Made by a program: the position numbers and the translations under genes
Source of the DNA: Pecten maximus
Lineage: Eukaryota
Assembly: GCF_902652985.1 (NCBI RefSeq)
Contig: NC_047020.1
Span: 9,610,001 to 9,674,000 of the forward strand
DNA length: 64,000 nt
Direction of reading: 5' to 3'
The notes under the pieces: generated by a model
Told to the model about the DNA's origin: nothing
Databases searched by the model: none
The model's input: the letters and a program-made list of their open reading frames with translations, nothing else
Part shown: positions 1-64,000 of the stretch, piece by piece
Layout: the number at the start of each line of letters is the position of its first letter
How positions within the stretch are numbered: position 1 is the first letter of the stretch

Positions 1-618
1 GGTTATCACTCTGCCACAACAAGCGGGGGCATCTTACCAGAGAAGGACACGTATCCTATTTTTACTGACCAAAAATCAGAGTCAGAACATAGATCTGGAG
101 ATGGTGGAATTAGTTCATATCAATCCGACGACGCCCTACTACAGAGTGAACTTTCCGCCGAGAAAGACGGAGTATCTACACTATTTTCCATAACGGCTGA
201 TATAAATGTTCAAGCTTCCTCATCGTTGACCACGACTACATGTAATTACGCATCTTTAACCTGTCAACCTTGTTACAATCCTATTGAGTTAGAGAGTGAA
301 AGTTGCGGTGCGTCGATGATATATTTAAGAGATGCAAACAATAAAGAAATAGAACTTATGAAATTAACTGCAAACCCGAAATCTACATTTCATGATAGAG
401 CAGTGCTACATAGGTCGAACAGAGATAGCATATTAGACGAAAGAGGTCAAAGACGCAAATGTCACTCCGACCCCTTGGAATCGGCTTCCAAGGGGAAATG
501 TACCGTCCATTCGCCTGCTCATGCCATGCGGCAATCGACTGACCCTACATTGTATTATTCAGAAAGCCAGATGGATTCTTATTTAAGAAGGTGTTCCTGT
601 GCGGACAGGTTAATATAG
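1..618 (+). CDS. 3' end of an unidentified protein-coding exon (Ser-rich, probably disordered C-terminal tail; 5' part outside the window)
   Basis: Frame 1 is open from base 1 (GYHSATTSGG...) through the listed 226-618 ORF to TAG at 616-618: 205 codons without a stop in AT-rich DNA. No recognisable domain. Confidence 0.55.
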   Translation, partial: GYHSATTSGGILPEKDTYPIFTDQKSESEHRSGDGGISSYQSDDALLQSELSAEKDGVSTLFSITADINVQASSSLTTTTCNYASLTCQPCYNPIELESESCGASMIYLRDANNKEIELMKLTANPKSTFHDRAVLHRSNRDSILDERGQRRKCHSDPLESASKGKCTVHSPAHAMRQSTDPTLYYSESQMDSYLRRCSCADRLI

Positions 619-778
619 TCAAATCAATTTCGCTGATTCTCGCTACACAAAGATATATTAAATATAACTGTAAATGCACCAGGAAAACATTGTTCTACTG
701 ATTACATTCTGCAGATATTGAATGCGACCCACATGTCCACATTTCAGTGACTACCTCGGTAGTTATTATGTTGAAAAG

Positions 779-1193
779 TTCTCAATCTAATTAAAATCAA
801 GATGGTCATTCTCACTACGTTACATGAACATCTAACAACATCCCATAGGGGGTCACGTTCTGATGACCTTTGAAATATGTGTATTTCACTTTCAGGGCGA
901 ATTGTCAGTTTTTCGATGTCATCGAAACAAAACATTTCGTCACAACATGCATCTGATACATGTAGCTTCATGCTTTCCGGGACGAAATGACTTAAAACAA
1001 ATTGACAGATTATGCAAACCATGCACTCTAGTCATGCTAATTCGTACACATAAAATTCACTTCCGAGATTCTGGAAGTAGTCATTTGATTGGCTAATCCG
1101 AAAGGTCATCCCGACGTGACCCCCTATGGTATGTTGTTAGATATTCATGTAACGTAGTGAAAATGACCATCTAGACTTTAATTAGATTGAGAA
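779..1193. mobile_element. MITE-like non-autonomous DNA transposon with ~93-bp terminal inverted repeats
   Basis: 779-871 (ttctcaatctaattaaaatcaagatggtcatt...gatgaccttt) is the near-exact reverse complement of 1101-1193, with a non-coding interior. Confidence 0.8.
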
Positions 1194-3287
1194 GTTCTAT
1201 ATTTTGATTTTATCTAGGTAACAGCATCTATTTATGTTTCATTGTTGGATTATTATAATGAGTAATTTCAGTGTTGGTTAATGTTGAATTTCTTTCATTG
1301 TAGAAGTATGATGATGTTGGTTTAGATTTGATTTACATGTTTGGTTATTACAAGTGACACGCCACCATAAGAGTGGATACCATGCTAATAAATGTATTCT
1401 GCATCAAATATGATCCGCATTTATATATTTACATTACACTATTAATTAACATGACTTGACACTTGAATAGATCGGCGTTCAATGAATCTGAACAAATAAC
1501 ACGCGTTGACGACAGCGACGTTGAAGTTCGAGTTGTTCTTGTCGAAAAAAGATTTAAATTAATGTGCGTGTATGTATAAGATAATACAAATGAGCCCTTA
1601 TTAAACTATATTCCAATTGAGGGCAACATGTACGACCTACTTTATATGATAATAATATGATGTGCTCGCCACCTTTATTTCCCCGAATCCTACATGTATC
1701 AATATTCTTTATGGCGGTTTTCCTGTTAGTGTTTTTTCCTGTTTTAATTGTTAATGAGTTTGGGTCTAAGATTGTGTTACGGTTTCATTTAAAAGTGGAG
1801 TTGCCTACGGACCGAATACAGGCGGAATTGGGATACTATAGAGTCTGATATGAGAAATCGATTTCGTATCATTTTATGCATTTTACTTTCATTAAACGCT
1901 GATGAATATTCACTGATATCTCGCCGTTTTGTGTTGATAATTGTAGAGTCGAATTATAATGTATACTCTATTATCAGTAATTATCTATTTGATACTTAAA
2001 AATGACCATTTAATTTATATGTCATAAAACCGCGATGACAAAGAATATTACCGGAAGGATGTGCTCGATACGGGCGGAAAATGAATAAGTTGATATATGA
2101 TCGACCAATATCAACAATTAAATTTGATTTGTTTATATGTGACTGGTATTTCAAGCATATGGTAGATTGTTCTATTTGATTTTCTCATCGTATGCATCCT
2201 GCTTGTCAAGTCATTTCATGTATATTTAAGAATCGTTATACGTGGGCTACTCTGAGATACAACATTGTTCAAAGCATGATATGCAGCCATTGTTTTAACA
2301 CACATCTTACGTAATACAATGCACATTAACATCAACGCTGACACGTATTACACAATCCCAGTCAATATACCACACCAGTTAGATTACATGGAATTTCCTG
2401 TCGTTATCAGGTGCTTACTTCCTGGTTGTAATGATTGATGTGTGTGTATACAATAAATGTAGATTCCAATATGTGAAATATCCTGCCAATATTGTATCGT
2501 GCATGTCTTGGGCGTTTCAAAAGCGGTTTTAGTGACTGATTCTTAACAGTTTTGTGATATAGTATATAGTGTATAGACTATCCGGTTTTTTACCCTGTTA
2601 ATCGTAAAACCCTAAAATAACACGCTTACCCAACGGAGCAACATGAGTTTAAAGGGGACGTGAGCTAGAAATAGCCTTGGTAATTTGTATACATGCTGTA
2701 CAATACGACACCATCGTGGCTTTGTAGATGTGTAGATGACTGGGGATTCAGGTTTATGTGTGTTTTAAGGGTCACCCTACTACTACTGATGTGTGAACTA
2801 CATAACGATCATGATATTAAGTATGTTGCATATACACAACCGTAGTTATTTACCTTAAATATTATCAAACGTAAACTTCCTTATACATAATCTAAACTAA
2901 CTTATACATGGATAATAACTAGATGTTTGCCAATATCAATATTGACAATACTTAAGTCGGATGTATAAAGGGATAGTGTGCTGGTTTATTGTGTGACGTA
3001 AAGTCTATCAATTGTCTGAATAAAAACATCATCTTACGTCCAATATCGTCTTGTACAGCCAGGGGACGTGTTTATTTGTATAATAAGGACATGGTAATTT
3101 ATAGTTAGTTTCTAATGTTCGTTCTGATTGAAACAAATTCACTGTTATAGGATTGCAGGTATGCTATATGTTTCACTCCATATCTAGAGCCGCATATTCA
3201 TGAGAATGAATATGCGGCTATACATTAATTAAAATCAATTCAACACTACCAGGAACACATTTAGTTCAGGATATTGGTGAGATATGG

Positions 3288-3550
3288 CACCATGGGTTGG
3301 TGCTAGGACGCAAGGGCTACTTGATCGAAAGGTCGCTAGTTCGAGTTCCGGCACGGACGCTTGAACAATATACTTTACTACGCGGTGTTCCAGTCGACTC
3401 CGCTGTAAATGAGTACATGGTAATGTAATGTAGGACATGTCGTGTGAAGCGGTCAGTGTATGTTTCCCCAGGGACAGAGAAAGACATTGGATGTGTGCTA
3501 AAGGTCCAATAACCACGGATACTATTTTGTGAGCTGCCTTAAAACGGCTA
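3288..3550 (+). mobile_element. Degenerate tRNA-derived SINE-like relic
   Basis: GC-richer island with a box-B-like 'ggtcgctagttcgagttcc' followed by 'gtcgactccgctgtaaatgagtac', which resembles conserved central SINE domains. Boundaries are approximate. Confidence 0.35.
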
Positions 3551-3702
3551 TGTTTCTGTGATATATTTGTTACTATACATATAGCATATAAAACTAAACT
3601 GCAGATTATCATATAGAAATCCATATCTTTATTATTGAAAAATCGGCATCTTCCTTCGCGAAACGCAAGACACATTTGTTAGTAGATAAATCTTCTGCGT
3701 TT

Positions 3703-4645
3703 TCAAGGGTGATATGGAATAAATAAACTGTTTACAAGGAACAAGGGTGATACTGAATAAATAAACTGTTTACAAGGAACAGGGGTGATATGGAATAAAT
3801 CAACTGTTTACAAGAAACAAGGGTGATATGGAATAAATCAACTGTTTACAAGGAACAGGGGTGATATGGAATAAATCAACTGTTTACAAGGAACAAGGGT
3901 GATATGGAATAAATCAACTGTTTACAAGGAACAAGGGCGATATGGAATAAATGAACTGTTTACAGGGAACAAGGGTGATATGGGGTAAATAAACTGTTTA
4001 CAAGTAACAAGGGTGATATGGAATAAATAAACTGTTTACAAGAAACAAGAGTGATATGGAATAAATAAACTGTTTACAAGTAACAAGGGTGATATGGAAT
4101 AAATAATCTGTTTACAGGGAACAAGGGTGATATGGAATAAATAAACTGTTTACAGGGAACAAGGGTGATATGGAATGAATAAACTGTTTACAGGGAACAA
4201 GGGTGCTATTGGATAAATAAACTGTTTACAGGGAACAAGGGTGATATAGAATTAATAATAAACTGTTTACAAGGAACAGGGGTACTATTGGATAAATAAA
4301 CTGTTCACAAGAAACAAGGGTGATATGGGGTAAATAAACTGTTTACAAGTAACAAGGGTGCTATTGGATAAATCAACTGTTTACAAGGAACAAGGGTGAT
4401 ACTGAATATATAAACTGTTTACAAGGAACAAGGGCGATATGGAATAAATAAAATGTTTACAGGAACAAGGGTGATATAGGATAAATAAACTGTTTACAAG
4501 GAACGACGGTGATATGGAATAAATCAACTGTTTACAAGGAACAAGGGTGATATGGAATGAATAAACTGTTTACAGAGAACAAGGGTGCTATGGAATAAAT
4601 AATCTGTTTACAAGGAACAACGGTGATATGGGATAAATAAAACAG
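3703..4645. repeat. Minisatellite, 38-bp unit (caagggtgatatggaataaataaactgtttacaaggaa), ~25 copies
   Basis: Directly visible head-to-tail repeats ending ~350 bp upstream of the first GPCR start codon. Confidence 0.95.
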
Positions 4646-4988
4646 GAATTGAATGCAATGAGATACGGCTTTAGCAGTACCTTGTATTGATAGTGAAATA
4701 TCGAAAACATTGCCTTGGCCTTGTAATGGGATTATACTATTGACGTGTCGTCATCTGTACATAGTCATTGTTATAAGGCTTTAACATAGAGAGAGGACGC
4801 GCATGTCTTAAGAACCATTGATACATTCCATGATTCGAAATTTCACTTTGAATGGTACATTATTGGAAGATACCGTCATTCAACATCTTAATATTTCACT
4901 TTGAATTACGTATGTCTATCAACTACTAGAGGTTGTCGTTGTTCGTTTTAATTTTGGAGAAGGGACAAAAAATAATACCATAGCCAGC

Positions 4989-6473
4989 ATGTCGAGTGGT
5001 AATGTATCAGGATTGGGCGCGCTATCTTCTGTGAGCGGGTCCTTCTACAGATGGCTTGAGGACGACGTAGTGGACAACATAGCAGGCGCAGCCATGTCGA
5101 TTATATTCTTGGTTGGGATGGTGCTTAATATCTTAGTTATTCGTGTACTCTCTTCAAACAATCACCAGACTATGACGAGTAAACCCATTTTTGTTCAGTT
5201 GATTATTATAGATTTTGTTTCGTATATATTTATAATTTTGCCTGGAAGTGTATCCGCGTTCAATGACTCTGTTATATTTCCGGATGGAGTATGTCTGATA
5301 AATGGACTGTGTGTGACGATATGTTGGCTTGGATCGTTCGCCTTCATGACTATCCTTTGCTGTGAAAGGACAATTAAACTATGGAAACCGGCAATCCACG
5401 AAAATGGTTTTGAAAAAAATCGACACGGTGTCATCATTGTAATTGCCGTGTGGTTAGTGTGTGTCGGTGTATCCGCACTTCCGCTGACCGGTTACGGAGA
5501 GGCAGACTACATCCCGCTCCAACAACGATGTGTTATCCACGACGATAACCATATCCACATGCACCTACTCTTTGTGTTTGGAATATACATCCCGTCTACC
5601 ATTGTATGCCTTTGTGGAATTTTCACATATACTCGCAAGCGACAAATTGTTTTGTCCTTGTCAAAATTGAATAAACAAGTCGAAAATATCAATATGAAAC
5701 TGACCAAGACAGCAGATGAAAATTCAGCTGCATCATCACCTAAACGGCATTCTTCTGAACGAAATGATTTAAGTGTGAGCGAAATAATTGAGGGGTCCAC
5801 ACAGGGTATTTCCCATACTGCTACAGAATCGGTACTAATTCAAGAGGGTAAATCCGTAACAAGCAGGGATTATAGAACTGTATCCGAGCCTATACACCAT
5901 ATGTCACATGATGACGCGTCTACTGACGTCACACCGGATAGAGAAGATGATGTTAGTAGTAAAGTAAGTCAACCAATGACACCCAGAACTGTAAATGACA
6001 CAAAAATAGAAATATTATCAAGTGGTATAAACAGAGATAAAACCAAACTATCAAAAGTCAAAGTGATGTTCAATGTTTACCAATCATCCGCAGAAGAAAG
6101 GGACATAACTCTAACCGTCAGTTACATTCTGATGTTTTTGGTGGTGTTGGGTTTGTGGCTGCCGTATGTGGTGCTGTTATACTTGGATAATGACGAGGGT
6201 ACTGTTTGGGGTGGCTGGTTCTCTCTCGTCGTGTTATTGTCCGACATATCTTATTGTATCAAGCCAGTTGTCTACCTTAGTCACAACCGGGTCCTAAAGA
6301 AGGCAGCTATGGCGTCATTTCCAGAGTCAGTGAGGAAACGGGCAGCGAAGACACAAGAAGCACTCAAGACAATCTCGAAGAAACTCGATAGTTTAGTTTT
6401 TATACGAATGCCGGATACCAAATCGTTAATAGACATAGAAAGGGACAGGGTACGCGTATCACCAACGGTTTAA
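4989..6473 (+). CDS. Intronless class A (rhodopsin-like) orphan GPCR, 494 aa
   Basis: Seven hydrophobic segments; TM1 Asn (VLNIL), TM2 LxxxD (QLIIIDF), TM3 Cys and ERT at the DRY position, TM4 Trp, ECL2 Cys, long ICL3, TM6 LWLPY, TM7 KPVVY. Confidence 0.9.
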   Translation: MSSGNVSGLGALSSVSGSFYRWLEDDVVDNIAGAAMSIIFLVGMVLNILVIRVLSSNNHQTMTSKPIFVQLIIIDFVSYIFIILPGSVSAFNDSVIFPDGVCLINGLCVTICWLGSFAFMTILCCERTIKLWKPAIHENGFEKNRHGVIIVIAVWLVCVGVSALPLTGYGEADYIPLQQRCVIHDDNHIHMHLLFVFGIYIPSTIVCLCGIFTYTRKRQIVLSLSKLNKQVENINMKLTKTADENSAASSPKRHSSERNDLSVSEIIEGSTQGISHTATESVLIQEGKSVTSRDYRTVSEPIHHMSHDDASTDVTPDREDDVSSKVSQPMTPRTVNDTKIEILSSGINRDKTKLSKVKVMFNVYQSSAEERDITLTVSYILMFLVVLGLWLPYVVLLYLDNDEGTVWGGWFSLVVLLSDISYCIKPVVYLSHNRVLKKAAMASFPESVRKRAAKTQEALKTISKKLDSLVFIRMPDTKSLIDIERDRVRVSPTV

Positions 6474-6907
6474 GGAGAATTCCGCTACAATATCAAAACA
6501 GGTTGAATATCGCATATCCTTAACAGTAAAGAACTTATCGAAACTATTGAGTATATGCCTCATCTGGTGATAAAGTGTTAATAACCTTGTGGCCAGTGCT
6601 TCATACACAGTCACAGTAAATACCTGTCCTGTACATTGTCTCCCAGAGCATGTGCCTTCTACAACAATGGAAAGTTTGAACGTTTAGTCACACTAAATAT
6701 CCAGTTTTCGAGGTTTATTGTTACCCTATATACCGATATGCATTCTTCCTAAAAGTGGTGCCGGTTCAGAACATAATTTGTATACATGTACTTTTTTTTT
6801 TTTTTTTTTTAAACAATATGTTATTGATTAACTGTGGAACTAATCCACCTCCTCTATTAGTCCTTAACATTTATTTAGGTCCATTTTGATGAATCTGTGT
6901 GCACAGT

Positions 6908-7258
6908 ACAAAGCTCAGAAGAGGGTATTGAAAGTTTGTGTTCAATATAACCCCTAGAAGAGGATGCTTCCACATAAGACGATAGTGAAATTGTTCTCAG
7001 TACAAACCCCAGAAGAGGGTAGTGAACGTGTACTTAGTACAAACCCCAGAAGAGGGTAGTGAACGTTTACTTAGTACAAACCCCAGAAGAGGGTAGTGAA
7101 CGTGTACTTAGTACATGTATAAACCCCAGAAGAGGGTAGTGAACGTGTACTTAGTACAAACCCCAGAAGAGGGTAGTGGATGTGCGCTCAGTACAAACCC
7201 CAGAAGAGGGAAGTGAACGTGTTCCAAGTACAAACCCCAGAAGAGGATAGTGAACGTG
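6908..7258. repeat. Minisatellite, ~37-bp unit (tacaaaccccagaagagggtagtgaacgtgtacttag)
   Basis: About 7 well-conserved copies from 7001, with degenerate copies upstream. Confidence 0.9.
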
Positions 7259-8745
7259 TGAATGTGTGCAACACTGTATCCATTTTGAAATCTCAATACA
7301 GAATACATAAACATTGAAATTCAAATGTGTGTATGATATCCATCAAATATACCTACTAAAGTGCAATTCAAACCCTACCACTTAAAGTTGGGTTAAAGAT
7401 TTCTGCAATTTAGAAATATAACTTGGATCTACCCAATGGATAATGGAACCATGGAAAAAATAATCGCAATTCATTCTCAAGTGAATTACTGTTTGTACAT
7501 ATTCTTTACGTTCTGAGAATGTTTTTATATACCTGTAGCTGTGTTGCTGTCATGTTCACACAAACTAAACTTGGTGAAAAGCCTTCGCAGATTAGATACA
7601 GACAGACAAAGGCATACTTCTCTTCTGCAGTCCTCTTTTATAGGTTTGTCACAAATTGACCTATTACTCTCGTTAACGATTCTAGCTTGTAATGGGTTAT
7701 GCTTATTCCTTTCTTTATATTCTCTATATCTTTTAGTTGGATTTAAAATAGAGGTAATAATTTAGGAATCTATATGCATGTAACGATTAATATGATATGT
7801 TTACAGAATAAAGAGAAATTCTCCAGGTAGTTTCTTGAAGACTGTTGGCCGAAACTGATGATTTACTCTGCCCTAAATCCGTACACAAAATTTTGCTATT
7901 ACATACTCAAAATATGTCACCCCGTAAAATACATATCATGTGCATTGTTGGGTCTCGTGCTGTCATTACCTCGTTTATTTTATTAACATTCAAAGACATT
8001 CATTTATCCCAGTGTTTTCAAGGTAATCTATGTGATAAGAAACCCTTATTCATACTGATGAGATATTCTATATTTTGTTAATTATTCGTTCATCGGTCGT
8101 AATTATAACACTCACAAACGTTGAAAGTGTGAGGTTAATGTTTCAATGCGCTATGGGTACTCACTGCGCTATTAACAATATGTATTGTAGCTGCATACAT
8201 TGTAGATAGTGTATACATGTATTTAGATATATCCGCGGCCTCTAAAGTGTTAAATAATACCATGAAAATTGGTATGTATTAAAATATGGAATCATTTTCT
8301 AGCATTTTTACTCGAAGGTCGTTGTTTTGGCTACTGAAACATATTAACTATTTTAGCTCTCTACCGAGTAATTCAAGTAAAAATTGACACCGCTGTATTG
8401 AAAAAAAATATCTGATACAATTAATGTCTAAACAAATTTGAAATATAAACCCAAACAAGAAGGCAAGAACTAGAACCCATTGGTTTCGCTGTAAAACAAG
8501 ATATGAAACTTCCTCAGTCAAAGTTGTTGACGTTTAAGTGTCTCAGTATTTATTACGTGAAGACCTTTCTATGTCAGCGTCACCTGTCTTGTTAACTTGT
8601 GGATTCTCACTGGATAAAATATATTACCAGGTGCTACTGGCACGAAAATCCGCAATAACTTTATTGTGCTTGTTAGAGACATAAATCATCGTACGGAAGC
8701 TAACACTATATATAGTATTGCAACAGTGTATTGATCTGACTTGAC

Positions 8746-8841
8746 CATAGATTCCTGACGCATAAGATAGGAAAAAATACTATATATAAATATATATGCA
8801 TTACTTAATATTTTTCCTATCTTATGCGTCAGGAACCTATG
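8746..8841. mobile_element. 96-bp MITE with 8-bp target-site duplication (P- or hAT-type termini)
   Basis: TIRs catagattcctgacgcataagataggaaaaa / tttttcctatcttatgcgtcaggaacctatg; identical GACTTGAC at 8738-8745 and 8842-8849. Confidence 0.85.
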
Positions 8842-9544
8842 GACTTGACGATGAAGACGCGGAAGCAGAAAGTTAGATGTGAACACAATTATACTTTTCC
8901 CTTGACGTCTGATCAAAGGATCCGCTAACAAGTACACCAGTAAATAAAACATATCAGAGTTCAGCGACACATATATAGAAATATGATTTTACTTGTTAGT
9001 GGTATCGGAGTATAAGATATGTTTTAATTCCAATGGTATTTAATAAACTATGAATGTCCCGGTTCCATCAATATTCCTTATAATTTTTAATTGAAAAGCT
9101 TTGCTGAGTTTAAGACAAATATCTTTAAAATGTCGATGAATGTTACACATCATCTAGTTATTTTTAACCCCAAAACACTTATTAACATAAACTGTGCACG
9201 ATGTTTACAATTTAATACAGAATTGACAGGTTTGGAGAAAAATATATTGCAGATTGTACGGTAGCAGTTCTAAAATATATGTTATGTATAGTGATAATGA
9301 ATTGCATAGCATTGCAGTTCATTATATATATATATATATACATAAAATATTGATTTTAATTTGATTTAACTTTAGATAAGTTGTTCATTGCATATATTTA
9401 CATTCTAATGTTGATTTTAATTTGGTTTAACTTTAGATAAGTTGTCCATTGCCGGCAGTGTAATAGTTGAGAGCCATTTCGAACAATTAGAGATGAGAGT
9501 CCTATATCCCTGGTTATAATGATGTAAACTAAGTACAGTGAAAC

Positions 9545-9754
9545 CTATGGTGTTCCGTGAGGACCAAATGTCCAATATCGCTCATTTGCTCCTTCGACCT
9601 AAACGCGAAGGAGCGAAGTTACATCGCTCCTTCGCCATCGTATTTTCGCTCCTTCGCTCCTTCACTCCTTCGCCATCGTTTATTCCTCCCTTACTCGTTC
9701 GCGTTTAGGTAGCAGGAGCGATATTGAAAATTTGGCCCTGACGGAACACCGTAG
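9545..9754. mobile_element. MITE-like element with ~40-bp TIRs and internal (cgctccttcg) repeats
   Basis: ctatggtgttccgtgaggaccaaatgtccaatatcgctc at 9545 matches the reverse complement of gagcgatattgaaaatttggccctgacggaacaccgtag ending at 9754. Confidence 0.75.
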
Positions 9755-12468
9755 TATGGAAACCTGCCTGTACCGACATACTGTGGGACCGGGTCCATAG
9801 TCTTTAGTTGTTTTTGTAATATCACAGCGTGGTACAGTCTGGTATCCTGAATATATGTATGTAGGTATATAATATTATTGACATTTTGAGTCAACTAAGT
9901 CCTTTTTTCTATTTCTTTACTCACTGCTAACGCACACTGTCATGGCAATAACACTCGATCAATTTTTATTTTGTTGATAGCAGCCTGACATTGAATTTTA
10001 TTTCATACCATCCTTGCTTCTTAATATTACAACATAAAAATAGTTCGGTGTGCTTCTGTTCATGACAAAAAGTTACAAACATGAACCGTTGACTGTAGCA
10101 GTGGTAGATAGGTACGCAGTAAGTACTGTATATGTGTGTAGGTACTAATTGTTTAATTCAATGTACATAATTTTTTATTTCATTAAAATTCAAGCTTATT
10201 TACATCAGAGACTCTCTGGTTACATGTAGATAGTTCTATACATGTAGTAGAAATGGTTGTATTTGTGTATCCCATATAAATAGCAAGTACATTGACATAT
10301 TAACCCTTTTGGATTATTGCAATGTAATCAGCCTTTGTATTGTTTATATACAATGTAGACTCAAAACAGAGATTGTGACATCTAAAAATTACCTTTCATT
10401 CCTTATATAACAAATAATAATTTGTTTCTCTCAGAGTGTTTTGCCGTGTTAGTTATACTAACAAGGGGGAGTGACGCTAGGGTAAAGTGTTTTATGATAT
10501 CATATATTCAGTTCCTAAATATTTTTCATTTTTTAGTTTTGTGTGCGAAATACGAATTTCAAGGATAACACAACTTATTCCATTGGTCTGATAAAGTGCT
10601 GTTCAGCGTGTAGAAAAAGGGAGGTTACTCGTTGTGACAATGAACTGGTGTATACAGTAAATGGCATGTCTTCCTCTGGTTTACGTAGTATAGTATTACC
10701 TCCCTCACACAGAAGGTTAATATAAACAACCTACAAAGACAGGAGGAGAGTGAACAGTTTTTACTGTTATACATATTTTCGTATGACCTTATACACCGTT
10801 GTATGTTTATAACCCATGTAACCCCTTTGAAAAATACTTTAATCCTCTTATCAGTTTGAATTCAAAGAGGGGTCAGATACATTGTATGACACACACATAT
10901 AATTCACAGTGGCATTAGCGTACAAGACATTACAATGATGACTAGTATACTTGGAGTTTTGCTCTGTCGATGATTTGGACGTGCGTCTATTCCATTTAGT
11001 CTTCCTTGACAACTCTATTTATCAAGACCAACTGACAGTTTGGCGTTTTATTCCATGTAAATTAAGTATGCTTCATTAGCATTTGTATGAATGATGGTAA
11101 ATACCAGTGCAATAGACCAGAAACTGTTTACACAATCTTACCCTCTTTCAGGTCTCAACTAGTGTCTGATCCAATACCAGGAATAGAAAATGGATACGAA
11201 TTCTGAGAATGAAATAGATATCACCTTTACGCCAGGGTTATTAGACCGGGAAGTTTTCAGATACTGGGTAGATAAACATTAACGCTCTTCTCTACACGAG
11301 CGATTATATTAACTGTGGAATACTGACATGTTTAATGATTTATCATGTCCCGTGCTGTGTTTAATAATACCCTGTACACCCACTGTTAGCGGATACCATT
11401 ACAGAAGTAATCCTTTACACAATCAAACTTAAATAGGTCAAAGTCTGCATTTCAGAATCAATAGATACAATATATTATCAAAGCATTGACACATTCATAA
11501 TTATTACAGTTATGGTGTCTTTGCGAAAAAAAATATTAGTATGGATCTGCTATATAGGTAGGAATAAAAAAAATAATCTGTCTACTCTTTTCATTTTATA
11601 TGGAATCTATTTATATATACGAATATGTGTCTTCAAAGAACTGTACACCAGACACATCAGTGGGGAGCACCAACAACGATACAATTCAAAGCCGAATCAT
11701 TCATCAGACAGTTCTTTCGTCCACCTGTGACTCGTCATTGATAAGTCTGGATATCCAGAATAGATGTTTTGAAAATAAAATAGTCCATAACATTAGCATT
11801 TCCTCTACATAACATTGAACGATAATTATTACATATTTTAGTTATCCATGCCCTGTAGTTCGGTAGTTCAGTGGCAATTTATAAAGTTTCTTTAATAAAC
11901 TGAAGACGAACAAGTGATATTACATTATTAGGATACCGGGTATTGCAGGCAATACAGTGGCGATATAGATCATGATTTTACCTCATGTGGTGTTGTTTAT
12001 CGGTCACAATAAAACTGACCTGATAGCTAATCCGGTGATACCGAGTTTACAATAAGAGGTCAGCGGATTAAGCCGGATAATAAATGGAATATATGATTAA
12101 CAGATTAAAGAAATGCCAAATACTATTATTTATGTACAATCTTGTATATATAAATGTTCTTTGTTTCGTCAAACCTTAAAAACGCCAGTATATGTGGGTT
12201 ATGTGGCGTGTTGATTTGAAGTATCAGAACAGTAGAACTGTGCTAAGACTGTTCTATCAGAGACTGTAGACTACATAAATGTTATATATCAACTGACATA
12301 CTAGTAGATAAATCTTAATTGTTTCATAAAAACTCATACGCAGGAAACACAGGGATGTGTGTATGAATTTATGTGTCATAAAAGGAACAATGATATGACC
12401 TACTGATTTTGTATAACCTCGGACCAGTCGAATAGTTTCCGCAGCTCATTGTTGAAAAAAAGTTCACA

Positions 12469-14109
12469 ATGAGTTCTAATATCGGAACATCCATCGGCGG
12501 AGCATTTATCAACTGGTTTTCCGAGGATGTTATGCCAAAATTTGCTACAGCTGTCGACTTGACTGTACTGCTCATTAGCATAATCCTCAATGTTCTCCTG
12601 ATAGTAATGTTCAACAAGAAACATTTGTTCCTGGATCCTGCTAATAGACTTGTGTTTCAGCTGATTATTGTGGATATTCTCGCTTGGCTGTTTATTCTCA
12701 TCCCAGGGGCGGTGGTAGCCTTGAGGGGACAATGGGATCTACCAATGTCTGTGTGTTACGCCCAGGTGGTTATGGTGAACTCCATCTACCTTGTGATGTT
12801 CGGTCTCATCACTACGTTATTTATAGAGAGGACAGTTTTAGTTAGGAATCCAAAGTTACACGAGAAAGTGTTTGGAAAGGTTTCCCATGTTAATATAATT
12901 TCATTTCTAATCTGGGGTATCGATTTCGGCATCGCTTCCGTTCCGACGTCTGGATGGAGTCGCATTGACTACGACTTCTATCATGGAAGTTGTACTGTCT
13001 ATCACGAATCCAACGTATACTATGCCATTATACTGTTTATGTTCGGCATGGGATTATCCATCTTGTCCGGTGTTGTCTGCGTTCCTATAATTCTAAAATC
13101 ACGAAAGGAGAGAATCGTGTTTGAAAATGCAGAAGCCGCTAAGATTGAGGCAGAACTTCGTCGTAAGAAGCGGATGGAGACAATCGCAGAAGAGAAAAAA
13201 GAAGCAGAAAAAAATAAAGACGACAAGGATTTAGAAAAGAAATCTCTTACTCCTCATGCCAAACAAGGATGGACAGACACTAAACAACCAGATCAACATA
13301 AAGATAATAAAACAAGGAACAGGAAAGGGAAAAAGAGAGCACGGCGTGCTAGAACGCCGAAACGGCGAGACAAGCGTCTACTAGAGGATGATTACGATGA
13401 CCCCGACTTCCACCTTACGGTCACATATTTGATAATGTGGGTACTTATATTGATATTGTGGCTACCTTACTTTATAGTGGTATTCCGACACGCGATCAGC
13501 AACGATCTAGAGTTCTGGAGAGGATACTACTCTATTACCATCATAATTGCCCTCTTCAGTTTTTGTATCAAACCGATCATATATCTGTCTCATAATAGAC
13601 ATATGCAAGAGAAAACAAAGAATACTATCCCAGACAATGTCGTCAATAGAGCAACAGCCCTTCGGATGTCTTTCAGTGACGTTGTTGACAAACTCGATAA
13701 AATAGTGTTTAAATCTCCAAGGCCTCAGCCGTCTATCCAGACGACGGTGAAAGCCCATTCTATAGCTATGAATTGGATGAAGAAGTCGAATGTGAAAGGC
13801 GAAGAAGCTAAACCAGAAGTGAGGGGTACGGGAGATAATGGTAAAGATACAAACAAATTTGACAAATCACAAAACCCTGGGAACGAAATAGCTAAAAACG
13901 AAACGGACATTTCTAAGTCGATTTCTCCTAACCCGTCTGAGGAAGCGGGTATACTCCCTAAGGTGACTACCTCCACATCACCAGGTCCATTGGAAACTAG
14001 TACTGCTATAGGGGCCAGGGAATCAACCTTGATCGATATCGAGGGCACCGAACAAGTAACGGACAGGTGGCCATTGACTAGATCACCAGAACACATTTCA
14101 CGTATGTGA
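12469..14109 (+). CDS. Intronless class A orphan GPCR, 546 aa, paralog of the 4989-6473 gene
   Basis: Seven TM segments; QLIIVD (TM2), FIERT (TM3), LWLPY (TM6), CIKPIIYLSHNR (TM7/helix 8, nearly identical to the first GPCR); charged/basic ICL3 and long C-tail. Confidence 0.9.
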   Translation: MSSNIGTSIGGAFINWFSEDVMPKFATAVDLTVLLISIILNVLLIVMFNKKHLFLDPANRLVFQLIIVDILAWLFILIPGAVVALRGQWDLPMSVCYAQVVMVNSIYLVMFGLITTLFIERTVLVRNPKLHEKVFGKVSHVNIISFLIWGIDFGIASVPTSGWSRIDYDFYHGSCTVYHESNVYYAIILFMFGMGLSILSGVVCVPIILKSRKERIVFENAEAAKIEAELRRKKRMETIAEEKKEAEKNKDDKDLEKKSLTPHAKQGWTDTKQPDQHKDNKTRNRKGKKRARRARTPKRRDKRLLEDDYDDPDFHLTVTYLIMWVLILILWLPYFIVVFRHAISNDLEFWRGYYSITIIIALFSFCIKPIIYLSHNRHMQEKTKNTIPDNVVNRATALRMSFSDVVDKLDKIVFKSPRPQPSIQTTVKAHSIAMNWMKKSNVKGEEAKPEVRGTGDNGKDTNKFDKSQNPGNEIAKNETDISKSISPNPSEEAGILPKVTTSTSPGPLETSTAIGARESTLIDIEGTEQVTDRWPLTRSPEHISRM

Positions 14110-14599
14110 TAGTTCAATCCACGGGTTAAGTGTATGACATTTATTATGTTTAATTACACTATTTAATGTATCTGGTTTGTGTTTAATAGATGATTCTGGA
14201 TGAATTTCCACTTATATTGCATATTACATATTAGATTGATGAAATGAGGATTTTTAAAAAAAAATTATACTCTCAAACAAAGGTAAAGCTGAAACTCGCG
14301 ATGAGGTTTAATGTCTCACATAGAACGGGAATGATTCTGAGATTATAAGGACCACTTGATTTGTTTAAACATCAAACACATTATTTCGTAGATATTTACT
14401 GACCAAAATGCAGTTTCAAATGTTATCTTTATTTTACAAATCTTTCGTTTTTGGCATGAAATTTTTCTGACACCATGAAAATATTAGGGTACTTTCACAA
14501 ATTATCGCAAATCAAAGCCCAAAGTATGTGGTTACACTTCATGTGTTCATAACACATCTACACGTGCATGTGTGCACACTGTAATGGGTACAATCGCAA

Positions 14600-16596
14600 T
14601 GTTAACGGGGTAGTTATATAATTATTGTCATGACACTAATACTAGGTTATAGATATGTGATGGGTGTTACCACACCTGTTAACAGTGTCATAACATCCTA
14701 AACATAACTGTCAGGGTAGTTATGTGATGGGTGCTATAACACTGATAACAGGGTAGTTATGTGATATGTGTTATAACACTGATGGCGGGGAAGTTATGTG
14801 ATGTATGTTATAAAACTGATAACAGGTAGTTATGCGATATACACTGTATGTTATAACACTGATAACAGGGTAGTTATGCGATATACACTGTATGTTATAA
14901 CACTGATAACAGGGTAGTTATGCGATATACACTGTATGTTATAACACTGGTAACAGGGTAGTTATGCGATATGTGTTATAACACTGATGGCGGGGTAGTT
15001 ATGTGATGTATGTTATAAAACTGATAACAGGGTAGTTATGTGATATGTGTTATAACACTGATGGCGGGGAAGTTATGTGATATATGTTATAAAACTGATA
15101 ACAGGTAGTTATGCGATATACACTGTATGTTATAACACTGGTAACAGGGTAGTTATATGATGGGTGTTATGACTCTGAAAACAAGGTAGCTATGTGATAT
15201 GTTATGACTCTGATAACAAGGTAGCTATGTGATATGTGTTATAACACTGATAACCGGGTATAGATATATGATGATTGTTATGACTTTGATAACAGAGTAA
15301 ATATATGTGAATGGTGTTACGACACTGATAATAAGGTAGTTATTTGATTGGTGTGTTATGAAACTGATAAGAGGGAGGTAGCCTAATGGGTGTTATGAAA
15401 CTGATAATATGGTAGTATTTCTATTGGTGGTATTATACTGGTGACAGTGTATTTATGTGATGTGTTTTATGACACTGATAAGAAGGTATCTTCTGGATGG
15501 TGTTATGGTAATGCTAACAGTGGTTATATGATGGTGTTATGAGAACGATAATATCGTAGTTACATATAGTCAATTGTTATTATGACATATATAACCTGGT
15601 AGTTTTTTGCGGGTATTATGGCACCTATTACCTGATAGTTATTGAATGCGTGTTATGACACTACTGACACGATGGTTATTTGATGGGTGTTATGACACTG
15701 ATGACACGATAGTTATTTGATGGGTGTTATGACACTGATGACACGATAGTTATTGAATGCGTGTTATGACACTGATGACACGATAGTTATTTGATGGGTG
15801 TTATGACACTGATGACACGATAGTTATTTGATGGGTGTTATGACACTGATGACACGACAGTTATTTGATGGGTGTTATGACACTGATGACACGATAGTTA
15901 TTTGATGGGTGTTATGACACTGATGACGGGGCAGTTATTTGATGGGTGTTAAGGCACTAATGACACGATCGTTATTTGATGAGTGTTATGACACTGATGA
16001 CACGATAGTTATTTGATTGGTGTTATGACACTTATGACGGGACAGTTATTTGAGAAGGTGTTATGACACTGATGACGGGGCAGTTATTTGATGGGTGTTA
16101 TGACACTGATGACCTGATAGTTATTGAATGCATGTTATGACACAGATGACACGATGGTTATTTCATGAGTGTTATGACACTGATGACACGATAGTTATTT
16201 GAGAAGGTGTTATGACACTGATGACGGGGCAGTTATTTGCTGGGTGTTATGACACTAATGGCACGATAGTTATTTGATGAGTGTTATGACACTGATGACA
16301 CGATAGTTATTTGATGGGTGTTATGGCACTGATGACGGGGCAGTTATTTGATGGGTGTTATGACACTGATGACACGATAGTTATTTGATGGGTGTTATGA
16401 CACTGATGACACGATAGTTTTGTTGATGGGTGTTATGAAACTGATGACACGATAGTTATTTGATGAGTGTTATGACACTTATGACGGGGCAGTTATTTGA
16501 TGGGTGTTATGAAACTGATGACACGATAGTTTTGTTGATGGGTGTTATGACACTGATGGCACGATAGTTATTTGATGGGTGTTATGACACTGATGC
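14600..16596. repeat. Compound minisatellite, ~37-bp unit with two related sub-arrays
   Basis: Left variant gggtagttatgtgatatgtgttataacactgataaca (some 43-bp units), a degenerate middle, and right variant gatagttatttgatgggtgttatgacactgatgacac. Confidence 0.95.
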
Positions 16597-17384
16597 TACA
16601 CCATGGAATTTGTTTTGTTACCTACAATCTGTTTCATCGTCATTCCATTTATACATTCAACAACACTATAGTGCTGTCATATTTGTAATGTAGTATAGAG
16701 CGCGAGTACCGCGGTTATAGGTAATGGGATGTTTGTGAATATATTTTATTTTTTGTATTGTTTTCATAGTTTGATTGATCAGAAGATTATAGTAATTGGG
16801 AAACCATTTGTACATTTAATGTTTAATAAACATTACGACTCGCCTCATTGGGACTAAATCTATCATTTACGGTCCTGGTCTTAAACACATTATAGTGTGT
16901 ATCTCAACACGATTACTCTTGACAAGAACTGCTTACGTTCTTTCCAATTTCATAAAGTAAATAAAATAAAACATTAACAATATATTTTTTTTTATTAATT
17001 AAAAACAACAACACTTATCAGCGTTTCCTCATTGTCTGTCTTCCATGTTGTTAACAAAGACACTCACATACAATTTTGAAAACTGTCTCCATTGGTGAGC
17101 CTTTGTATTGGCCTATGAAGCAGAGAGATATGGTGGGCCTTCTAACGTATGTAACGGGCTGAGTAAGATGATAAGTAGTGTTCAACGTTACAAAAATGCC
17201 GAAGATATTGGTATCTGGTATAGTAAGGGATCGCAAAGAATCTTCACACGATTAATGATAACAAATGACTATCGTTGTTAGATCGATATAATTATTTTAA
17301 AATCCAGCATCAATAGATGGAACTGTATTGCATTAAAACATCTTTACATTGCGCAATCATACATGAGGGCTATGTGTTGAGCCT

Positions 17385-17599
17385 AGAGAGTACATGATAA
17401 ACTGACGAGTTTATGGCGACTTTGAACCTACGAGAGCACTTGATAAATTGTTGAGTTCATAGCGACTTTGAACCTACGAAAGCACTTGATAAATTGTTGA
17501 GTTCATAGCGACTTTGAACCTACGATAGCACTTGATAAATGGTTGAGTTCATAGTGACTTTGAACCTTCGAGAGCACTTTATAAATTGGTGAATTCATG
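17385..17599. repeat. Tandem repeat, 46-bp unit, ~4.5 copies
   Basis: gagcacttgataaattgttgagttcatagcgactttgaacctacga repeated. Confidence 0.9.
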
Positions 17600-17956
17600 A
17601 TAAAGAAGCGCTTTTGTTATCACTTATCATGCACATTTCGCGTTGTAACATGTCATTGCCATAAAGTAAGGGTTTTAAAATAGACTACTGTAGTGTACGT
17701 TAAAGGAACCAACAGATGTGGCATGGTAACGGAAAGCGTATTATTCAAGCTGTGTTTCACTGTTTTGTGAGGGAACATATTCGTAAGATTTCCATCTAAT
17801 ACCGTCATGTAAAGTTATCGAACTCGTCAAAAACCTAGTCAATTACGGAACTCGATTATTCAACTACTCTCGTGCACAATCCTCCATTCTTGTAATTACA
17901 AGAGCACATATATGTAGTTGTCTTACACTGGAAATCGTTCGAACATCCTGTTTGCC

Positions 17957-20900
17957 TCAGCCGAGAAAGTTCAGGTAAGCGACCCTCTCCTCGTTGGAGT
18001 CTCTGTCATTCACCTGCACTTCTATCTCCGCACCTCCGAATGTAAACTGAGCATCCGCTCCTCTGTCGAGTCCCTTGCTGGTGTCGGGCATTTCAATATC
18101 GAGTGACCCAATGCATTCACAGCCCTCGTCCGTAGTATATTGAGGTGATGGATTAGGTGAAATATAAATGTTAAACTTCATGCTTGTTTGAGTAGGGTAC
18201 ACCACGTTATAATGTTGCTTGTTTAAGCTCTGCCACACGGGAATTACCTCACCTTTCTGTGCATGGACACTGAATATATCATTACAATACACTCTTCCGT
18301 CACCTAAAATCCTGATCTTGTCCAATGGGTCTTTTCCAGGAACATACTCTCGCATTGTATCCGTGCCGTATGTATGCCTGCAGATCCGCTCCGTGACTGT
18401 ATCTATCTCATGCCCGTTGATAACGGCACCTTTTAAGACGGCCAGGCCTGCCTCGTTTGGAATAATAAGACGTTTGTTTGGGAACTTGGTGGCAATTTCC
18501 TGTTTGCAGTAGAGGGCATTCTGAGTATCCTCCAACGAGAAGGATGGCCTGAGCCTGTTCCACTTCAGGGTGCTCCATTAGCTTCATCACGTGGTCAATT
18601 ATCATCTGTATGGATTGACGGAATATCGACTGGGCTAGGTCCGATTTAATCCTAAGTTTGTCCATCTTCCAGGTGAGGTTGTTTGCGTATTTCTTGCTTG
18701 TTGAAATGCTCTCCTCGATGGTTTCATTCGGGATTCATCTCTCTAAACGTTTCAAGCAGACTAATTGGGAGAGTAAATGTAATTTTTGCATCTCTCGTTG
18801 AGGAAATCGATCTTTTCTTTGTCTCGAAAGACCTTTGCAACTCTAGATAATCTCCAACATGTTCCTGCTTAAAGTTTTCGAATGCCTCAACCCCCAAGAT
18901 CTCTGACAGAAGCGCTTCAAACTCCTTGTCGACCATGGTTCCTCCCCACTCCCCGCCATTTGCCATATGGACCTCTCTCAGCTTTAGACCTTCCTGTACT
19001 TCATGTACTGTGATGTCAACAGTTCCCCCTATACATATTAAAATACCAAAACACAAAGACTTAAAGCAAATACATTAGACATTGGAACAAATTCCATATT
19101 TCAAGGTCTTAAATTTCAGATTTTGCATTAATTATTTCATAGTTTCAATATCATTGTCTGAAGAATCTACCTTGTACCTGGAATTGTGAGGGACGAACGG
19201 CCGTTTGGAATATATTATTCCACGATATCACTGGGTGCCTTAAGGTCATTAAGTGGCATTGTGAATGTTCCTAACTTGTCGTGTTGTTTTGTAACTTAAC
19301 AAATAATGAGTGATCAATCGAATTTTCATATTTTGCATATTTAAATACTGAATAATCACTTCTCACTTACCCCCAACATCCACCACAATGTATCGCGACC
19401 CAGGTCTAAAAACAGCCAAGTTGTCTCCCCCTTCACCAGCACACATATCCTTAAGTGGGAGGTGTTTGCAGAACAAAGCCGCTGCTTCTGCCTCTAACGA
19501 CAGGATCAGTTGATAGCTTGGAATACCTGCCTGTACGAAATATTGAGCTTACTTAGTAAAACTTTTAGACATGTAATTACGCCCGGCCTGGTTATTCAAA
19601 GTAAATGTAGGTGAGGACGTCCCCGTATACATTTGTTATTAAAACAATCTAGACAGAAAACGTGTGTGGTTGATTTTGATTGATTATTTGTTGATAACAG
19701 AAATTTTTCAAGGAAAGAATCTCCTTGTTTCTTACCTGTTGAGCGCATTCCCTCATGAATTGCTTTGCTCTGTCAGTCCAAATTGCGGGAACGGTAAGGA
19801 CCCAACGGATGTCTGACGGCACAGGTTCAAATCCTTTCTTCTTGCATGTATCTAAGAGATGATCCTTTAAGTACATTATTGCCGCTGCAAATACCTTCAT
19901 TGCGAGCATGAACTTTTTATTCTGGGCGGGAAGTTTCAAGGAACGAGTGATATCCTAAAACAAACACAGTTCTTTAATATTGCGGATTGATTTAGAGATT
20001 TCAAATATGTTAAGACTGTCTTGCTTGAAAGCTTAATAAAAGCAACAGAGAAGTCCGACATGCAAAAAATAAAAAATTAACGATACACATATTATATTTG
20101 GTTCAGTTTAATTCGATTTTAATTGACTAAAACATACTCACGTGTAGGCTATTATTTAAAGATATTAACCCGATTGATCTGTTTTTAGACACCGAATCAA
20201 TATGACTTTACATGTGTATACCAACCTGGCAGAATCTAAGCTATTGATATTTGATTCTGCCAGGTCGGTCTCTTACTATATTGACCTCACCTAGGTCCTT
20301 AATTGATCAAAGATACGAGTCTTCTGCTTCAACTAAACCAAATATTTCTATATTTTACCTTTTGCTCATAAAGCGCCATCTTGAAACGTTTGAAGAAAAA
20401 CCATTCATGATGTATATCTTTATCGATCAGGTCGGCGTACTTGTCCTCTGCTTGGAACCCAAACGTGTCGAAGCTTTCGTCTGGTTTAAAGAGAACACAG
20501 GACGAAGTCTTGAGGGAGGAGAAGTTACCAGAGTCAGTTTGCCACACAAGTGTACAGATATTTAATGGGTTCTGTGTGTACTCCAGCCGCGAGGAATACG
20601 CGTATCCTGAATAGGTGCTGCCGAAGTCCAAAGCTGCTGCTAATATGTACGGATTGTTTTTGAGGTCTTTTTTCTGTAACAAGTAACAACATACTATGTA
20701 TTCAAATATTTGATTTTTAACTTTAAAGAATAATCTAAAAGCTGTTTTTTGTTACTTTTTGTTTTTTTTACATTTTGATGGCTATTCAAATGTAAATTGT
20801 AACAATGTAAAGGTTGTTTCTAAATGAATCATGATGACATTGAAAGGATATTTTGGTAAAGAATTTAACTCTTGTGACGTTTACATTTGTAAAATGGCAG

Positions 20901-21261
20901 TTGTTTCCTCTTCCCAAAAAACCTACGTTTTTGTATATCATTATGAATGCTTCTACATATTGTTGGTAACTCAGTGATTTGTTTAGCCGTGAATTAAAGG
21001 ATAAATTGGGAACAAACGTACAGTAGACACCGAGCTCGGATTATATATACATGTACGTTTTTGATAGAAACGTTCAACGACAATTCGATCAATATAATTT
21101 GATATGATGTATCGTAAAAAGAAAACAAAAAACAAAACAAAAAATGTAGTGCCGGGGTTAAATAATTTTTTCTATTAACATTCTTATAGTATTGATAAAC
21201 GTATGTTATCTAGGCTCACCAGTATCCTTGGCTGTGTCTTCTGTACAACCACTGACTCCAT
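17957..21261 (-). CDS. HSPA12: HSPA12-like (Hsp70-12 family) copy 1, ~601 aa if two +1 frameshifts in the last exon are corrected (pseudogene or consensus error)
   Basis: Exons with GT-AG boundaries: 21220-21261 (MESVVVQKTQPRIL, predicted), 20359-20673 (ALDFGSTYSGY), 19736-19954 (WVLTVPAIW), 19371-19530 (LEAEAAA...VDVG), 17957-19028 (GGTVDITVH, LLVGGYSECP, FGGAEIEV). Extra bases near 18730 and 18504. Confidence 0.88.
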
Positions 21262-24244
21262 CTGAATAAAATAACCACCTGTTAGTGTTGGCTGTGTAAA
21301 ACAGTGGCTGTATATCAAAGTACATTGACTGAAGGGTAACACGGATATATCTACCAACCATGGTAATTATTTATATGTTCATTTTTAACACATACGCTGT
21401 TCTGTATATTTCTGTTAATAATTTAAATAGTTACATGGTGGTGAAACCGAAGATAATATTTTCTTTTGGAAAAAAATACATTTTCCCCACATAAGATAAC
21501 ATTTGGAGTGGGAGGGAGGAACATGCTCTTATCAATCAAGTTGAATTGGAATACCCACAGGTATGGTGAAAAGATCAAGGCGTCTGCTTTGGTAATGAAG
21601 TGGTTTTTTTTTTTTTAATATATATACATTATATGTATATACATGTATATATTAATGTGTTTTAGGTCAGGAAGTTTCGGACGATTTTTCCAAAAATCAC
21701 GTTAAAGTGTGAATAACATGTTCGTTGTATGTAATCGTTTGTAATTTACTAGTGTCTTGATAAAGGGGCGGACCGCCTCGCTAATTCGACATTTTCCCTG
21801 TCGATATTACTTCTCTGACCATATAGATACTAGTATAACACTCATTAAAAGAAAACATTTAAATCCCATTTTTATTTAAAGAACTTACTGAATCATTACG
21901 ACGGTAGAAAAACATGATTTGCTGATCTATTGCCAAAACTGTCATTTAACAAATCGTTGAATTCAAATGGAAACAACATTATACTTTGCATATATTACTA
22001 TCTACTCAGTAAACAAAGAACAAATCTTCATAAATTGGCATTTTAATAAAAAGAAGCGATTCTTATCTGATGTTGCTTCATAAGAACAGGAACATTCTTT
22101 AGACATTGATCATTATTGTACAACGACGTAGGCCAGCCATGCTCCAATATTTTAAACAAAATTTAATGCAGTTGTGAAAATAGATTTAATTTCTCTTCAA
22201 AGAAAAAACCCAACAAAACATTGTATTTATATATTTACCAGAGATTATCTCAAAACAAAATATGACGAGTGATTGTATTCCTGTACATTTTAATTACTCA
22301 CCTCAAGCTGTTCCGTAAACAATATGTAAATCTGCCAGGAGAACGGCACACATTGACACTTCGGCTGGTGGACTGACACACGCAGAAACCAATAGGGAAT
22401 ATCAACATTGAACCGGGAAGTAAATTGGCCGTAACTTTAGTACTGGTCCCCAGACAACCCACTCCATTCTACAACTAACCACCCGTGACTTACGTCTTTT
22501 TCTACAGGTCAAACAGTTACATTTAAAACCACGTTAGCGATACAATATCTAGTTATAAAGCCCGATGCCTGGTGTAATGAAATGGATATACATACATGTA
22601 ATTGAATGCATAATAAAGCGTGTTTATTGACTGGATGTTTGCCTGTGATAACATAATTGTATAAGGAGTGCACATATATATTTTGTCAGAATCGTGTTAG
22701 ATATGATTTAAATATCGTGCATTTTACAAACCGTGAAACTTTGTTTATTGAAAGGAATTTTATAAAAGTTGAAACCTAGCGAACAAATATTAGAATTTAT
22801 TTTTTCAAGAATAACGATAGATTGAAATGATATGATTATCAATACCTGATTTCAATTTATTCAAAGATAGGGTATTGACGCTCAATTCTAGTCCCAGTGA
22901 AAATATTATATATTCATACATGAAATAAATACCCAAGCTATATACACCTGTTTGGTGTGTCAGGACATGAAAACGTTATATTTGGAAGTAAACTTACTAT
23001 CACATGACAAAACGAGACCCCATTATGTCTCTTTCCCGATCAAACATATCACACGCATGGAGTAAAGTACACTGTTAGGTCCTACCACGTAATGGCGGAT
23101 TCATCCATGTTTTTTTCGACCAACAAAGGTTTTATAAATCTGTCTCCAATGGCATCAGAAAAGCAAAATACAGCAAAATGGCATTTCCTTCCGATTCTGT
23201 CTATAAACTCTCTCTCAAAAAAAATTAGAAACAGCAATGATACAATTGAAGACTGTGTACATAAGTTATGACCCCGGGTTCAGAAATACACTACCTACAT
23301 GTACATGGTCATATAGAACACGTGAAATACAAATGGTTCACATTGTGTTCAGTCAGTTTGAGACTTAGAGATGTATTTTAATCGTAAACTTAGTTCCCAA
23401 AATGCACTTTATAGAGTTTAACTGAAATGCTAAAATAACAACGAAATGATGGAAAGAAAGTTTAGTGTATGGAGGTACTAGTATTGAACAGTTGTCAATA
23501 TGATATCAGATCTCTCAATCCTCTCTGAATAACACGAAACACGTGTTAGTGTATTGTAAGCTCGTAGTAACACCATGCACGTGATTCATTCTTATTATTA
23601 CTTATTCTTTATTTGGGCATCATATTTGTCACTTGATGATTTCCAAATATTTAGGCGGTTTAATACGGAACATAGATAAATCCGTGAAAAAATCTTCCCA
23701 TTTTATCGGCGAGTTACTGTTTTCTTGTCTAGAAACACACGGAACCTAGATATCGTCAACAATAACACGTTTACCAAACATAATCCTATGCAGTTGGTCT
23801 TGTGAAGTTTTCAAATGAAAGTGATGTCACTATAGCCTATACGTTTTAATCCACTCTGGTTGCATTTGGTTCTGATGTTATATACAGAACAGGATTTATA
23901 AATATTTTGGAGTTAAAGCTTTCTCCCGGATGGTATCGGTATAATAAAACGGATGACGTATTGGATTGAGGGATATACAACAAGTTTCCTGATTGTCCTC
24001 TGCCATACCTATTACCCTCGGAGTTTTCTCGAGAAATAAACCTGGTCTCGGCAAACAAGAAACTTTATATACCCCCGAAGCCAATACTTCAACTTTATAC
24101 TATTGAACACTATTACTTATCACATAACTGGCATGTTCTACCATGTTATACGCCTCTTTCATCAATATCGTAATGCACGTATGCAATAACACTATTGTGA
24201 CGTCATAAATAATTACTATACGACGTCGCACGATTGTCTCTAGA

Positions 24245-25140
24245 GAAAACCCACCACAAACATACCACAAACCCACCACAAACATACCACAAACATACCT
24301 TACCACAAACATACCACAAACATACCACATACATACCACAAACATACCACAAACATACCACAAACCCACCACAAACATACCACAAACATACCACTCCAGA
24401 CCACTTTTGTTTTTTATTTGACACAAACATACCACAAATAAACCACAAACCCACCACAAACATACCACAAACCCACCACAAACATACCACAAACATACCA
24501 CAAACCCACCACAAACATACCACAAACCCACCACAAACATACCACAAATAATTCACAAACCCACCACAAACCCACCACAAACATACCACAAACCCACCAC
24601 AAACATACCACAAACAAACCACAAACATACCACAAACATACCACAAACCCACCACAAACATACCACAAACCACCACAAAACAACCACACAAACAGTACCA
24701 CAAAACAACCACAAAAAACCACAAACAGTACCAACAACACAGACCACAAACACACAACACAAACACAACACCAAAACCACCACAAACAACCACAACACCA
24801 CCACAACATACCACAAACAACCACACAACAACCACAAACACCACAACAACCAAACCCACCACAAACAACCACAAACACCACACAAACACATACCAACAAA
24901 ACTACCACAAACCTAAACACAAACATACACAAAACCCCACCAAAAAAATACAAAACATACCACAAACATACCACATACATACCACAAACATACCACAAAC
25001 ATACCACATACATACCACAAACATACCACAAACATACCACAAACATACCACAAACCCACCACAAACATACCACAAACATACCACAAACATACCACAAACC
25101 CACCACAAACATACCACAAACATACCACAAACATACCACT
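24245..25140. repeat. 11-bp satellite (cataccacaaa/cccaccacaaa) with a degraded core, followed by T and G homopolymers
   Basis: Directly visible; it accounts for the many VCGMF-type spurious ORFs in the track. Confidence 0.95.
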
Positions 25141-25178
25141 CGAGCCGATCACTGGTCTTATACAGTTTGTTTTTTTTT

Positions 25179-25210
<32 letters not shown>

Positions 25211-26844
25211 GGGGTTGTTTGCTTGTTTGTTTGTTTGTTTGGTATTTTTTTAAACTTTCTGATATATATGACTTAATGTGACTATATTTATTCAATACAT
25301 TTCAAACACCAGCCACACATTTCGTCTATTTATGAATTTGATAGACGCTATATACATAATGTACGTTAATGGAATACGGTTTCAAGGTATTTGCTTCTAA
25401 GTCAATTTGATTAATACGTTTAAAAGATTTATACGACGCGATTTCCAGTTAATGCCAAATATGAAGGTTTTTAACCAGCATCTTTCGTCTGTATATCGGT
25501 ACTCACCGCTTGTTTTTCTTAAGTAGGTTTGCATGTTTGACATGTAGTGATAAGATGCTTGGGTATATGATAACATGCTTTTTCTCCGACATCATGTCCC
25601 GGGATAAATTTCAACGCAAACGAGACATTCATAACTATAATTTATTTTAAAAGACACTTAAATGGACACTGTCGATACGTATAGAAGCAGAAAAGAAAAT
25701 ATCAAATAAATCATAACACGTGGAGGTACCTAAGAATATACAAAATGTACACAAATATAATTGTTTGTGGTACTTTATATGGCACGTCTCAATGACCAAA
25801 CTCAGATATTTTTCGCTTTCTCGCATTGTAAAAACATAAAACCAATACAATTTATTTTGATATTCTTGTTGAGGAGAAAAACACAATTCCTCAGAAAAAT
25901 GTAAATTCTTATTCTGTCTAAGTTGAAGTTGAATGAGCAAATATATAAAAAAAGGTTTACAGGTAAATATTGCTGGTGGACTTTTTAATCCCCGAATCAT
26001 ACTTTTTCTTCACGACTTAAACTATTAGAATGGTTACACGGTTTAGAAAATAGACATGTTATTGTACTAAACACTGTTAATAATGTAAATTAAATATTAC
26101 AAATAATGCAAATCTAAAATTGTAAATTATAAAATATACAGCGGTATGAGTCTTTAGCCCCTCCGTATCAAGACTTTGGTATTTGTTTCGGCCTATTTCG
26201 GTATTTTTAGTATTTTAGTCGACTTCCCTAGAGTCACTGTCGAGTCATTGAAGACTGAATGGACCTATGCGCAGTTATTTTTGGCTACTGTCTTATAAAT
26301 AGTTGTTGAATTTCTCTGGGCTAATATTTCGCAGGTTCTCCAAGTCAGTCATATTTTGTGCGTATCGAATTTTGCACAACCGCGCACTGTACATTTTTTG
26401 CAATAAACACGATACATTTGTTGAATATGTAAATACTCACTGGGTATTTATTTCTTCGCTATATCTAATGACCGCGAGTACAACGAAATTTAATCCTCAT
26501 CGAATATTACCAACTATACAGTAACTCTCCATTTGTTTTAAAAGATATTACATATCATTCATTTCGTGCAATCTTTTGACTGGGCGGATTGTAATAACGA
26601 TGTGTCCAAGAGGAAGTAAACAGAAATAAAAAGGTGCTGTCATATTGCAGCAATAATGATTACAACACTTGATGAAAACCTCTCTTTGGTATCATCAAAC
26701 TACCTTCCAACGGCAACGGAAGGGTGGTATACCGTCACATAACTTTATAGTAGCTAAGTTGTATATCAATAAAGGTTGTTTTTCTACTCCTCAGATATTG
26801 TTGGGATATTCACAAATGCGCCTCCAAAACAAATGTCGTGTTAT

Positions 26845-29800
26845 CTATCCAAGGAAGTTAAAATATGCACTGTTTTCTTTTTGTGTGTGCATATCAATCG
26901 CTTTTACTTCAATCTCCGCACCACCAAACGTAAAAACAACATCCACTCCACGATTCAAACCCTTTGTGGTATCAGGCATTTCAACTATCAAATCCCCGAT
27001 ACTTGTTACCCCCTCTTCAAACACATATATCGGGTCAGGATCTTTCGTGGTGTAAAGTTGAACTGGGAGCTGCTTTTGATCTTTTGCGACTACCACGTAA
27101 CGTCGTGGTTCGCAGCTTAGACCGACCGGAACTGTTTCACCAGCCCGCACGTGCACAGAAAAACCATTCGAGCAGCGTGGGAGTCCATCATCATGGTCTA
27201 AAAACATTAATAGCGGATCATGTAACCCTAGTATGAAGGCGACATTCGCTCCAACACCATAGGTGAATCGGCTGATCCTTTCGGTTACTGCTTCAAGCTC
27301 ATGTCCATTAATGACAGCGCCTATCAGTACAGCCAAACCAGCTTGGTTTGGGATCACGAGCCTCTTGTTAGAAAACCTTCTGGATATTTCATCATGTAGA
27401 ATTGGACATTCGGAAAATCCACCAACCAGGATGATCGCGTCGATGTCCTCTACTTCCGACTTTTTCAACAGGTCCGTGACATGGTCTATGATTTTTCGGA
27501 CGGATGGCTCAAATAATTTTCTGGCAATCTCAGACTTCATACGTAGCTTATCGTTTTTCCATGTCAGATTATTGGCGTAGTCTTTATCGTGTGCAACATG
27601 GTCTTCTACAGATTTTCCCTTATTGCTCTCCTCAAAGATGTCAAGTAAACTACAGGGAAGGGTGAAAGTTATTTTAGAGTCAGACGCAGAATGAATACAT
27701 CTCTTTTTCGTCTCGAAACTCCGTTGAAGTTCCAAAAGGTCTGAAACATGTTGCCGTTTGAATTTGTCAAAAACATCCTGTCCCAAAATGTTGGCCAGCA
27801 GATTTTCGAATTCTGTGTCAACCATAGTTCCACCCCAATCACCGCCATTAGCCATATGAACCTCTTTTAATTGCAGTCCTTCTTCGACCTTGTGAACTGT
27901 AATGTCGACGGTTCCTCCTGAAAACATATTGTACAGGTTTCTAGTTTCAATCCAAAGATACCACCTGGGAGTAATACATTCGGTGTTTACTCATATTACG
28001 ATTATTACATAACTTAAGATAATGCACAATCGTCAAGATCATTTATCCCCAAATAAAAAATGATATCTCGTACAAATATAATTATTGTCCTATCTCCTGC
28101 ATATATGGTGCATAAGAAGCATCTTTTGAAATGCTGTTTGAATAGTGATATAGCAAATCAGAACAGAACTATTTTAAGGTTCATATAAATGGCAATTTCA
28201 GTGATGTTTTACGAGCATAGAAATCAGTTTTCTGGTGAAACAGAACAGAAGTAACTTGACCAATTGTTAATATGTATCATAACTAACCATGGGGCTTGCT
28301 GATGACTTAAAAAAAATAAAAAAATAAAAAAAACAACATAAACATTGTTTCTCTTTGACCTTGAAATGCAAAGGACCGCTGTAAATTATATTGTACAAAC
28401 ATGGCATATACGGAGGCATTTCAATTATTAAGAAAAGCTCATATTTGATACTATTGTAATGTTTTCGAGACAAATATTTAAACAGTGAATTTTGGAGGTT
28501 TTTTTCAGAAATCTGCATATTTTACCTAAAAATCGATCAGTGGTTGAACCATGTTTCCTAAAGACGGGCTTTGTGCTATGTTGAGATTTCCATGTCTAAT
28601 AAGAGCGGTCTTTGTGATTGAAATGTCTCCCTATATGTCATAATTGTTTGCTATTGGTCAAAGCTGCCATTTGCATTTCAAGGTCGAAAAAGAATGAATG
28701 TTTATGCTTTTATAAAGTCAAATCTTGTCAAACAAACACTCGCATTACCTACTATAGGCTCGTGTGAGCATAAAGGTATGGTTATCATGGCAATACATTG
28801 CATGTCTTAACTACATAAGCTTTCTCCAATTTTAGCTGAAACCATTTGTGTACGTATTGTTGTTTGGTTATCAGGGGATAGGGTATCAGACGAATTATCA
28901 TAGCGTACCTCCCATATCCAGTACCATGTATTTGGCCCCTGGTTTGAAGATTGACACGTTGCCTTCCTGTCCGACAGCCAGATCGCTGACTGGGAGGTAT
29001 TTGCAGTACAGTGCGGCGGCCTCAGCCTCCAGTGCCATCACAAGTTGTGCACCAGGTATTCCTGCCTGTAACAAGACACAGCTGTTTGCATCGATGTTAA
29101 CCAAGATTTAACTTAGACAAAACAACACGGACAAATACTATTAGACAGAAAAATACAAAAAACATCATGAAAAAGTAAGCTTTAGTGCGACCGACTCCGA
29201 TTGTTTTTATATCAATCTTTAACGTTCTTTATTAATCTACATAAATTGAGATCACAAGTTCACACGCAATCGTTACAGCTACTCTTTTAAAATGAAAGTA
29301 ACTGTTATAAGAAATGAGCAAAATGAATGCATTAATTTGAGTTAATGTAAGCAACATAAGAGAAATCAACCTAAAGATTCGGAATTAGCGCATTTCGTGT
29401 TTGATTTGTTGAAATATCATTTCAATACCATTATGACAACATACTGGTAATTACTGTGTAATCAGTAAATATAAAAATGTCATCTTTAGGATGTTGTTTA
29501 TCAGGGACACGCTAATATATAAGATCCTGTGACGGAATATGTGTCACTATAAAATGGTAGATACACAACACACAACGTAGGCACCTTTTCAGCAGACTCC
29601 CTCATGAACTGCTTGGCCTTATCGCTCCAGATAGCTGGCATCGTCAGTACCCAACGGATATCCGACATCAAGACCTGTGTACCTCTCTCTTGACATTTTG
29701 CCAATAAATGTTCTTTCAGAAATTGGATAGAGCTAGAAAACACCTTCATCGCCAGCATCTCTCTTCCATTCTGATCTCTTATCTTCATAGTTCGGGAAAT

Positions 29801-29897
29801 GTTCTGAATAACAATTACAAAGACCATTATACACGCATGACTAAACGTGATCGGCGTAGTCATACGGTCGTAATCTCATCTATATTTCAAAGTCAGT

Positions 29898-29930
<33 letters not shown>

Positions 29931-31878
29931 GAGTGACTGAGTGAATGACTGGCCGACTGACTGACTGACTAACTAACTAACTAACTTATAGGTATTAAAC
30001 GAGATATGTTTCCTTCCGTATGATATTTACTGGGCAACAAGGGAAAATTAAAAACAAACAGTTACCTGCTGTTCGTAAAGACTCATTTTGAATCGTCGAA
30101 AAAAATACCAGGACCCATGTTTCTGTGTTTCAAGCAGATCAGCGTATTTATCTTCTGCATCGAATCCAAATGAATGGAAACTACCATCCGGTTTAAACAG
30201 AATGCACGTGGACGTCTTCAGAGAGAGGAGATTGCCGGATCCAGCAGTCCAGGTCATATTGGATACTTTCAATGGTGATAGTTTATATTCAAATTGTGTC
30301 GAAAACGCATACCCAGAGAAGGTTGTCCCAAAGTCGATAGCAGCAGCCAGGATGTACGGCATATCTTTCATATTCTTCTTCTGAAAATAGATATCGTTAT
30401 CGAGTTAACACGTGCAGGACGGGTATATGTATGCATGGTGTGTTATGTTTATATACTAAATGAGGTATGACATAATAGAAGATGTCTTATTTGTTATCTT
30501 ATCATACCTCTACTTTTCCAATCGTAACCGAGCAAATCTATATTCTTTTGTTCATATTTTGTCTTAAGTTTATCGATTTTGAGTTAGCATCTCTGTTTCC
30601 TTTTGTCGGTATTCTCTCTTGTTTTGAGTTAGCATCTCTGTTTCCTTTTGTCGGTATTCTCTCTTGTTTCGGTAAGTATTTGTTCCGTATAATTCAATAA
30701 CTAATATTTCAATTTCTACTCAAGTTGGACTCGATGAAACTACCAAACTTAATCTGTTTCATTTGCTCATGAATTTGACCAGATTAACACTGATCAGTGC
30801 GTATGAATACATGGTTAAAATCCTTCCGCGGAACTATTTCACTTTTTCTACATTGTTGTTATAAACATGGATTAATTATTAAAATTATCAAATTTATAAT
30901 GTATTCTTGTATTTTATGAAAGACCAGATATGCTAGATACTTTTTTTTGACAAAATAATGCTGTTTTTAATCCTAAAATTGCGGACTATTTTACTCGTCC
31001 GACAAGACATGCACAATCCGGAACTCCTCGGGCTTTTCCGCATTTAGACTTGCACAGACTACAAGATATTAATATTTAGACCGACTTTTTTATTCGAAAA
31101 AAAAAACAATTGAAATATAAGGATTGAATCTAGATTTGGTCGATTTCATGGGGTCATGAATTGAGTTGCTCTTGAGACAAATTCAACATGAACTGCTTTG
31201 CAGTTCATTAAATTTGCCTCAAGAGCAACTCAATTCATGACCCCATGAAATCGACCAAATCAAGATTCAATCCTTAAATATAATTACCAGAGAATGCCAT
31301 GTAAGATTGACATTTGATTGAGCAAACAAAACATCCTATTTTGTAAGCAAACTTACATATATCGTACGTACCTGTACGCTGAAGGGAGGATCGCTACACC
31401 ACATGGTTTATATTTACCTGTACGCTGAAGGGAGGATCGCTACATCACATGGTTTATATTTACCTGTACGCTGAGGGGAGGATCGCTACATCACATGGTT
31501 TATATTTACCTGTACACTGAGAGTAGGAGGGCTACATCACATGGTTTATATTTACCTGTACACTGAGGGGAGGATCGCTACATCACATGGTTTATATTTA
31601 CCTGTAGGCTGAGGGGAGGAGAGCTACATCACATGGTTTATATTTACCTGTAGGCTGAGGGGAGGATCGCTACATTACATGGTTTATATTTACCTGTACA
31701 CTGAGGGTAGGAGGGCTACATCACATGGTTTATATTTACCTGTAGGCTGAGGGGAGGAGAGCTACATCAAATGGTTTATATTCACCTGTACGCCGAGTCT
31801 AGTAGCATCTATACAACCAGGAGGTTTGTAGCTGGTCTTTGGATCGGGTTGTAGGCGTTTTGGTTTCTTAGTTGCCAT
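26845..31878 (-). CDS. HSPA12: HSPA12-like copy 2, ~618 aa, intact
   Basis: Exons 31786-31878 (MATKKPKR..., predicted), 30066-30380 (AIDFGTTFSGY), 29585-29803, 28909-29065, 26845-27917. All boundaries are GT-AG and the total of 1857 nt is in frame. Confidence 0.92.
28335..28710. mobile_element. Old palindromic MITE-like element in the last intron of HSPA12 copy 2
   Basis: cataaacattgtttctctttgaccttgaaatgcaaa (~28336) pairs with tttgcatttcaaggtcgaaaaagaatgaatgtttatg (~28670-28706); imperfect symmetry continues inward. Confidence 0.65.
29897..29986. repeat. (AACT)n/(GACT)n microsatellite in an intron
   Basis: Directly visible tetranucleotide runs. Confidence 0.9.
31118..31276. mobile_element. 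Near-perfect 159-bp palindrome (foldback MITE-like) in intron 1 of HSPA12 copy 2
   Basis: taaggattgaatctagatttggtcgatttcatggggtcatgaattgagttgctcttgag...gaactgc-ttt-gcagttc...ctcaagagcaactcaattcatgaccccatgaaatcgaccaaatcaagattcaatcctta. Confidence 0.85.
31369..31790. repeat. 46-bp tandem repeat (9 units) built from the exon 1/intron 1 junction of HSPA12 copy 2
   Basis: Unit tacctgtacgctgaggggaggatcgctacatcacatggtttatatt; on the minus strand each unit carries TACAG|GTAAAT. Confidence 0.9.
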
Positions 31879-33096
31879 TTCTCTTTCTGTTCCTTACAAT
31901 ATAAAGGACACAGCACACAGCAAAATGATTTAGACATTCCATTAAGGGGGTAAAAAAGCAACCTTGTGATCTTAACACTGTAAATGCTATTTAATCTATA
32001 TACTGTAGCATCGCCACTAGCTTAACAAAAATATCGCCGCATATTAATGAACTTACTAAAGCATTCCACAACAGTATGCGTTGCTTAACATGATCGAAAA
32101 GAAATATATTTCGTAAAGATAAACGACAAAGTTTCTTAATGGTTTATTACCTTTTATGTGGGGAATGCTGAAATAGTGTACTTGGAATATACCTTGAAAA
32201 TACTGAAGGATAATTGTGTATTGGTATCTATGTCAGGTGGTTTTTATGGTTTACTGGAACCTTTTATACGGAGGCATTTCAACAATACCACTAGCGTAAC
32301 TATACCAGTAAAAGGAGAAATGGTTGTATCAGTTATCTTTATAATTCTGACCCCGGCACAAAAAAAACATTTAGGCAATATTATTTAGAAGGACAGAGAT
32401 TACCAAAGTTACCACTTACAACTTTCAAGTCCGTGGGATTTAAGCAGATATTATTACATATTTTTGCCTGAATATTTAGGGTTTCTTATTAATGAAGTGT
32501 TACCTGCTACTTAGGCAAAAAAATTCCGGATTTACTTATCAGGCACCTTTATTTATAAAAAAAAAAAACAATCGTGATTTAACTCAAATGCCTATTTGTT
32601 GATTTCATGTAGATTTTCATTTGTAGAAGTTATGTGATGTACACGTGCAGTGTCAGCGGTGAGGTCAACAAAAAAAACAAAAAAAAAAAAACAGGAAAAA
32701 ATACCGAGATAATTATTTTTCACTTAAAATGTTCAAAATAGTGAATGCACTATAGTCTATTGTCGCGTAATCTACCATTATTAATATGGAGAAGGATAAA
32801 TTACGTGTTACAATTCTTCTTTTAAATAAGGACACAGGGTACCTGAAACGCCACTGTGTGCTGCTTTAGAATGAAATCAATTCATTTGTTGATATGTTTA
32901 CACACCTCTGTACTGATCTGGTGTATACAATATATCTAAATGCAATGTTGTTAACAAAACGCATACGTACTATATAGTTGGCTTGGATAATAAATCAGTA
33001 TACAGTAAAGGACACACACAAGACCACCATGGATTGTGTTGCAAACTAAATAGGCATACGTGAACGAACCAATAATGTAAATAAATCAACCAGCAA

Positions 33097-33236
33097 GTAC
33101 TATGATGGGAAGACGACTTACTATGTTATGTTGTCGAGATCTGTACTATGATGGGAAGACGACTTACTATGTTATGTTGTCGAGATCTGTACTATGATGG
33201 GAAGACGACTTACTATGTTATGTTGTCGAGATCTGT
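33097..33236. repeat. 46-bp tandem triplication
   Basis: gtactatgatgggaagacgacttactatgttatgttgtcgagatct x3, identical copies. Confidence 0.9.
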
Positions 33237-33858
33237 CAGACAGGTTTTCCTCCGGGTATGGTTCACGAAAAGAAAACATGAAAAATGTGAAGCCTCCTAC
33301 GTTTGATATATCAATGTAAAATCGTTTGTGAATGTCTGTTAAAGGTTTGAACTTCCTGGTTAAGTTCTAGGTATTCCGGGTACTAAATATATACCTAGTA
33401 TGTATCAATATACATGAGCACAATATGTAAATATTGATCAAATTGCTAGTTAGATAACTGGATGTTTGTTAACATTAAAATTACCCATTTTTCATATATG
33501 ACATTAATTTCATTTCCAGAAGCGATATCGAAAATTTTGTAACTGGGAATTTAGGTTAGATTTAAGCTGAGTTAGATTTAAGTTAAGGAGTATATTGAAA
33601 TCGATCAAACATGGACAGGTACACGTATTGACTTGAGACCCTACATATCAGTTAACAAATCACAGGTCACGTGAACATAATCGATGTCGGTCTCTGTTGG
33701 GTTTCCAAGGTGGGCCCACAGAACGCTGTAAATGTTATCAATATGTAGACCAAGTTACTATTAGGACTGTGTTCATTTGTAAAGAAATGTGTACACAGAT
33801 ATTTTGTGAGAAACCAATACGTCAGGAGATCCACGTCGTCTTCTACGACCACCGTGTG

Positions 33859-34460
33859 GTGAGATACAGTGGGCTTTGTTGTGTATAGAGTGAGATACAG
33901 CGGGCCTTATTGTTTATAGAGTGAGATACAGCGGGCCTTATTGTTTATAGAGTGAGATACAGTGGGCCTTATTGTTTATAGAGTGAGATACAGCGGGCCT
34001 TATTGTTGATAGAGTGAGATACAGCGGACTTTATTGTTTATAGAGTGAGATACAGCGGGCCCTATTGTTTATAGAGTGAGATACAGCGGGCCTTTCTGTT
34101 TATAGAGTGAATACAGAGGGCCTTATTGTTTATAGAGTGAGATACAGCGGGCTTTATTGTTGATATAGTGAGATACAGCGGGCCTTATTGTTTATAGAGT
34201 GAGATACAGCGGGCCTTATTGTTTATAGAGTGAGATACAGCGGGCCTTTCTGTTTATAGAGTGAATACAGCGAGCCTTATTGTTTACAGAGTGAGATACA
34301 GCGGGCCTTAGTGTTTATAGAGTGAGATACAGTGGGCCTTATTGTTTATAGAATGAGATACAGCGGGCCTTATTGTTTATAGAGTGAGATACAGCGGGCC
34401 TTATTGTTGATAGAGTGAGATACAGCGGGCCTTATTGCTTATAGTGTGAGATACAGCAGA
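33859..34460. repeat. Minisatellite, 31-bp unit (agtgagatacagcgggccttattgtttatag), ~19 copies
   Basis: Directly visible. Confidence 0.95.
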
Positions 34461-35978
34461 CCAGCATTAGTTAACATAGTTATGAGTTTATGTGTTGAAG
34501 ACATAAATGCTGTACTTTCTATGGGTTTTACTATATTTACTGAATCATGCCAGGTGAACAGAGACAGCCCTACATCAATATATTTGCTATGTACTAAATC
34601 GTTACACAGCAGTCGGCGGGTATACGGACGAAGTATTGCTGATTAAAGATAAACAACAAAGTTTACACAATTTGGTTTTCACTGAAATGAGATAAGGAAA
34701 TCAATCACCAGGTACTTGAAATACCCATTGATTACCATGTATACGAGTGATGCATTGCAACCGTTTAAGTCCTCTGTATACAAAGGAAAGCCGTTGGTTT
34801 ATTAAAAAGCCGATTTGTAGCATCCGTGACCGATGATGTAACTTTACGGTCATTTAATGAAATACATATAAATAAACAAAATTTTCACAAATAAGAATTT
34901 TTATAAAAAAAAAAAATATGTTATAGATGTAAGGTTGTGTGTTTGATGCTTGTTGATACGCCCTATACTTCCTCATTTTGAGGATGTGATGTACAGTAAC
35001 CGATAGGTTAACTTTCTTTGGCGAGTGTCGTCGCTGATGAAGAAGTCTACTACACTTCCCGGACATGTTCTTATTCTTTTCGAATATTTGTAGGAGACTT
35101 CATGCAAATCTATATTTGCGTTGGTATTTTGACCTCGTTTAATCAATTTTGAGCTGACATTATATTTTGTTATTATGTCGGTATTCGCTGTTATTGTTGT
35201 GTATATTGTTGCCCACACAATGAGTAATCTTCATTGTCTATAAATATGAATATGAAGCAGAGTAAAGCAAACGCTACACTGTCATACCGTGGTATTCAAG
35301 CATGACCACCAAATATTTACTGCCGTTTTGGTTAACAATGCAGCGTTAAAAATGTATTTGAAACATACATAATTCTTATATGTTCATTGAATTCATGCAG
35401 TTTAAGTTGATATGGTTTTTTTTCTGTACACACCAGTTCCTTTATTAGAAATTATCACGATTTCAAATATTTACTGACGTGTTTTATCAGAAGCTCCTGG
35501 TTGGTACAGATTTAGTTTCAGCTTCCAAGTCCCGACCGCATCCAATGTGTGCTTCCAATTGGCACTAGGATAGCTAAGAATGCGATACATGTGTGGTGAA
35601 GAATGGCAGGCAGGCTAATTACCAGGACATTAAATCTGTATTTACTACAGAACTATACTGACTTTTTCTACATCAATGCTATTATTTACCTGCACATGAT
35701 CTGTGGTTATTTATTTCATTTTATTGCATCTCCGTAAAGTAGAAAACCCGTTTCCTTGTTGTAAAATTTGGTTGTTAAGACGTTCCGTTTAGGACATAGC
35801 ATCACCTTGTACAATTGATGAGCTTTAAGATTATACATCGTCAGTATAATTTATGGGTATTTCATCTGTGTCTCCACATCTATCAATATATCATAATACA
35901 TTTCTGACATCCCATTTGGTATGTATTGTATTTAATGTATATGACGTCATGGATAAATACTTAGTGTCTACGTTATAC

Positions 35979-36270
35979 CTTCTAGTCATACCGAGACATC
36001 TTAAAGCGTCTGATGAAAGTCGTGGATTTCTTCATCAATCAGTGTAGCGTAATTGTCTTCAGCTTCAAATCCGAAACTGTAAAACGTTTGATCTGGTTTG
36101 AGGAGGACACGATTAAATTCATGGTGTTCGGTTCACCCGACCCAGCCTGTCACATGACAGTGCAAATTTTCAGTGCAGATTATTTTGTAGTCACATTTAC
36201 TGGAGAAGGAATATCCAGAAAATGTTGAACCGAGGTCCATGCCAGCAGCCAGTGTATACAAGGTATCATA
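35979..36270 (-). pseudogene. Decayed HSPA12 exon (N-terminal ATPase phosphate-1 exon) relic
   Basis: Translates to YTLAAGMDLGSTFSGYSFSSKCDYK and, in another frame, KPDQTFYSFGFEAEDNYATLID; retains the homologous donor AAG|GTATAA at 35979; contains stops and frameshifts; downstream exons not recognised. Confidence 0.8.
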
Positions 36271-37681
36271 GGCACATAAATAAAAATCGTCATCAAGGTA
36301 GGGCTTATGATTCGTGTTCGATTTTTTACTTCTTGACATGTAATATACCGCATGTATTGCATTTCACATCGCGCAACCAAACACGTTACATGCAAATGAT
36401 TACCGTTCTCGATTTATGTCTTTAAACAATTTTCAATAAGAATGGTATTTAAAAAGTATCGTCAACAATGCCATACCTTACATTGGTTATGCATATTGAA
36501 TGTAGTTAATAATAATGTAGTTAATGTCAAATACACACAGGTAATGTTATATGTAATGCATATCAAATCAAATGTACCTACCGACTGTGATATGTAATTA
36601 AAGTCAAATACACACACAGACTGAAAGGGTATATTATAAGTGTTTTGTGATATAACTGAAGCTTTTGACAAAGTCATCGTGGTCATGTATGTAAATTAAA
36701 CAAAAATACGGCATATCTGGTAATTTTTAGTGGAGGTGTCATGTTAATAATATTTACAACAAGGCAAGTAAACGGCTGAATTTATTACGTTTGTTGAAGC
36801 ATAAAGTGAAGTGGATAGGAAATCCCCTGGGATAATTGCACTATTGGTAAATCTAATTTATTAGAATCTGTACATGCATGGACAAATTTGAATATAGGCG
36901 TCATAAGTACAAATTAATTTTATTTTACAAAATTATAAATCAATTTACCCCTGATTATTGGTTTGATATCATTTTGACAATGAGGATATCATCAGCACAA
37001 TACCCAATACATGACGTAAGTTAAATATTCTTTTGTGTCGCTTAAGAAATAATGCAAGAGACTTGAATCATCATAAACTTATAAATCATTTTATCCCTGA
37101 TCGAAGTGCCTGTGGTTCACCCAACTTGTCCTAATTTCTCTAATTCTATGTAAATACAAGATATTTAATTCATTAAATTCATGACGGTTTTGGTTATTCT
37201 AGTTCAATCATATCAACGTCAATGATATACTAGATATCGTTACATTGTTTGCGTCAAGCAGTAATCAATTGTGACGTCATAATAAGAACAATGACGTTAC
37301 GTCATAAATTGAAAATCTAATGAAAAGGTAATCCAAAATATCTCATTATATTGTAAAGATAATTAAGTGGGGGTATATATATGGTATTTGAATATGACAT
37401 GAATATTACTTGAGTCTAGAGACCTGCAAATCCTACTAGCAGATCTTACAAATCTGTCATTGTAATTGTTTTCCAAAATACGAACACCCTAGAATAGTTG
37501 CTCAACTAGTTTGGCTATAATGTACAATTAGTGTACTTAACCCAAATAGGTCAACATTGTATACGTGCCGATATGTCTCGATTATACATTGTTACACCAT
37601 TATAGAAATGGTCAGTTAAGGTAAATCTTAAACACAAAAAGTCATTTGTTATCATCCTGTTTGGGATGCATCAAAATCATT

Positions 37682-37975
37682 GCCAATTCCAATTGCTACT
37701 GGCTATATATCTTTCTGTAACTTGTCCGTCAGTCGTAACAATATCATGAACAATATTGACCATTTCTGGGGTTGCAACAGTCACAGGCCTTCCAGGACAC
37801 GGGTCATCCTCAAGGCTCTTTCGGCCGCGCATAAATTCCGCCGCCCATTTTTCATTGTAGCATATGAAAGGGCATCCTTCCTCAGTGTTGCTACCATATC
37901 AGTATGGCTATCCTGAGGTGTTAAACCTTTGTGATGCAAATATAGGATCACTGCTCTTTCACCGATTTTGTCCAT
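37682..37975 (-). mobile_element. Tc1/mariner (mariner-type) transposase N-terminal fragment
   Basis: MDKIGERAVILYLHHKGLTPQDSHTDMVATLRKDALSYAT then, after a frameshift, KWAAEFMRGRKSLEDDPCPGRPVTVATPEMVNIVHDIV: the typical mariner HTH region. No DDD catalytic domain follows. Confidence 0.85.
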
Positions 37976-39885
37976 TTTGCAAAAGCCGCTTGTCTTGTTT
38001 ACTTTAGAGTGCTACCTCGTCGATATAAACTAAGCAAATGCGATCAGTCCTTGGGTACACGTATCAATATCGTCAGAGAATAGTAGGACTTAAAAAGAAT
38101 ATCCTTGAGTACCTCTTTCAATACGAGGTTCACAACATATCAACCATCCCTCGTATAAAACACAAACACAGGTTGGAGAAGATCAGGGGAAGTCTTATAG
38201 CCGACATCCTGATATCACATTGAAATATGATATTCTGTTGTGCGGTATGAAGTGGATGCTTCAGACCAGATTTTAGATAGATGTTTATGACGGTTGTTGT
38301 CGATGAACCATACGACGCCTACCCTTCCGGTCCACATGGTCTTATTCTCCTCATAGTTTTCCGATAGTCTGCATTATGTTTGTTTGTATTGTGCTTTTCT
38401 TTCACTGATCTTGAGTTGAAATCATGGTTTTTCTTTGATGTCGGAATTGTAAGTTATTTTTTATCAATATGACAAACATGCCTTTGTATATCATTTTAAA
38501 ATCCACACATCATGAGATACATTATGTTATTTAAGCATATCAAGTATCTAATTAGTAAGATTAGACTGAATAGAATGATTAAGGTCAATGTGGTATTTTT
38601 GTTGATGAGATGTGTTTTAACTGAAAATTACTACATGACTATCAAGATATCAATGATTTTTAATGCATGTAGGTTAATGTTGCGTCCCATTCTGTTGCTC
38701 ATCAGTGCATTCATACATTGTTGTACAATGTTACAACTTACTTGTATTTATTCCGCTGACATCATATTGTTTACAGGCCTCGCGTTGTGTCTGCACTGTC
38801 TGATACGAAGGCTTCATTCTGTGTATTTTAGCGTGTTTGTTAGTTTTTTATGTTTGAATTGATGCGATATGATAGAACAAAACTCAACTAATACGAAGTA
38901 TGAGGGTAGTTAACCGAAAAAACGGCATGTTGCACATAAAACTTTAACTTTCATTTTGCCAGTGCATTTGTGATCGCAGCTTGGATCGGCTGTCGTGCCA
39001 ACGACGAGGACAGTGCTAATACCACAGTCTTGGATCTACGTTGTATGTACATCCAAAAAGTTCTAACTATACATGTTTAATAGGTTACTAAAATAGAAAG
39101 AACTCAACAAATGTCTTTATTTTTTTGAAAGTTACGCCATTTTTAATTTGCTGAACGGACATTCCTAACACCCTTATGTCATGTTTTGCATGCAAGCTTG
39201 TGTCATAAAATAGTAATAGAAATTAAAAAAAACAAAAAAACAAAAAAAACAAACAAAAAAAATACAATAGCAAACAGATAATGCAAAACATAGCTAAAAC
39301 TTTAAGCAATTTATAATTGCCTAGTATATCAACGCATGTTTTAAGCTTTTGTTCCTTGATTAATTATATTTGCAGCACAGTATATTACAAATTGAATGTT
39401 CGTTGCATGATGCCCACAATTATTCACAAAGCGAGTTTTCGTTTCACGATACATGTAATGCAGTCGTCATATCAAGTATGTTCGTGGTATGATGCCCACC
39501 ATTATTCACGAAGTGAGATTTCTTTCCATTATATAATCAACGCAGTCGTCATATCAAACTTGTTCTCGGTGTAATACCCATATTGTTTTTGGCAGCATAC
39601 TCCAATTCTAGCGTATAACTGATATTAGATTGATTACAGCGGTGATTAACTGGAGTGCTGAGGATAGCGTGTATAGAAAACAATTACACAGACTTAAATT
39701 AGTACTTCCTTAATTTTACGGAATGCTTCACCATGACAATTGCTAGAAAAATATTACTGCAAAAATATATACGCTTTACAGGTACCTATATTTATATTAT
39801 TACCAATTATCTGTGGAAATTGGTGCTTTTAATTATCACAGTTTGATAATTCTCCTCCATATTGCTGAAATGAATAATTTCAAAA

Positions 39886-42800
39886 TTACTTGCGTAAAAA
39901 GTTAAAATAGCTTGTTTGTTCTTCCCGGGTATGGATATCATAAGCAGTGACCTCAAGTTCTGCTCCCCCAAACGTAAACTCAACATCTACACCACGATTT
40001 AAGCCTCTCTCTGTATTCTGCATTTCCACGATGACCTCGCCTATGTTTTCACAGCCGTCTTCATCAATGTATGTGGGCTCCGGATTCGTCGACGTATAGA
40101 TCAGGATAGGAAGAAGTGTTTGGTGTTCCTCCATTACCCAGTATCGCTCAGACCGCCCTGTTAGCCCCACTGGTACGGACTCTCCAAACCTCACGTGTAC
40201 ACTGAAGCAACCAGTGCACAGAGTCTTTCCTCCGTCTTCATCGATGAATTTTCGGTTTTCGTCGTGTGTTCCCTGATCAAATGGCATATTACTTCCTACC
40301 CCATACGTCAGGCGACTGATGCGTTCAGTGACTGCCTCTAGCTCATGGCCATTTATGACAGCTCCTTTGAGGACGGCCAACCCTGCCTCTTGTGGAATTA
40401 TAAGACGTTTCGTTGGGAATGCTTTCGTTATTTCTTCCTGAAGTAATGGACATTCGGAGTAACCACCGACCAGGAGTATGGCTTGAATGTTTTCAATTTC
40501 AGGTTTGTGTAAAAGTTCGGTAACGTGATCAACGATTCTTTTCACAGATTTCGAAAATAAATCTTTAGCAAGATTTGAATTTAATCGCATCTTATCCAAT
40601 TTCCACGTCACATTTTTATCAAATTTTCTGCTAGATTTGATTTTAACAGAGAGATCCTCTTTGGGATTGATCTCGTTGAAGGTATCCAGCAGACTCATAG
40701 GAAGTGTGAATGTTATCCTAGCATCTTTGGTAGAACTGATACTTCGCTTCTTTGCCTCGAACCCCCGTTGTAGTTCTAAGAAATCGGCCTGGTTGTCTTC
40801 TTTGAACGTACGAAGAACATTCTCACCTAAAATGTCTGAGATAAGATTTATGAATTCCTTGTCAACCATTGTTCCACCCCATTCTCCCCCATTAGCCATG
40901 TATATCTCCTTCAGCCTCAGGTCGTCCTGTACCTCATGTACAGTCACATCTACTGTCCCACCTAGAAAGGATCAAATTATTAACGGGTTATCTCTTGGAT
41001 AACATTTCTGAAATATAATCTCCAATATCTTTCAACAATCTATGACATGATATAAGTTGTAAGTAAATAGATTCAATGTAGTGTTGTCACGTATAAGAAT
41101 TTTAAAGAATTATATACCATCATGTTATCTTATGTGTAAAATTCATTTGCATGTGTATATATATACACGCATAGTTATATATGCGTTTTATATTCCTATC
41201 TGGCATTTGTTAATAATATTCATGTTCATTATGAACTGTATTCTCGGTATTGCATCTTGGATGAATAAGATATCAACTCAAAGTGTCCACGGTAAAATAT
41301 TGTATGAAAAATAATAATTCAATACAATGCTGCCAATGACGCTATTGCAGTTTCAGGCAAATGCTAATGAGTATGATTTCATCATGCTTTTTCTATATAC
41401 ACTCTGTTGTATCTTACACTGTATTAAAGTGAAGTATCTTGATAGAGAATAACTTAATAAATCAGAGCGAACCTCCAACGTCGAGTACCAAGTACTTTGC
41501 TCCAGGCCTGAACACAGAAACGTTCCCTGCTTTACCCACGGCCATTTCGCTAAGAGGTAGGTATTTGCAGAAGAGGGCTGCGGCCTCGGCCTCCAAAGAT
41601 AGGACTAACTGGGCACTTGGAATTCCGGCCTGTGTGACAGAGATGCGTCTTCACTTTATTTTCTATTTCATAGGAATGAATGAAATGTGTTTGAAACAGT
41701 TGATATGGAATTTGATTTTAGGTATTCACTTTGTACAAGCAATTCATTTGAATGTCTTCCTCAGTACAGGTTAGGCAATCAGAGGAAAGAGAGGGCATAT
41801 TAGAGAATAAAACAATTTATTTGCACTACGTTAACTAGTTTCTACTAAAGATTGAAATTGTCAGTCGTAGGTATTTTGTGACCAGTGTTAATAGTTACGA
41901 ATCATTTCCGCTAAATGTAGTATTCCTTTGGCGACCCGACATATAAGATTCCACTTTAATTGTTTTACAATGTATATATTGTTTACCTGTACTGTACATT
42001 CTCTCATAAATTGTTTCGCACGGTCGTTCCAAATGGCCGGCACAGTAAGTATCCAGCGGATGTCCGACATCTCAATGTCTGTTCCTTGTTTCTTGCAAGT
42101 GCTTAGTAAATGGTCTTTGAGGAACCGAATGGATGATGTGAACACTTTCATAGCTGTCATTTCTTTACCGTTGCTGGCTTTCAACTTCATTCCTCTGGAT
42201 ATATTCTTTAACAAACAATGTCAAAATATCAATGATGATATTAAAATGTTTAATGAGAGTTTATTTCTGCAATAATTGCTAATTTCAAAATAATGGATCG
42301 TAAGGAGAATAAACGGCTTCATTGGTGTCGTATTTTCACAGAATCATCATGCTGTAACCATTTCAACGATGGCCTGATATCAAATTTCAGAACAAAATAT
42401 AGGTAATGGTTGGGAGGTACAATAATATAAACGATAACTAATTACAGAATACGAAAGTAATCAATGTAATGTACCTTTTCCTCATAAAGACTCATTTTGA
42501 AGCGACGGAAGAAAAACCACTGCTCGTGTTTGTTTTGCTCCATTAATTCTGCGTATTTGTCTTCAGCGTCGAATCCAAATGAATCTATTGTTTCACTCGC
42601 ATCGAACAGTATGGAACTGGACGTTTTCAAGGATAGGAGTCCTCCGGATTTAGCTGTCCAGGTCATGTCTGTCGCTTTCAACGGATTCAATTTATAATCA
42701 AATTTAGTAGAAAAGGCATATCCAGAAAATGTTGATCCGAAATCTAAAGCTGCTACCATTATGTACGGTGTATCCTTCAAGTTTCTTGTCTGTAAACGAG

Positions 42801-44216
42801 GGTAAACTATAACACGTTATAAAAAATCATGAATTGAATAATCCATTTGGGAAACAGACAAACATACGTAATCGATTCCGCCGTAACTCTAACGTAATAC
42901 TCATAAAGATTGGAACAAAGTAATAATTTTCAAGCAGACAATTTATCAACGGAAATTCAGAAATACGAATTCACAAGCATTTATATTTCACTGAAGTACA
43001 TATCTATGTCACACGTGCTATTCAACAGGTACTGATACACACTTATTCAGATTTAACAAGCGTTGTATTGCCGTCTCGTAATGAATAATGTTTGTTTAAA
43101 GGTCCAGTATATCATCGCAAATAGGACAGTTACTACGTCTCGTGACGCCTTCATACTACAGGAATGTCGGCTATATTGCTTGATATTATGTTACTCATTA
43201 GTGTGTTTATTCAAAATATACATTGTTGTACAGTGTTGCATTGATGACGTCACATTGTTTTCCCACGTTGTGTCTATACTGCCAAACACAGCATTTTGTG
43301 GTTTTACTTATGTTTCCCCCTTTATTTATTCTATTTAATTTTGACTATAACATGTAATAAAAGAACATCAAACAACGCGAGGTCTTACGAAAAATGGCAA
43401 GTCAGGTATAAAACTTCTTCTTTGTCCGTGCAATTAATGAATAATGTAAAACACTTAGTGGGTTTTGTTCTGGTCAATTACAAAAGCAATTTTAGCCCAC
43501 ATGCAAAATCTTAATCGGCTGAGTCATCTATCTTGGAGTTATTTACTTTTGTTATCGGCTGATATTGATTTTCATTTAATCGTCTTATTTACCCAATCAT
43601 TCCCATAGCAGCAGAATTTTGAAAGGAGATCTGATTTAGAGAATAACCAGATATTTAGGTTTATTTTTTCCACTCATCAATATACGAAACGTATTAGCAA
43701 GCGTCTTGTCAAACAAAACACAAATTAAGCAGTGATTTCTATCATATGTGACCGAAACGACTGACACCTTTCACATCAACCTGCTGGAATGTTTGAGATA
43801 AGCTTAAGTCAGTGTATTGTACAGTAAAATATTACCTCATGTTTCGGGACATATGTACTGGTGTAATCTATGGTAGAGTTTGTGTAATATTACCTCATGT
43901 TTTGTGACATACGTACTGGTGTATTTGATGTTTAATTTGTGTAATATTAACTTATGTTTTGTGACATACGTACTGATGTAATCGATGGTAGAGTTTGTGT
44001 AATATTACCTCATGTTTTGTGACATACGTACTTGTATGTTAAATGTTGGATTTGTGTAATATTACAGAATCTCCGTTCGGTTTAACCTAAGTATAATACA
44101 CTGTTCTCATGAATTACCAATCTTTAGATTGATATCATTTCCATGCTTACCTTGATAAATCTGGTCGTATCACCTGACTTCATTGTATCGTGTCGCCCGA
44201 CGGGTCTTTGTGCCAT
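39886..44216 (-). CDS. HSPA12: HSPA12-like copy 3, ~610 aa, intact
   Basis: Exons 44151-44216 (MAQRPVGRHD..., predicted), 42475-42789 (ALDFGSTFSGY), 41987-42205, 41473-41629, 39886-40961. Boundaries are GT-AG and the total of 1833 nt is in frame. Confidence 0.92.
43825..44065. repeat. Degenerate ~58-bp tandem repeat, ~4 copies, intronic
   Basis: gtaatattacctcatgttttgtgacatacgtactggtgta... repeated. Confidence 0.8.
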
Positions 44217-44799
44217 GTTCTACAAACCAGTGATTCAGTTATGATACTCCGCCAGTTTTTATATAGTGGACTATTCAAACATCACCTCCACATGTATGCT
44301 CATACAGATGTTTTCATTTTGTTGTTTCATAATATTGCAGAATGATGAGCGACATTCTGACCTGATCAGTATCTAAAGTGGACCACAAGTCTTAATTAAT
44401 GTTTATGAAATGTCTCATGTATACTTAGAGGTATTCTTATGACAAGAAAATATTTTGAACGAATAAGACGGACAATGATAATTGATAACTGCTCAGTTAA
44501 ACGTAAATGGGTAATCCCGAATTCTTGATCAAACAAAGTAATGACAAAGTTAGTTTTCAAGATATTGAGATGTCCATTTAAATGTAAACAAAACATCTGC
44601 TGGTGGGTTATGTGTGTACGAATATTGAATCTGTGCTATCTCAATCGGTTTTCTTTTTATCCATTTAAGCTCAATTATATTTTTAGCTGTGAAATACTGA
44701 AACAAGCGAATGCTATAAAATGAATCAATATCAACGAGAAGGTTATTTTAGTACTTTTGGATCAACAATATTATTCAAGATTAATATATGCACGTGGTA

Positions 44800-45125
44800 C
44801 TCACGTCTACTTACTATAAACACAGCTGTGGTCCAGGTCTATGTTCTGTCCTTTTTGTGTGTCGCCTATACGTCGTTTAAATGAACAGAATACACATATA
44901 TTGAACAATGTCACAGTAGATATATTATGCTTTAAATTATCGGTGACGATTTACCTCAGAATTGCGTTTGATATACTTCCTGGTCCTATGTACCACGTGA
45001 TATACATGGGGTATTCGCTGACTACCATTTACCCTGCCGATTTAAATGCGGCTATAATCCAATACACGGCCATTTGCCGACTTATTCGAACAGTGCCCGA
45101 TCTGAGGGGAAAATAGGTGAGTATA
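44800..45125. promoter_or_regulatory. Candidate bidirectional promoter between HSPA12 copies 3 (-) and 4 (+)
   Basis: Divergent strong donor sites: minus-strand GTGAGT near 44804 and plus-strand AG|GTGAGT near 45117. Both genes have an acceptor a few bases before their ATG, so each needs a non-coding first exon. A CACGTG E-box lies at ~44994. Confidence 0.4.
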
Positions 45126-45767
45126 TACATGTATGGCTATTTATCATTTTACTGTTAAATGAGGATATACAGACACGCTTGGTAATATTTAATGTCTTAG
45201 AAGTACGCCTAGACCATTTCTAACAACATTTAGGTCAATGTTGTGTATTAGGTAGGACTTACATAACACATGTAAACAAGTTGTTAAAACTCATAAAACT
45301 ATTCAAATTACTATGGGAAAATTTGATTAATGCAATATCTACTGATACGGTCGCTTAGATATTTGATTTTACAATATGTTCAGATCCGTTCATTTTAACG
45401 GGACCATTAAGTGTACCGCGTTTACATGTCCCAATTGATTTTATATTCCATGCCTTGTTACCAATATAATTTAGCAACTACACACGGAAAATTAACCGAC
45501 ACGTGGTTTCGAGAGAAGTAGGTTTGTTGTGCTGTTGCCGCCATATTTCACTTTTTGATAAAAGGAACTGCCCCTAATTCGCCCTAGATTTGTATGACGG
45601 GTGTGTTAACGAAGTATGAGTTTATTTCAAGAACACCTGATCTGATTCCATTTGTGTGTATTTTCTCAATACAATATATATTAGTTCGTATTTTCGCCCT
45701 TGCAATGTCAACTTTGAGTTAGCAATTCGGTTTTTCTGACAAAGACTGTTTAATTCTCATATGTACT

Positions 45768-46019
45768 GTATATACCTTATATACGGTCTACAATATATAC
45801 CTTATATACGGTCTACAATATATACCTTATATACGGTCTACAATATATACCTTATATACGGTCTACAATATATACCTTATATACGGTCTACAATATATAC
45901 CTTATATACGGTCTACAATATATACCTTATAAACGGTCTACAATATATACCTTATATACGGTCTACAATATATACCTTATATACGGTCTACAATATATAC
46001 CTTATATACGGTCTACAAT
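45768..46019. repeat. Minisatellite, 25-bp unit (caatatataccttatatacggtcta), ~10 copies
   Basis: Directly visible, near-perfect copies. Confidence 0.95.
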
Positions 46020-46588
46020 GCGGTTAAGATTGTAGATGCTTCACCCATGACAAAGGATTAATGAGTAATTAAGATCGATTGGAAACAAGAAAAGGCTGTT
46101 GCATATTCAATGAATGTGTGCCAGGTAACGGGAAATATATTTCTAAATCTTCAGTTAGAGTGCCTATTTGTCTGAATTTATATTACTTGGTCGTTATCTA
46201 TAATGTATTAAATTGTCTTGTGTACGTATTCTTGCGTCAGTTCATTTAAGAATATTTAATATTAATGTAGACATTGTCCAATTAAATTATTGGACTCTAT
46301 ATCAAAAGGCAATGCTTATGGTCATATATGTATACTAGTATATGACTGTATCATCAAATCTTTGTCAACACGGTTTGTACATTAAATATTAAAGTAAACA
46401 TAGCTTACTTTGTTTATATTTCTACACACTATCATGAGGTCACAGAAAATGTTATATTTTATGTTGAAACAAATTCATATTTTTATTTAGTCAGGTGCTA
46501 CAAAAATTATTCTGCACCATCTTTATTCAATAATCGATTAATCACCTAAAGTATGTACGACACAGTATTTATGTTTACTGTTTCAGCC

Positions 46589-49369
46589 ATGCCGGGGTAT
46601 CCCATAGTAGCAGCGATCGACTTCGGTACAACCAATTCTGGGTATGCTTTCTCGACTATAGACGACTATAAAACATCGCCCTTGAAGATATCAGCTATTT
46701 CCTGGGTATCCGGATCCAACAGACTTCAGTCTCAAAAGACACCGACTTGTGTTTTATTTGACGAGAACAAGCGTTTTCACTCGTTTGGTTATGAAGCGGA
46801 GGATAAGTACTCCGACTTGGCATTAGACGATGAAGAAGAGGACTGGTACTTTTTTCGGAGGTTCAAGATGGAACTATACAACCGCAAAGTAAGGTTATAT
46901 ACCACACATATAGCAAGATGAACACTAGACTGAACAAGACTGAATTGTATCCTATATATCTACGTGAGGAGTTACCACCTTTAATGCACCACAGCTATAA
47001 TATTATAATTTCTGAATTGATATGCGGTATACCATGTAATGATACGCATACGATTGTGATTCCTGATTCTCTCTTTCAATTGTTTTAGTATTTTCCCACG
47101 TTTGCAGTTTACTTTAACTGTCTGCTTGCACAAGCTAGAACACTGTTGTGTCAAGTATGACAAACATATAATTCTAACTATTTATTGTTCAAAACAGGAG
47201 TATGATAGCAGTTTCGAACTGAAAACCCAAGACGGAAAGAAATCGATGAAAGCAATAGACGTGTTTGCTGCTTGTATCGAATACCTAAAAAATCACTTAC
47301 TGGCGACTGCAGATAAACAGGGTGTAAAATTCGTTGACGGGGACATCCAGTGGATCCTAACAGTGCCAGCTATATGGACAGAGCCGGGAAAGCAGTTCAT
47401 GAGGAAGGCAGCGGATCAGGTACACATATCAGCGCTCTAAAAGCAATATTCAATTCACAGTAATTTAACCAGGGCAATAGGTTTGATTTGATTGATACTG
47501 TAGAAATCAAGATACTCTCTCTGTATTCTGAAGCGGTTGTTAATTCTATTATGCATTTGATTAATTCTTTATATATAGTTTCAGGCTTGGTCAGGGCACG
47601 AGTCATAAAGTTGTCTTCCTTTGTCAGTTGTCTTGCTATGTTATAAAGATATTCATATCACTTGATAGGACGACTATCACTATGGTGATGTCAGGATATT
47701 GGGCCGACTATCAACGCGCTATTGAAACATTCTTGATTTAGCACACACATATATGTGTGTATGCGTGTTCATGTGCGTGAGAAGGTGAGTGTGTGTGAGT
47801 GTGTATGTGTGTTTGTGTTCATTGGGTAGTCTACTGTACTGCTACATCATTCTGGTGCCTTATATAATATTACTTTATCTTCATTTTGCATGGTAGGCTG
47901 GAGTGCCTTCCAAACACCTCAAGCTTGTGCTAGAACCGGAAGCTGCGGCTATTTATTGCACCAACTTGCCGATGGACAAGATAACTGTAGAAGGTTCGGG
48001 AGAAAAAATGTCAGTGTTTCAGAAAGGAACGAAATACATGATTCTCGATTGTGGGGGTGAGTAAGTAACAGATCATTTATATGTGGTTATAAGATAGATT
48101 AGATGTAATACCTTCAGAATAAAGGCCTAATATTTAACCCATTATATCGATTTTCTATTATCCGACCATTGTTATTGTATTGAAGAGTGATACTTCAAAT
48201 ATATCTTAAACAATATATTGGCACAAAACTCAATATACAGTTGAATTCGAAGCAGTATGGCTAAATGACGTTTGAAGTTGATGTTTATGTTGTATGTTTA
48301 AGGAGGAACAATTGACCTCACAATTCATGAGGTACAGGATGGAGGTGCCCTGAAGGAACTTCACAGGGCAAATGGTGGCGACTGGGGAGGAACAAGTGTA
48401 GACAAAGAATTCGAGCAACTTTTACAGGATCTCGTTGGCAAGGATGTGTTTCAAACTTTTCAAAAAGAAAGCATAGCAGATGTTCTAAATCTGTATAGGA
48501 GCTTCGAATTGAAGAAAAGAAGCATCCAAGAGGAAAATGACGACATGGTCACCATCACCATCCCTCCAATCCTACAGCAATTATGTAAGAAACAGAACAA
48601 AGGTGGGGATCCAATTGCTGCTATCGCGTCGAGCGGAAAGTACGCAAATGTTACATTGAAAAGAGACAAACTTCAAATTCCAAACAAGCTTGCGAAAACT
48701 CTGTTTACAAAATCCAGAGATAAGATTGTCTCCCACGTGAAACAAATTTTTGCCGAGCCAAAGGTGAGAGGGGCAACTATTGTCTTGATGGTTGGGGGCT
48801 ACTCCGAATGTGAACTTTTACAGCGTGCTATACAATCTAACTTCAGTGACAAGAAAATTATTGTGCCGTTCGAAGCTGGCCTATCAATTTTGAAAGGAGC
48901 AGTAATTTATGGGCATGCGCCAAATATCATTACATCACGCGTTTGTAGATTTACGTATGGTGTCGCTTGTAACAGGAAATTCAAAGAGGGGAAGGACAAG
49001 GCGGAATACAGGGTGAAAGGAGCGAAGGGAGACAGTAGATGCCTTAACGGATTTAAGATATTTTCCCCTAAAGACCAGTCAGTAGACCTTGGGACGGCCG
49101 TTCAGAAGTACACCTTCCATGTCAGCGGTGCAAAGGAAACTGGAATCGACCTTCCAGTCTACGCCTCAGAAGACATCAACCCCGACTACGTTACAGACGA
49201 ATCGTGCCAGAGGCTGGGAATTCTAAAAATAGAGATGCCGGACACGTCCCGTGGGTTAGATAGGTCGGTGGAAGTGGAAATGATTTTTGGTGGAACAGAG
49301 ATCGAAGTTAAAGCAATTGATACAAAAACAAAACAGGAAACACTGGCATCTTTCAGTTTTGTTGGATAG
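46589..49369 (+). CDS. HSPA12: HSPA12-like copy 4, 582 aa, intact and more divergent
   Basis: Exons 46589-46888 (MPGYPIVAAIDFGTTNSGY), 47198-47419 (WILTVPAIW), 47897-48056 (LEPEAAA...LDCG), 48303-49369 (GGTIDLTIH...FGGTEIEV). Boundaries are GT-AG and the total of 1749 nt is in frame. Confidence 0.93.
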
Positions 49370-49501
49370 GAAGAAAATACTTGTGGTAAAGCGTATTGAC
49401 ATCGTTGATTATCTCGTAAGAACGTAACGGCTTAAAACACAGGTTATGTACATTGTATTTGTTATCTTTTTAAAAACATTTTAAAATACAGAAGACAATA
49501 C

Positions 49502-49718
49502 TTTGTTTGGTTTGTTTTGTTTAACGTCCTATTAACAGCCAGGGTCATTTAAGGACGTGCCGGGTTTTGGAGGTGGAGGAAAGCCGGAGTACCCCAAGGA
49601 AAACCACCGGCCTATAGTCAGTACCTGGCAACTGCCCTCACGTAGGTTTCGAACCGGCAACCCATAAGTGGAGGGCTAGTGGCAAAGTATCGGGACACCT
49701 TAACCACTTGGCCACCGC
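49502..49718 (-). mobile_element. tRNA-derived SINE (V-domain-like), antisense, just downstream of the HSPA12 copy 4 stop codon
   Basis: Reverse complement matches 58182-58400; box A/B-like head, A-rich (aaac) tail, AATAC on both flanks. Confidence 0.9.
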
Positions 49719-50428
49719 AATACAAGACGCAGTATAATGTTATAGTCTAGTTATCTACAACCGGGAATATATATTAAATGAACATGACTATATCGATCGT
49801 CGACAGAACATGGACTACCATTCATTACATCGAGTATAGACACAAATGCTTCTAGCCTTAGACTCTATAACAATGTATAATGTCTTGTTTCCTACGTATT
49901 ACATTCACAATAAATGAGTGTCGCATGTGTTTTATCAGTTATAATATTTGATTTAATTACTCAAAGCAAAGTTATTTAAAAGACAGAAATAGTGGACAGG
50001 GAAAGATAAATTGATTTAGAATTGATGTTGCTTTGGACCTGAAGTTGACATCATGCTACCGGAGGTGGTAGTTATCTTACGATATTTTAAATGTTTGAAT
50101 TCAGGTATATTCTATAAGGTAGCTGGAATTCTATATGTCAAGAAACATGAATACTTGACCCTCACTTGTTTATGCATGTTCTAGTCCTTAGTTTACCAGT
50201 AACCCTTCGTTACCTTTGATAGGATTTTTTTCTCAGAACACGGGCGTCATTTCAAATATATACTACCTGGAAATGGATAGATTTAAATTCCACGCCGCAC
50301 TCCATGTGTATATAAAGCTACAATTCAAGGTTTTTCCGTGAATCGATCAATACGTGCCAAACTCTTCAAAAAACTTACACGCTGATCTTTAAAGGTAGAG
50401 TAATATTGGTAAATAACACAGGTGCATA

Positions 50429-50669
50429 TGTTATAGTCAGAAATTATGTTAATAATTATTTCTGGTGTACCCCTATATTTTTTGATTATGTGCAGCATTA
50501 AGCGTCTAAAGGGAGACAACTCGAATTTATTCACGGTACAATTATCGATCGGTTTTTGGTGATCACGTGACTTGCTCCTGACGCCATTAAAACATCTCGA
50601 AGAGTACATCTTGTGTCTCCTGTTTTTCAGGTCCTGGTATCTCCCCTCCCCTCCATACCTGGTGTAACA
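50429..50669 (+). repeat. Left LTR (5' LTR by PBS position)
   Basis: TG...CA ends; followed after 3 nt by TGGGGGCTTGTCCGGGAT. Confidence 0.95.
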
Positions 50670-50672
50670 TTT

Positions 50673-50690
50673 TGGGGGCTTGTCCGGGAT
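50673..50690 (+). promoter_or_regulatory. Primer-binding site, tRNA-Pro type (one mismatch)
   Basis: TGGGGGCTTGTCCGGGAT versus the canonical tRNA-Pro PBS TGGGGGCTCGTCCGGGAT. Confidence 0.85.
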
Positions 50691-53600
50691 TAAGTTGGGA
50701 GACTCCCTGTTTTAAAAGAGTTTCCTCATCTGAAGAATCCTCAGAAGTTAGATCTTTAGGTCTGGATTTCCTCTGCTTCTTGAGACGAGCACTGTGTGGT
50801 CTGTGTTCCTGGCGAATACCCTCAAGTGGTAGACTATTACACTGTAATAGAAGATTGCGGTGCAGGCGGCGAATGCGGCCTTTTCCATCCTCGCGACACA
50901 CATCATATACACTCGAATCATTAACACGTTTCCTAACAACATGAATGTGATCCTCCCAGAAGGATCGCAGCTTACCAGGTCCACCACGTTCACCTAAATT
51001 CTTCACCAAAACTCGATCTCCTGGTTCTAATGAAGCGCTGGTGTTTCTCGAATCGTGGTTCATTTTCCCTCTAGCAGCTGATCGATGTGCGTTCTTGGTC
51101 GCAATGCTGTATGCTTCCTTCATACGATCTTTCCACTTACTGGCATAACCAGAGTATGATTCTTTACTCTCACCTTCAGGGTGTGCATGTTGGAACAGTA
51201 GATCAACTGGCAACCGAGGGTGCCTACCGAACAACAAGTAGAATGGTGAAAAGTTCGTAGCGTCTGATCTTGTACAATTGTATGCGTGCACGACCCCATT
51301 CAAATGCTGTTTCCAGTCCGCTTTACCTTCTTTAGTCAGCGTCCTCAACATCCCGAGTAAGGTCCTATTAAAACGCTCCACCTGTCCGTTTCCTTGTGGG
51401 TGGTAAGGTGTGGTGCGCGAGTGACCCACTCCCGACAGCTTCTCGAGATTTTTGAACAGTCTGTTTTCAAATTCGCGCCCCTGGTCATGATGTAAACGAC
51501 AGAGATATCCAAACCGCGGAAAGAAGTCATTGAATAACTTTTCAGCGGCTGTTTTACTACTCTTATTAGTCGTTGCATAGGCCTGCGCGAATCTTGTATA
51601 GTGGTCCATTACCACAAGGATATATTCGTATCCTCCTTTACAACGTTCAAGATGAAGGAAGTCAATAGATACCAATTCAAAGGGAAATGAAGTCTCTATC
51701 GGTGTCAACGGAGCATCACGGCGTTGGTGTGGCCGCTTGTCTTTCATGCACAAACAAGATGCTCTCACAAACTGGTCGACATCAGCCCCCATGTGTGGCC
51801 AATAAAATCTGGCCCTTGCCAAGTCTAGTACCCGGTCAGCACCTAAATGTCCCATTTTAACATGTAACTCTTCCAACACTCTTGACCGGAATCTGTGAGG
51901 CAAAACTAACTGAATTCGTTGGCCATCGGTGCCTGCTGAGCGTCTTTTCAGGAGGTTGTTCTCGTCCACATATAACTTAGGCCATTCCCTCAAAAGTGCC
52001 TTAGTGTCACGCCTCAATTGACGAATTGTGTTCTGTGTGGGCTTTTTCTCCTCCTTCAGAAAACTAAACACAGGTCCAATGTCAGCGTCCTCCCTCTGAG
52101 CGGATTGGAGTTGATCAAGGGAAAATGGAATAATTGCTGAGCTTCCAAGTTTGCCGTTCTCAATGTCTAATGATTTCTCACTAAGGGAGGCAACCCAAAC
52201 ATTTTCTCCCTCTGACCGTGCTGTTGCTGAACATAGAGTGGTTTTCAAAGAATCTGGATCCACGACCTCAGTACAATACGACATTACACGAGAAATATCC
52301 AATGACATGCGGCTAAAACCATCAGCTGCCTGATTCTGGTGTCCTGGTTTGCAATAGATTTTAAATCTAAAGTCGGCCAGTTCAGAAACCCATCTTAACC
52401 GTGTGGCGTCTAGTTTTCTCGATGTGAAAATATACTGTAACGGGTTGTTATCGGAGTATACCGAGAACTCGCGTGCATAGTATAGATAGTCTCTGAAACG
52501 CTCCGCGACCACCCACTTTAAGGCCAAAAACTCCAGCTTCCCTGAGTGGAGGTGGTGATTCTTTTCAGCTGGTGTCAATGTGCGTGAGGCATAGGCGACA
52601 GGAGAAAGACGATGTTTTGAATTCTCTTGATATAAGATCGCTCCCAACCCTTCCTGTGAGGCATCGACATGAACGATAAACGGTTTTTCAAAGTCTGGAT
52701 AAATCATGACTTGACCCTCGGGTTTAATCAAGAGATCAATGAGTTCACTCAATAGTTTATGATGTCTGGGTGTCCATGTTACCTTCACACTCGACGCAAG
52801 TTGTCCACCTTTACCAACCTTTTCCCGCTTAGTATGACTATGACCTTTTGGATTGTTTCCCTCAGCCTCGCCAGAGTTGTCTTGTAGTAGATCGTATAGA
52901 GGTTTTGCTTTGCGCAAGAAATCTGGTATATAGCGACGATAGTACCCTATAAACCCTAACACTTGCCTCACTTCACCAACAGTACCTGGGTTTTTCTCTT
53001 TTAGGCTACGCACCGCCTCAGTGTCAGCCGGATCCATCTTATACCCATTCGGGGTAACAAGGTGACCTAAATACCGTACTTCACGCTTAAACAACTCACA
53101 TTTGCGCGGTTTGAGCTTAATACCATTCTTCTTGAGTCTCTGTAGTACTGCACGTATGTGTTCTATATGTTCCTCAAACGATTTACTGTAGACCAAAATA
53201 TCGTCAAGGTAGGGTAGACAGCATTGGTCTCTCAACCCATCTAGGCACTCATTCATAAACCGCTGGAATGTCCCTGGTGCTCCAGCCAATCCAAATGGAA
53301 TACGGTTCCACTCATACAATCCCCAGGGGGTAATAAATGCTGTATAGGGTCTGCATTCTTCACGAATATATCCCTGATGATAAGCTTTACCCTGGTCTAA
53401 TAATGTAAACCACTGACTACCACCGAGACTGTCGAGTGCATCCTGAATCCTAGGAAGGGGGTGACGATCATCAATGGTCTTCAGATTTAAACGACGATAG
53501 TCGCAGCAGTCTCAAACTTTGATCTTTCTTCCTAACACAGACAACAGGACTCGAGTAGGATGACCTCGACTTTCTTATCCAACCCTTAGCTAATAAATCA

Positions 53601-54916
53601 TGCAAGTAGTCCTTGACCTCCTGGTATAAGGGTTTGGGAATAAATGTATATGACTTCTGTACAGGGATATTGTCAACAAGTTTTATGTCCATTTCTAATC
53701 CTGGTGCATTGCCAATATCATCATCGGATCTCGAGAAAGCCTCCTTCTCCTCATGTAGTAGTTGCCTCACCGCTTTTCTCTGTTCTTCAGAAAGTTCTGA
53801 ACTAGACAAATCTACTGGTTCCCACATATCATCTTCATGAGGTTTTGACTGATTGCTTAGCGACATGTCAGTAGTGTCCTCGACCCTGTCAGTAATGTCA
53901 ACTGGTAAGTGAACAACTGATGCCACGGTCTGTAAAAGACCAATCTCCGTATGCCTGGGAATCATTATGTTATTTTGTGTATGATTTGCGACCACAACCT
54001 TCACCGTACTTGTTTTACCAGTTTTAACCTTAACCAATGTCTCTGTTAATGATAGGCCATATGTTTCGTTCACAGTGGGTACAAAGAGTGCATTCAAGGG
54101 AAACTCCTGGTTATCACCTCTCACAACTGCTCTTACTGTTTTTGAACTGTTTCCTTGAACAACAATGTTACTCCTACCAGTTCTTGCCACTCCTACATCT
54201 TCATTGTGACCTCGGCGAATCAAGGTACACAGGGAGACTAGATCGTCAGCCTTTAAGTCTGGAAATGCCGCTTGTGGCAACTGCGTGTCGGTAGTTTTTA
54301 TCAACTGTTCAATCACATTATAACCCAGGATTGGGTGTTCCATTGAAGTGTCTGTGACAATAAAAGGCACTACTAGTGGCGTCTCTGATGTGTGCAGTAG
54401 AACCTCAACCTGGACCCATCCACGGAATGGTACTGTGGTGCCATTAGCAGAAAATATGGACAAGTCTGGTACCAGTTCACTGACTGGCTGAACAGGAATG
54501 CTCGGTAAGTTCTTGCGCAGCCATTTGTAGTTTAGAAGTGACACTTGGGCACCTGTGTCCCAAAGAACACCAGTTTTTACCTTGTTTAGATCTGCTTGAA
54601 CAATACACTTTGTCCCAACTATTTTGGTCATCTTAATCTTTAACTTAGGTGGTAGACTCAACACACTGCCTTTTAATTCATGAACGGTCACTTTCCTTGA
54701 CACTCCTGTCTCTAACTGTTGAACTTTCTGACATAACGCTTTGTGTGTAGGTCATGCTTTCGCACGACATGCTTGACAACAGTACATAGCTGAATTACAG
54801 CCTTTACATCGTAATGTTGGATTCGTCTTCCCACATTCTCCACAACAAATACCTGGCTGGGACGTTTGCTCCTTGGGTTCTTCTTGTCCCTCTAGAGGAA
54901 CCCTCATTCGTTTCCC
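50691..54916 (-). CDS. pol: Gypsy pol, disrupted: MYND-like finger - aspartic protease - RT - RNase H - integrase
   Basis: LWDTGAQVS (protease), YLDD (RT), VDAS...LEFLAL...SDNNPL (RNase H), H-H-C-C plus SIDF/HHDQG/VERFN (integrase). Lesions: TGA at 54752-54754, frameshift near 53505, and no native stop (the frame runs into the left LTR to 50587). Confidence 0.92.
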
Positions 54917-56109
54917 TGCTTTTTATCGACTTTTGCGCGACAACCCCGTCTGAAGTGCTCCAAACTACCGCAACGGAAGCAATGCTTACAATCAGTGTTC
55001 CCCGACTGTTGACAGGCGGTACAACCCCAGCGTTGTGGACGCGACTGTGGACGTGACTGTGAACTTGCCTGTAGAGCTTCGCGAAGGACAGCGACCTCGG
55101 CTTTGAGTTCCTTTAATTCAACGGAGAAAGTACCCTCCTTGGGCTCACGTTTTTGTTTACTCGAGCTCTGACTCACTTTGTTCACTGAACATGAATTGTT
55201 TTTCTTTCCCAATTTCGAATTTCTTTCCGTTTCTCTGACGGCAATGTCATTCATTTCCTTTAGAAGTATCTCGTCGCTTTTGGTCCTTTTTAAGATGCTC
55301 TCAAATTCTATCCGAACTGACTCACTTCTTAGGCCTGTGAGAACGGAACGTTCGAATAATGCCTGGACCAGGGCTGTATCATAACGGGGTGACGTAGGGT
55401 CACTGTCTTTTGATGCGAAGATGATGTTCTGTTTTAAATTTAGTGTTCTCATTAAGAATTCAGAGCAATCCTCTGAGGGCATCTGTGCTGCTCTATTGAG
55501 TTCGTTGTATAATTCTGTTGCTGATTTTTCCCGATAATGGGCTCTGAGTAGACTTCTTAATGTAGACAAAGAAAGTTCATCTCTACCTTCAAGATAGCTA
55601 CGTAAACCGGAATTAGCTGGTACCGCTTTCAGCACTGCGTCGACTATCTCATAGTCTGGGTAGCCTTTCTTTTCCCCCATCTGCATCTGTCTCACTAATC
55701 CGACATAGGGTATTCCATTTTTCGCATCTACTTGCCCGGTGATCTTAAATTCACGACGATTGAGAGTTATTGGACCTTTCTCCTTCTCTGTTCCTGCTGA
55801 CATGTTTCCAGGCTCAGGTTCGGTCTTTACCTTAACCTCTGGTTCAGTCTTTACCTTTGGAGATGCTGTTACATGGCCCCCTGCCTCAAGGGTTACATCA
55901 GTGACTATTTGGGCACTAAATCCCTTGTCATCGGCTGTCAATTTCTGTTTTTCGAACCATTTCTGTATAATACCGATAACGTTCACTCTATTCTCCTTGT
56001 TTTCCTCACTAATATCAATGCCATTGGTACTAACAACCTCCAGCAAGTCCTCCAGCGAGGCCTGGTATATCCTCCCTATTGTGAAAAGAAAATGCTCTTC
56101 AAACTCCAT
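54904..56109 (-). CDS. gag: Gypsy gag, 401 aa, with C-terminal CCHC zinc knuckle
   Basis: The ORF starts 1 nt after a PBS; CFRCGSLEHFRRGC knuckle; ends at a G GGA AAC slippery site overlapping pol. Confidence 0.9.
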   Translation of the reverse strand: MEFEEHFLFTIGRIYQASLEDLLEVVSTNGIDISEENKENRVNVIGIIQKWFEKQKLTADDKGFSAQIVTDVTLEAGGHVTASPKVKTEPEVKVKTEPEPGNMSAGTEKEKGPITLNRREFKITGQVDAKNGIPYVGLVRQMQMGEKKGYPDYEIVDAVLKAVPANSGLRSYLEGRDELSLSTLRSLLRAHYREKSATELYNELNRAAQMPSEDCSEFLMRTLNLKQNIIFASKDSDPTSPRYDTALVQALFERSVLTGLRSESVRIEFESILKRTKSDEILLKEMNDIAVRETERNSKLGKKNNSCSVNKVSQSSSKQKREPKEGTFSVELKELKAEVAVLREALQASSQSRPQSRPQRWGCTACQQSGNTDCKHCFRCGSLEHFRRGCRAKVDKKQGNE

Positions 56110-56110
56110 G

Positions 56111-56173
56111 ATCCCGGACGAGCCCCCAAAATGTTACACCAGGTATGGAGGGGAGGGGAGATACCAGGACCTG
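56111..56173 (-). repeat. Inverted copy of LTR 3' end (42 bp) plus a perfect tRNA-Pro PBS
   Basis: Reverse complement of 50628-50690 with one mismatch; lies immediately upstream of the gag ATG. Confidence 0.92.
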
Positions 56174-56304
56174 TTTTTGGTGATCACGTGACTTGCTCCT
56201 GACGCCATTAAAACATCTCGAAGAGTACATCTTGTGTCTCCTGTTTTTCAGGTAAAGTATATTTTGGGTAAATGTCGGGATGACATTACTTTTTGGGGGG
56301 AGAG

Positions 56305-56545
56305 TGTTATAGTCAGAAATTATGTTAATAATTATTTCTGGTGTACCCCTATATTTTTTTATTATGTGCAGCATTAAGCGTCTAAAGGGAGACAACTCGA
56401 ATTTATTCACGGTACAATTATCGATCGGTTTTTGGTGATCACGTGACTTGCTCCTGACGCCATTAAAACATCTCGAAGAGTACATCTTGTGTTTCCTGTT
56501 TTTCAGGTCCTGGTATCTCCCCTCCCCTCCATACCTGGTGTAACA
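56305..56545 (+). repeat. Right LTR (3' LTR by PPT position)
   Basis: Preceded by the polypurine tract ggggggagag (56295-56304); near-identical to the left LTR. Confidence 0.95.
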
Positions 56546-57364
56546 CATACACGACTGGCCTCGTAACAAATTATCCACAAAGCTTTCTACAAATAACCAA
56601 CGTAGTGTATATTTACTTCAACCACAAATTAGTTTTGTCAAGTAGGGTTACCTGTTCATTTTCTTTATGTATGTCTATATTGATATCGTCTAACCGTTTC
56701 GGAGAGTCGAGACGTTCAAATGACAAAACACGACCATTGGTTAAATGTACAGAACTTGGACATTCACTTCGTCGTGAACTGGTTGGTAAAATTAAACATA
56801 TGTTCTAAGAATATACAGGTGTGAAATAAAGGAACGATATTGATCTGAAACATAGAATAACTTAAAGAATAACGATAATAAAAACATAACATACACATGG
56901 GGAGTTCCATAAATCAATGGAGATCCGCAATTACATGTATATTGTTTCGCGTTGTCTTTAGTAAGGGAACAACCAACCAATTGAAAAGTCCGATTGATTT
57001 ATTTTCTTCAAAAGTTCAGGTCATAATAATTAATAGGAAATAATTGCAGATTTTTGAGAATTTATACTTCGAAATTCACCTGGCCATTTTGAAAATGGAT
57101 AACCTGGGAAAAGTTTGAGCTGAAGGACCCCCTCTAAGTGTAGGAGTAACTGCTCCTGGTGTGTAGCTGATAGTAATAGTAAAAGCTGTAGTCGGATTTT
57201 TTGACATGCACTTACTTAATTATCTTTAAATTCCATATTTTCTATACCGACTTCCTTCTTGGGAAATTCCTCACCTCTAGTCTGATTATAAATGATATTG
57301 CTGTTATTTGTAAGTCGGTTTTCTTCCTACTCATAACTGATTTGTAAACCTGCAAGTTAAGATA

Positions 57365-58515
57365 TACATATATACACATGTGTTTGTCCCTCTGAGAGGA
57401 CTATACACACATATACATGTGTGTATCCCTCTAACAGTACTATACACACATAATACATGTGTTTGTCCCTCTGACAGGACTATACACATATATATATATA
57501 CATATATACATGTGTGTCCCTCTGACAGGACTATATACACATAATACATGTGTTTGTCCCTCTGACAGGACTATACACATATATACATGTGTTTGTCCCT
57601 CTGACACTATACACATATATCCATTTGTGTGTCACTCCGATAGGACTATACATATATATACATGTGTGTGTCCCTCAGACAGGACTATATACATGAGTGT
57701 GTCCCTCAGACAGGACTATATAAATGAGTACTCCCTCTGACAGGACTATATACATGTGTGTGTTCCTCTGACAGGACTACATACATGAGTGTGTCCCTCA
57801 GACAGGACTATATACATGAGTGTGTCCCTCTGACAGGACTATATACATGTGTGTGTTCCTCTGACAGGACTATATACATGTGTGTGTCCCTCTGACAGGA
57901 CTATATACATGTGTGTGTCCCTCTGACAGGACTATATACATGTGTGTGTCCCTCTGACAGGACTATATACATGTGTGTGTCCCTCTGACAGGACTATATA
58001 CATGTGTGTGTCCCTCAGACAGGACTATATACCTGTGTGTGTCCCTCTGACAGGACTATATACATGTGTGTGTCCCTCTGACAGGACTATATACATGTGT
58101 GTGTCCCTCAGACAGGACTATATACCTGTGTGTGTCCCTCTGACAGGACTGTACACATATCTACATGTGTGTGTCCCTCAAGGGGCCGCGGTGGCGGAGT
58201 GGTTAAGGTGTCCCGACACTTTAACACTAGCCCTCCACCTCTGGGTTGCGAGTTCGAAACCTACGCGGGGCAGTTGCCAGGTACTGACCGTAGGCCGGTG
58301 GTTTTTCTCCGGGTACTCAGTTTTTCCTCCACCTTTGAAACCTGGCACGTCCTTAGATGACCCTGGCTGTTAATAGGACGTTAAACAAAAACAAACAAAA
58401 GTGTGTCCCTCTGACAGGACTATATACATGGGTGTGTACCTCTGACAGGACTATATACATGAGTAGTCCTCCTGACAGGACTATATGCATGGGTGTGTAC
58501 CTCTGACAAGAATAT
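57365..58515. repeat. Minisatellite, ~31-bp unit (tgtgtgtgtccctctgacaggactatataca), interrupted by a SINE
   Basis: Directly visible; the array resumes after 58400. Confidence 0.95.
58182..58400 (+). mobile_element. Full-length tRNA-derived SINE (V-domain-like)
   Basis: ggggccgcggtggcggagtggttaagg (box A), gagttcgaaacc (box B), ggtggtttttctccgggtactcagtttttcctcc (V-like core), aaac tail; gtgtgtccctc duplicated on both sides. Confidence 0.92.
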
Positions 58516-58619
58516 GACTATATGTATTAATTTCATACAAGTATTCCGAAACTATAGCTAGTACCAAAACGGACTGAATATGATATCGATATTGATCCAG
58601 CGCTGATTGAGATTGCTAT

Positions 58620-58800
58620 TAGAGAGTTAATTGATGGGGACTTGACCACTGCTGATGGTAAACTGTGCCAATCACCAATAACTTCGACTGGGCAATAACA
58701 CTTCCTGATATTCAATCTTGTGTTTAGTTTTACTTTATTTGTCTTTTTTCTTTTGCTGAGTCCCCTCGTTTTGTTTGATCCAGCAGCCTGAAACCATTTT
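58620..58800 (-). mobile_element. Degenerate 3' fragment of a CR1/L2-type LINE ORF2
   Basis: Translation TRGLSK...RLNIRK...VIGDWHSLPSAVVKSPSINSL resembles the typical ORF2 C-terminus (TRGH...WNSLP..VV...S.N.FK). Confidence 0.55.
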
Positions 58801-59624
58801 TTTGAGTTTATGTGGAGCCCATTTAGTGTCATATATACAGCAGAATAATGTTTAATTTCAAACACGATTAAATATCTAAATAACTTGCTGAAGATGCTAT
58901 CAGTTTCTTTTACAGAGTTATTTTGAAGTAAGGTGTAGCATTGACTAATTCTAAGTCACGCAAATGACCAAACCTGGCAAAATAGCCAAGCTGTTATGCT
59001 CACAACTGTTTATAACACAGATTAAGGGTATTTGTTTGACCGGTTTTCACTTTATGTACATTGTACGTATAAACGTTTATTTATGCTTGTAAAATATCAC
59101 TGTTTTGACTGGATTTACTGTTTAGATGCCCCTTAACTTTGTATACTTGGATCGTGTCATATATTTTTCTCTTATATTGATGTGATAGTATACATATATG
59201 TCGGAGTCTTTCAGGATATGGCAGGTCTGATATATGTTGATTGCAATAGAACGTAATATATACAATACTTATTGATCCATTGTCATCGGACGTTCTGTAA
59301 CCGATACACAATAAGTGCCCTGTATCCGGTCGTCTCATTGATAGGGTATCACGTGATGTACGACCACCTGTCATACAATGCGTACATCAAATTGAATAAC
59401 AATGTATGAATATGAAATCATCAAACCGGAAATAATATAATATTTATTATCAGTATTGTAAACTTGGAAAAACCATTAGCATTGACACCACTACACAGAA
59501 TAGGCCGGATGTCCAACACTGTAACAAAGCGTATTTGGTAATACTTATCAGGATAGGTTGCAAAACGATAAAAATGAAAATTTACAAAAAGTAAGGGCAT
59601 TAACTCATATGTAAAGTCATTAGT

Positions 59625-60030
59625 GTGTTTTGTTTTTCTGATCATATCAATATGTTTTGTTTTCTGATCATATCAATATGTTTTGTGTTTCTGATCATAT
59701 CAATATGTTTTGTTTTCTGATCATATCATTATTTGTTGTTTTCTGATCATATCAATATGTTTTGTTTTCTGATCATATCAATATGTTTTGTTTTCTAATC
59801 AAATTAATGTTATAAGTATTCTCATTATATGGATCGGTTTTGTTTTCTTATCATATTAATGTGATCTGTGTCCTGATCATATTAATATGTTTTGTTTTCT
59901 GATCATTTTAGTGTATTCTGTTTTCTGATCATTTTAGTGTATTTTGTTTTCTGATCATTTTAGTGTATTCTGTTTTCTGATCATTTTAGTGTATTCTGTT
60001 TTCTGATCATTTTAGTGTATTTTGTTTTCA
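59625..60030. repeat. Minisatellite, ~26-bp unit (ttttctgatcatatcaatatgttttg and variants)
   Basis: Directly visible. Confidence 0.9.
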
Positions 60031-60141
60031 TCATGTTCGCGACATGATCATAAATTTGGCTGTTATCTAATTACAGGTGATATCCGGGTTATGTATTTAG
60101 TAAAAGTATTATATAGAACTATGAGAAATATTGCACATCAT

Positions 60142-60286
60142 GATGGGTATGGTCAATACTAATGGAGTCTGTTTCACCTCACGTAAGGATGTGTTTGGTC
60201 AATAATAATTGAGTCTGTTTACACCTCACGTTAGGATGTGTATGGTCAATATTAATGGTGTAGGTTTTCACCTCCTGTCAGAATGT
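60142..60286. repeat. 47-bp minisatellite, left part (continues at 63821-63973)
   Basis: gatgggtatggtcaataataatggagtctgttttcacctcacgt units on both sides of the LINE. Confidence 0.85.
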
Positions 60287-63200
60287 AAACATATTTTATT
60301 GACATACAATAATGACAAAGGGATTAGTCAGCAATGTTAACCAACTTATAAACGACTTATCCCATAATAATAACAAAATAATAAACAATAACATAGTCAC
60401 ATGATGGGATTTACAAATATTCAGAANNNNNNNNNNNNNNNNNNNNNNNNNNNNNNNNNNNNNNNNNNNNNNNNNNNNNNNNNNNNNNNNNNNNNNNNNN
60501 NNNNNNNNNNNNNNNNNNNNNNNNNNNNNNNNNNNNNNNNNNNNNNNNNNNNNNNNNNTCCTGACCTTCTCAAGAGGTTTTGCACAACTTTGGCGATTTT
60601 TGTATTTTAAGTTGAGGAGATATTCGTGTCACCATTGCAAAGTATATTTACATTAACAGGACCGTACCAGGTTAAATCAGCAATAAAAGTTCCTCTTAAG
60701 TTGTTGTACAGGGGACGGTTAAGGAAAAAATGATGGGAATCTTCACAGGGATGTCCACATTGACAAGCAGGTGAATCAACGAGATTGGCTCTAAAAAGAT
60801 CATAGCTTAGTGCACTTGCTCGATTTCTTATTCTGTTGTGTAGAATATTTAGTTTTCGAGGACCATAACTGATAAAATGCTTGTCATATATACTGTTTAC
60901 TGTCATCGATTTTTTTAGATTAGATTTGAAGGAACTTAAAGTAGGCGAGTTTCTGATAGTGTTATGTAAGTCATTCCAAAGTTTTGAAGTAGAAGGAAAG
61001 AAAGAGTTTTTTGATAGTTGTAGACGAAAGTGTTGTGCCCTAAATAAATTTGCATTCCGTCAATTATAAGGAGCTGTGTTGTCAATATACATTGCTAGTA
61101 GGTCGATAAGAAAAGTAGGTACCAGATTATTGACTATAGAATAGAATAAGGAGAATTTCCGAGCATATCTTCTCTTCCAGATATAAGAACTCTGTTTTTG
61201 TGAATATGGGTAGCCCTGTGGCTGTTCTTGCGGTCTCTAGATTTATTTTTTCTAATAACAATGAGTTTGTTGTACCGCAGTTGTCACATACTTCACATGC
61301 ATATTCAAGTAATGGTCGTATATAGGTAAGGTACATTTTTTTTCTAATGTGTTCCTGTTTAAGATAAGTTTTAATTTTATATATTTAGTTACTTTATTGA
61401 CTATAGATTCTACATGTACGTTCAACTAACAATCATCAGAAGAGAATGACTCCTAGGTGTTTATGGTGGTTTGTTATTTTAATTGGGATATTGTCGAATG
61501 TAAAGGACGGAACAAAAGGAAGTTATCTAGTTGATATTACGAGGGCCTCGGTTTTATTAGGATTAAAGGACATAAGCCATTCATTGGACCAAATTTCAAG
61601 TTTTAATAAGTCGCGTTTAGCCTCCGTCTCAATAAGGTTGAGGTCATATGACGCGTAGGATAGAGATGTATCGTCAGCGAAAAGCCTAGATAGAGATGAA
61701 AGATTACAGGAAATATCATTTATGTATAGTAGAAAGAAAAGTGGACCAAGAACTGACCCTTAAGGGGACACCATCATTTATAGGCTTAAGAGAGGAAAGT
61801 GAATCATTGATAAATACAGCTTGTTTTCTTTTTGAAAGATAACTAGCCACCCAACGAAGAAGAGGTCCAGAGATACTATAATTGTCGAGTTTATGTAAGA
61901 GGCCTTTCTGCCACACGCGGTCAAATGCCTTAGAAAAATCACAAAAAAAAAAAATAAGATAGAATGTTCATAATTTTCTAAGGAAGAAATGATTGAATGA
62001 TATATTTCAATAAGTTGATGTGTTGTGGAGTGATTTGGTAGGAATCCAGACTGATACTTATAGATAAGGTCGTTTTCGATTAAAAAATTGTAAATATGCT
62101 TATATACTACACGCTCAAAAAGTTTACCTATACAACTTAGCAGCGACATAGGTCTGTAATTAGAGACAATGCTTGCATCATTGGCCTTAAATATAGGCAT
62201 TACATGAGCAATTTTCCAGCTCTCAGGAAATATACAAGATGACAAAGAATAATTGAATATAAAAGAAAGTGGTATAGAAATTTCACTTGAGAGTAATTTT
62301 AGCATTCTGTGACTGATACCGTCAGGACTTGACGCCTTTTTAACATCTAGATTTTTTATAATGTCTTCAACTTCACTGGAAACGCTATGTATTTCTGATA
62401 AAATAGAATCTGTCCTCTTTTCAAAAAAGGGTAATTCTTTATCTATGACATTTTCTGACAGAGTACACACAGAGCTAAAATAAGTATTCAACAGTTCACA
62501 TTTCCTATTGTTGTCATATATAATTTCATTCGTAGAACTATCAAGTAGAGGAGATATATCTGGGGTTTTTTTTTTTACCTCTGAGAAGGTTTCCCAGAAG
62601 TTTCCAATACACTTTTGGGTTGTTATTACTATTGTCTATAACTGTGTTAATGTTTTCATAAAATATCTCTTTAGCCCTCTTTATCATATTATTTACTTTA
62701 CTCCTCATATGCTTGTATTTATTCTTATTGGACTCTGAATTATTATTAAACATTATTTTTTTTAAGTCCGTCTCTTTTCCTTATATTACGTCTTACCATT
62801 CCATTCATCCATGGTTTATCACTGTCGCGTACTAATATTTCTTTTGATGGTATACATTTATCAATAGCATCATGGAATTTTTCAGTAAAGAAATTACACA
62901 TTTCATTAACATTTGAAAGATTGGTAAAAGTGTCAAACCAGGGAATACTGTTAATCATTCCTTTTAACTTATAAATATCGGTTTGATCATATTGTTTGAT
63001 TTTAACAGGACTATTTATAATTGCGAAAACGGCATCATGGTCACCTATACATGTAGTTCGCTCAATGTCAATAACATCGGAAAAAATTACATGTGTAGTA
63101 TCACTTACAATGATAGGGTCAAGAAGGGTTGAGAAGGTATCGGTTTGTCTAGTGGGTTCGGTAATGACATTGGTTAAATTATAATTGGACAAAATATCAC

Positions 63201-63820
63201 ATAGATCACCTCTGACGGGTTAAAGAAAACCAATATTTAAATCACCTGTAATTAATAAATTGGGCGTTTCTTCGAGTGCTGTTTCAATGGAATGTCGTAA
63301 ATGATGCCACAAACCAGCGCCATTATAAGAGGGTGGTCTGTATACGTTACAGATTAGATACAAAGTATTACGTAATTTGATTTGAGACCATATCATTTCA
63401 TCATGACTAAATTCGAGATCAATTCTCCGTTTAGCTACAAGTGTTTCAGAAAAGTATAGGGCAACACCTCCCCCAAACATGTTACGATCTTTGCGAAAGG
63501 GTTCCGAAAAACCATCGATTTGTATTGCAGAGTTGGTGATAGAGTTGTCAAGATGGGTCTCAGTTATACATGCTATATCAATATCGTCTATCAAAGAGCT
63601 CAAATATTGAACCTTGTTACGCAAACTTCGAATGTTTAGATGGAGCAAACAAAGGACACTGGAAACCGAACTTTCAGAATTGGGTCCCGGGTTTGGGTGG
63701 ATATCCTCAGCTATTAATAAAAATTATCAAGGTTGCGTTAAATGGATGCTGGATGTAGTGGGACAACTGCAGTAATAAAATATAGATCCTATGAAGACAG
63801 TTGAGATTGAAGATAACTCT
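60287..63820 (-). mobile_element. Decayed 5'-truncated APE-type non-LTR retrotransposon (CR1/L2-like ORF2: endonuclease + RT + C-terminal Cys motif)
   Basis: Endonuclease motifs HLNIRSL, ITETHL, NVYRPP, GDLNI (63220-63648); RT motifs SPDGI, WKIAHVMPIFK, NYRPMSLLS, QSGF (61778-62491); IRPLLEYACEV; CQCGHPCEDSHHFF; AATAAA near the 3' end; many frameshifts; contains an N gap. Confidence 0.92.
60427..60558. other. Assembly gap (132 N)
   Basis: Run of N. Confidence 1.
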
Positions 63821-63973
63821 TGTGTATGGTCAATATTAATGGAGTCTGTTCTCACCTCACATCAGGATGGGTATGGTCAATAATAATGGAGTCTGTTTTC
63901 ACCTGACGTCAGGATGGGTATGGTCAATAATAATGGAGTCTGTTTTCACCTCACGTAAGGATGGGTATGGTCA
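63821..63973. repeat. 47-bp minisatellite, right part
   Basis: Same unit as 60142-60286. Confidence 0.85.
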
Positions 63974-64000
63974 GGGGGCCGCGGTGGCCGAGTGGTTAAG
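63974..64000 (+). mobile_element. 5' head of a third SINE copy (cut by the window edge)
   Basis: ggggccgcggtggccgagtggttaag matches the start of the 58182 SINE. Confidence 0.85.

What the first reader, a model, noticed from the sequence alone, without database searches (positions are those of the whole stretch)
50429..56545. Gypsy element whose gag-pol is flipped relative to its own LTRs, between two U5+PBS inverted repeats
Seen: the LTRs, PBS (50673-50690), PPT (56295-56304) and CATA TSD define one integrated element in + orientation, yet gag-pol (50691-56110) is on the - strand. Gag is preceded by its own perfect tRNA-Pro PBS and 42 bp of LTR end. Segments 50628-50690 and 56111-56173 form 63-bp inverted repeats, so one recombination between them would restore a normal LTR-PBS-gag-pol order. 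Established: LTR elements normally carry one PBS and code on the LTR-sense strand. Inference: this is either a real inversion (possibly polymorphic or invertible), in which the 5' LTR would drive an antisense gag-pol transcript that could feed piRNA/siRNA silencing while keeping all cis signals for mobilisation in trans, or an assembly flip caused by the inverted repeats.
Basis: partly seen in the sequence, partly recalled or inferred. Interest (0 to 1): 0.85.

Follow-up and report, generated by a model that had tools for sequence, protein, structure and literature searches.

The report
Scrambled retrotransposon copy from faulty reverse transcription
This is one young, non-functional copy of a scallop Ty3/gypsy retrotransposon whose interior lies backwards between intact LTRs, most likely because reverse transcriptase switched templates at its natural stop points before the DNA was integrated; it is a neat molecular fossil, not a new kind of element or switch.

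Summary
There are 241-bp LTRs (99% identical), a CATA target duplication, a PBS, a PPT, minus-strand gag-pol and 63-nt inverted U5+PBS arms.

New facts:
- Another individual's contigs carry the empty site with a single CATA. The unit therefore integrated as one piece and is polymorphic.
- Three sister copies are canonical, and the three odd junctions occur nowhere else in the assembly.
- J1 lies at the last base of the 18-nt PBS, with 5-nt microhomology (GGGAT) to antisense pol.
- J2 lies at LTR position 200/201.
- J3 joins a third LTR fragment (positions 125-204 plus 9 nt found only in a 1.27-kb LTR form) to the PPT region through 8-nt microhomology.
- The single mismatch between the arms separates two native tRNA-Pro isodecoders, and each arm is a perfect 18-nt complement of one of them.
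- The copy lacks the last ~158 pol codons and the 3' UTR (~795 bp). It also has a private stop and a private 2-nt deletion.

Best reading (~0.65): a dead-on-arrival product of aberrant strand transfers during reverse transcription, like inversion-bearing defective HIV proviruses.

A flip between the arms, real or by the assembler, would not remove the anomaly. The orientation itself was not verified by reads here. There is no evidence for a switch, trans-mobilisation or piRNA role. Interest is low to moderate.

The parts
50425..50428 (.). Left target-site duplication, CATA
   Evidence: The empty allele in run X4 reads flank...CATA then directly window 56550 onward (loose end at 50428).
50429..50669 (+). 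5' LTR, short 241-bp form (TG...CA)
   Evidence: family D1. Compared with LTRs of sister copies.
50673..50690 (+). PBS 1 (core CTTG). Perfect 18-nt complement of the tRNA-Pro isodecoder ending ...ACAAGCCC+CCA.
   Evidence: tRNA-Pro(UGG/AGG) genes with this 3' end lie in arrays on C3, C7 and C14; the UGG copies carry the compensating acceptor-stem change.
50686..50690 (.). Junction J1. The 5-nt microhomology GGGAT is shared by the PBS 3' end and antisense pol; the crossover ends exactly at the 18th PBS base.
   Evidence: the window is aligned there with C15, C18 and C8, which read ...GCTTTGGGAT followed by TAAGTTGGG. J1 is unique in the assembly.
50691..56110 (-). Internal region in reverse orientation. 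gag runs 56109->54904. A MYND finger (~54847->54731) carries a private stop near 54752. A DTG protease motif follows. RT-RNaseH-integrase runs 53319->50691. There is a private 2-nt deletion after 53506. pol is cut ~158 codons before its normal stop.
   Evidence: The region is ~99% identical to the C18, C8 and C15 copies.
56111..56128 (-). PBS 2 (core CTCG). Perfect complement of the common tRNA-Pro 3' end ...ACGAGCCC+CCA; lies 1 nt upstream of the gag ATG.
56132..56173 (-). Inverted copy of LTR positions 200-241 (the U5 end). Together with PBS 2 it forms the second 63-nt arm.
   Evidence: I1, I2.
56173..56174 (.). Junction J2: inverted LTR position 200/201 joined to direct LTR position 124/125, with 1 nt (G) shared. 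Position 201 is the A of a TCAGG initiator-like motif (inference only).
   Evidence: Direct reading. Unique in the assembly.
56174..56253 (+). Fragment F: a third, direct copy of LTR positions 125-204
   Evidence: family D2.
56254..56262 (+). Junction J3: AAAGTATAT. These are the first 9 nt of the 959-bp segment X that follows LTR position 204 only in the long LTR form. Eight of them (AAGTATAT) are also the start of the PPT-proximal region.
   Evidence: X occurs only inside long LTRs. J3 is unique in the assembly.
56255..56304 (+). PPT-proximal 50 nt, with the PPT at 56295-56304
   Evidence: Identical context upstream of the 3' LTR in C15 and C18.
56305..56545 (+). 3' LTR, short form. It differs from the 5' LTR at two bases (LTR positions 56 and 189).
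56546..56549 (.). Right target-site duplication, CATA

Best explanation
This is a single, young, still-polymorphic insertion of a Ty3/gypsy-type LTR retrotransposon that was already scrambled when integrase inserted it. During one round of reverse transcription, in a particle holding more than one template, DNA synthesis switched templates three times.

[quoted passage not shown] It was then extended back through pol, gag, PBS and U5.

J2: that synthesis ended at LTR position 200/201, which I infer to be the 5' end of the genomic RNA. It then jumped to a minus-strand copy of a long-form LTR.

J3: after nine bases of segment X, synthesis jumped through AAGTATAT to the PPT region and finished a normal 3' LTR.

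The ends were normal, so integrase inserted the molecule with a 4-bp CATA duplication. The copy cannot replicate on its own. It lacks the pol tail and 3' UTR, carries a stop and a frameshift, and its coding strand faces the wrong way.

Shown: the anatomy, microhomologies, uniqueness, empty site and tRNA matches. Inferred: the order of switches, the RNA 5' end at position 201, and that the assembled orientation is the true one.
For: Integrated as one unit: intact TG...CA ends and a CATA duplication. The empty site with a single CATA is present in an independent sample, X4. In the likely source sample X1 a contig runs from the left flank 28 nt into the LTR, which is short of the tool's 31-letter rule for bridging.

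The sister copies on C18, C8 and C15 are canonical. J1, J2 and J3 occur only here.

J1 falls in the last 5 nt of the 18-nt PBS, with GGGAT microhomology to antisense pol. J3 has 8-9 nt of microhomology.

Fragment F carries the first 9 nt of X. Neither LTR of this copy contains X, so a second, long-LTR template was copied.

The two PBS copies differ at exactly the base that separates two native tRNA-Pro isodecoders, and each is a perfect 18-nt match to one of them. This fits independent templating, by tRNA primer and by RNA.

Sister copies show the same tendency to lose X from the 5' LTR (the plus-strand strong-stop product) while the 3' LTR keeps it, where that LTR is intact (C15 and C18; C8's is cut at position 167).

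Aberrant first- and second-strand transfers with junctions at the R 5' end or at the PBS/tRNA, and integrated proviruses with internal inversions, are documented for HIV-1 (PMC12657518, PMC9278108).

The assembly statistics equal those of a PacBio 66x long-read assembly (PMC7191990), so reads averaging about 10 kb (75.8 Gb in 7.25 million reads) should span the 6.1-kb unit.
Against: No read or contig shown bridges J1, J2 or J3.

The transcription start at LTR position 201 is not mapped. The nearest TATA-like box (ATTAAAA) lies 43 nt upstream, further than usual. An alternative, R = 139-204, is not excluded.

The PBS difference is a C/T at a CpG and could be a later mutation; C15 shows such decay.

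How the complementary strand of such a product is completed is not explained in detail.

Microhomology junctions are also typical of replication-based DNA rearrangements.
Confidence: 0.65

Rival explanations
1. Orientation artefact. The true allele has gag-pol in LTR sense, followed by an inverted U5+PBS stub (a copied minus-strand strong-stop DNA plus tRNA), fragment F, the PPT and the LTR. The assembler, or a later in vivo crossover between the 63-nt arms, flipped the 5.4-kb interior. The element would still be an aberrant reverse-transcription product.
For: The junction sequences are the same in both states, so nothing seen here distinguishes them. The sense-oriented state needs only an aberrant minus strand (63 nt copied from strong-stop DNA plus tRNA) followed by normal completion, which is mechanistically simpler. 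The interior is a 4-copy, 99%-identical repeat. No bridging contig is listed.
Against: The assembly matches a PacBio 66x, wtdbg2, Arrow-polished and curated build. Reads of about 10 kb span the whole unit, and long-read assemblers do not normally flip a segment between 63-bp repeats. Homologous inversion across 63 bp in a young polymorphic allele would be rare. A short 3' LTR fits plus-strand synthesis better, since the sister 3' LTRs and the solo LTRs that reach that far (5 of 5; C8's is cut short) keep X.
Confidence: 0.12
2. Rearrangement after integration. A normal plus-oriented copy inserted here and was later scrambled at the DNA level, either by replication template switching (FoSTeS/MMBIR) or by breakage and end joining, or by a nested second copy followed by deletions.
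For: Microhomologies of 5, 1 and 8 nt are typical of MMBIR. All segments except X(1-9) could be copied from a single resident copy with a long 3' LTR.
Against: It needs 3-4 switches plus loss of X from the 3' LTR plus a point change in one PBS, all inside an allele young enough that the empty site still segregates. It leaves as coincidence that J1 sits at the exact PBS end (about 5 of ~6,000 positions) and that the PBS difference equals a tRNA isodecoder difference. The nested-insertion version is not collinear, because F plus X lies upstream of the PPT.
Confidence: 0.12
3. Functional reading. A heritable, possibly invertible unit in which the 5' LTR drives antisense gag-pol RNA that feeds piRNA/siRNA silencing, and which can be mobilised in trans.
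For: The LTR, PBS and PPT are intact and face an antisense interior. Low-depth contigs of the interior occur in a run guessed to be RNA (X7).
Against: It is a singleton with no second copy carrying these junctions. No recombinase is present, and only one orientation is on record. The X7 contigs are strand-less and explainable by three sense copies. The insertion is absent from at least one other individual, so it is not fixed. Any packaging signal in gag would be inverted.
Confidence: 0.03

Closest known systems
Defective HIV-1 proviruses with internal inversions or aberrant strand-transfer junctions (PMC9278108, PMC12657518)
   Same: The DNA is integrated with usable ends but its interior was rearranged in one round of reverse transcription. 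Junctions lie at strong-stop landmarks (the R 5' end; PBS/tRNA read-in) or at short homologies. LTRs can be asymmetric through deletions made in strong-stop synthesis.
   Different: This is an invertebrate Ty3/gypsy retrotransposon primed by tRNA-Pro. Nearly the whole coding region (5.4 kb) is inverted and bounded by a duplicated, inverted U5+PBS. It is germline-inherited and polymorphic rather than somatic.
Canonical copies of the same family (G000 C18:32.53 Mb, C8:0.83 Mb, C15:33.20 Mb)
   Same: ~99% identical gag-pol, the same LTR, the same tRNA-Pro PBS, PPT and pol architecture (MYND finger, protease motif, RT, RNase H, integrase, acidic tail).
   Different: They code on the LTR-sense strand, keep the pol tail and ~795-bp 3' part, and have no second PBS. 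Where the 3' LTR is intact (C15, C18) it is the 1.27-kb form. Each has its own deletions.
Inversions flanked by inverted duplications from staggered breaks (Drosophila-type model; recalled from memory, not checked here)
   Same: An inverted segment bounded by short inverted duplications of the breakpoint sequence.
   Different: Only one breakpoint is duplicated here. The arms differ at a tRNA-diagnostic base. An extra LTR fragment from another template and a ~795-bp deletion accompany the inversion.
DIRS-like retroelements with inverted terminal repeats
   Same: Repeats and coding region in unusual relative orientation.
   Different: This copy has direct LTRs, a DDE integrase (rve) and a 4-bp target duplication. 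It has no tyrosine recombinase and is not a family-wide architecture.

Membership tests
Ty3/gypsy (Metaviridae-type) LTR retrotransposon | Direct LTRs ending TG...CA, flanked by a short target-site duplication | tested here: met
   (241-nt LTRs, CATA on both sides); empty site with one CATA in run X4.
Ty3/gypsy (Metaviridae-type) LTR retrotransposon | PBS complementary to a host tRNA 3' end next to the 5' LTR; PPT next to the 3' LTR | tested here: met
   Both PBS copies match native tRNA-Pro genes over the 15 encoded bases, or 18 with the added CCA. The PPT GGGGGGAGAG abuts the 3' LTR.
Ty3/gypsy (Metaviridae-type) LTR retrotransposon | pol order protease - RT - RNase H - integrase | tested here: met
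   Pfam RVT_1, RT_RNaseH, Integrase_H2C2 and rve in that order; DTG motif upstream. Clade placement within Ty3/gypsy was not tested.
Ty3/gypsy (Metaviridae-type) LTR retrotransposon | Coding strand is the LTR-sense strand, with one PBS | tested here: not met
   In this copy gag-pol is antisense to the LTRs and there are two PBS copies. The feature is met in the three sister copies. The family is a member; this copy is an aberrant derivative.
Reverse-transcription-generated defective provirus (aberrant strand transfer) | Breakpoints at strong-stop termini and/or short homologies | tested here: met
   J1 is at the 18th PBS base with 5-nt homology, and J3 has 8-nt homology. J2 at LTR 200/201 is only inferred to be the RNA 5' end (inconclusive).
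Reverse-transcription-generated defective provirus (aberrant strand transfer) | The rearranged form is the form that integrated (no canonical allele at the site) | not testable with these tools
   Only empty (X4) and filled (X1) alleles were glimpsed. Population long-read genotyping is needed.
Invertible DNA switch | Both orientations present in a population of molecules, and a recombinase acting on the inverted repeats | tested here: inconclusive
   No site-specific recombinase is encoded. Orientation could not be read from short-read contigs.
Autointegration (suicidal) inversion product | Inversion breakpoints at the LTR termini joined to an internal target with its own short duplication; circular product | tested here: not met
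   The breakpoints are at the PBS end and LTR position 200, not at LTR positions 1 or 241. The molecule has free LTR ends joined to host DNA.
DIRS-like elements | Tyrosine recombinase, inverted or split repeats, no target-site duplication | tested here: not met
   The integrase is of rve type, the LTRs are direct, and there is a 4-bp duplication.

The most novel reading that the evidence does not exclude
The scrambled copy is more than a corpse. Its intact 5' LTR would transcribe 5.4 kb of antisense gag-pol and so act as a newly born, still-polymorphic trigger of piRNA/siRNA silencing against its own young family. Alternatively, the 63-nt arms would let the interior flip in vivo between sense and antisense states.
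Probability: 0.04. Interest if true: 0.65.

Novelty: new member of a known kind. Interest (0 to 1): 0.3.

Why it matters
It is an unusually legible natural record of reverse-transcription errors in an invertebrate LTR retrotransposon. One breakpoint sits on the strong-stop end of the PBS. A second may mark the RNA 5' end. A third records a stall at the start of an LTR insert. The two PBS copies appear to record two different tRNA-Pro primers or templates.

It also warns annotators that LTR/PBS/PPT/TSD-based callers can report a 'complete' element whose interior is reversed.

It does not reveal a new class of element, a switch or a demonstrated silencing source.

Tried and rejected
1. Reads across the junctions. 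The single read-laying run used short-read contigs and listed only part of them. It gave the empty-site allele but nothing bridging J1-J3, so it neither supports nor refutes the orientation.

2. Other copies with the same junctions. None were found, so trans-mobilisation has no support.

3. Deaminase-type strand bias as a marker of which strand was made first. Private substitutions of the window copy are G>A 7 versus C>T 4 on the plus strand, which is no usable asymmetry, and the other copies are similar. I dropped this.

4. Homology of segment X to other parts of the element, which would have explained J3 as homology rather than microhomology. None was found.

5. LTR differences as evidence for two templates. 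Position 56 G/T is also polymorphic among other copies, but it sits at the end of a T-run where recurrent errors are likely. Not decisive.

6. Rejected on anatomy: autointegration, a staggered-break inversion, nested insertion plus deletions, and DIRS-like architecture.

7. Literature search for an LTR-retrotransposon precedent with an inverted interior. No direct case was found in the held library; HIV provirus papers are the nearest.

8. Earlier scan notes on this genome. Nothing bears on this structure except the MYND note.
Full report
OBSERVATION

- Two 241-nt direct repeats lie at 50429-50669 and 56305-56545. They are 99% identical and have TG...CA ends.
- CATA lies on both outer sides, at 50425-50428 and 56546-56549.
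- An 18-nt tRNA-Pro PBS lies at 50673-50690, and a PPT (GGGGGGAGAG) at 56295-56304.
- A 63-nt inverted repeat has arms at 50628-50690 and 56111-56173, 98% complementary.

The long ORFs between the arms are on the minus strand. They carry RVT_1, RNase H, the integrase zinc-binding domain and the rve core. Upstream of these are a MYND finger and a DTG protease motif. gag starts one base after the second PBS.

(a) A third partial LTR copy in direct orientation lies at 56174-56253 (LTR positions 125-204). It sits between the inverted arm and the PPT region.

(b) The pol frame has no stop of its own and reads through the junction at 50691 into the PBS and LTR. In sister copies pol continues for about 158 more codons, an acidic tail, followed by a 3' UTR. 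About 795 bp are missing here.

(c) This copy also has a private stop inside the MYND finger near 54752 and a private 2-nt deletion after 53506.

THE FAMILY

The window is C6:9,610,001-9,674,000 of a 918,306,378-bp, 3,983-scaffold assembly. These figures are identical to those of the published king scallop assembly. That assembly was built from 66x PacBio reads with wtdbg2, polished with Arrow and freebayes, and curated (PMC7191990).

The genome holds three more copies with an interior, on C18, C8 and C15. They are ~99% identical to this one. In all three the LTRs have the same sense as gag-pol.

The four copies form a star. Each has 12-23 private substitutions (about 0.3-0.4%) and its own deletions, so each is damaged in its own way.

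The family has two LTR forms. One is the 241-bp form. The other is ~1.27 kb and carries a 959-bp AT-rich segment X after position 204, followed by a repeat of positions 139-241.
- X occurs only inside such LTRs, at five loci, and resembles nothing else in the element.
- In C15 and C18 the 3' LTR is long while the 5' LTR has lost all or most of X. C18 uses a different deletion end-point. C8 also has a short 5' LTR, but its 3' LTR is cut at position 167, so its form is unknown.
- A 73%-related element on C13 has short LTRs.

THE UNIT INTEGRATED AS ONE PIECE AND IS POLYMORPHIC

In run X4, from a different sample and study, a contig follows the left flank to 50428 and then continues with the letters of window 56550 onward. 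This is the empty site with a single CATA.

In X1, probably the source animal, a 767-nt contig runs from the flank 28 nt into the LTR. That is slightly under the tool's 31-letter rule for bridging, so I treat it as suggestive of the filled allele.

THE THREE JUNCTIONS

All three are unique in the assembly.

J1 (50690/50691). The PBS ends ...CCGGGAT. Canonical antisense pol reads ...GCTTTGGGAT followed by TAAGTTGGG. [quoted passage not shown]

J2 (56173/56174). Inverted LTR position 200/201 meets direct LTR position 124/125, with one shared G. Position 201 is the A of a TCAGG initiator-like motif.

J3 (56254-56262). Fragment F continues for nine bases (AAAGTATAT) exactly as a long LTR continues into X. 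It then switches, through the shared AAGTATAT, to the 50 nt that precede the 3' LTR in canonical copies. Neither LTR of this copy contains X, so fragment F was copied from another, long-LTR template.

THE ARMS ARE NOT SIMPLE COPIES OF EACH OTHER

Their only mismatch is CTTG (arm 1) against CTCG (arm 2) in the PBS.

The genome encodes both tRNA-Pro types. The common one ends ...ACGAGCCC. A multi-copy UGG isodecoder ends ...ACAAGCCC, with a compensating change in the 5' acceptor strand (one AGG gene also ends this way, without that change).

Each arm is thus a perfect 18-nt complement of one native tRNA-Pro. This fits independent templating during reverse transcription: one PBS copied from a tRNA primer, the other from an RNA or a second primer. 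The caveat is that the difference is a CpG transition. C15 shows CpG decay in its PBS, so this evidence is moderate.

MECHANISM

Most likely (about 0.65), this is a dead-on-arrival product of aberrant strand transfers.

Read along the assembled plus strand:
1. LTR plus PBS is a plus-strand strong-stop DNA.
2. Its GGGAT end mis-paired with ATCCC in pol of a sense-strand template.
3. It was extended back through pol, gag, PBS and U5 to a template end at LTR position 201, which I infer to be the RNA cap site.
4. The chain then moved to a minus-strand copy of a long LTR at position 125, stalled nine bases into X, and jumped by AAGTATAT to the PPT region.
5. It completed a short LTR.

That both LTRs here lack X fits the family's habit of losing X in plus-strand strong-stop synthesis.

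An equally lawful alternative builds the opposite orientation. In it, a minus strand switches at J3, copies 63 nt of a strong-stop DNA with its tRNA (J2 to J1), and resumes in pol. The junction sequences are identical in both states. The order of events is therefore inferred, not shown.

Aberrant first- and second-strand transfers with junctions at the R 5' end or with tRNA read-in, LTR asymmetry from strong-stop errors, and integrated proviruses with inversions are documented for HIV-1 (PMC12657518, PMC9278108).

RIVALS

Assembler flip, or in vivo crossover between the arms (0.12). This is not excluded, because the only reads call returned short-read contigs with truncated tables and no listed contig bridges J1-J3. 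Reads averaging about 10 kb in a 66x PacBio assembly make a flip unlikely. A flip would not remove the inverted U5+PBS, fragment F or the deletion.

DNA-level rearrangement after integration (0.12). This needs several switches, a deletion of X, a point change and two positional coincidences, all within an allele young enough that the empty site still segregates.

Functional switch or piRNA source (0.03). This has no support. The copy is a singleton, no recombinase is encoded, the insertion is not fixed, and the only RNA-like contigs are strand-less and explainable by the sense copies.

SURROUNDINGS

The flanks carry no recognisable gene. A decayed LINE (endonuclease plus RT) lies at 61.7-63.7 kb on the minus strand, and a short 40-nt tandem repeat lies at 57376-57497.

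VERDICT

It is a new example of a known kind of event.

Noticed in passing
window 54731-54847 (-); L033:2458-7173:- residues 27-64: The pol polyprotein of this family starts with a MYND-type zinc finger (Pfam zf-MYND, E = 8.6e-8 in the C8 copy). In the window copy the finger is interrupted by a private stop near 54752. A MYND finger fused to a retrotransposon pol is unusual.
   Followed up: partly
L032:1930-3195 (C15), also C18, C7 and two loci on C17: LTR dimorphism. The 241-bp form contrasts with a ~1.27-kb form holding a 959-bp AT-rich segment X bracketed by a 66-bp direct repeat (LTR 139-204). In C15 and C18 the 5' LTR is short or partly deleted while the 3' LTR is long, which suggests recurrent loss of X during plus-strand strong-stop synthesis. 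The origin of X is unknown. The 73%-related C13 element has short LTRs.
   Followed up: partly
L039, L043, L045, L047, L049 (arrays on C3, C7, C14): A multi-copy tRNA-Pro(UGG) isodecoder has a compensated acceptor-stem pair (GGCTTGT...ACAAGCC instead of GGCTCGT...ACGAGCC). PBS variants among copies of this retrotransposon family track the two tRNA types.
   Followed up: partly
L037 about 5200-8700 (C13:1.5377-1.5412 Mb): The related C13 element contains a long internal tandem array of ~157-bp units (84-93% identical), a satellite-like expansion inside a retrotransposon.
   Followed up: no
window 61778-63648 (-): Decayed non-LTR retrotransposon: ORF fragments with Exo_endo_phos (E = 1.7e-11) and a weak RVT_1 match.
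   Followed up: no
window 57376-57497: Three tandem ~40-nt units (77-93% identical) about 830 bp downstream of the element.
   Followed up: no

Follow-up and report, generated by a model that had tools for sequence, protein, structure and literature searches.

MBD and cytosine methyltransferases are said to have been captured by LTR retrotransposons, in work attributed to de Mendoza in 2019 and 2018. In retroviruses, the position between nucleocapsid and protease is taken by the transframe peptide p6*, which is made only by frameshifting and is unstructured. LTR retrotransposons rarely have extra domains that are fixed, and the earlier cases pointed to real interactions between host and element (PMC9289625). 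Chromoviruses and other Gypsy fusions with chromatin readers (Chromo, PHD) carry a binding module of host type as a fixed part of Pol throughout a lineage (10.1101/2021.11.30.470311 and PMC12440569). A Gypsy element of one orchid genus retains under selection a captured host domain, AlkB, as an extra ORF (PMC9289625). As for the MYND finger itself, it is known from host proteins such as ETO/CBFA2T1, DEAF-1, BS69/ZMYND11, SMYD1-3 and ZMYND10 (PMC3555993, PMC4742278), and in BS69, ETO and DEAF-1 the ligand is bound through three residues that do not hold metal, Tyr, Gln and Trp (PMC4742278).

The retrotransposon described here lies in a 64,000-nucleotide stretch of Pecten maximus DNA (the window, i.e., the whole stretch that was analysed; host genome size 918 Mb), and its Pol begins with a MYND-type finger. 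This finger is similar to those of the host proteins in its C4-C2HC ligands, its predicted fold and, over the clade as a whole, its Tyr/Gln/Trp face, but it lies inside a retrotransposon polyprotein, is followed by a clade-specific helix and the protease, and has no SET, SAND or coiled-coil partner domain. As in the chromoviruses, a host-type module is fixed in Pol across a lineage; however, chromodomains, which recognise histone marks, lie at the end of the integrase, whereas the finger starts Pol, before the protease. Pfam scans of the Pol of the element and of nine relatives gave no chromodomain family, that is to say, the chromodomain at the integrase C-terminus by which chromoviruses are recognized is absent from the element. 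Like the orchid AlkB, the finger is in all likelihood a captured host domain that has been retained, but it is non-catalytic, lies inside pol and occurs in several animal phyla. It shares with p6* the position between nucleocapsid and protease and, as inferred here, the dependence on frameshifting, whereas it is predicted to be a folded two-zinc domain; no folded host-type module was found described at this transframe position.

Two further Gypsy groups need to be compared. The Gmr1 clade is defined by an integrase upstream of RT (PMC6238403), and in the element the integrase follows RNase H. Barthez, according to a published table, has a Pol of ~1,340-1,580 aa and LTRs of up to ~1.1 kb (PMC11117352, PMC4746887, PMC3670739), and the likeness to it is by description only (fish hosts, Pol and LTR sizes); the accessible text of the three papers makes no mention of MYND. 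The group neighbouring the finger clade, whose sister position is weakly supported (89/64), has a PNMA-type Gag, and PNMA genes are listed under Barthez. Two Gags of the finger clade gave no PNMA match (PF14893, E 1), against 8.7e-11 in the neighbouring group.

In the full-text literature, with most subscription journals, Repbase Reports and GyDB outside the coverage, no description of a MYND finger in a retrotransposon Pol was found. MYND is not mentioned in the main text, as available, of the chromatin-reader fusion preprint 10.1101/2021.11.30.470311 or of the mollusc, fish and vertebrate Gypsy surveys (PMC6238403, PMC11117352, PMC4746887, PMC3670739, PMC11011659, PMC12440569), nor in one supplement each of PMC6238403 and PMC11117352. 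Where MYND occurs in the accessible text of PMC3562529, PMC3532108 and PMC8226300, neighbouring or expanded host genes are meant. The finger in Pol is thus apparently undescribed, although the pairing of zf-MYND with Pol is visible in automatic Pfam annotation and may have been noticed without comment.

The element and its rearranged copy

The host element is a Ty3/Gypsy LTR retrotransposon (Metaviridae). Its domain order after gag is PR-RT-RH-IN, as in Ty3/Gypsy (Pfam scans of the element and its relatives), and the hallmarks of Metaviridae are present, i.e., TG...CA LTRs, a tRNA primer site, a polypurine tract and a target duplication. The features in the window are as follows:

56305..56545, plus strand: second outer LTR, 99.2% identical to the first
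56295-56304: polypurine tract, before the second outer LTR
56173-56132, minus strand: last 42 nt of an LTR, preceding the primer site
56111..56128, minus strand: primer-binding site, matching the 3' end of host tRNA-Pro genes
54904..56109, minus strand: gag, an unbroken ORF, sharing 44% identity with the Gag portion of a frog relative (185 aa compared)
54981-54940, minus strand: CCHC knuckle of Gag, with a further Cys/His cluster upstream
54910..54916, minus strand: slippery heptamer GGGAAAC, read in the frame of gag, presumed site of -1 frameshifting
54875..54903, minus strand: hairpin right after the heptamer, weak in the window family
54731..54844, minus strand: zf-MYND finger (C4-C2HC, Pfam), first domain of the pol frame, with a stop at 54754-54752
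54704..54730, minus strand: predicted amphipathic helix (residues 50-71) running on from the finger, C-x2-I-x2-L in relatives
54293..54607, minus strand: retropepsin protease, catalytic Asp at 54559 (Pfam and structure model)
53927..54199, minus strand: predicted beta domain of dUTPase fold (model residues 242-332), in the interval between protease and RT
50686..53511, minus strand: RT, RNase H and integrase (Pfam), out of the protease frame, integrase tail cut at ~50686
50673-50690: second primer-binding site, after the first outer LTR
50429..50669, plus strand: first outer LTR, 241-nt short form, in opposite orientation to gag-pol

Both outer LTRs are flanked by the target duplication CATA (4 bp), and 4-bp duplications were found in three copies. 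Since gag-pol lies on the minus strand and the outer LTRs on the plus strand, the interior is inverted; an aberrant cDNA, a subsequent inversion or an assembly artefact would each account for this. A 2-nt indel near 53508 puts RT, RNase H and integrase out of the protease frame. That is to say, the window copy is a dead, rearranged insertion, with a stop in the finger, an indel, a lost integrase tail and an inverted interior. The site is empty in one DNA run, so the insertion is polymorphic and recent. In an unbroken copy, pol and the 3' LTR are ~330 nt apart, which leaves no room for env. The domain between protease and RT has no Pfam match; its model resembles the dUTPase chains 3c3i and 3hhq at E 8e-4.

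Several structural details accompany this copy. Within 50429-56545, the inverted interior keeps its own primer site and LTR end, and an extra LTR piece lies at 56173-56253. The full LTR of the family measures ~1.27 kb and has a 66-nt direct repeat near both ends (L061 307-1572, L062 and L063, reverse-strand numbering); the 241-nt LTR is the remnant after loss between the 66-nt repeats, and long and short forms are found at opposite ends of one copy. The same internal repeat layout (64-73 nt) is seen in three other families of the clade (L057 899-2076; L011; L058). In addition, the Cys/His cluster before the Gag knuckle (54940-55023, minus strand) reads C-x2-C-x7-C-x-H and is common to all four finger-bearing families of this genome and to fish relatives.

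The finger and the gag-pol junction

An earlier note on this DNA had quoted a peptide at the start of pol as a MYND finger. The peptide is indeed encoded there, by the minus strand, and shares its frame with the protease ORF; it matches PF01753 in HMMER over positions 1-39 of 39 with 33.9 bits (E 3.2e-8, cut-off 22.7; X read at the stop codon); an unbroken copy scores 32.6 bits. From its first Cys at 54844 to the end of its last Cys at 54731 (minus strand), all eight C4-C2HC ligands, seven Cys and one His, are present. The stop codon said to stand in place of the conserved Trp is indeed there, at 54754-54752. This protease ORF ends at 53471, and with the stop in between, an ORF caller would miss the finger in this copy, as the note had remarked of the ORF track.

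Intact family members do exist: the other three close copies (3/3, ~99% identical) carry no stop in the finger, and the contigs of three DNA runs, one of them possibly the source sample, are stop-free at this position. Programmed read-through or recoding of the stop is therefore ruled out. The stop may be genuine or may stem from the assembly, since rare variants are lost from contigs. Among the four close copies there is one synonymous difference within the finger, too few changes to inform on selection. In the window family, as in its closest relative, Arg replaces the Gln of the binding face, and relaxed selection in this family is possible. A possible RNA run has no coverage of the finger.

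As for the structure, the model predicts a beta-beta-alpha cross-brace MYND fold with a pLDDT of 87. The best structural matches of the 61-aa model are SMYD3 and the AML1-ETO MYND (rmsd 1.8-1.9 over 46-47 residues, E 0.013), and Foldseek gave no match for it at E 0.001; ZMYND10 is middling (Z 5.8, rmsd 3.0, 52 aligned). For a 348-aa model, the matches listed are protease and dUTPase folds alone. The helix of the finger is predicted to extend for three more turns and to be followed by a low-confidence linker (residues 74-88) before the protease, and a modelled homodimer of finger plus helix scored 0.02.

The overlap of gag and pol is a -1 relation, with GGGAAAC just upstream of the gag stop, and this heptamer is shared by 3/4 of the finger-bearing families of this genome. 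Over 35 nt, the z value of the hairpin is -1.4 in the window family and -3.8, -4.6 and -1.5 in the other three; over 80 nt, the region of the window family gives 0.37. At the protein level the trace of the slip site is weak (7/37 vs 188/2462 windows). The Gag knuckle is in frame in 0/199 finger-bearing proteins, compared with 12/20 finger-less proteins with a long upstream part, an association of in-frame gag-pol with absence of the finger that comes from two or three lineages only. Since no finger-bearing Pol has an in-frame Gag, frameshifting probably yields the finger in few copies, and it is very likely to be expressed in this way only.

Distribution, conservation and origin

Three protein searches and 13 genomic frames gave 356 sequences, of which 199 have finger plus protease, 20 are finger-less with a long upstream part, 81 have an upstream part too short to judge and 56 lack a protease match. 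The supposition that a whole lineage carries the module between Gag and protease is borne out by these 199 sequences, which belong to one RT clade; mapped onto the RT phylogeny, the finger-bearing sequences fall in a single clade with a support of 100/100. An RT-only query, which is blind to the finger, gave 1,116 matches, and of the best 120 among them 43 show PF01753. The carriers with a species name are two corals (Oculina patagonica and Paramuricea clavata), a fish (Metynnis hypsauchen) and a frog (Hyperolius riggenbachi); most matches lack organism names, and carp proteins sit in clusters whose representatives bear the finger. Three further families of this genome have it, one with a stop of its own at another position, whereas 0/23 other Gypsy loci of the genome (protease in view in 19) carry it, in keeping with the view that the module is foreign to other Gypsy Pols. 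The sequence comparison thus confirms the finger as a trait of a lineage, not an oddity of one copy; it marks a whole clade over several animal phyla. It also explains database gene models in which zf-MYND is paired with RT and integrase and which could be mistaken for host genes.

Loss of the Cys/His residues in intact relatives would have spoken against the finger, and each of the eight ligands is kept in 95-100% of the 199 sequences, a figure that is partly circular, as these were picked by a finger profile. The column entropy is 2.24 in the finger and 2.15 in the protease, against 3.38 in the linker. In the helix, Ile is found in 80% and Leu in 74% of the 199; the Ile occurs in 24/34 element fingers vs 4/27 non-element fingers. 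These data bear on the idea that the finger is a neutral passenger, a stretch rich in Cys by chance, or a host fragment peculiar to the window copy. The broken state of this copy and the repeated loss of the finger would suit this idea; against it, the finger is conserved like the protease across proteins <50% identical, from corals to frogs, and the MYND-spaced pattern, found once in the window, occurs in none of 60 doublet-shuffled windows. For the clade, the neutral or chance reading is refuted by conservation, and overall it hardly deserves credence.

The RT tree was built from 59 rows, namely 6 outgroups, 13 rows without the finger and 40 drawn from the 79 finger-bearing rows that include RT. 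All 53 ingroup rows form one clade at 100/100; a mixture-model tree of 43 rows agrees with it. The finger is found in every main branch of the clade but one. Its presence requires 7 changes on the tree, and a finger-only clade is rejected (p 6e-34). Five finger-less rows are separate nested losses, so that the tree points to at least five losses within the clade. The other eight finger-less rows form a group in which all named members are fish, and which may stand for a sixth loss or for a lineage that was always without the finger; its placement outside the finger-bearing clade has an AU p of 0.21. A decayed sister copy lost the finger by an in-frame deletion. From this deletion and the nested losses it follows that the finger is dispensable; with several sub-lineages having lost it, it appears helpful rather than essential, and the finger-less sister families are natural controls.

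Some variants of the arrangement were also seen. The sub-lineage of P0026, P0034 and P0048 keeps the first half of the finger with the second half replaced, a degenerate intermediate; in the group P0054-P0079 and in several of P0204-P0331, an insert of 100-200 low-complexity residues parts the frameshift region from the finger; and P0273 has two fingers.

With regard to origin, the element fingers and 27 non-element fingers cluster apart (4 changes vs 20.3 when shuffled), and a single element clade is unrejected by the finger tree (p 0.51), whose 51 columns give little resolution. A single capture is quite likely on these alignments. The solved MYNDs tie as nearest (DEAF1 46.6, SMYD1 46.4, ETO 42.8 bits), in a set that is biased to chromatin and co-repressor proteins and with scores within 5 bits, while one host finger scores 57.5, inside the element-finger range of 51-63; no donor can therefore be named, and a chromatin or co-repressor origin is accordingly not established. 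A finger-only protein search gave no donor candidate, and an Atlas search gave generic MYND clusters (0.92-0.94) or leads only (0.84). In this genome, tandem clusters of host-like MYND genes lie on C14 at 19.36-19.41 Mb (L067, L070, L071, L074) and on C5 (L079-L082), their genes having one or two fingers and a C-terminal region without assigned identity.

Proposed role and genomic surroundings

We consider it fairly probable, on the sequence comparisons above, that the MYND finger of the clade is an anciently captured adaptor for a host proline-rich motif. The finger would have been taken once from a host gene, long ago, and placed at the front of Pol; it would be made only when ribosomes shift from gag into pol; and it would then bind the proline-rich motif of a host protein and bring this protein to Gag-Pol or to the assembling particle. 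In the 199 sequences the residues of the binding face are kept (Tyr 96%, Gln 89%, Trp 81%; a sub-group of about 12 has neither Gln nor Trp), so the clade retains the binding face, not the scaffold alone. Peptide binding through this face is likely, and recruitment of a host factor would fit its conservation. Among 59 finger-bearing and 12 finger-less full-length proteins, none of five proline-motif patterns (PxLxP-like) in Pol tracks the finger, and the only columns that separate the two sets are those of the finger itself; the ligand is therefore probably not in Pol. That the finger is cut loose from the protease, at the flexible linker between them, is about as likely as not, and a cytoplasmic action during assembly, as opposed to one at integration, is put forward with a little less assurance. 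The ligand, once found, would point to a host protein on which these elements have relied over a very long span of time.

Alternatively, finger and helix might act within the polyprotein, with no host partner, by regulating the folding, dimerisation or timing of the protease or by binding the element's own Gag. The finger stands right before the protease (mostly 54-62 residues from the last Cys to the catalytic Asp), where retroviruses have their transframe peptide, the amphipathic helix is a peculiarity of element fingers, and six finger-less rows show a faint helix trace (2-3 bits or less) at the same spacing. However, the variable, low-confidence linker parts the finger from the protease, the proline motifs of Pol do not follow the finger, and many relatives work without it, so we regard this explanation as unlikely.

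A nuclear role is given the same low credence: in the manner of a chromodomain, the finger could tether the integration complex to chromatin or co-repressors, or shield the insertion from silencing. Its best solved matches, DEAF1, SMYD1 and ETO, are chromatin or co-repressor proteins, and fusions of retrotransposons with chromatin readers are common (10.1101/2021.11.30.470311), but the bias and near-tie of the solved set weaken the first point. Moreover, finger and integrase lie at opposite ends of Pol with the protease between them, a distance that argues against chromodomain-like tethering. The flanks of seven insertions, a small sample, share common repeats only and no target sequence, and no integration targeting was seen in 10 flanks.

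A decoy role would fit poorly with a module made only through frameshifting, since the low copy number argues against it. One form of it is that the finger mimics the MYNDs of Tudor proteins and competes for the piRNA machinery, or else serves as an entry ticket that docks in nuage. The Veneno MYND is needed for granule localisation (PMC6411831) and the Vreteno MYND touches the CS domain of BoYb (PMC12526068). Yet no Tudor-protein finger is among the solved matches, no host finger was recognised as such, and a frameshift-only product would be scarce for titration; this mimicry is accordingly considered improbable.

The adaptor reading has a bolder extension, in which an ancient, animal-wide clade plugs Gag-Pol via the finger into the silencing machinery of the host, be it co-repressor complexes or the scaffolds of piRNA granules; we think this doubtful. 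In this view the finger, which is found from corals to frogs, would be an imitation of a host adaptor encoded by the retrotransposon; that seems equally unlikely. A silencing factor as ligand, if true, would raise the interest of the finding.

Around the element, the window holds Hsp70-like host exons at 26845-27990 and 39886-40971 (both minus strand and matching Pfam HSP70), and a frame at 48302-49369 (plus strand) that is Hsp70-related by eye without a Pfam match, the element being inserted ~1 kb after it. Two long single-exon frames of rhodopsin-type GPCRs lie at 4905-6473 and 12436-14109 (plus strand), and a LINE remnant with endonuclease and RT pieces at 61778-63723 (minus strand). On either side of the element lies a copy of a common repeat, the two being inverted to each other (49506-49718 and 58188-58399) and adjoined by a 31-nt satellite array (57363-58520); this repeat also adjoins the C12 insertion. 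On C3, at 18.92-18.97 Mb (L097-L106), about 29 matches to the 3' end of tRNA-Pro lie within 57 kb, two of which proved to be tRNA-Pro genes.
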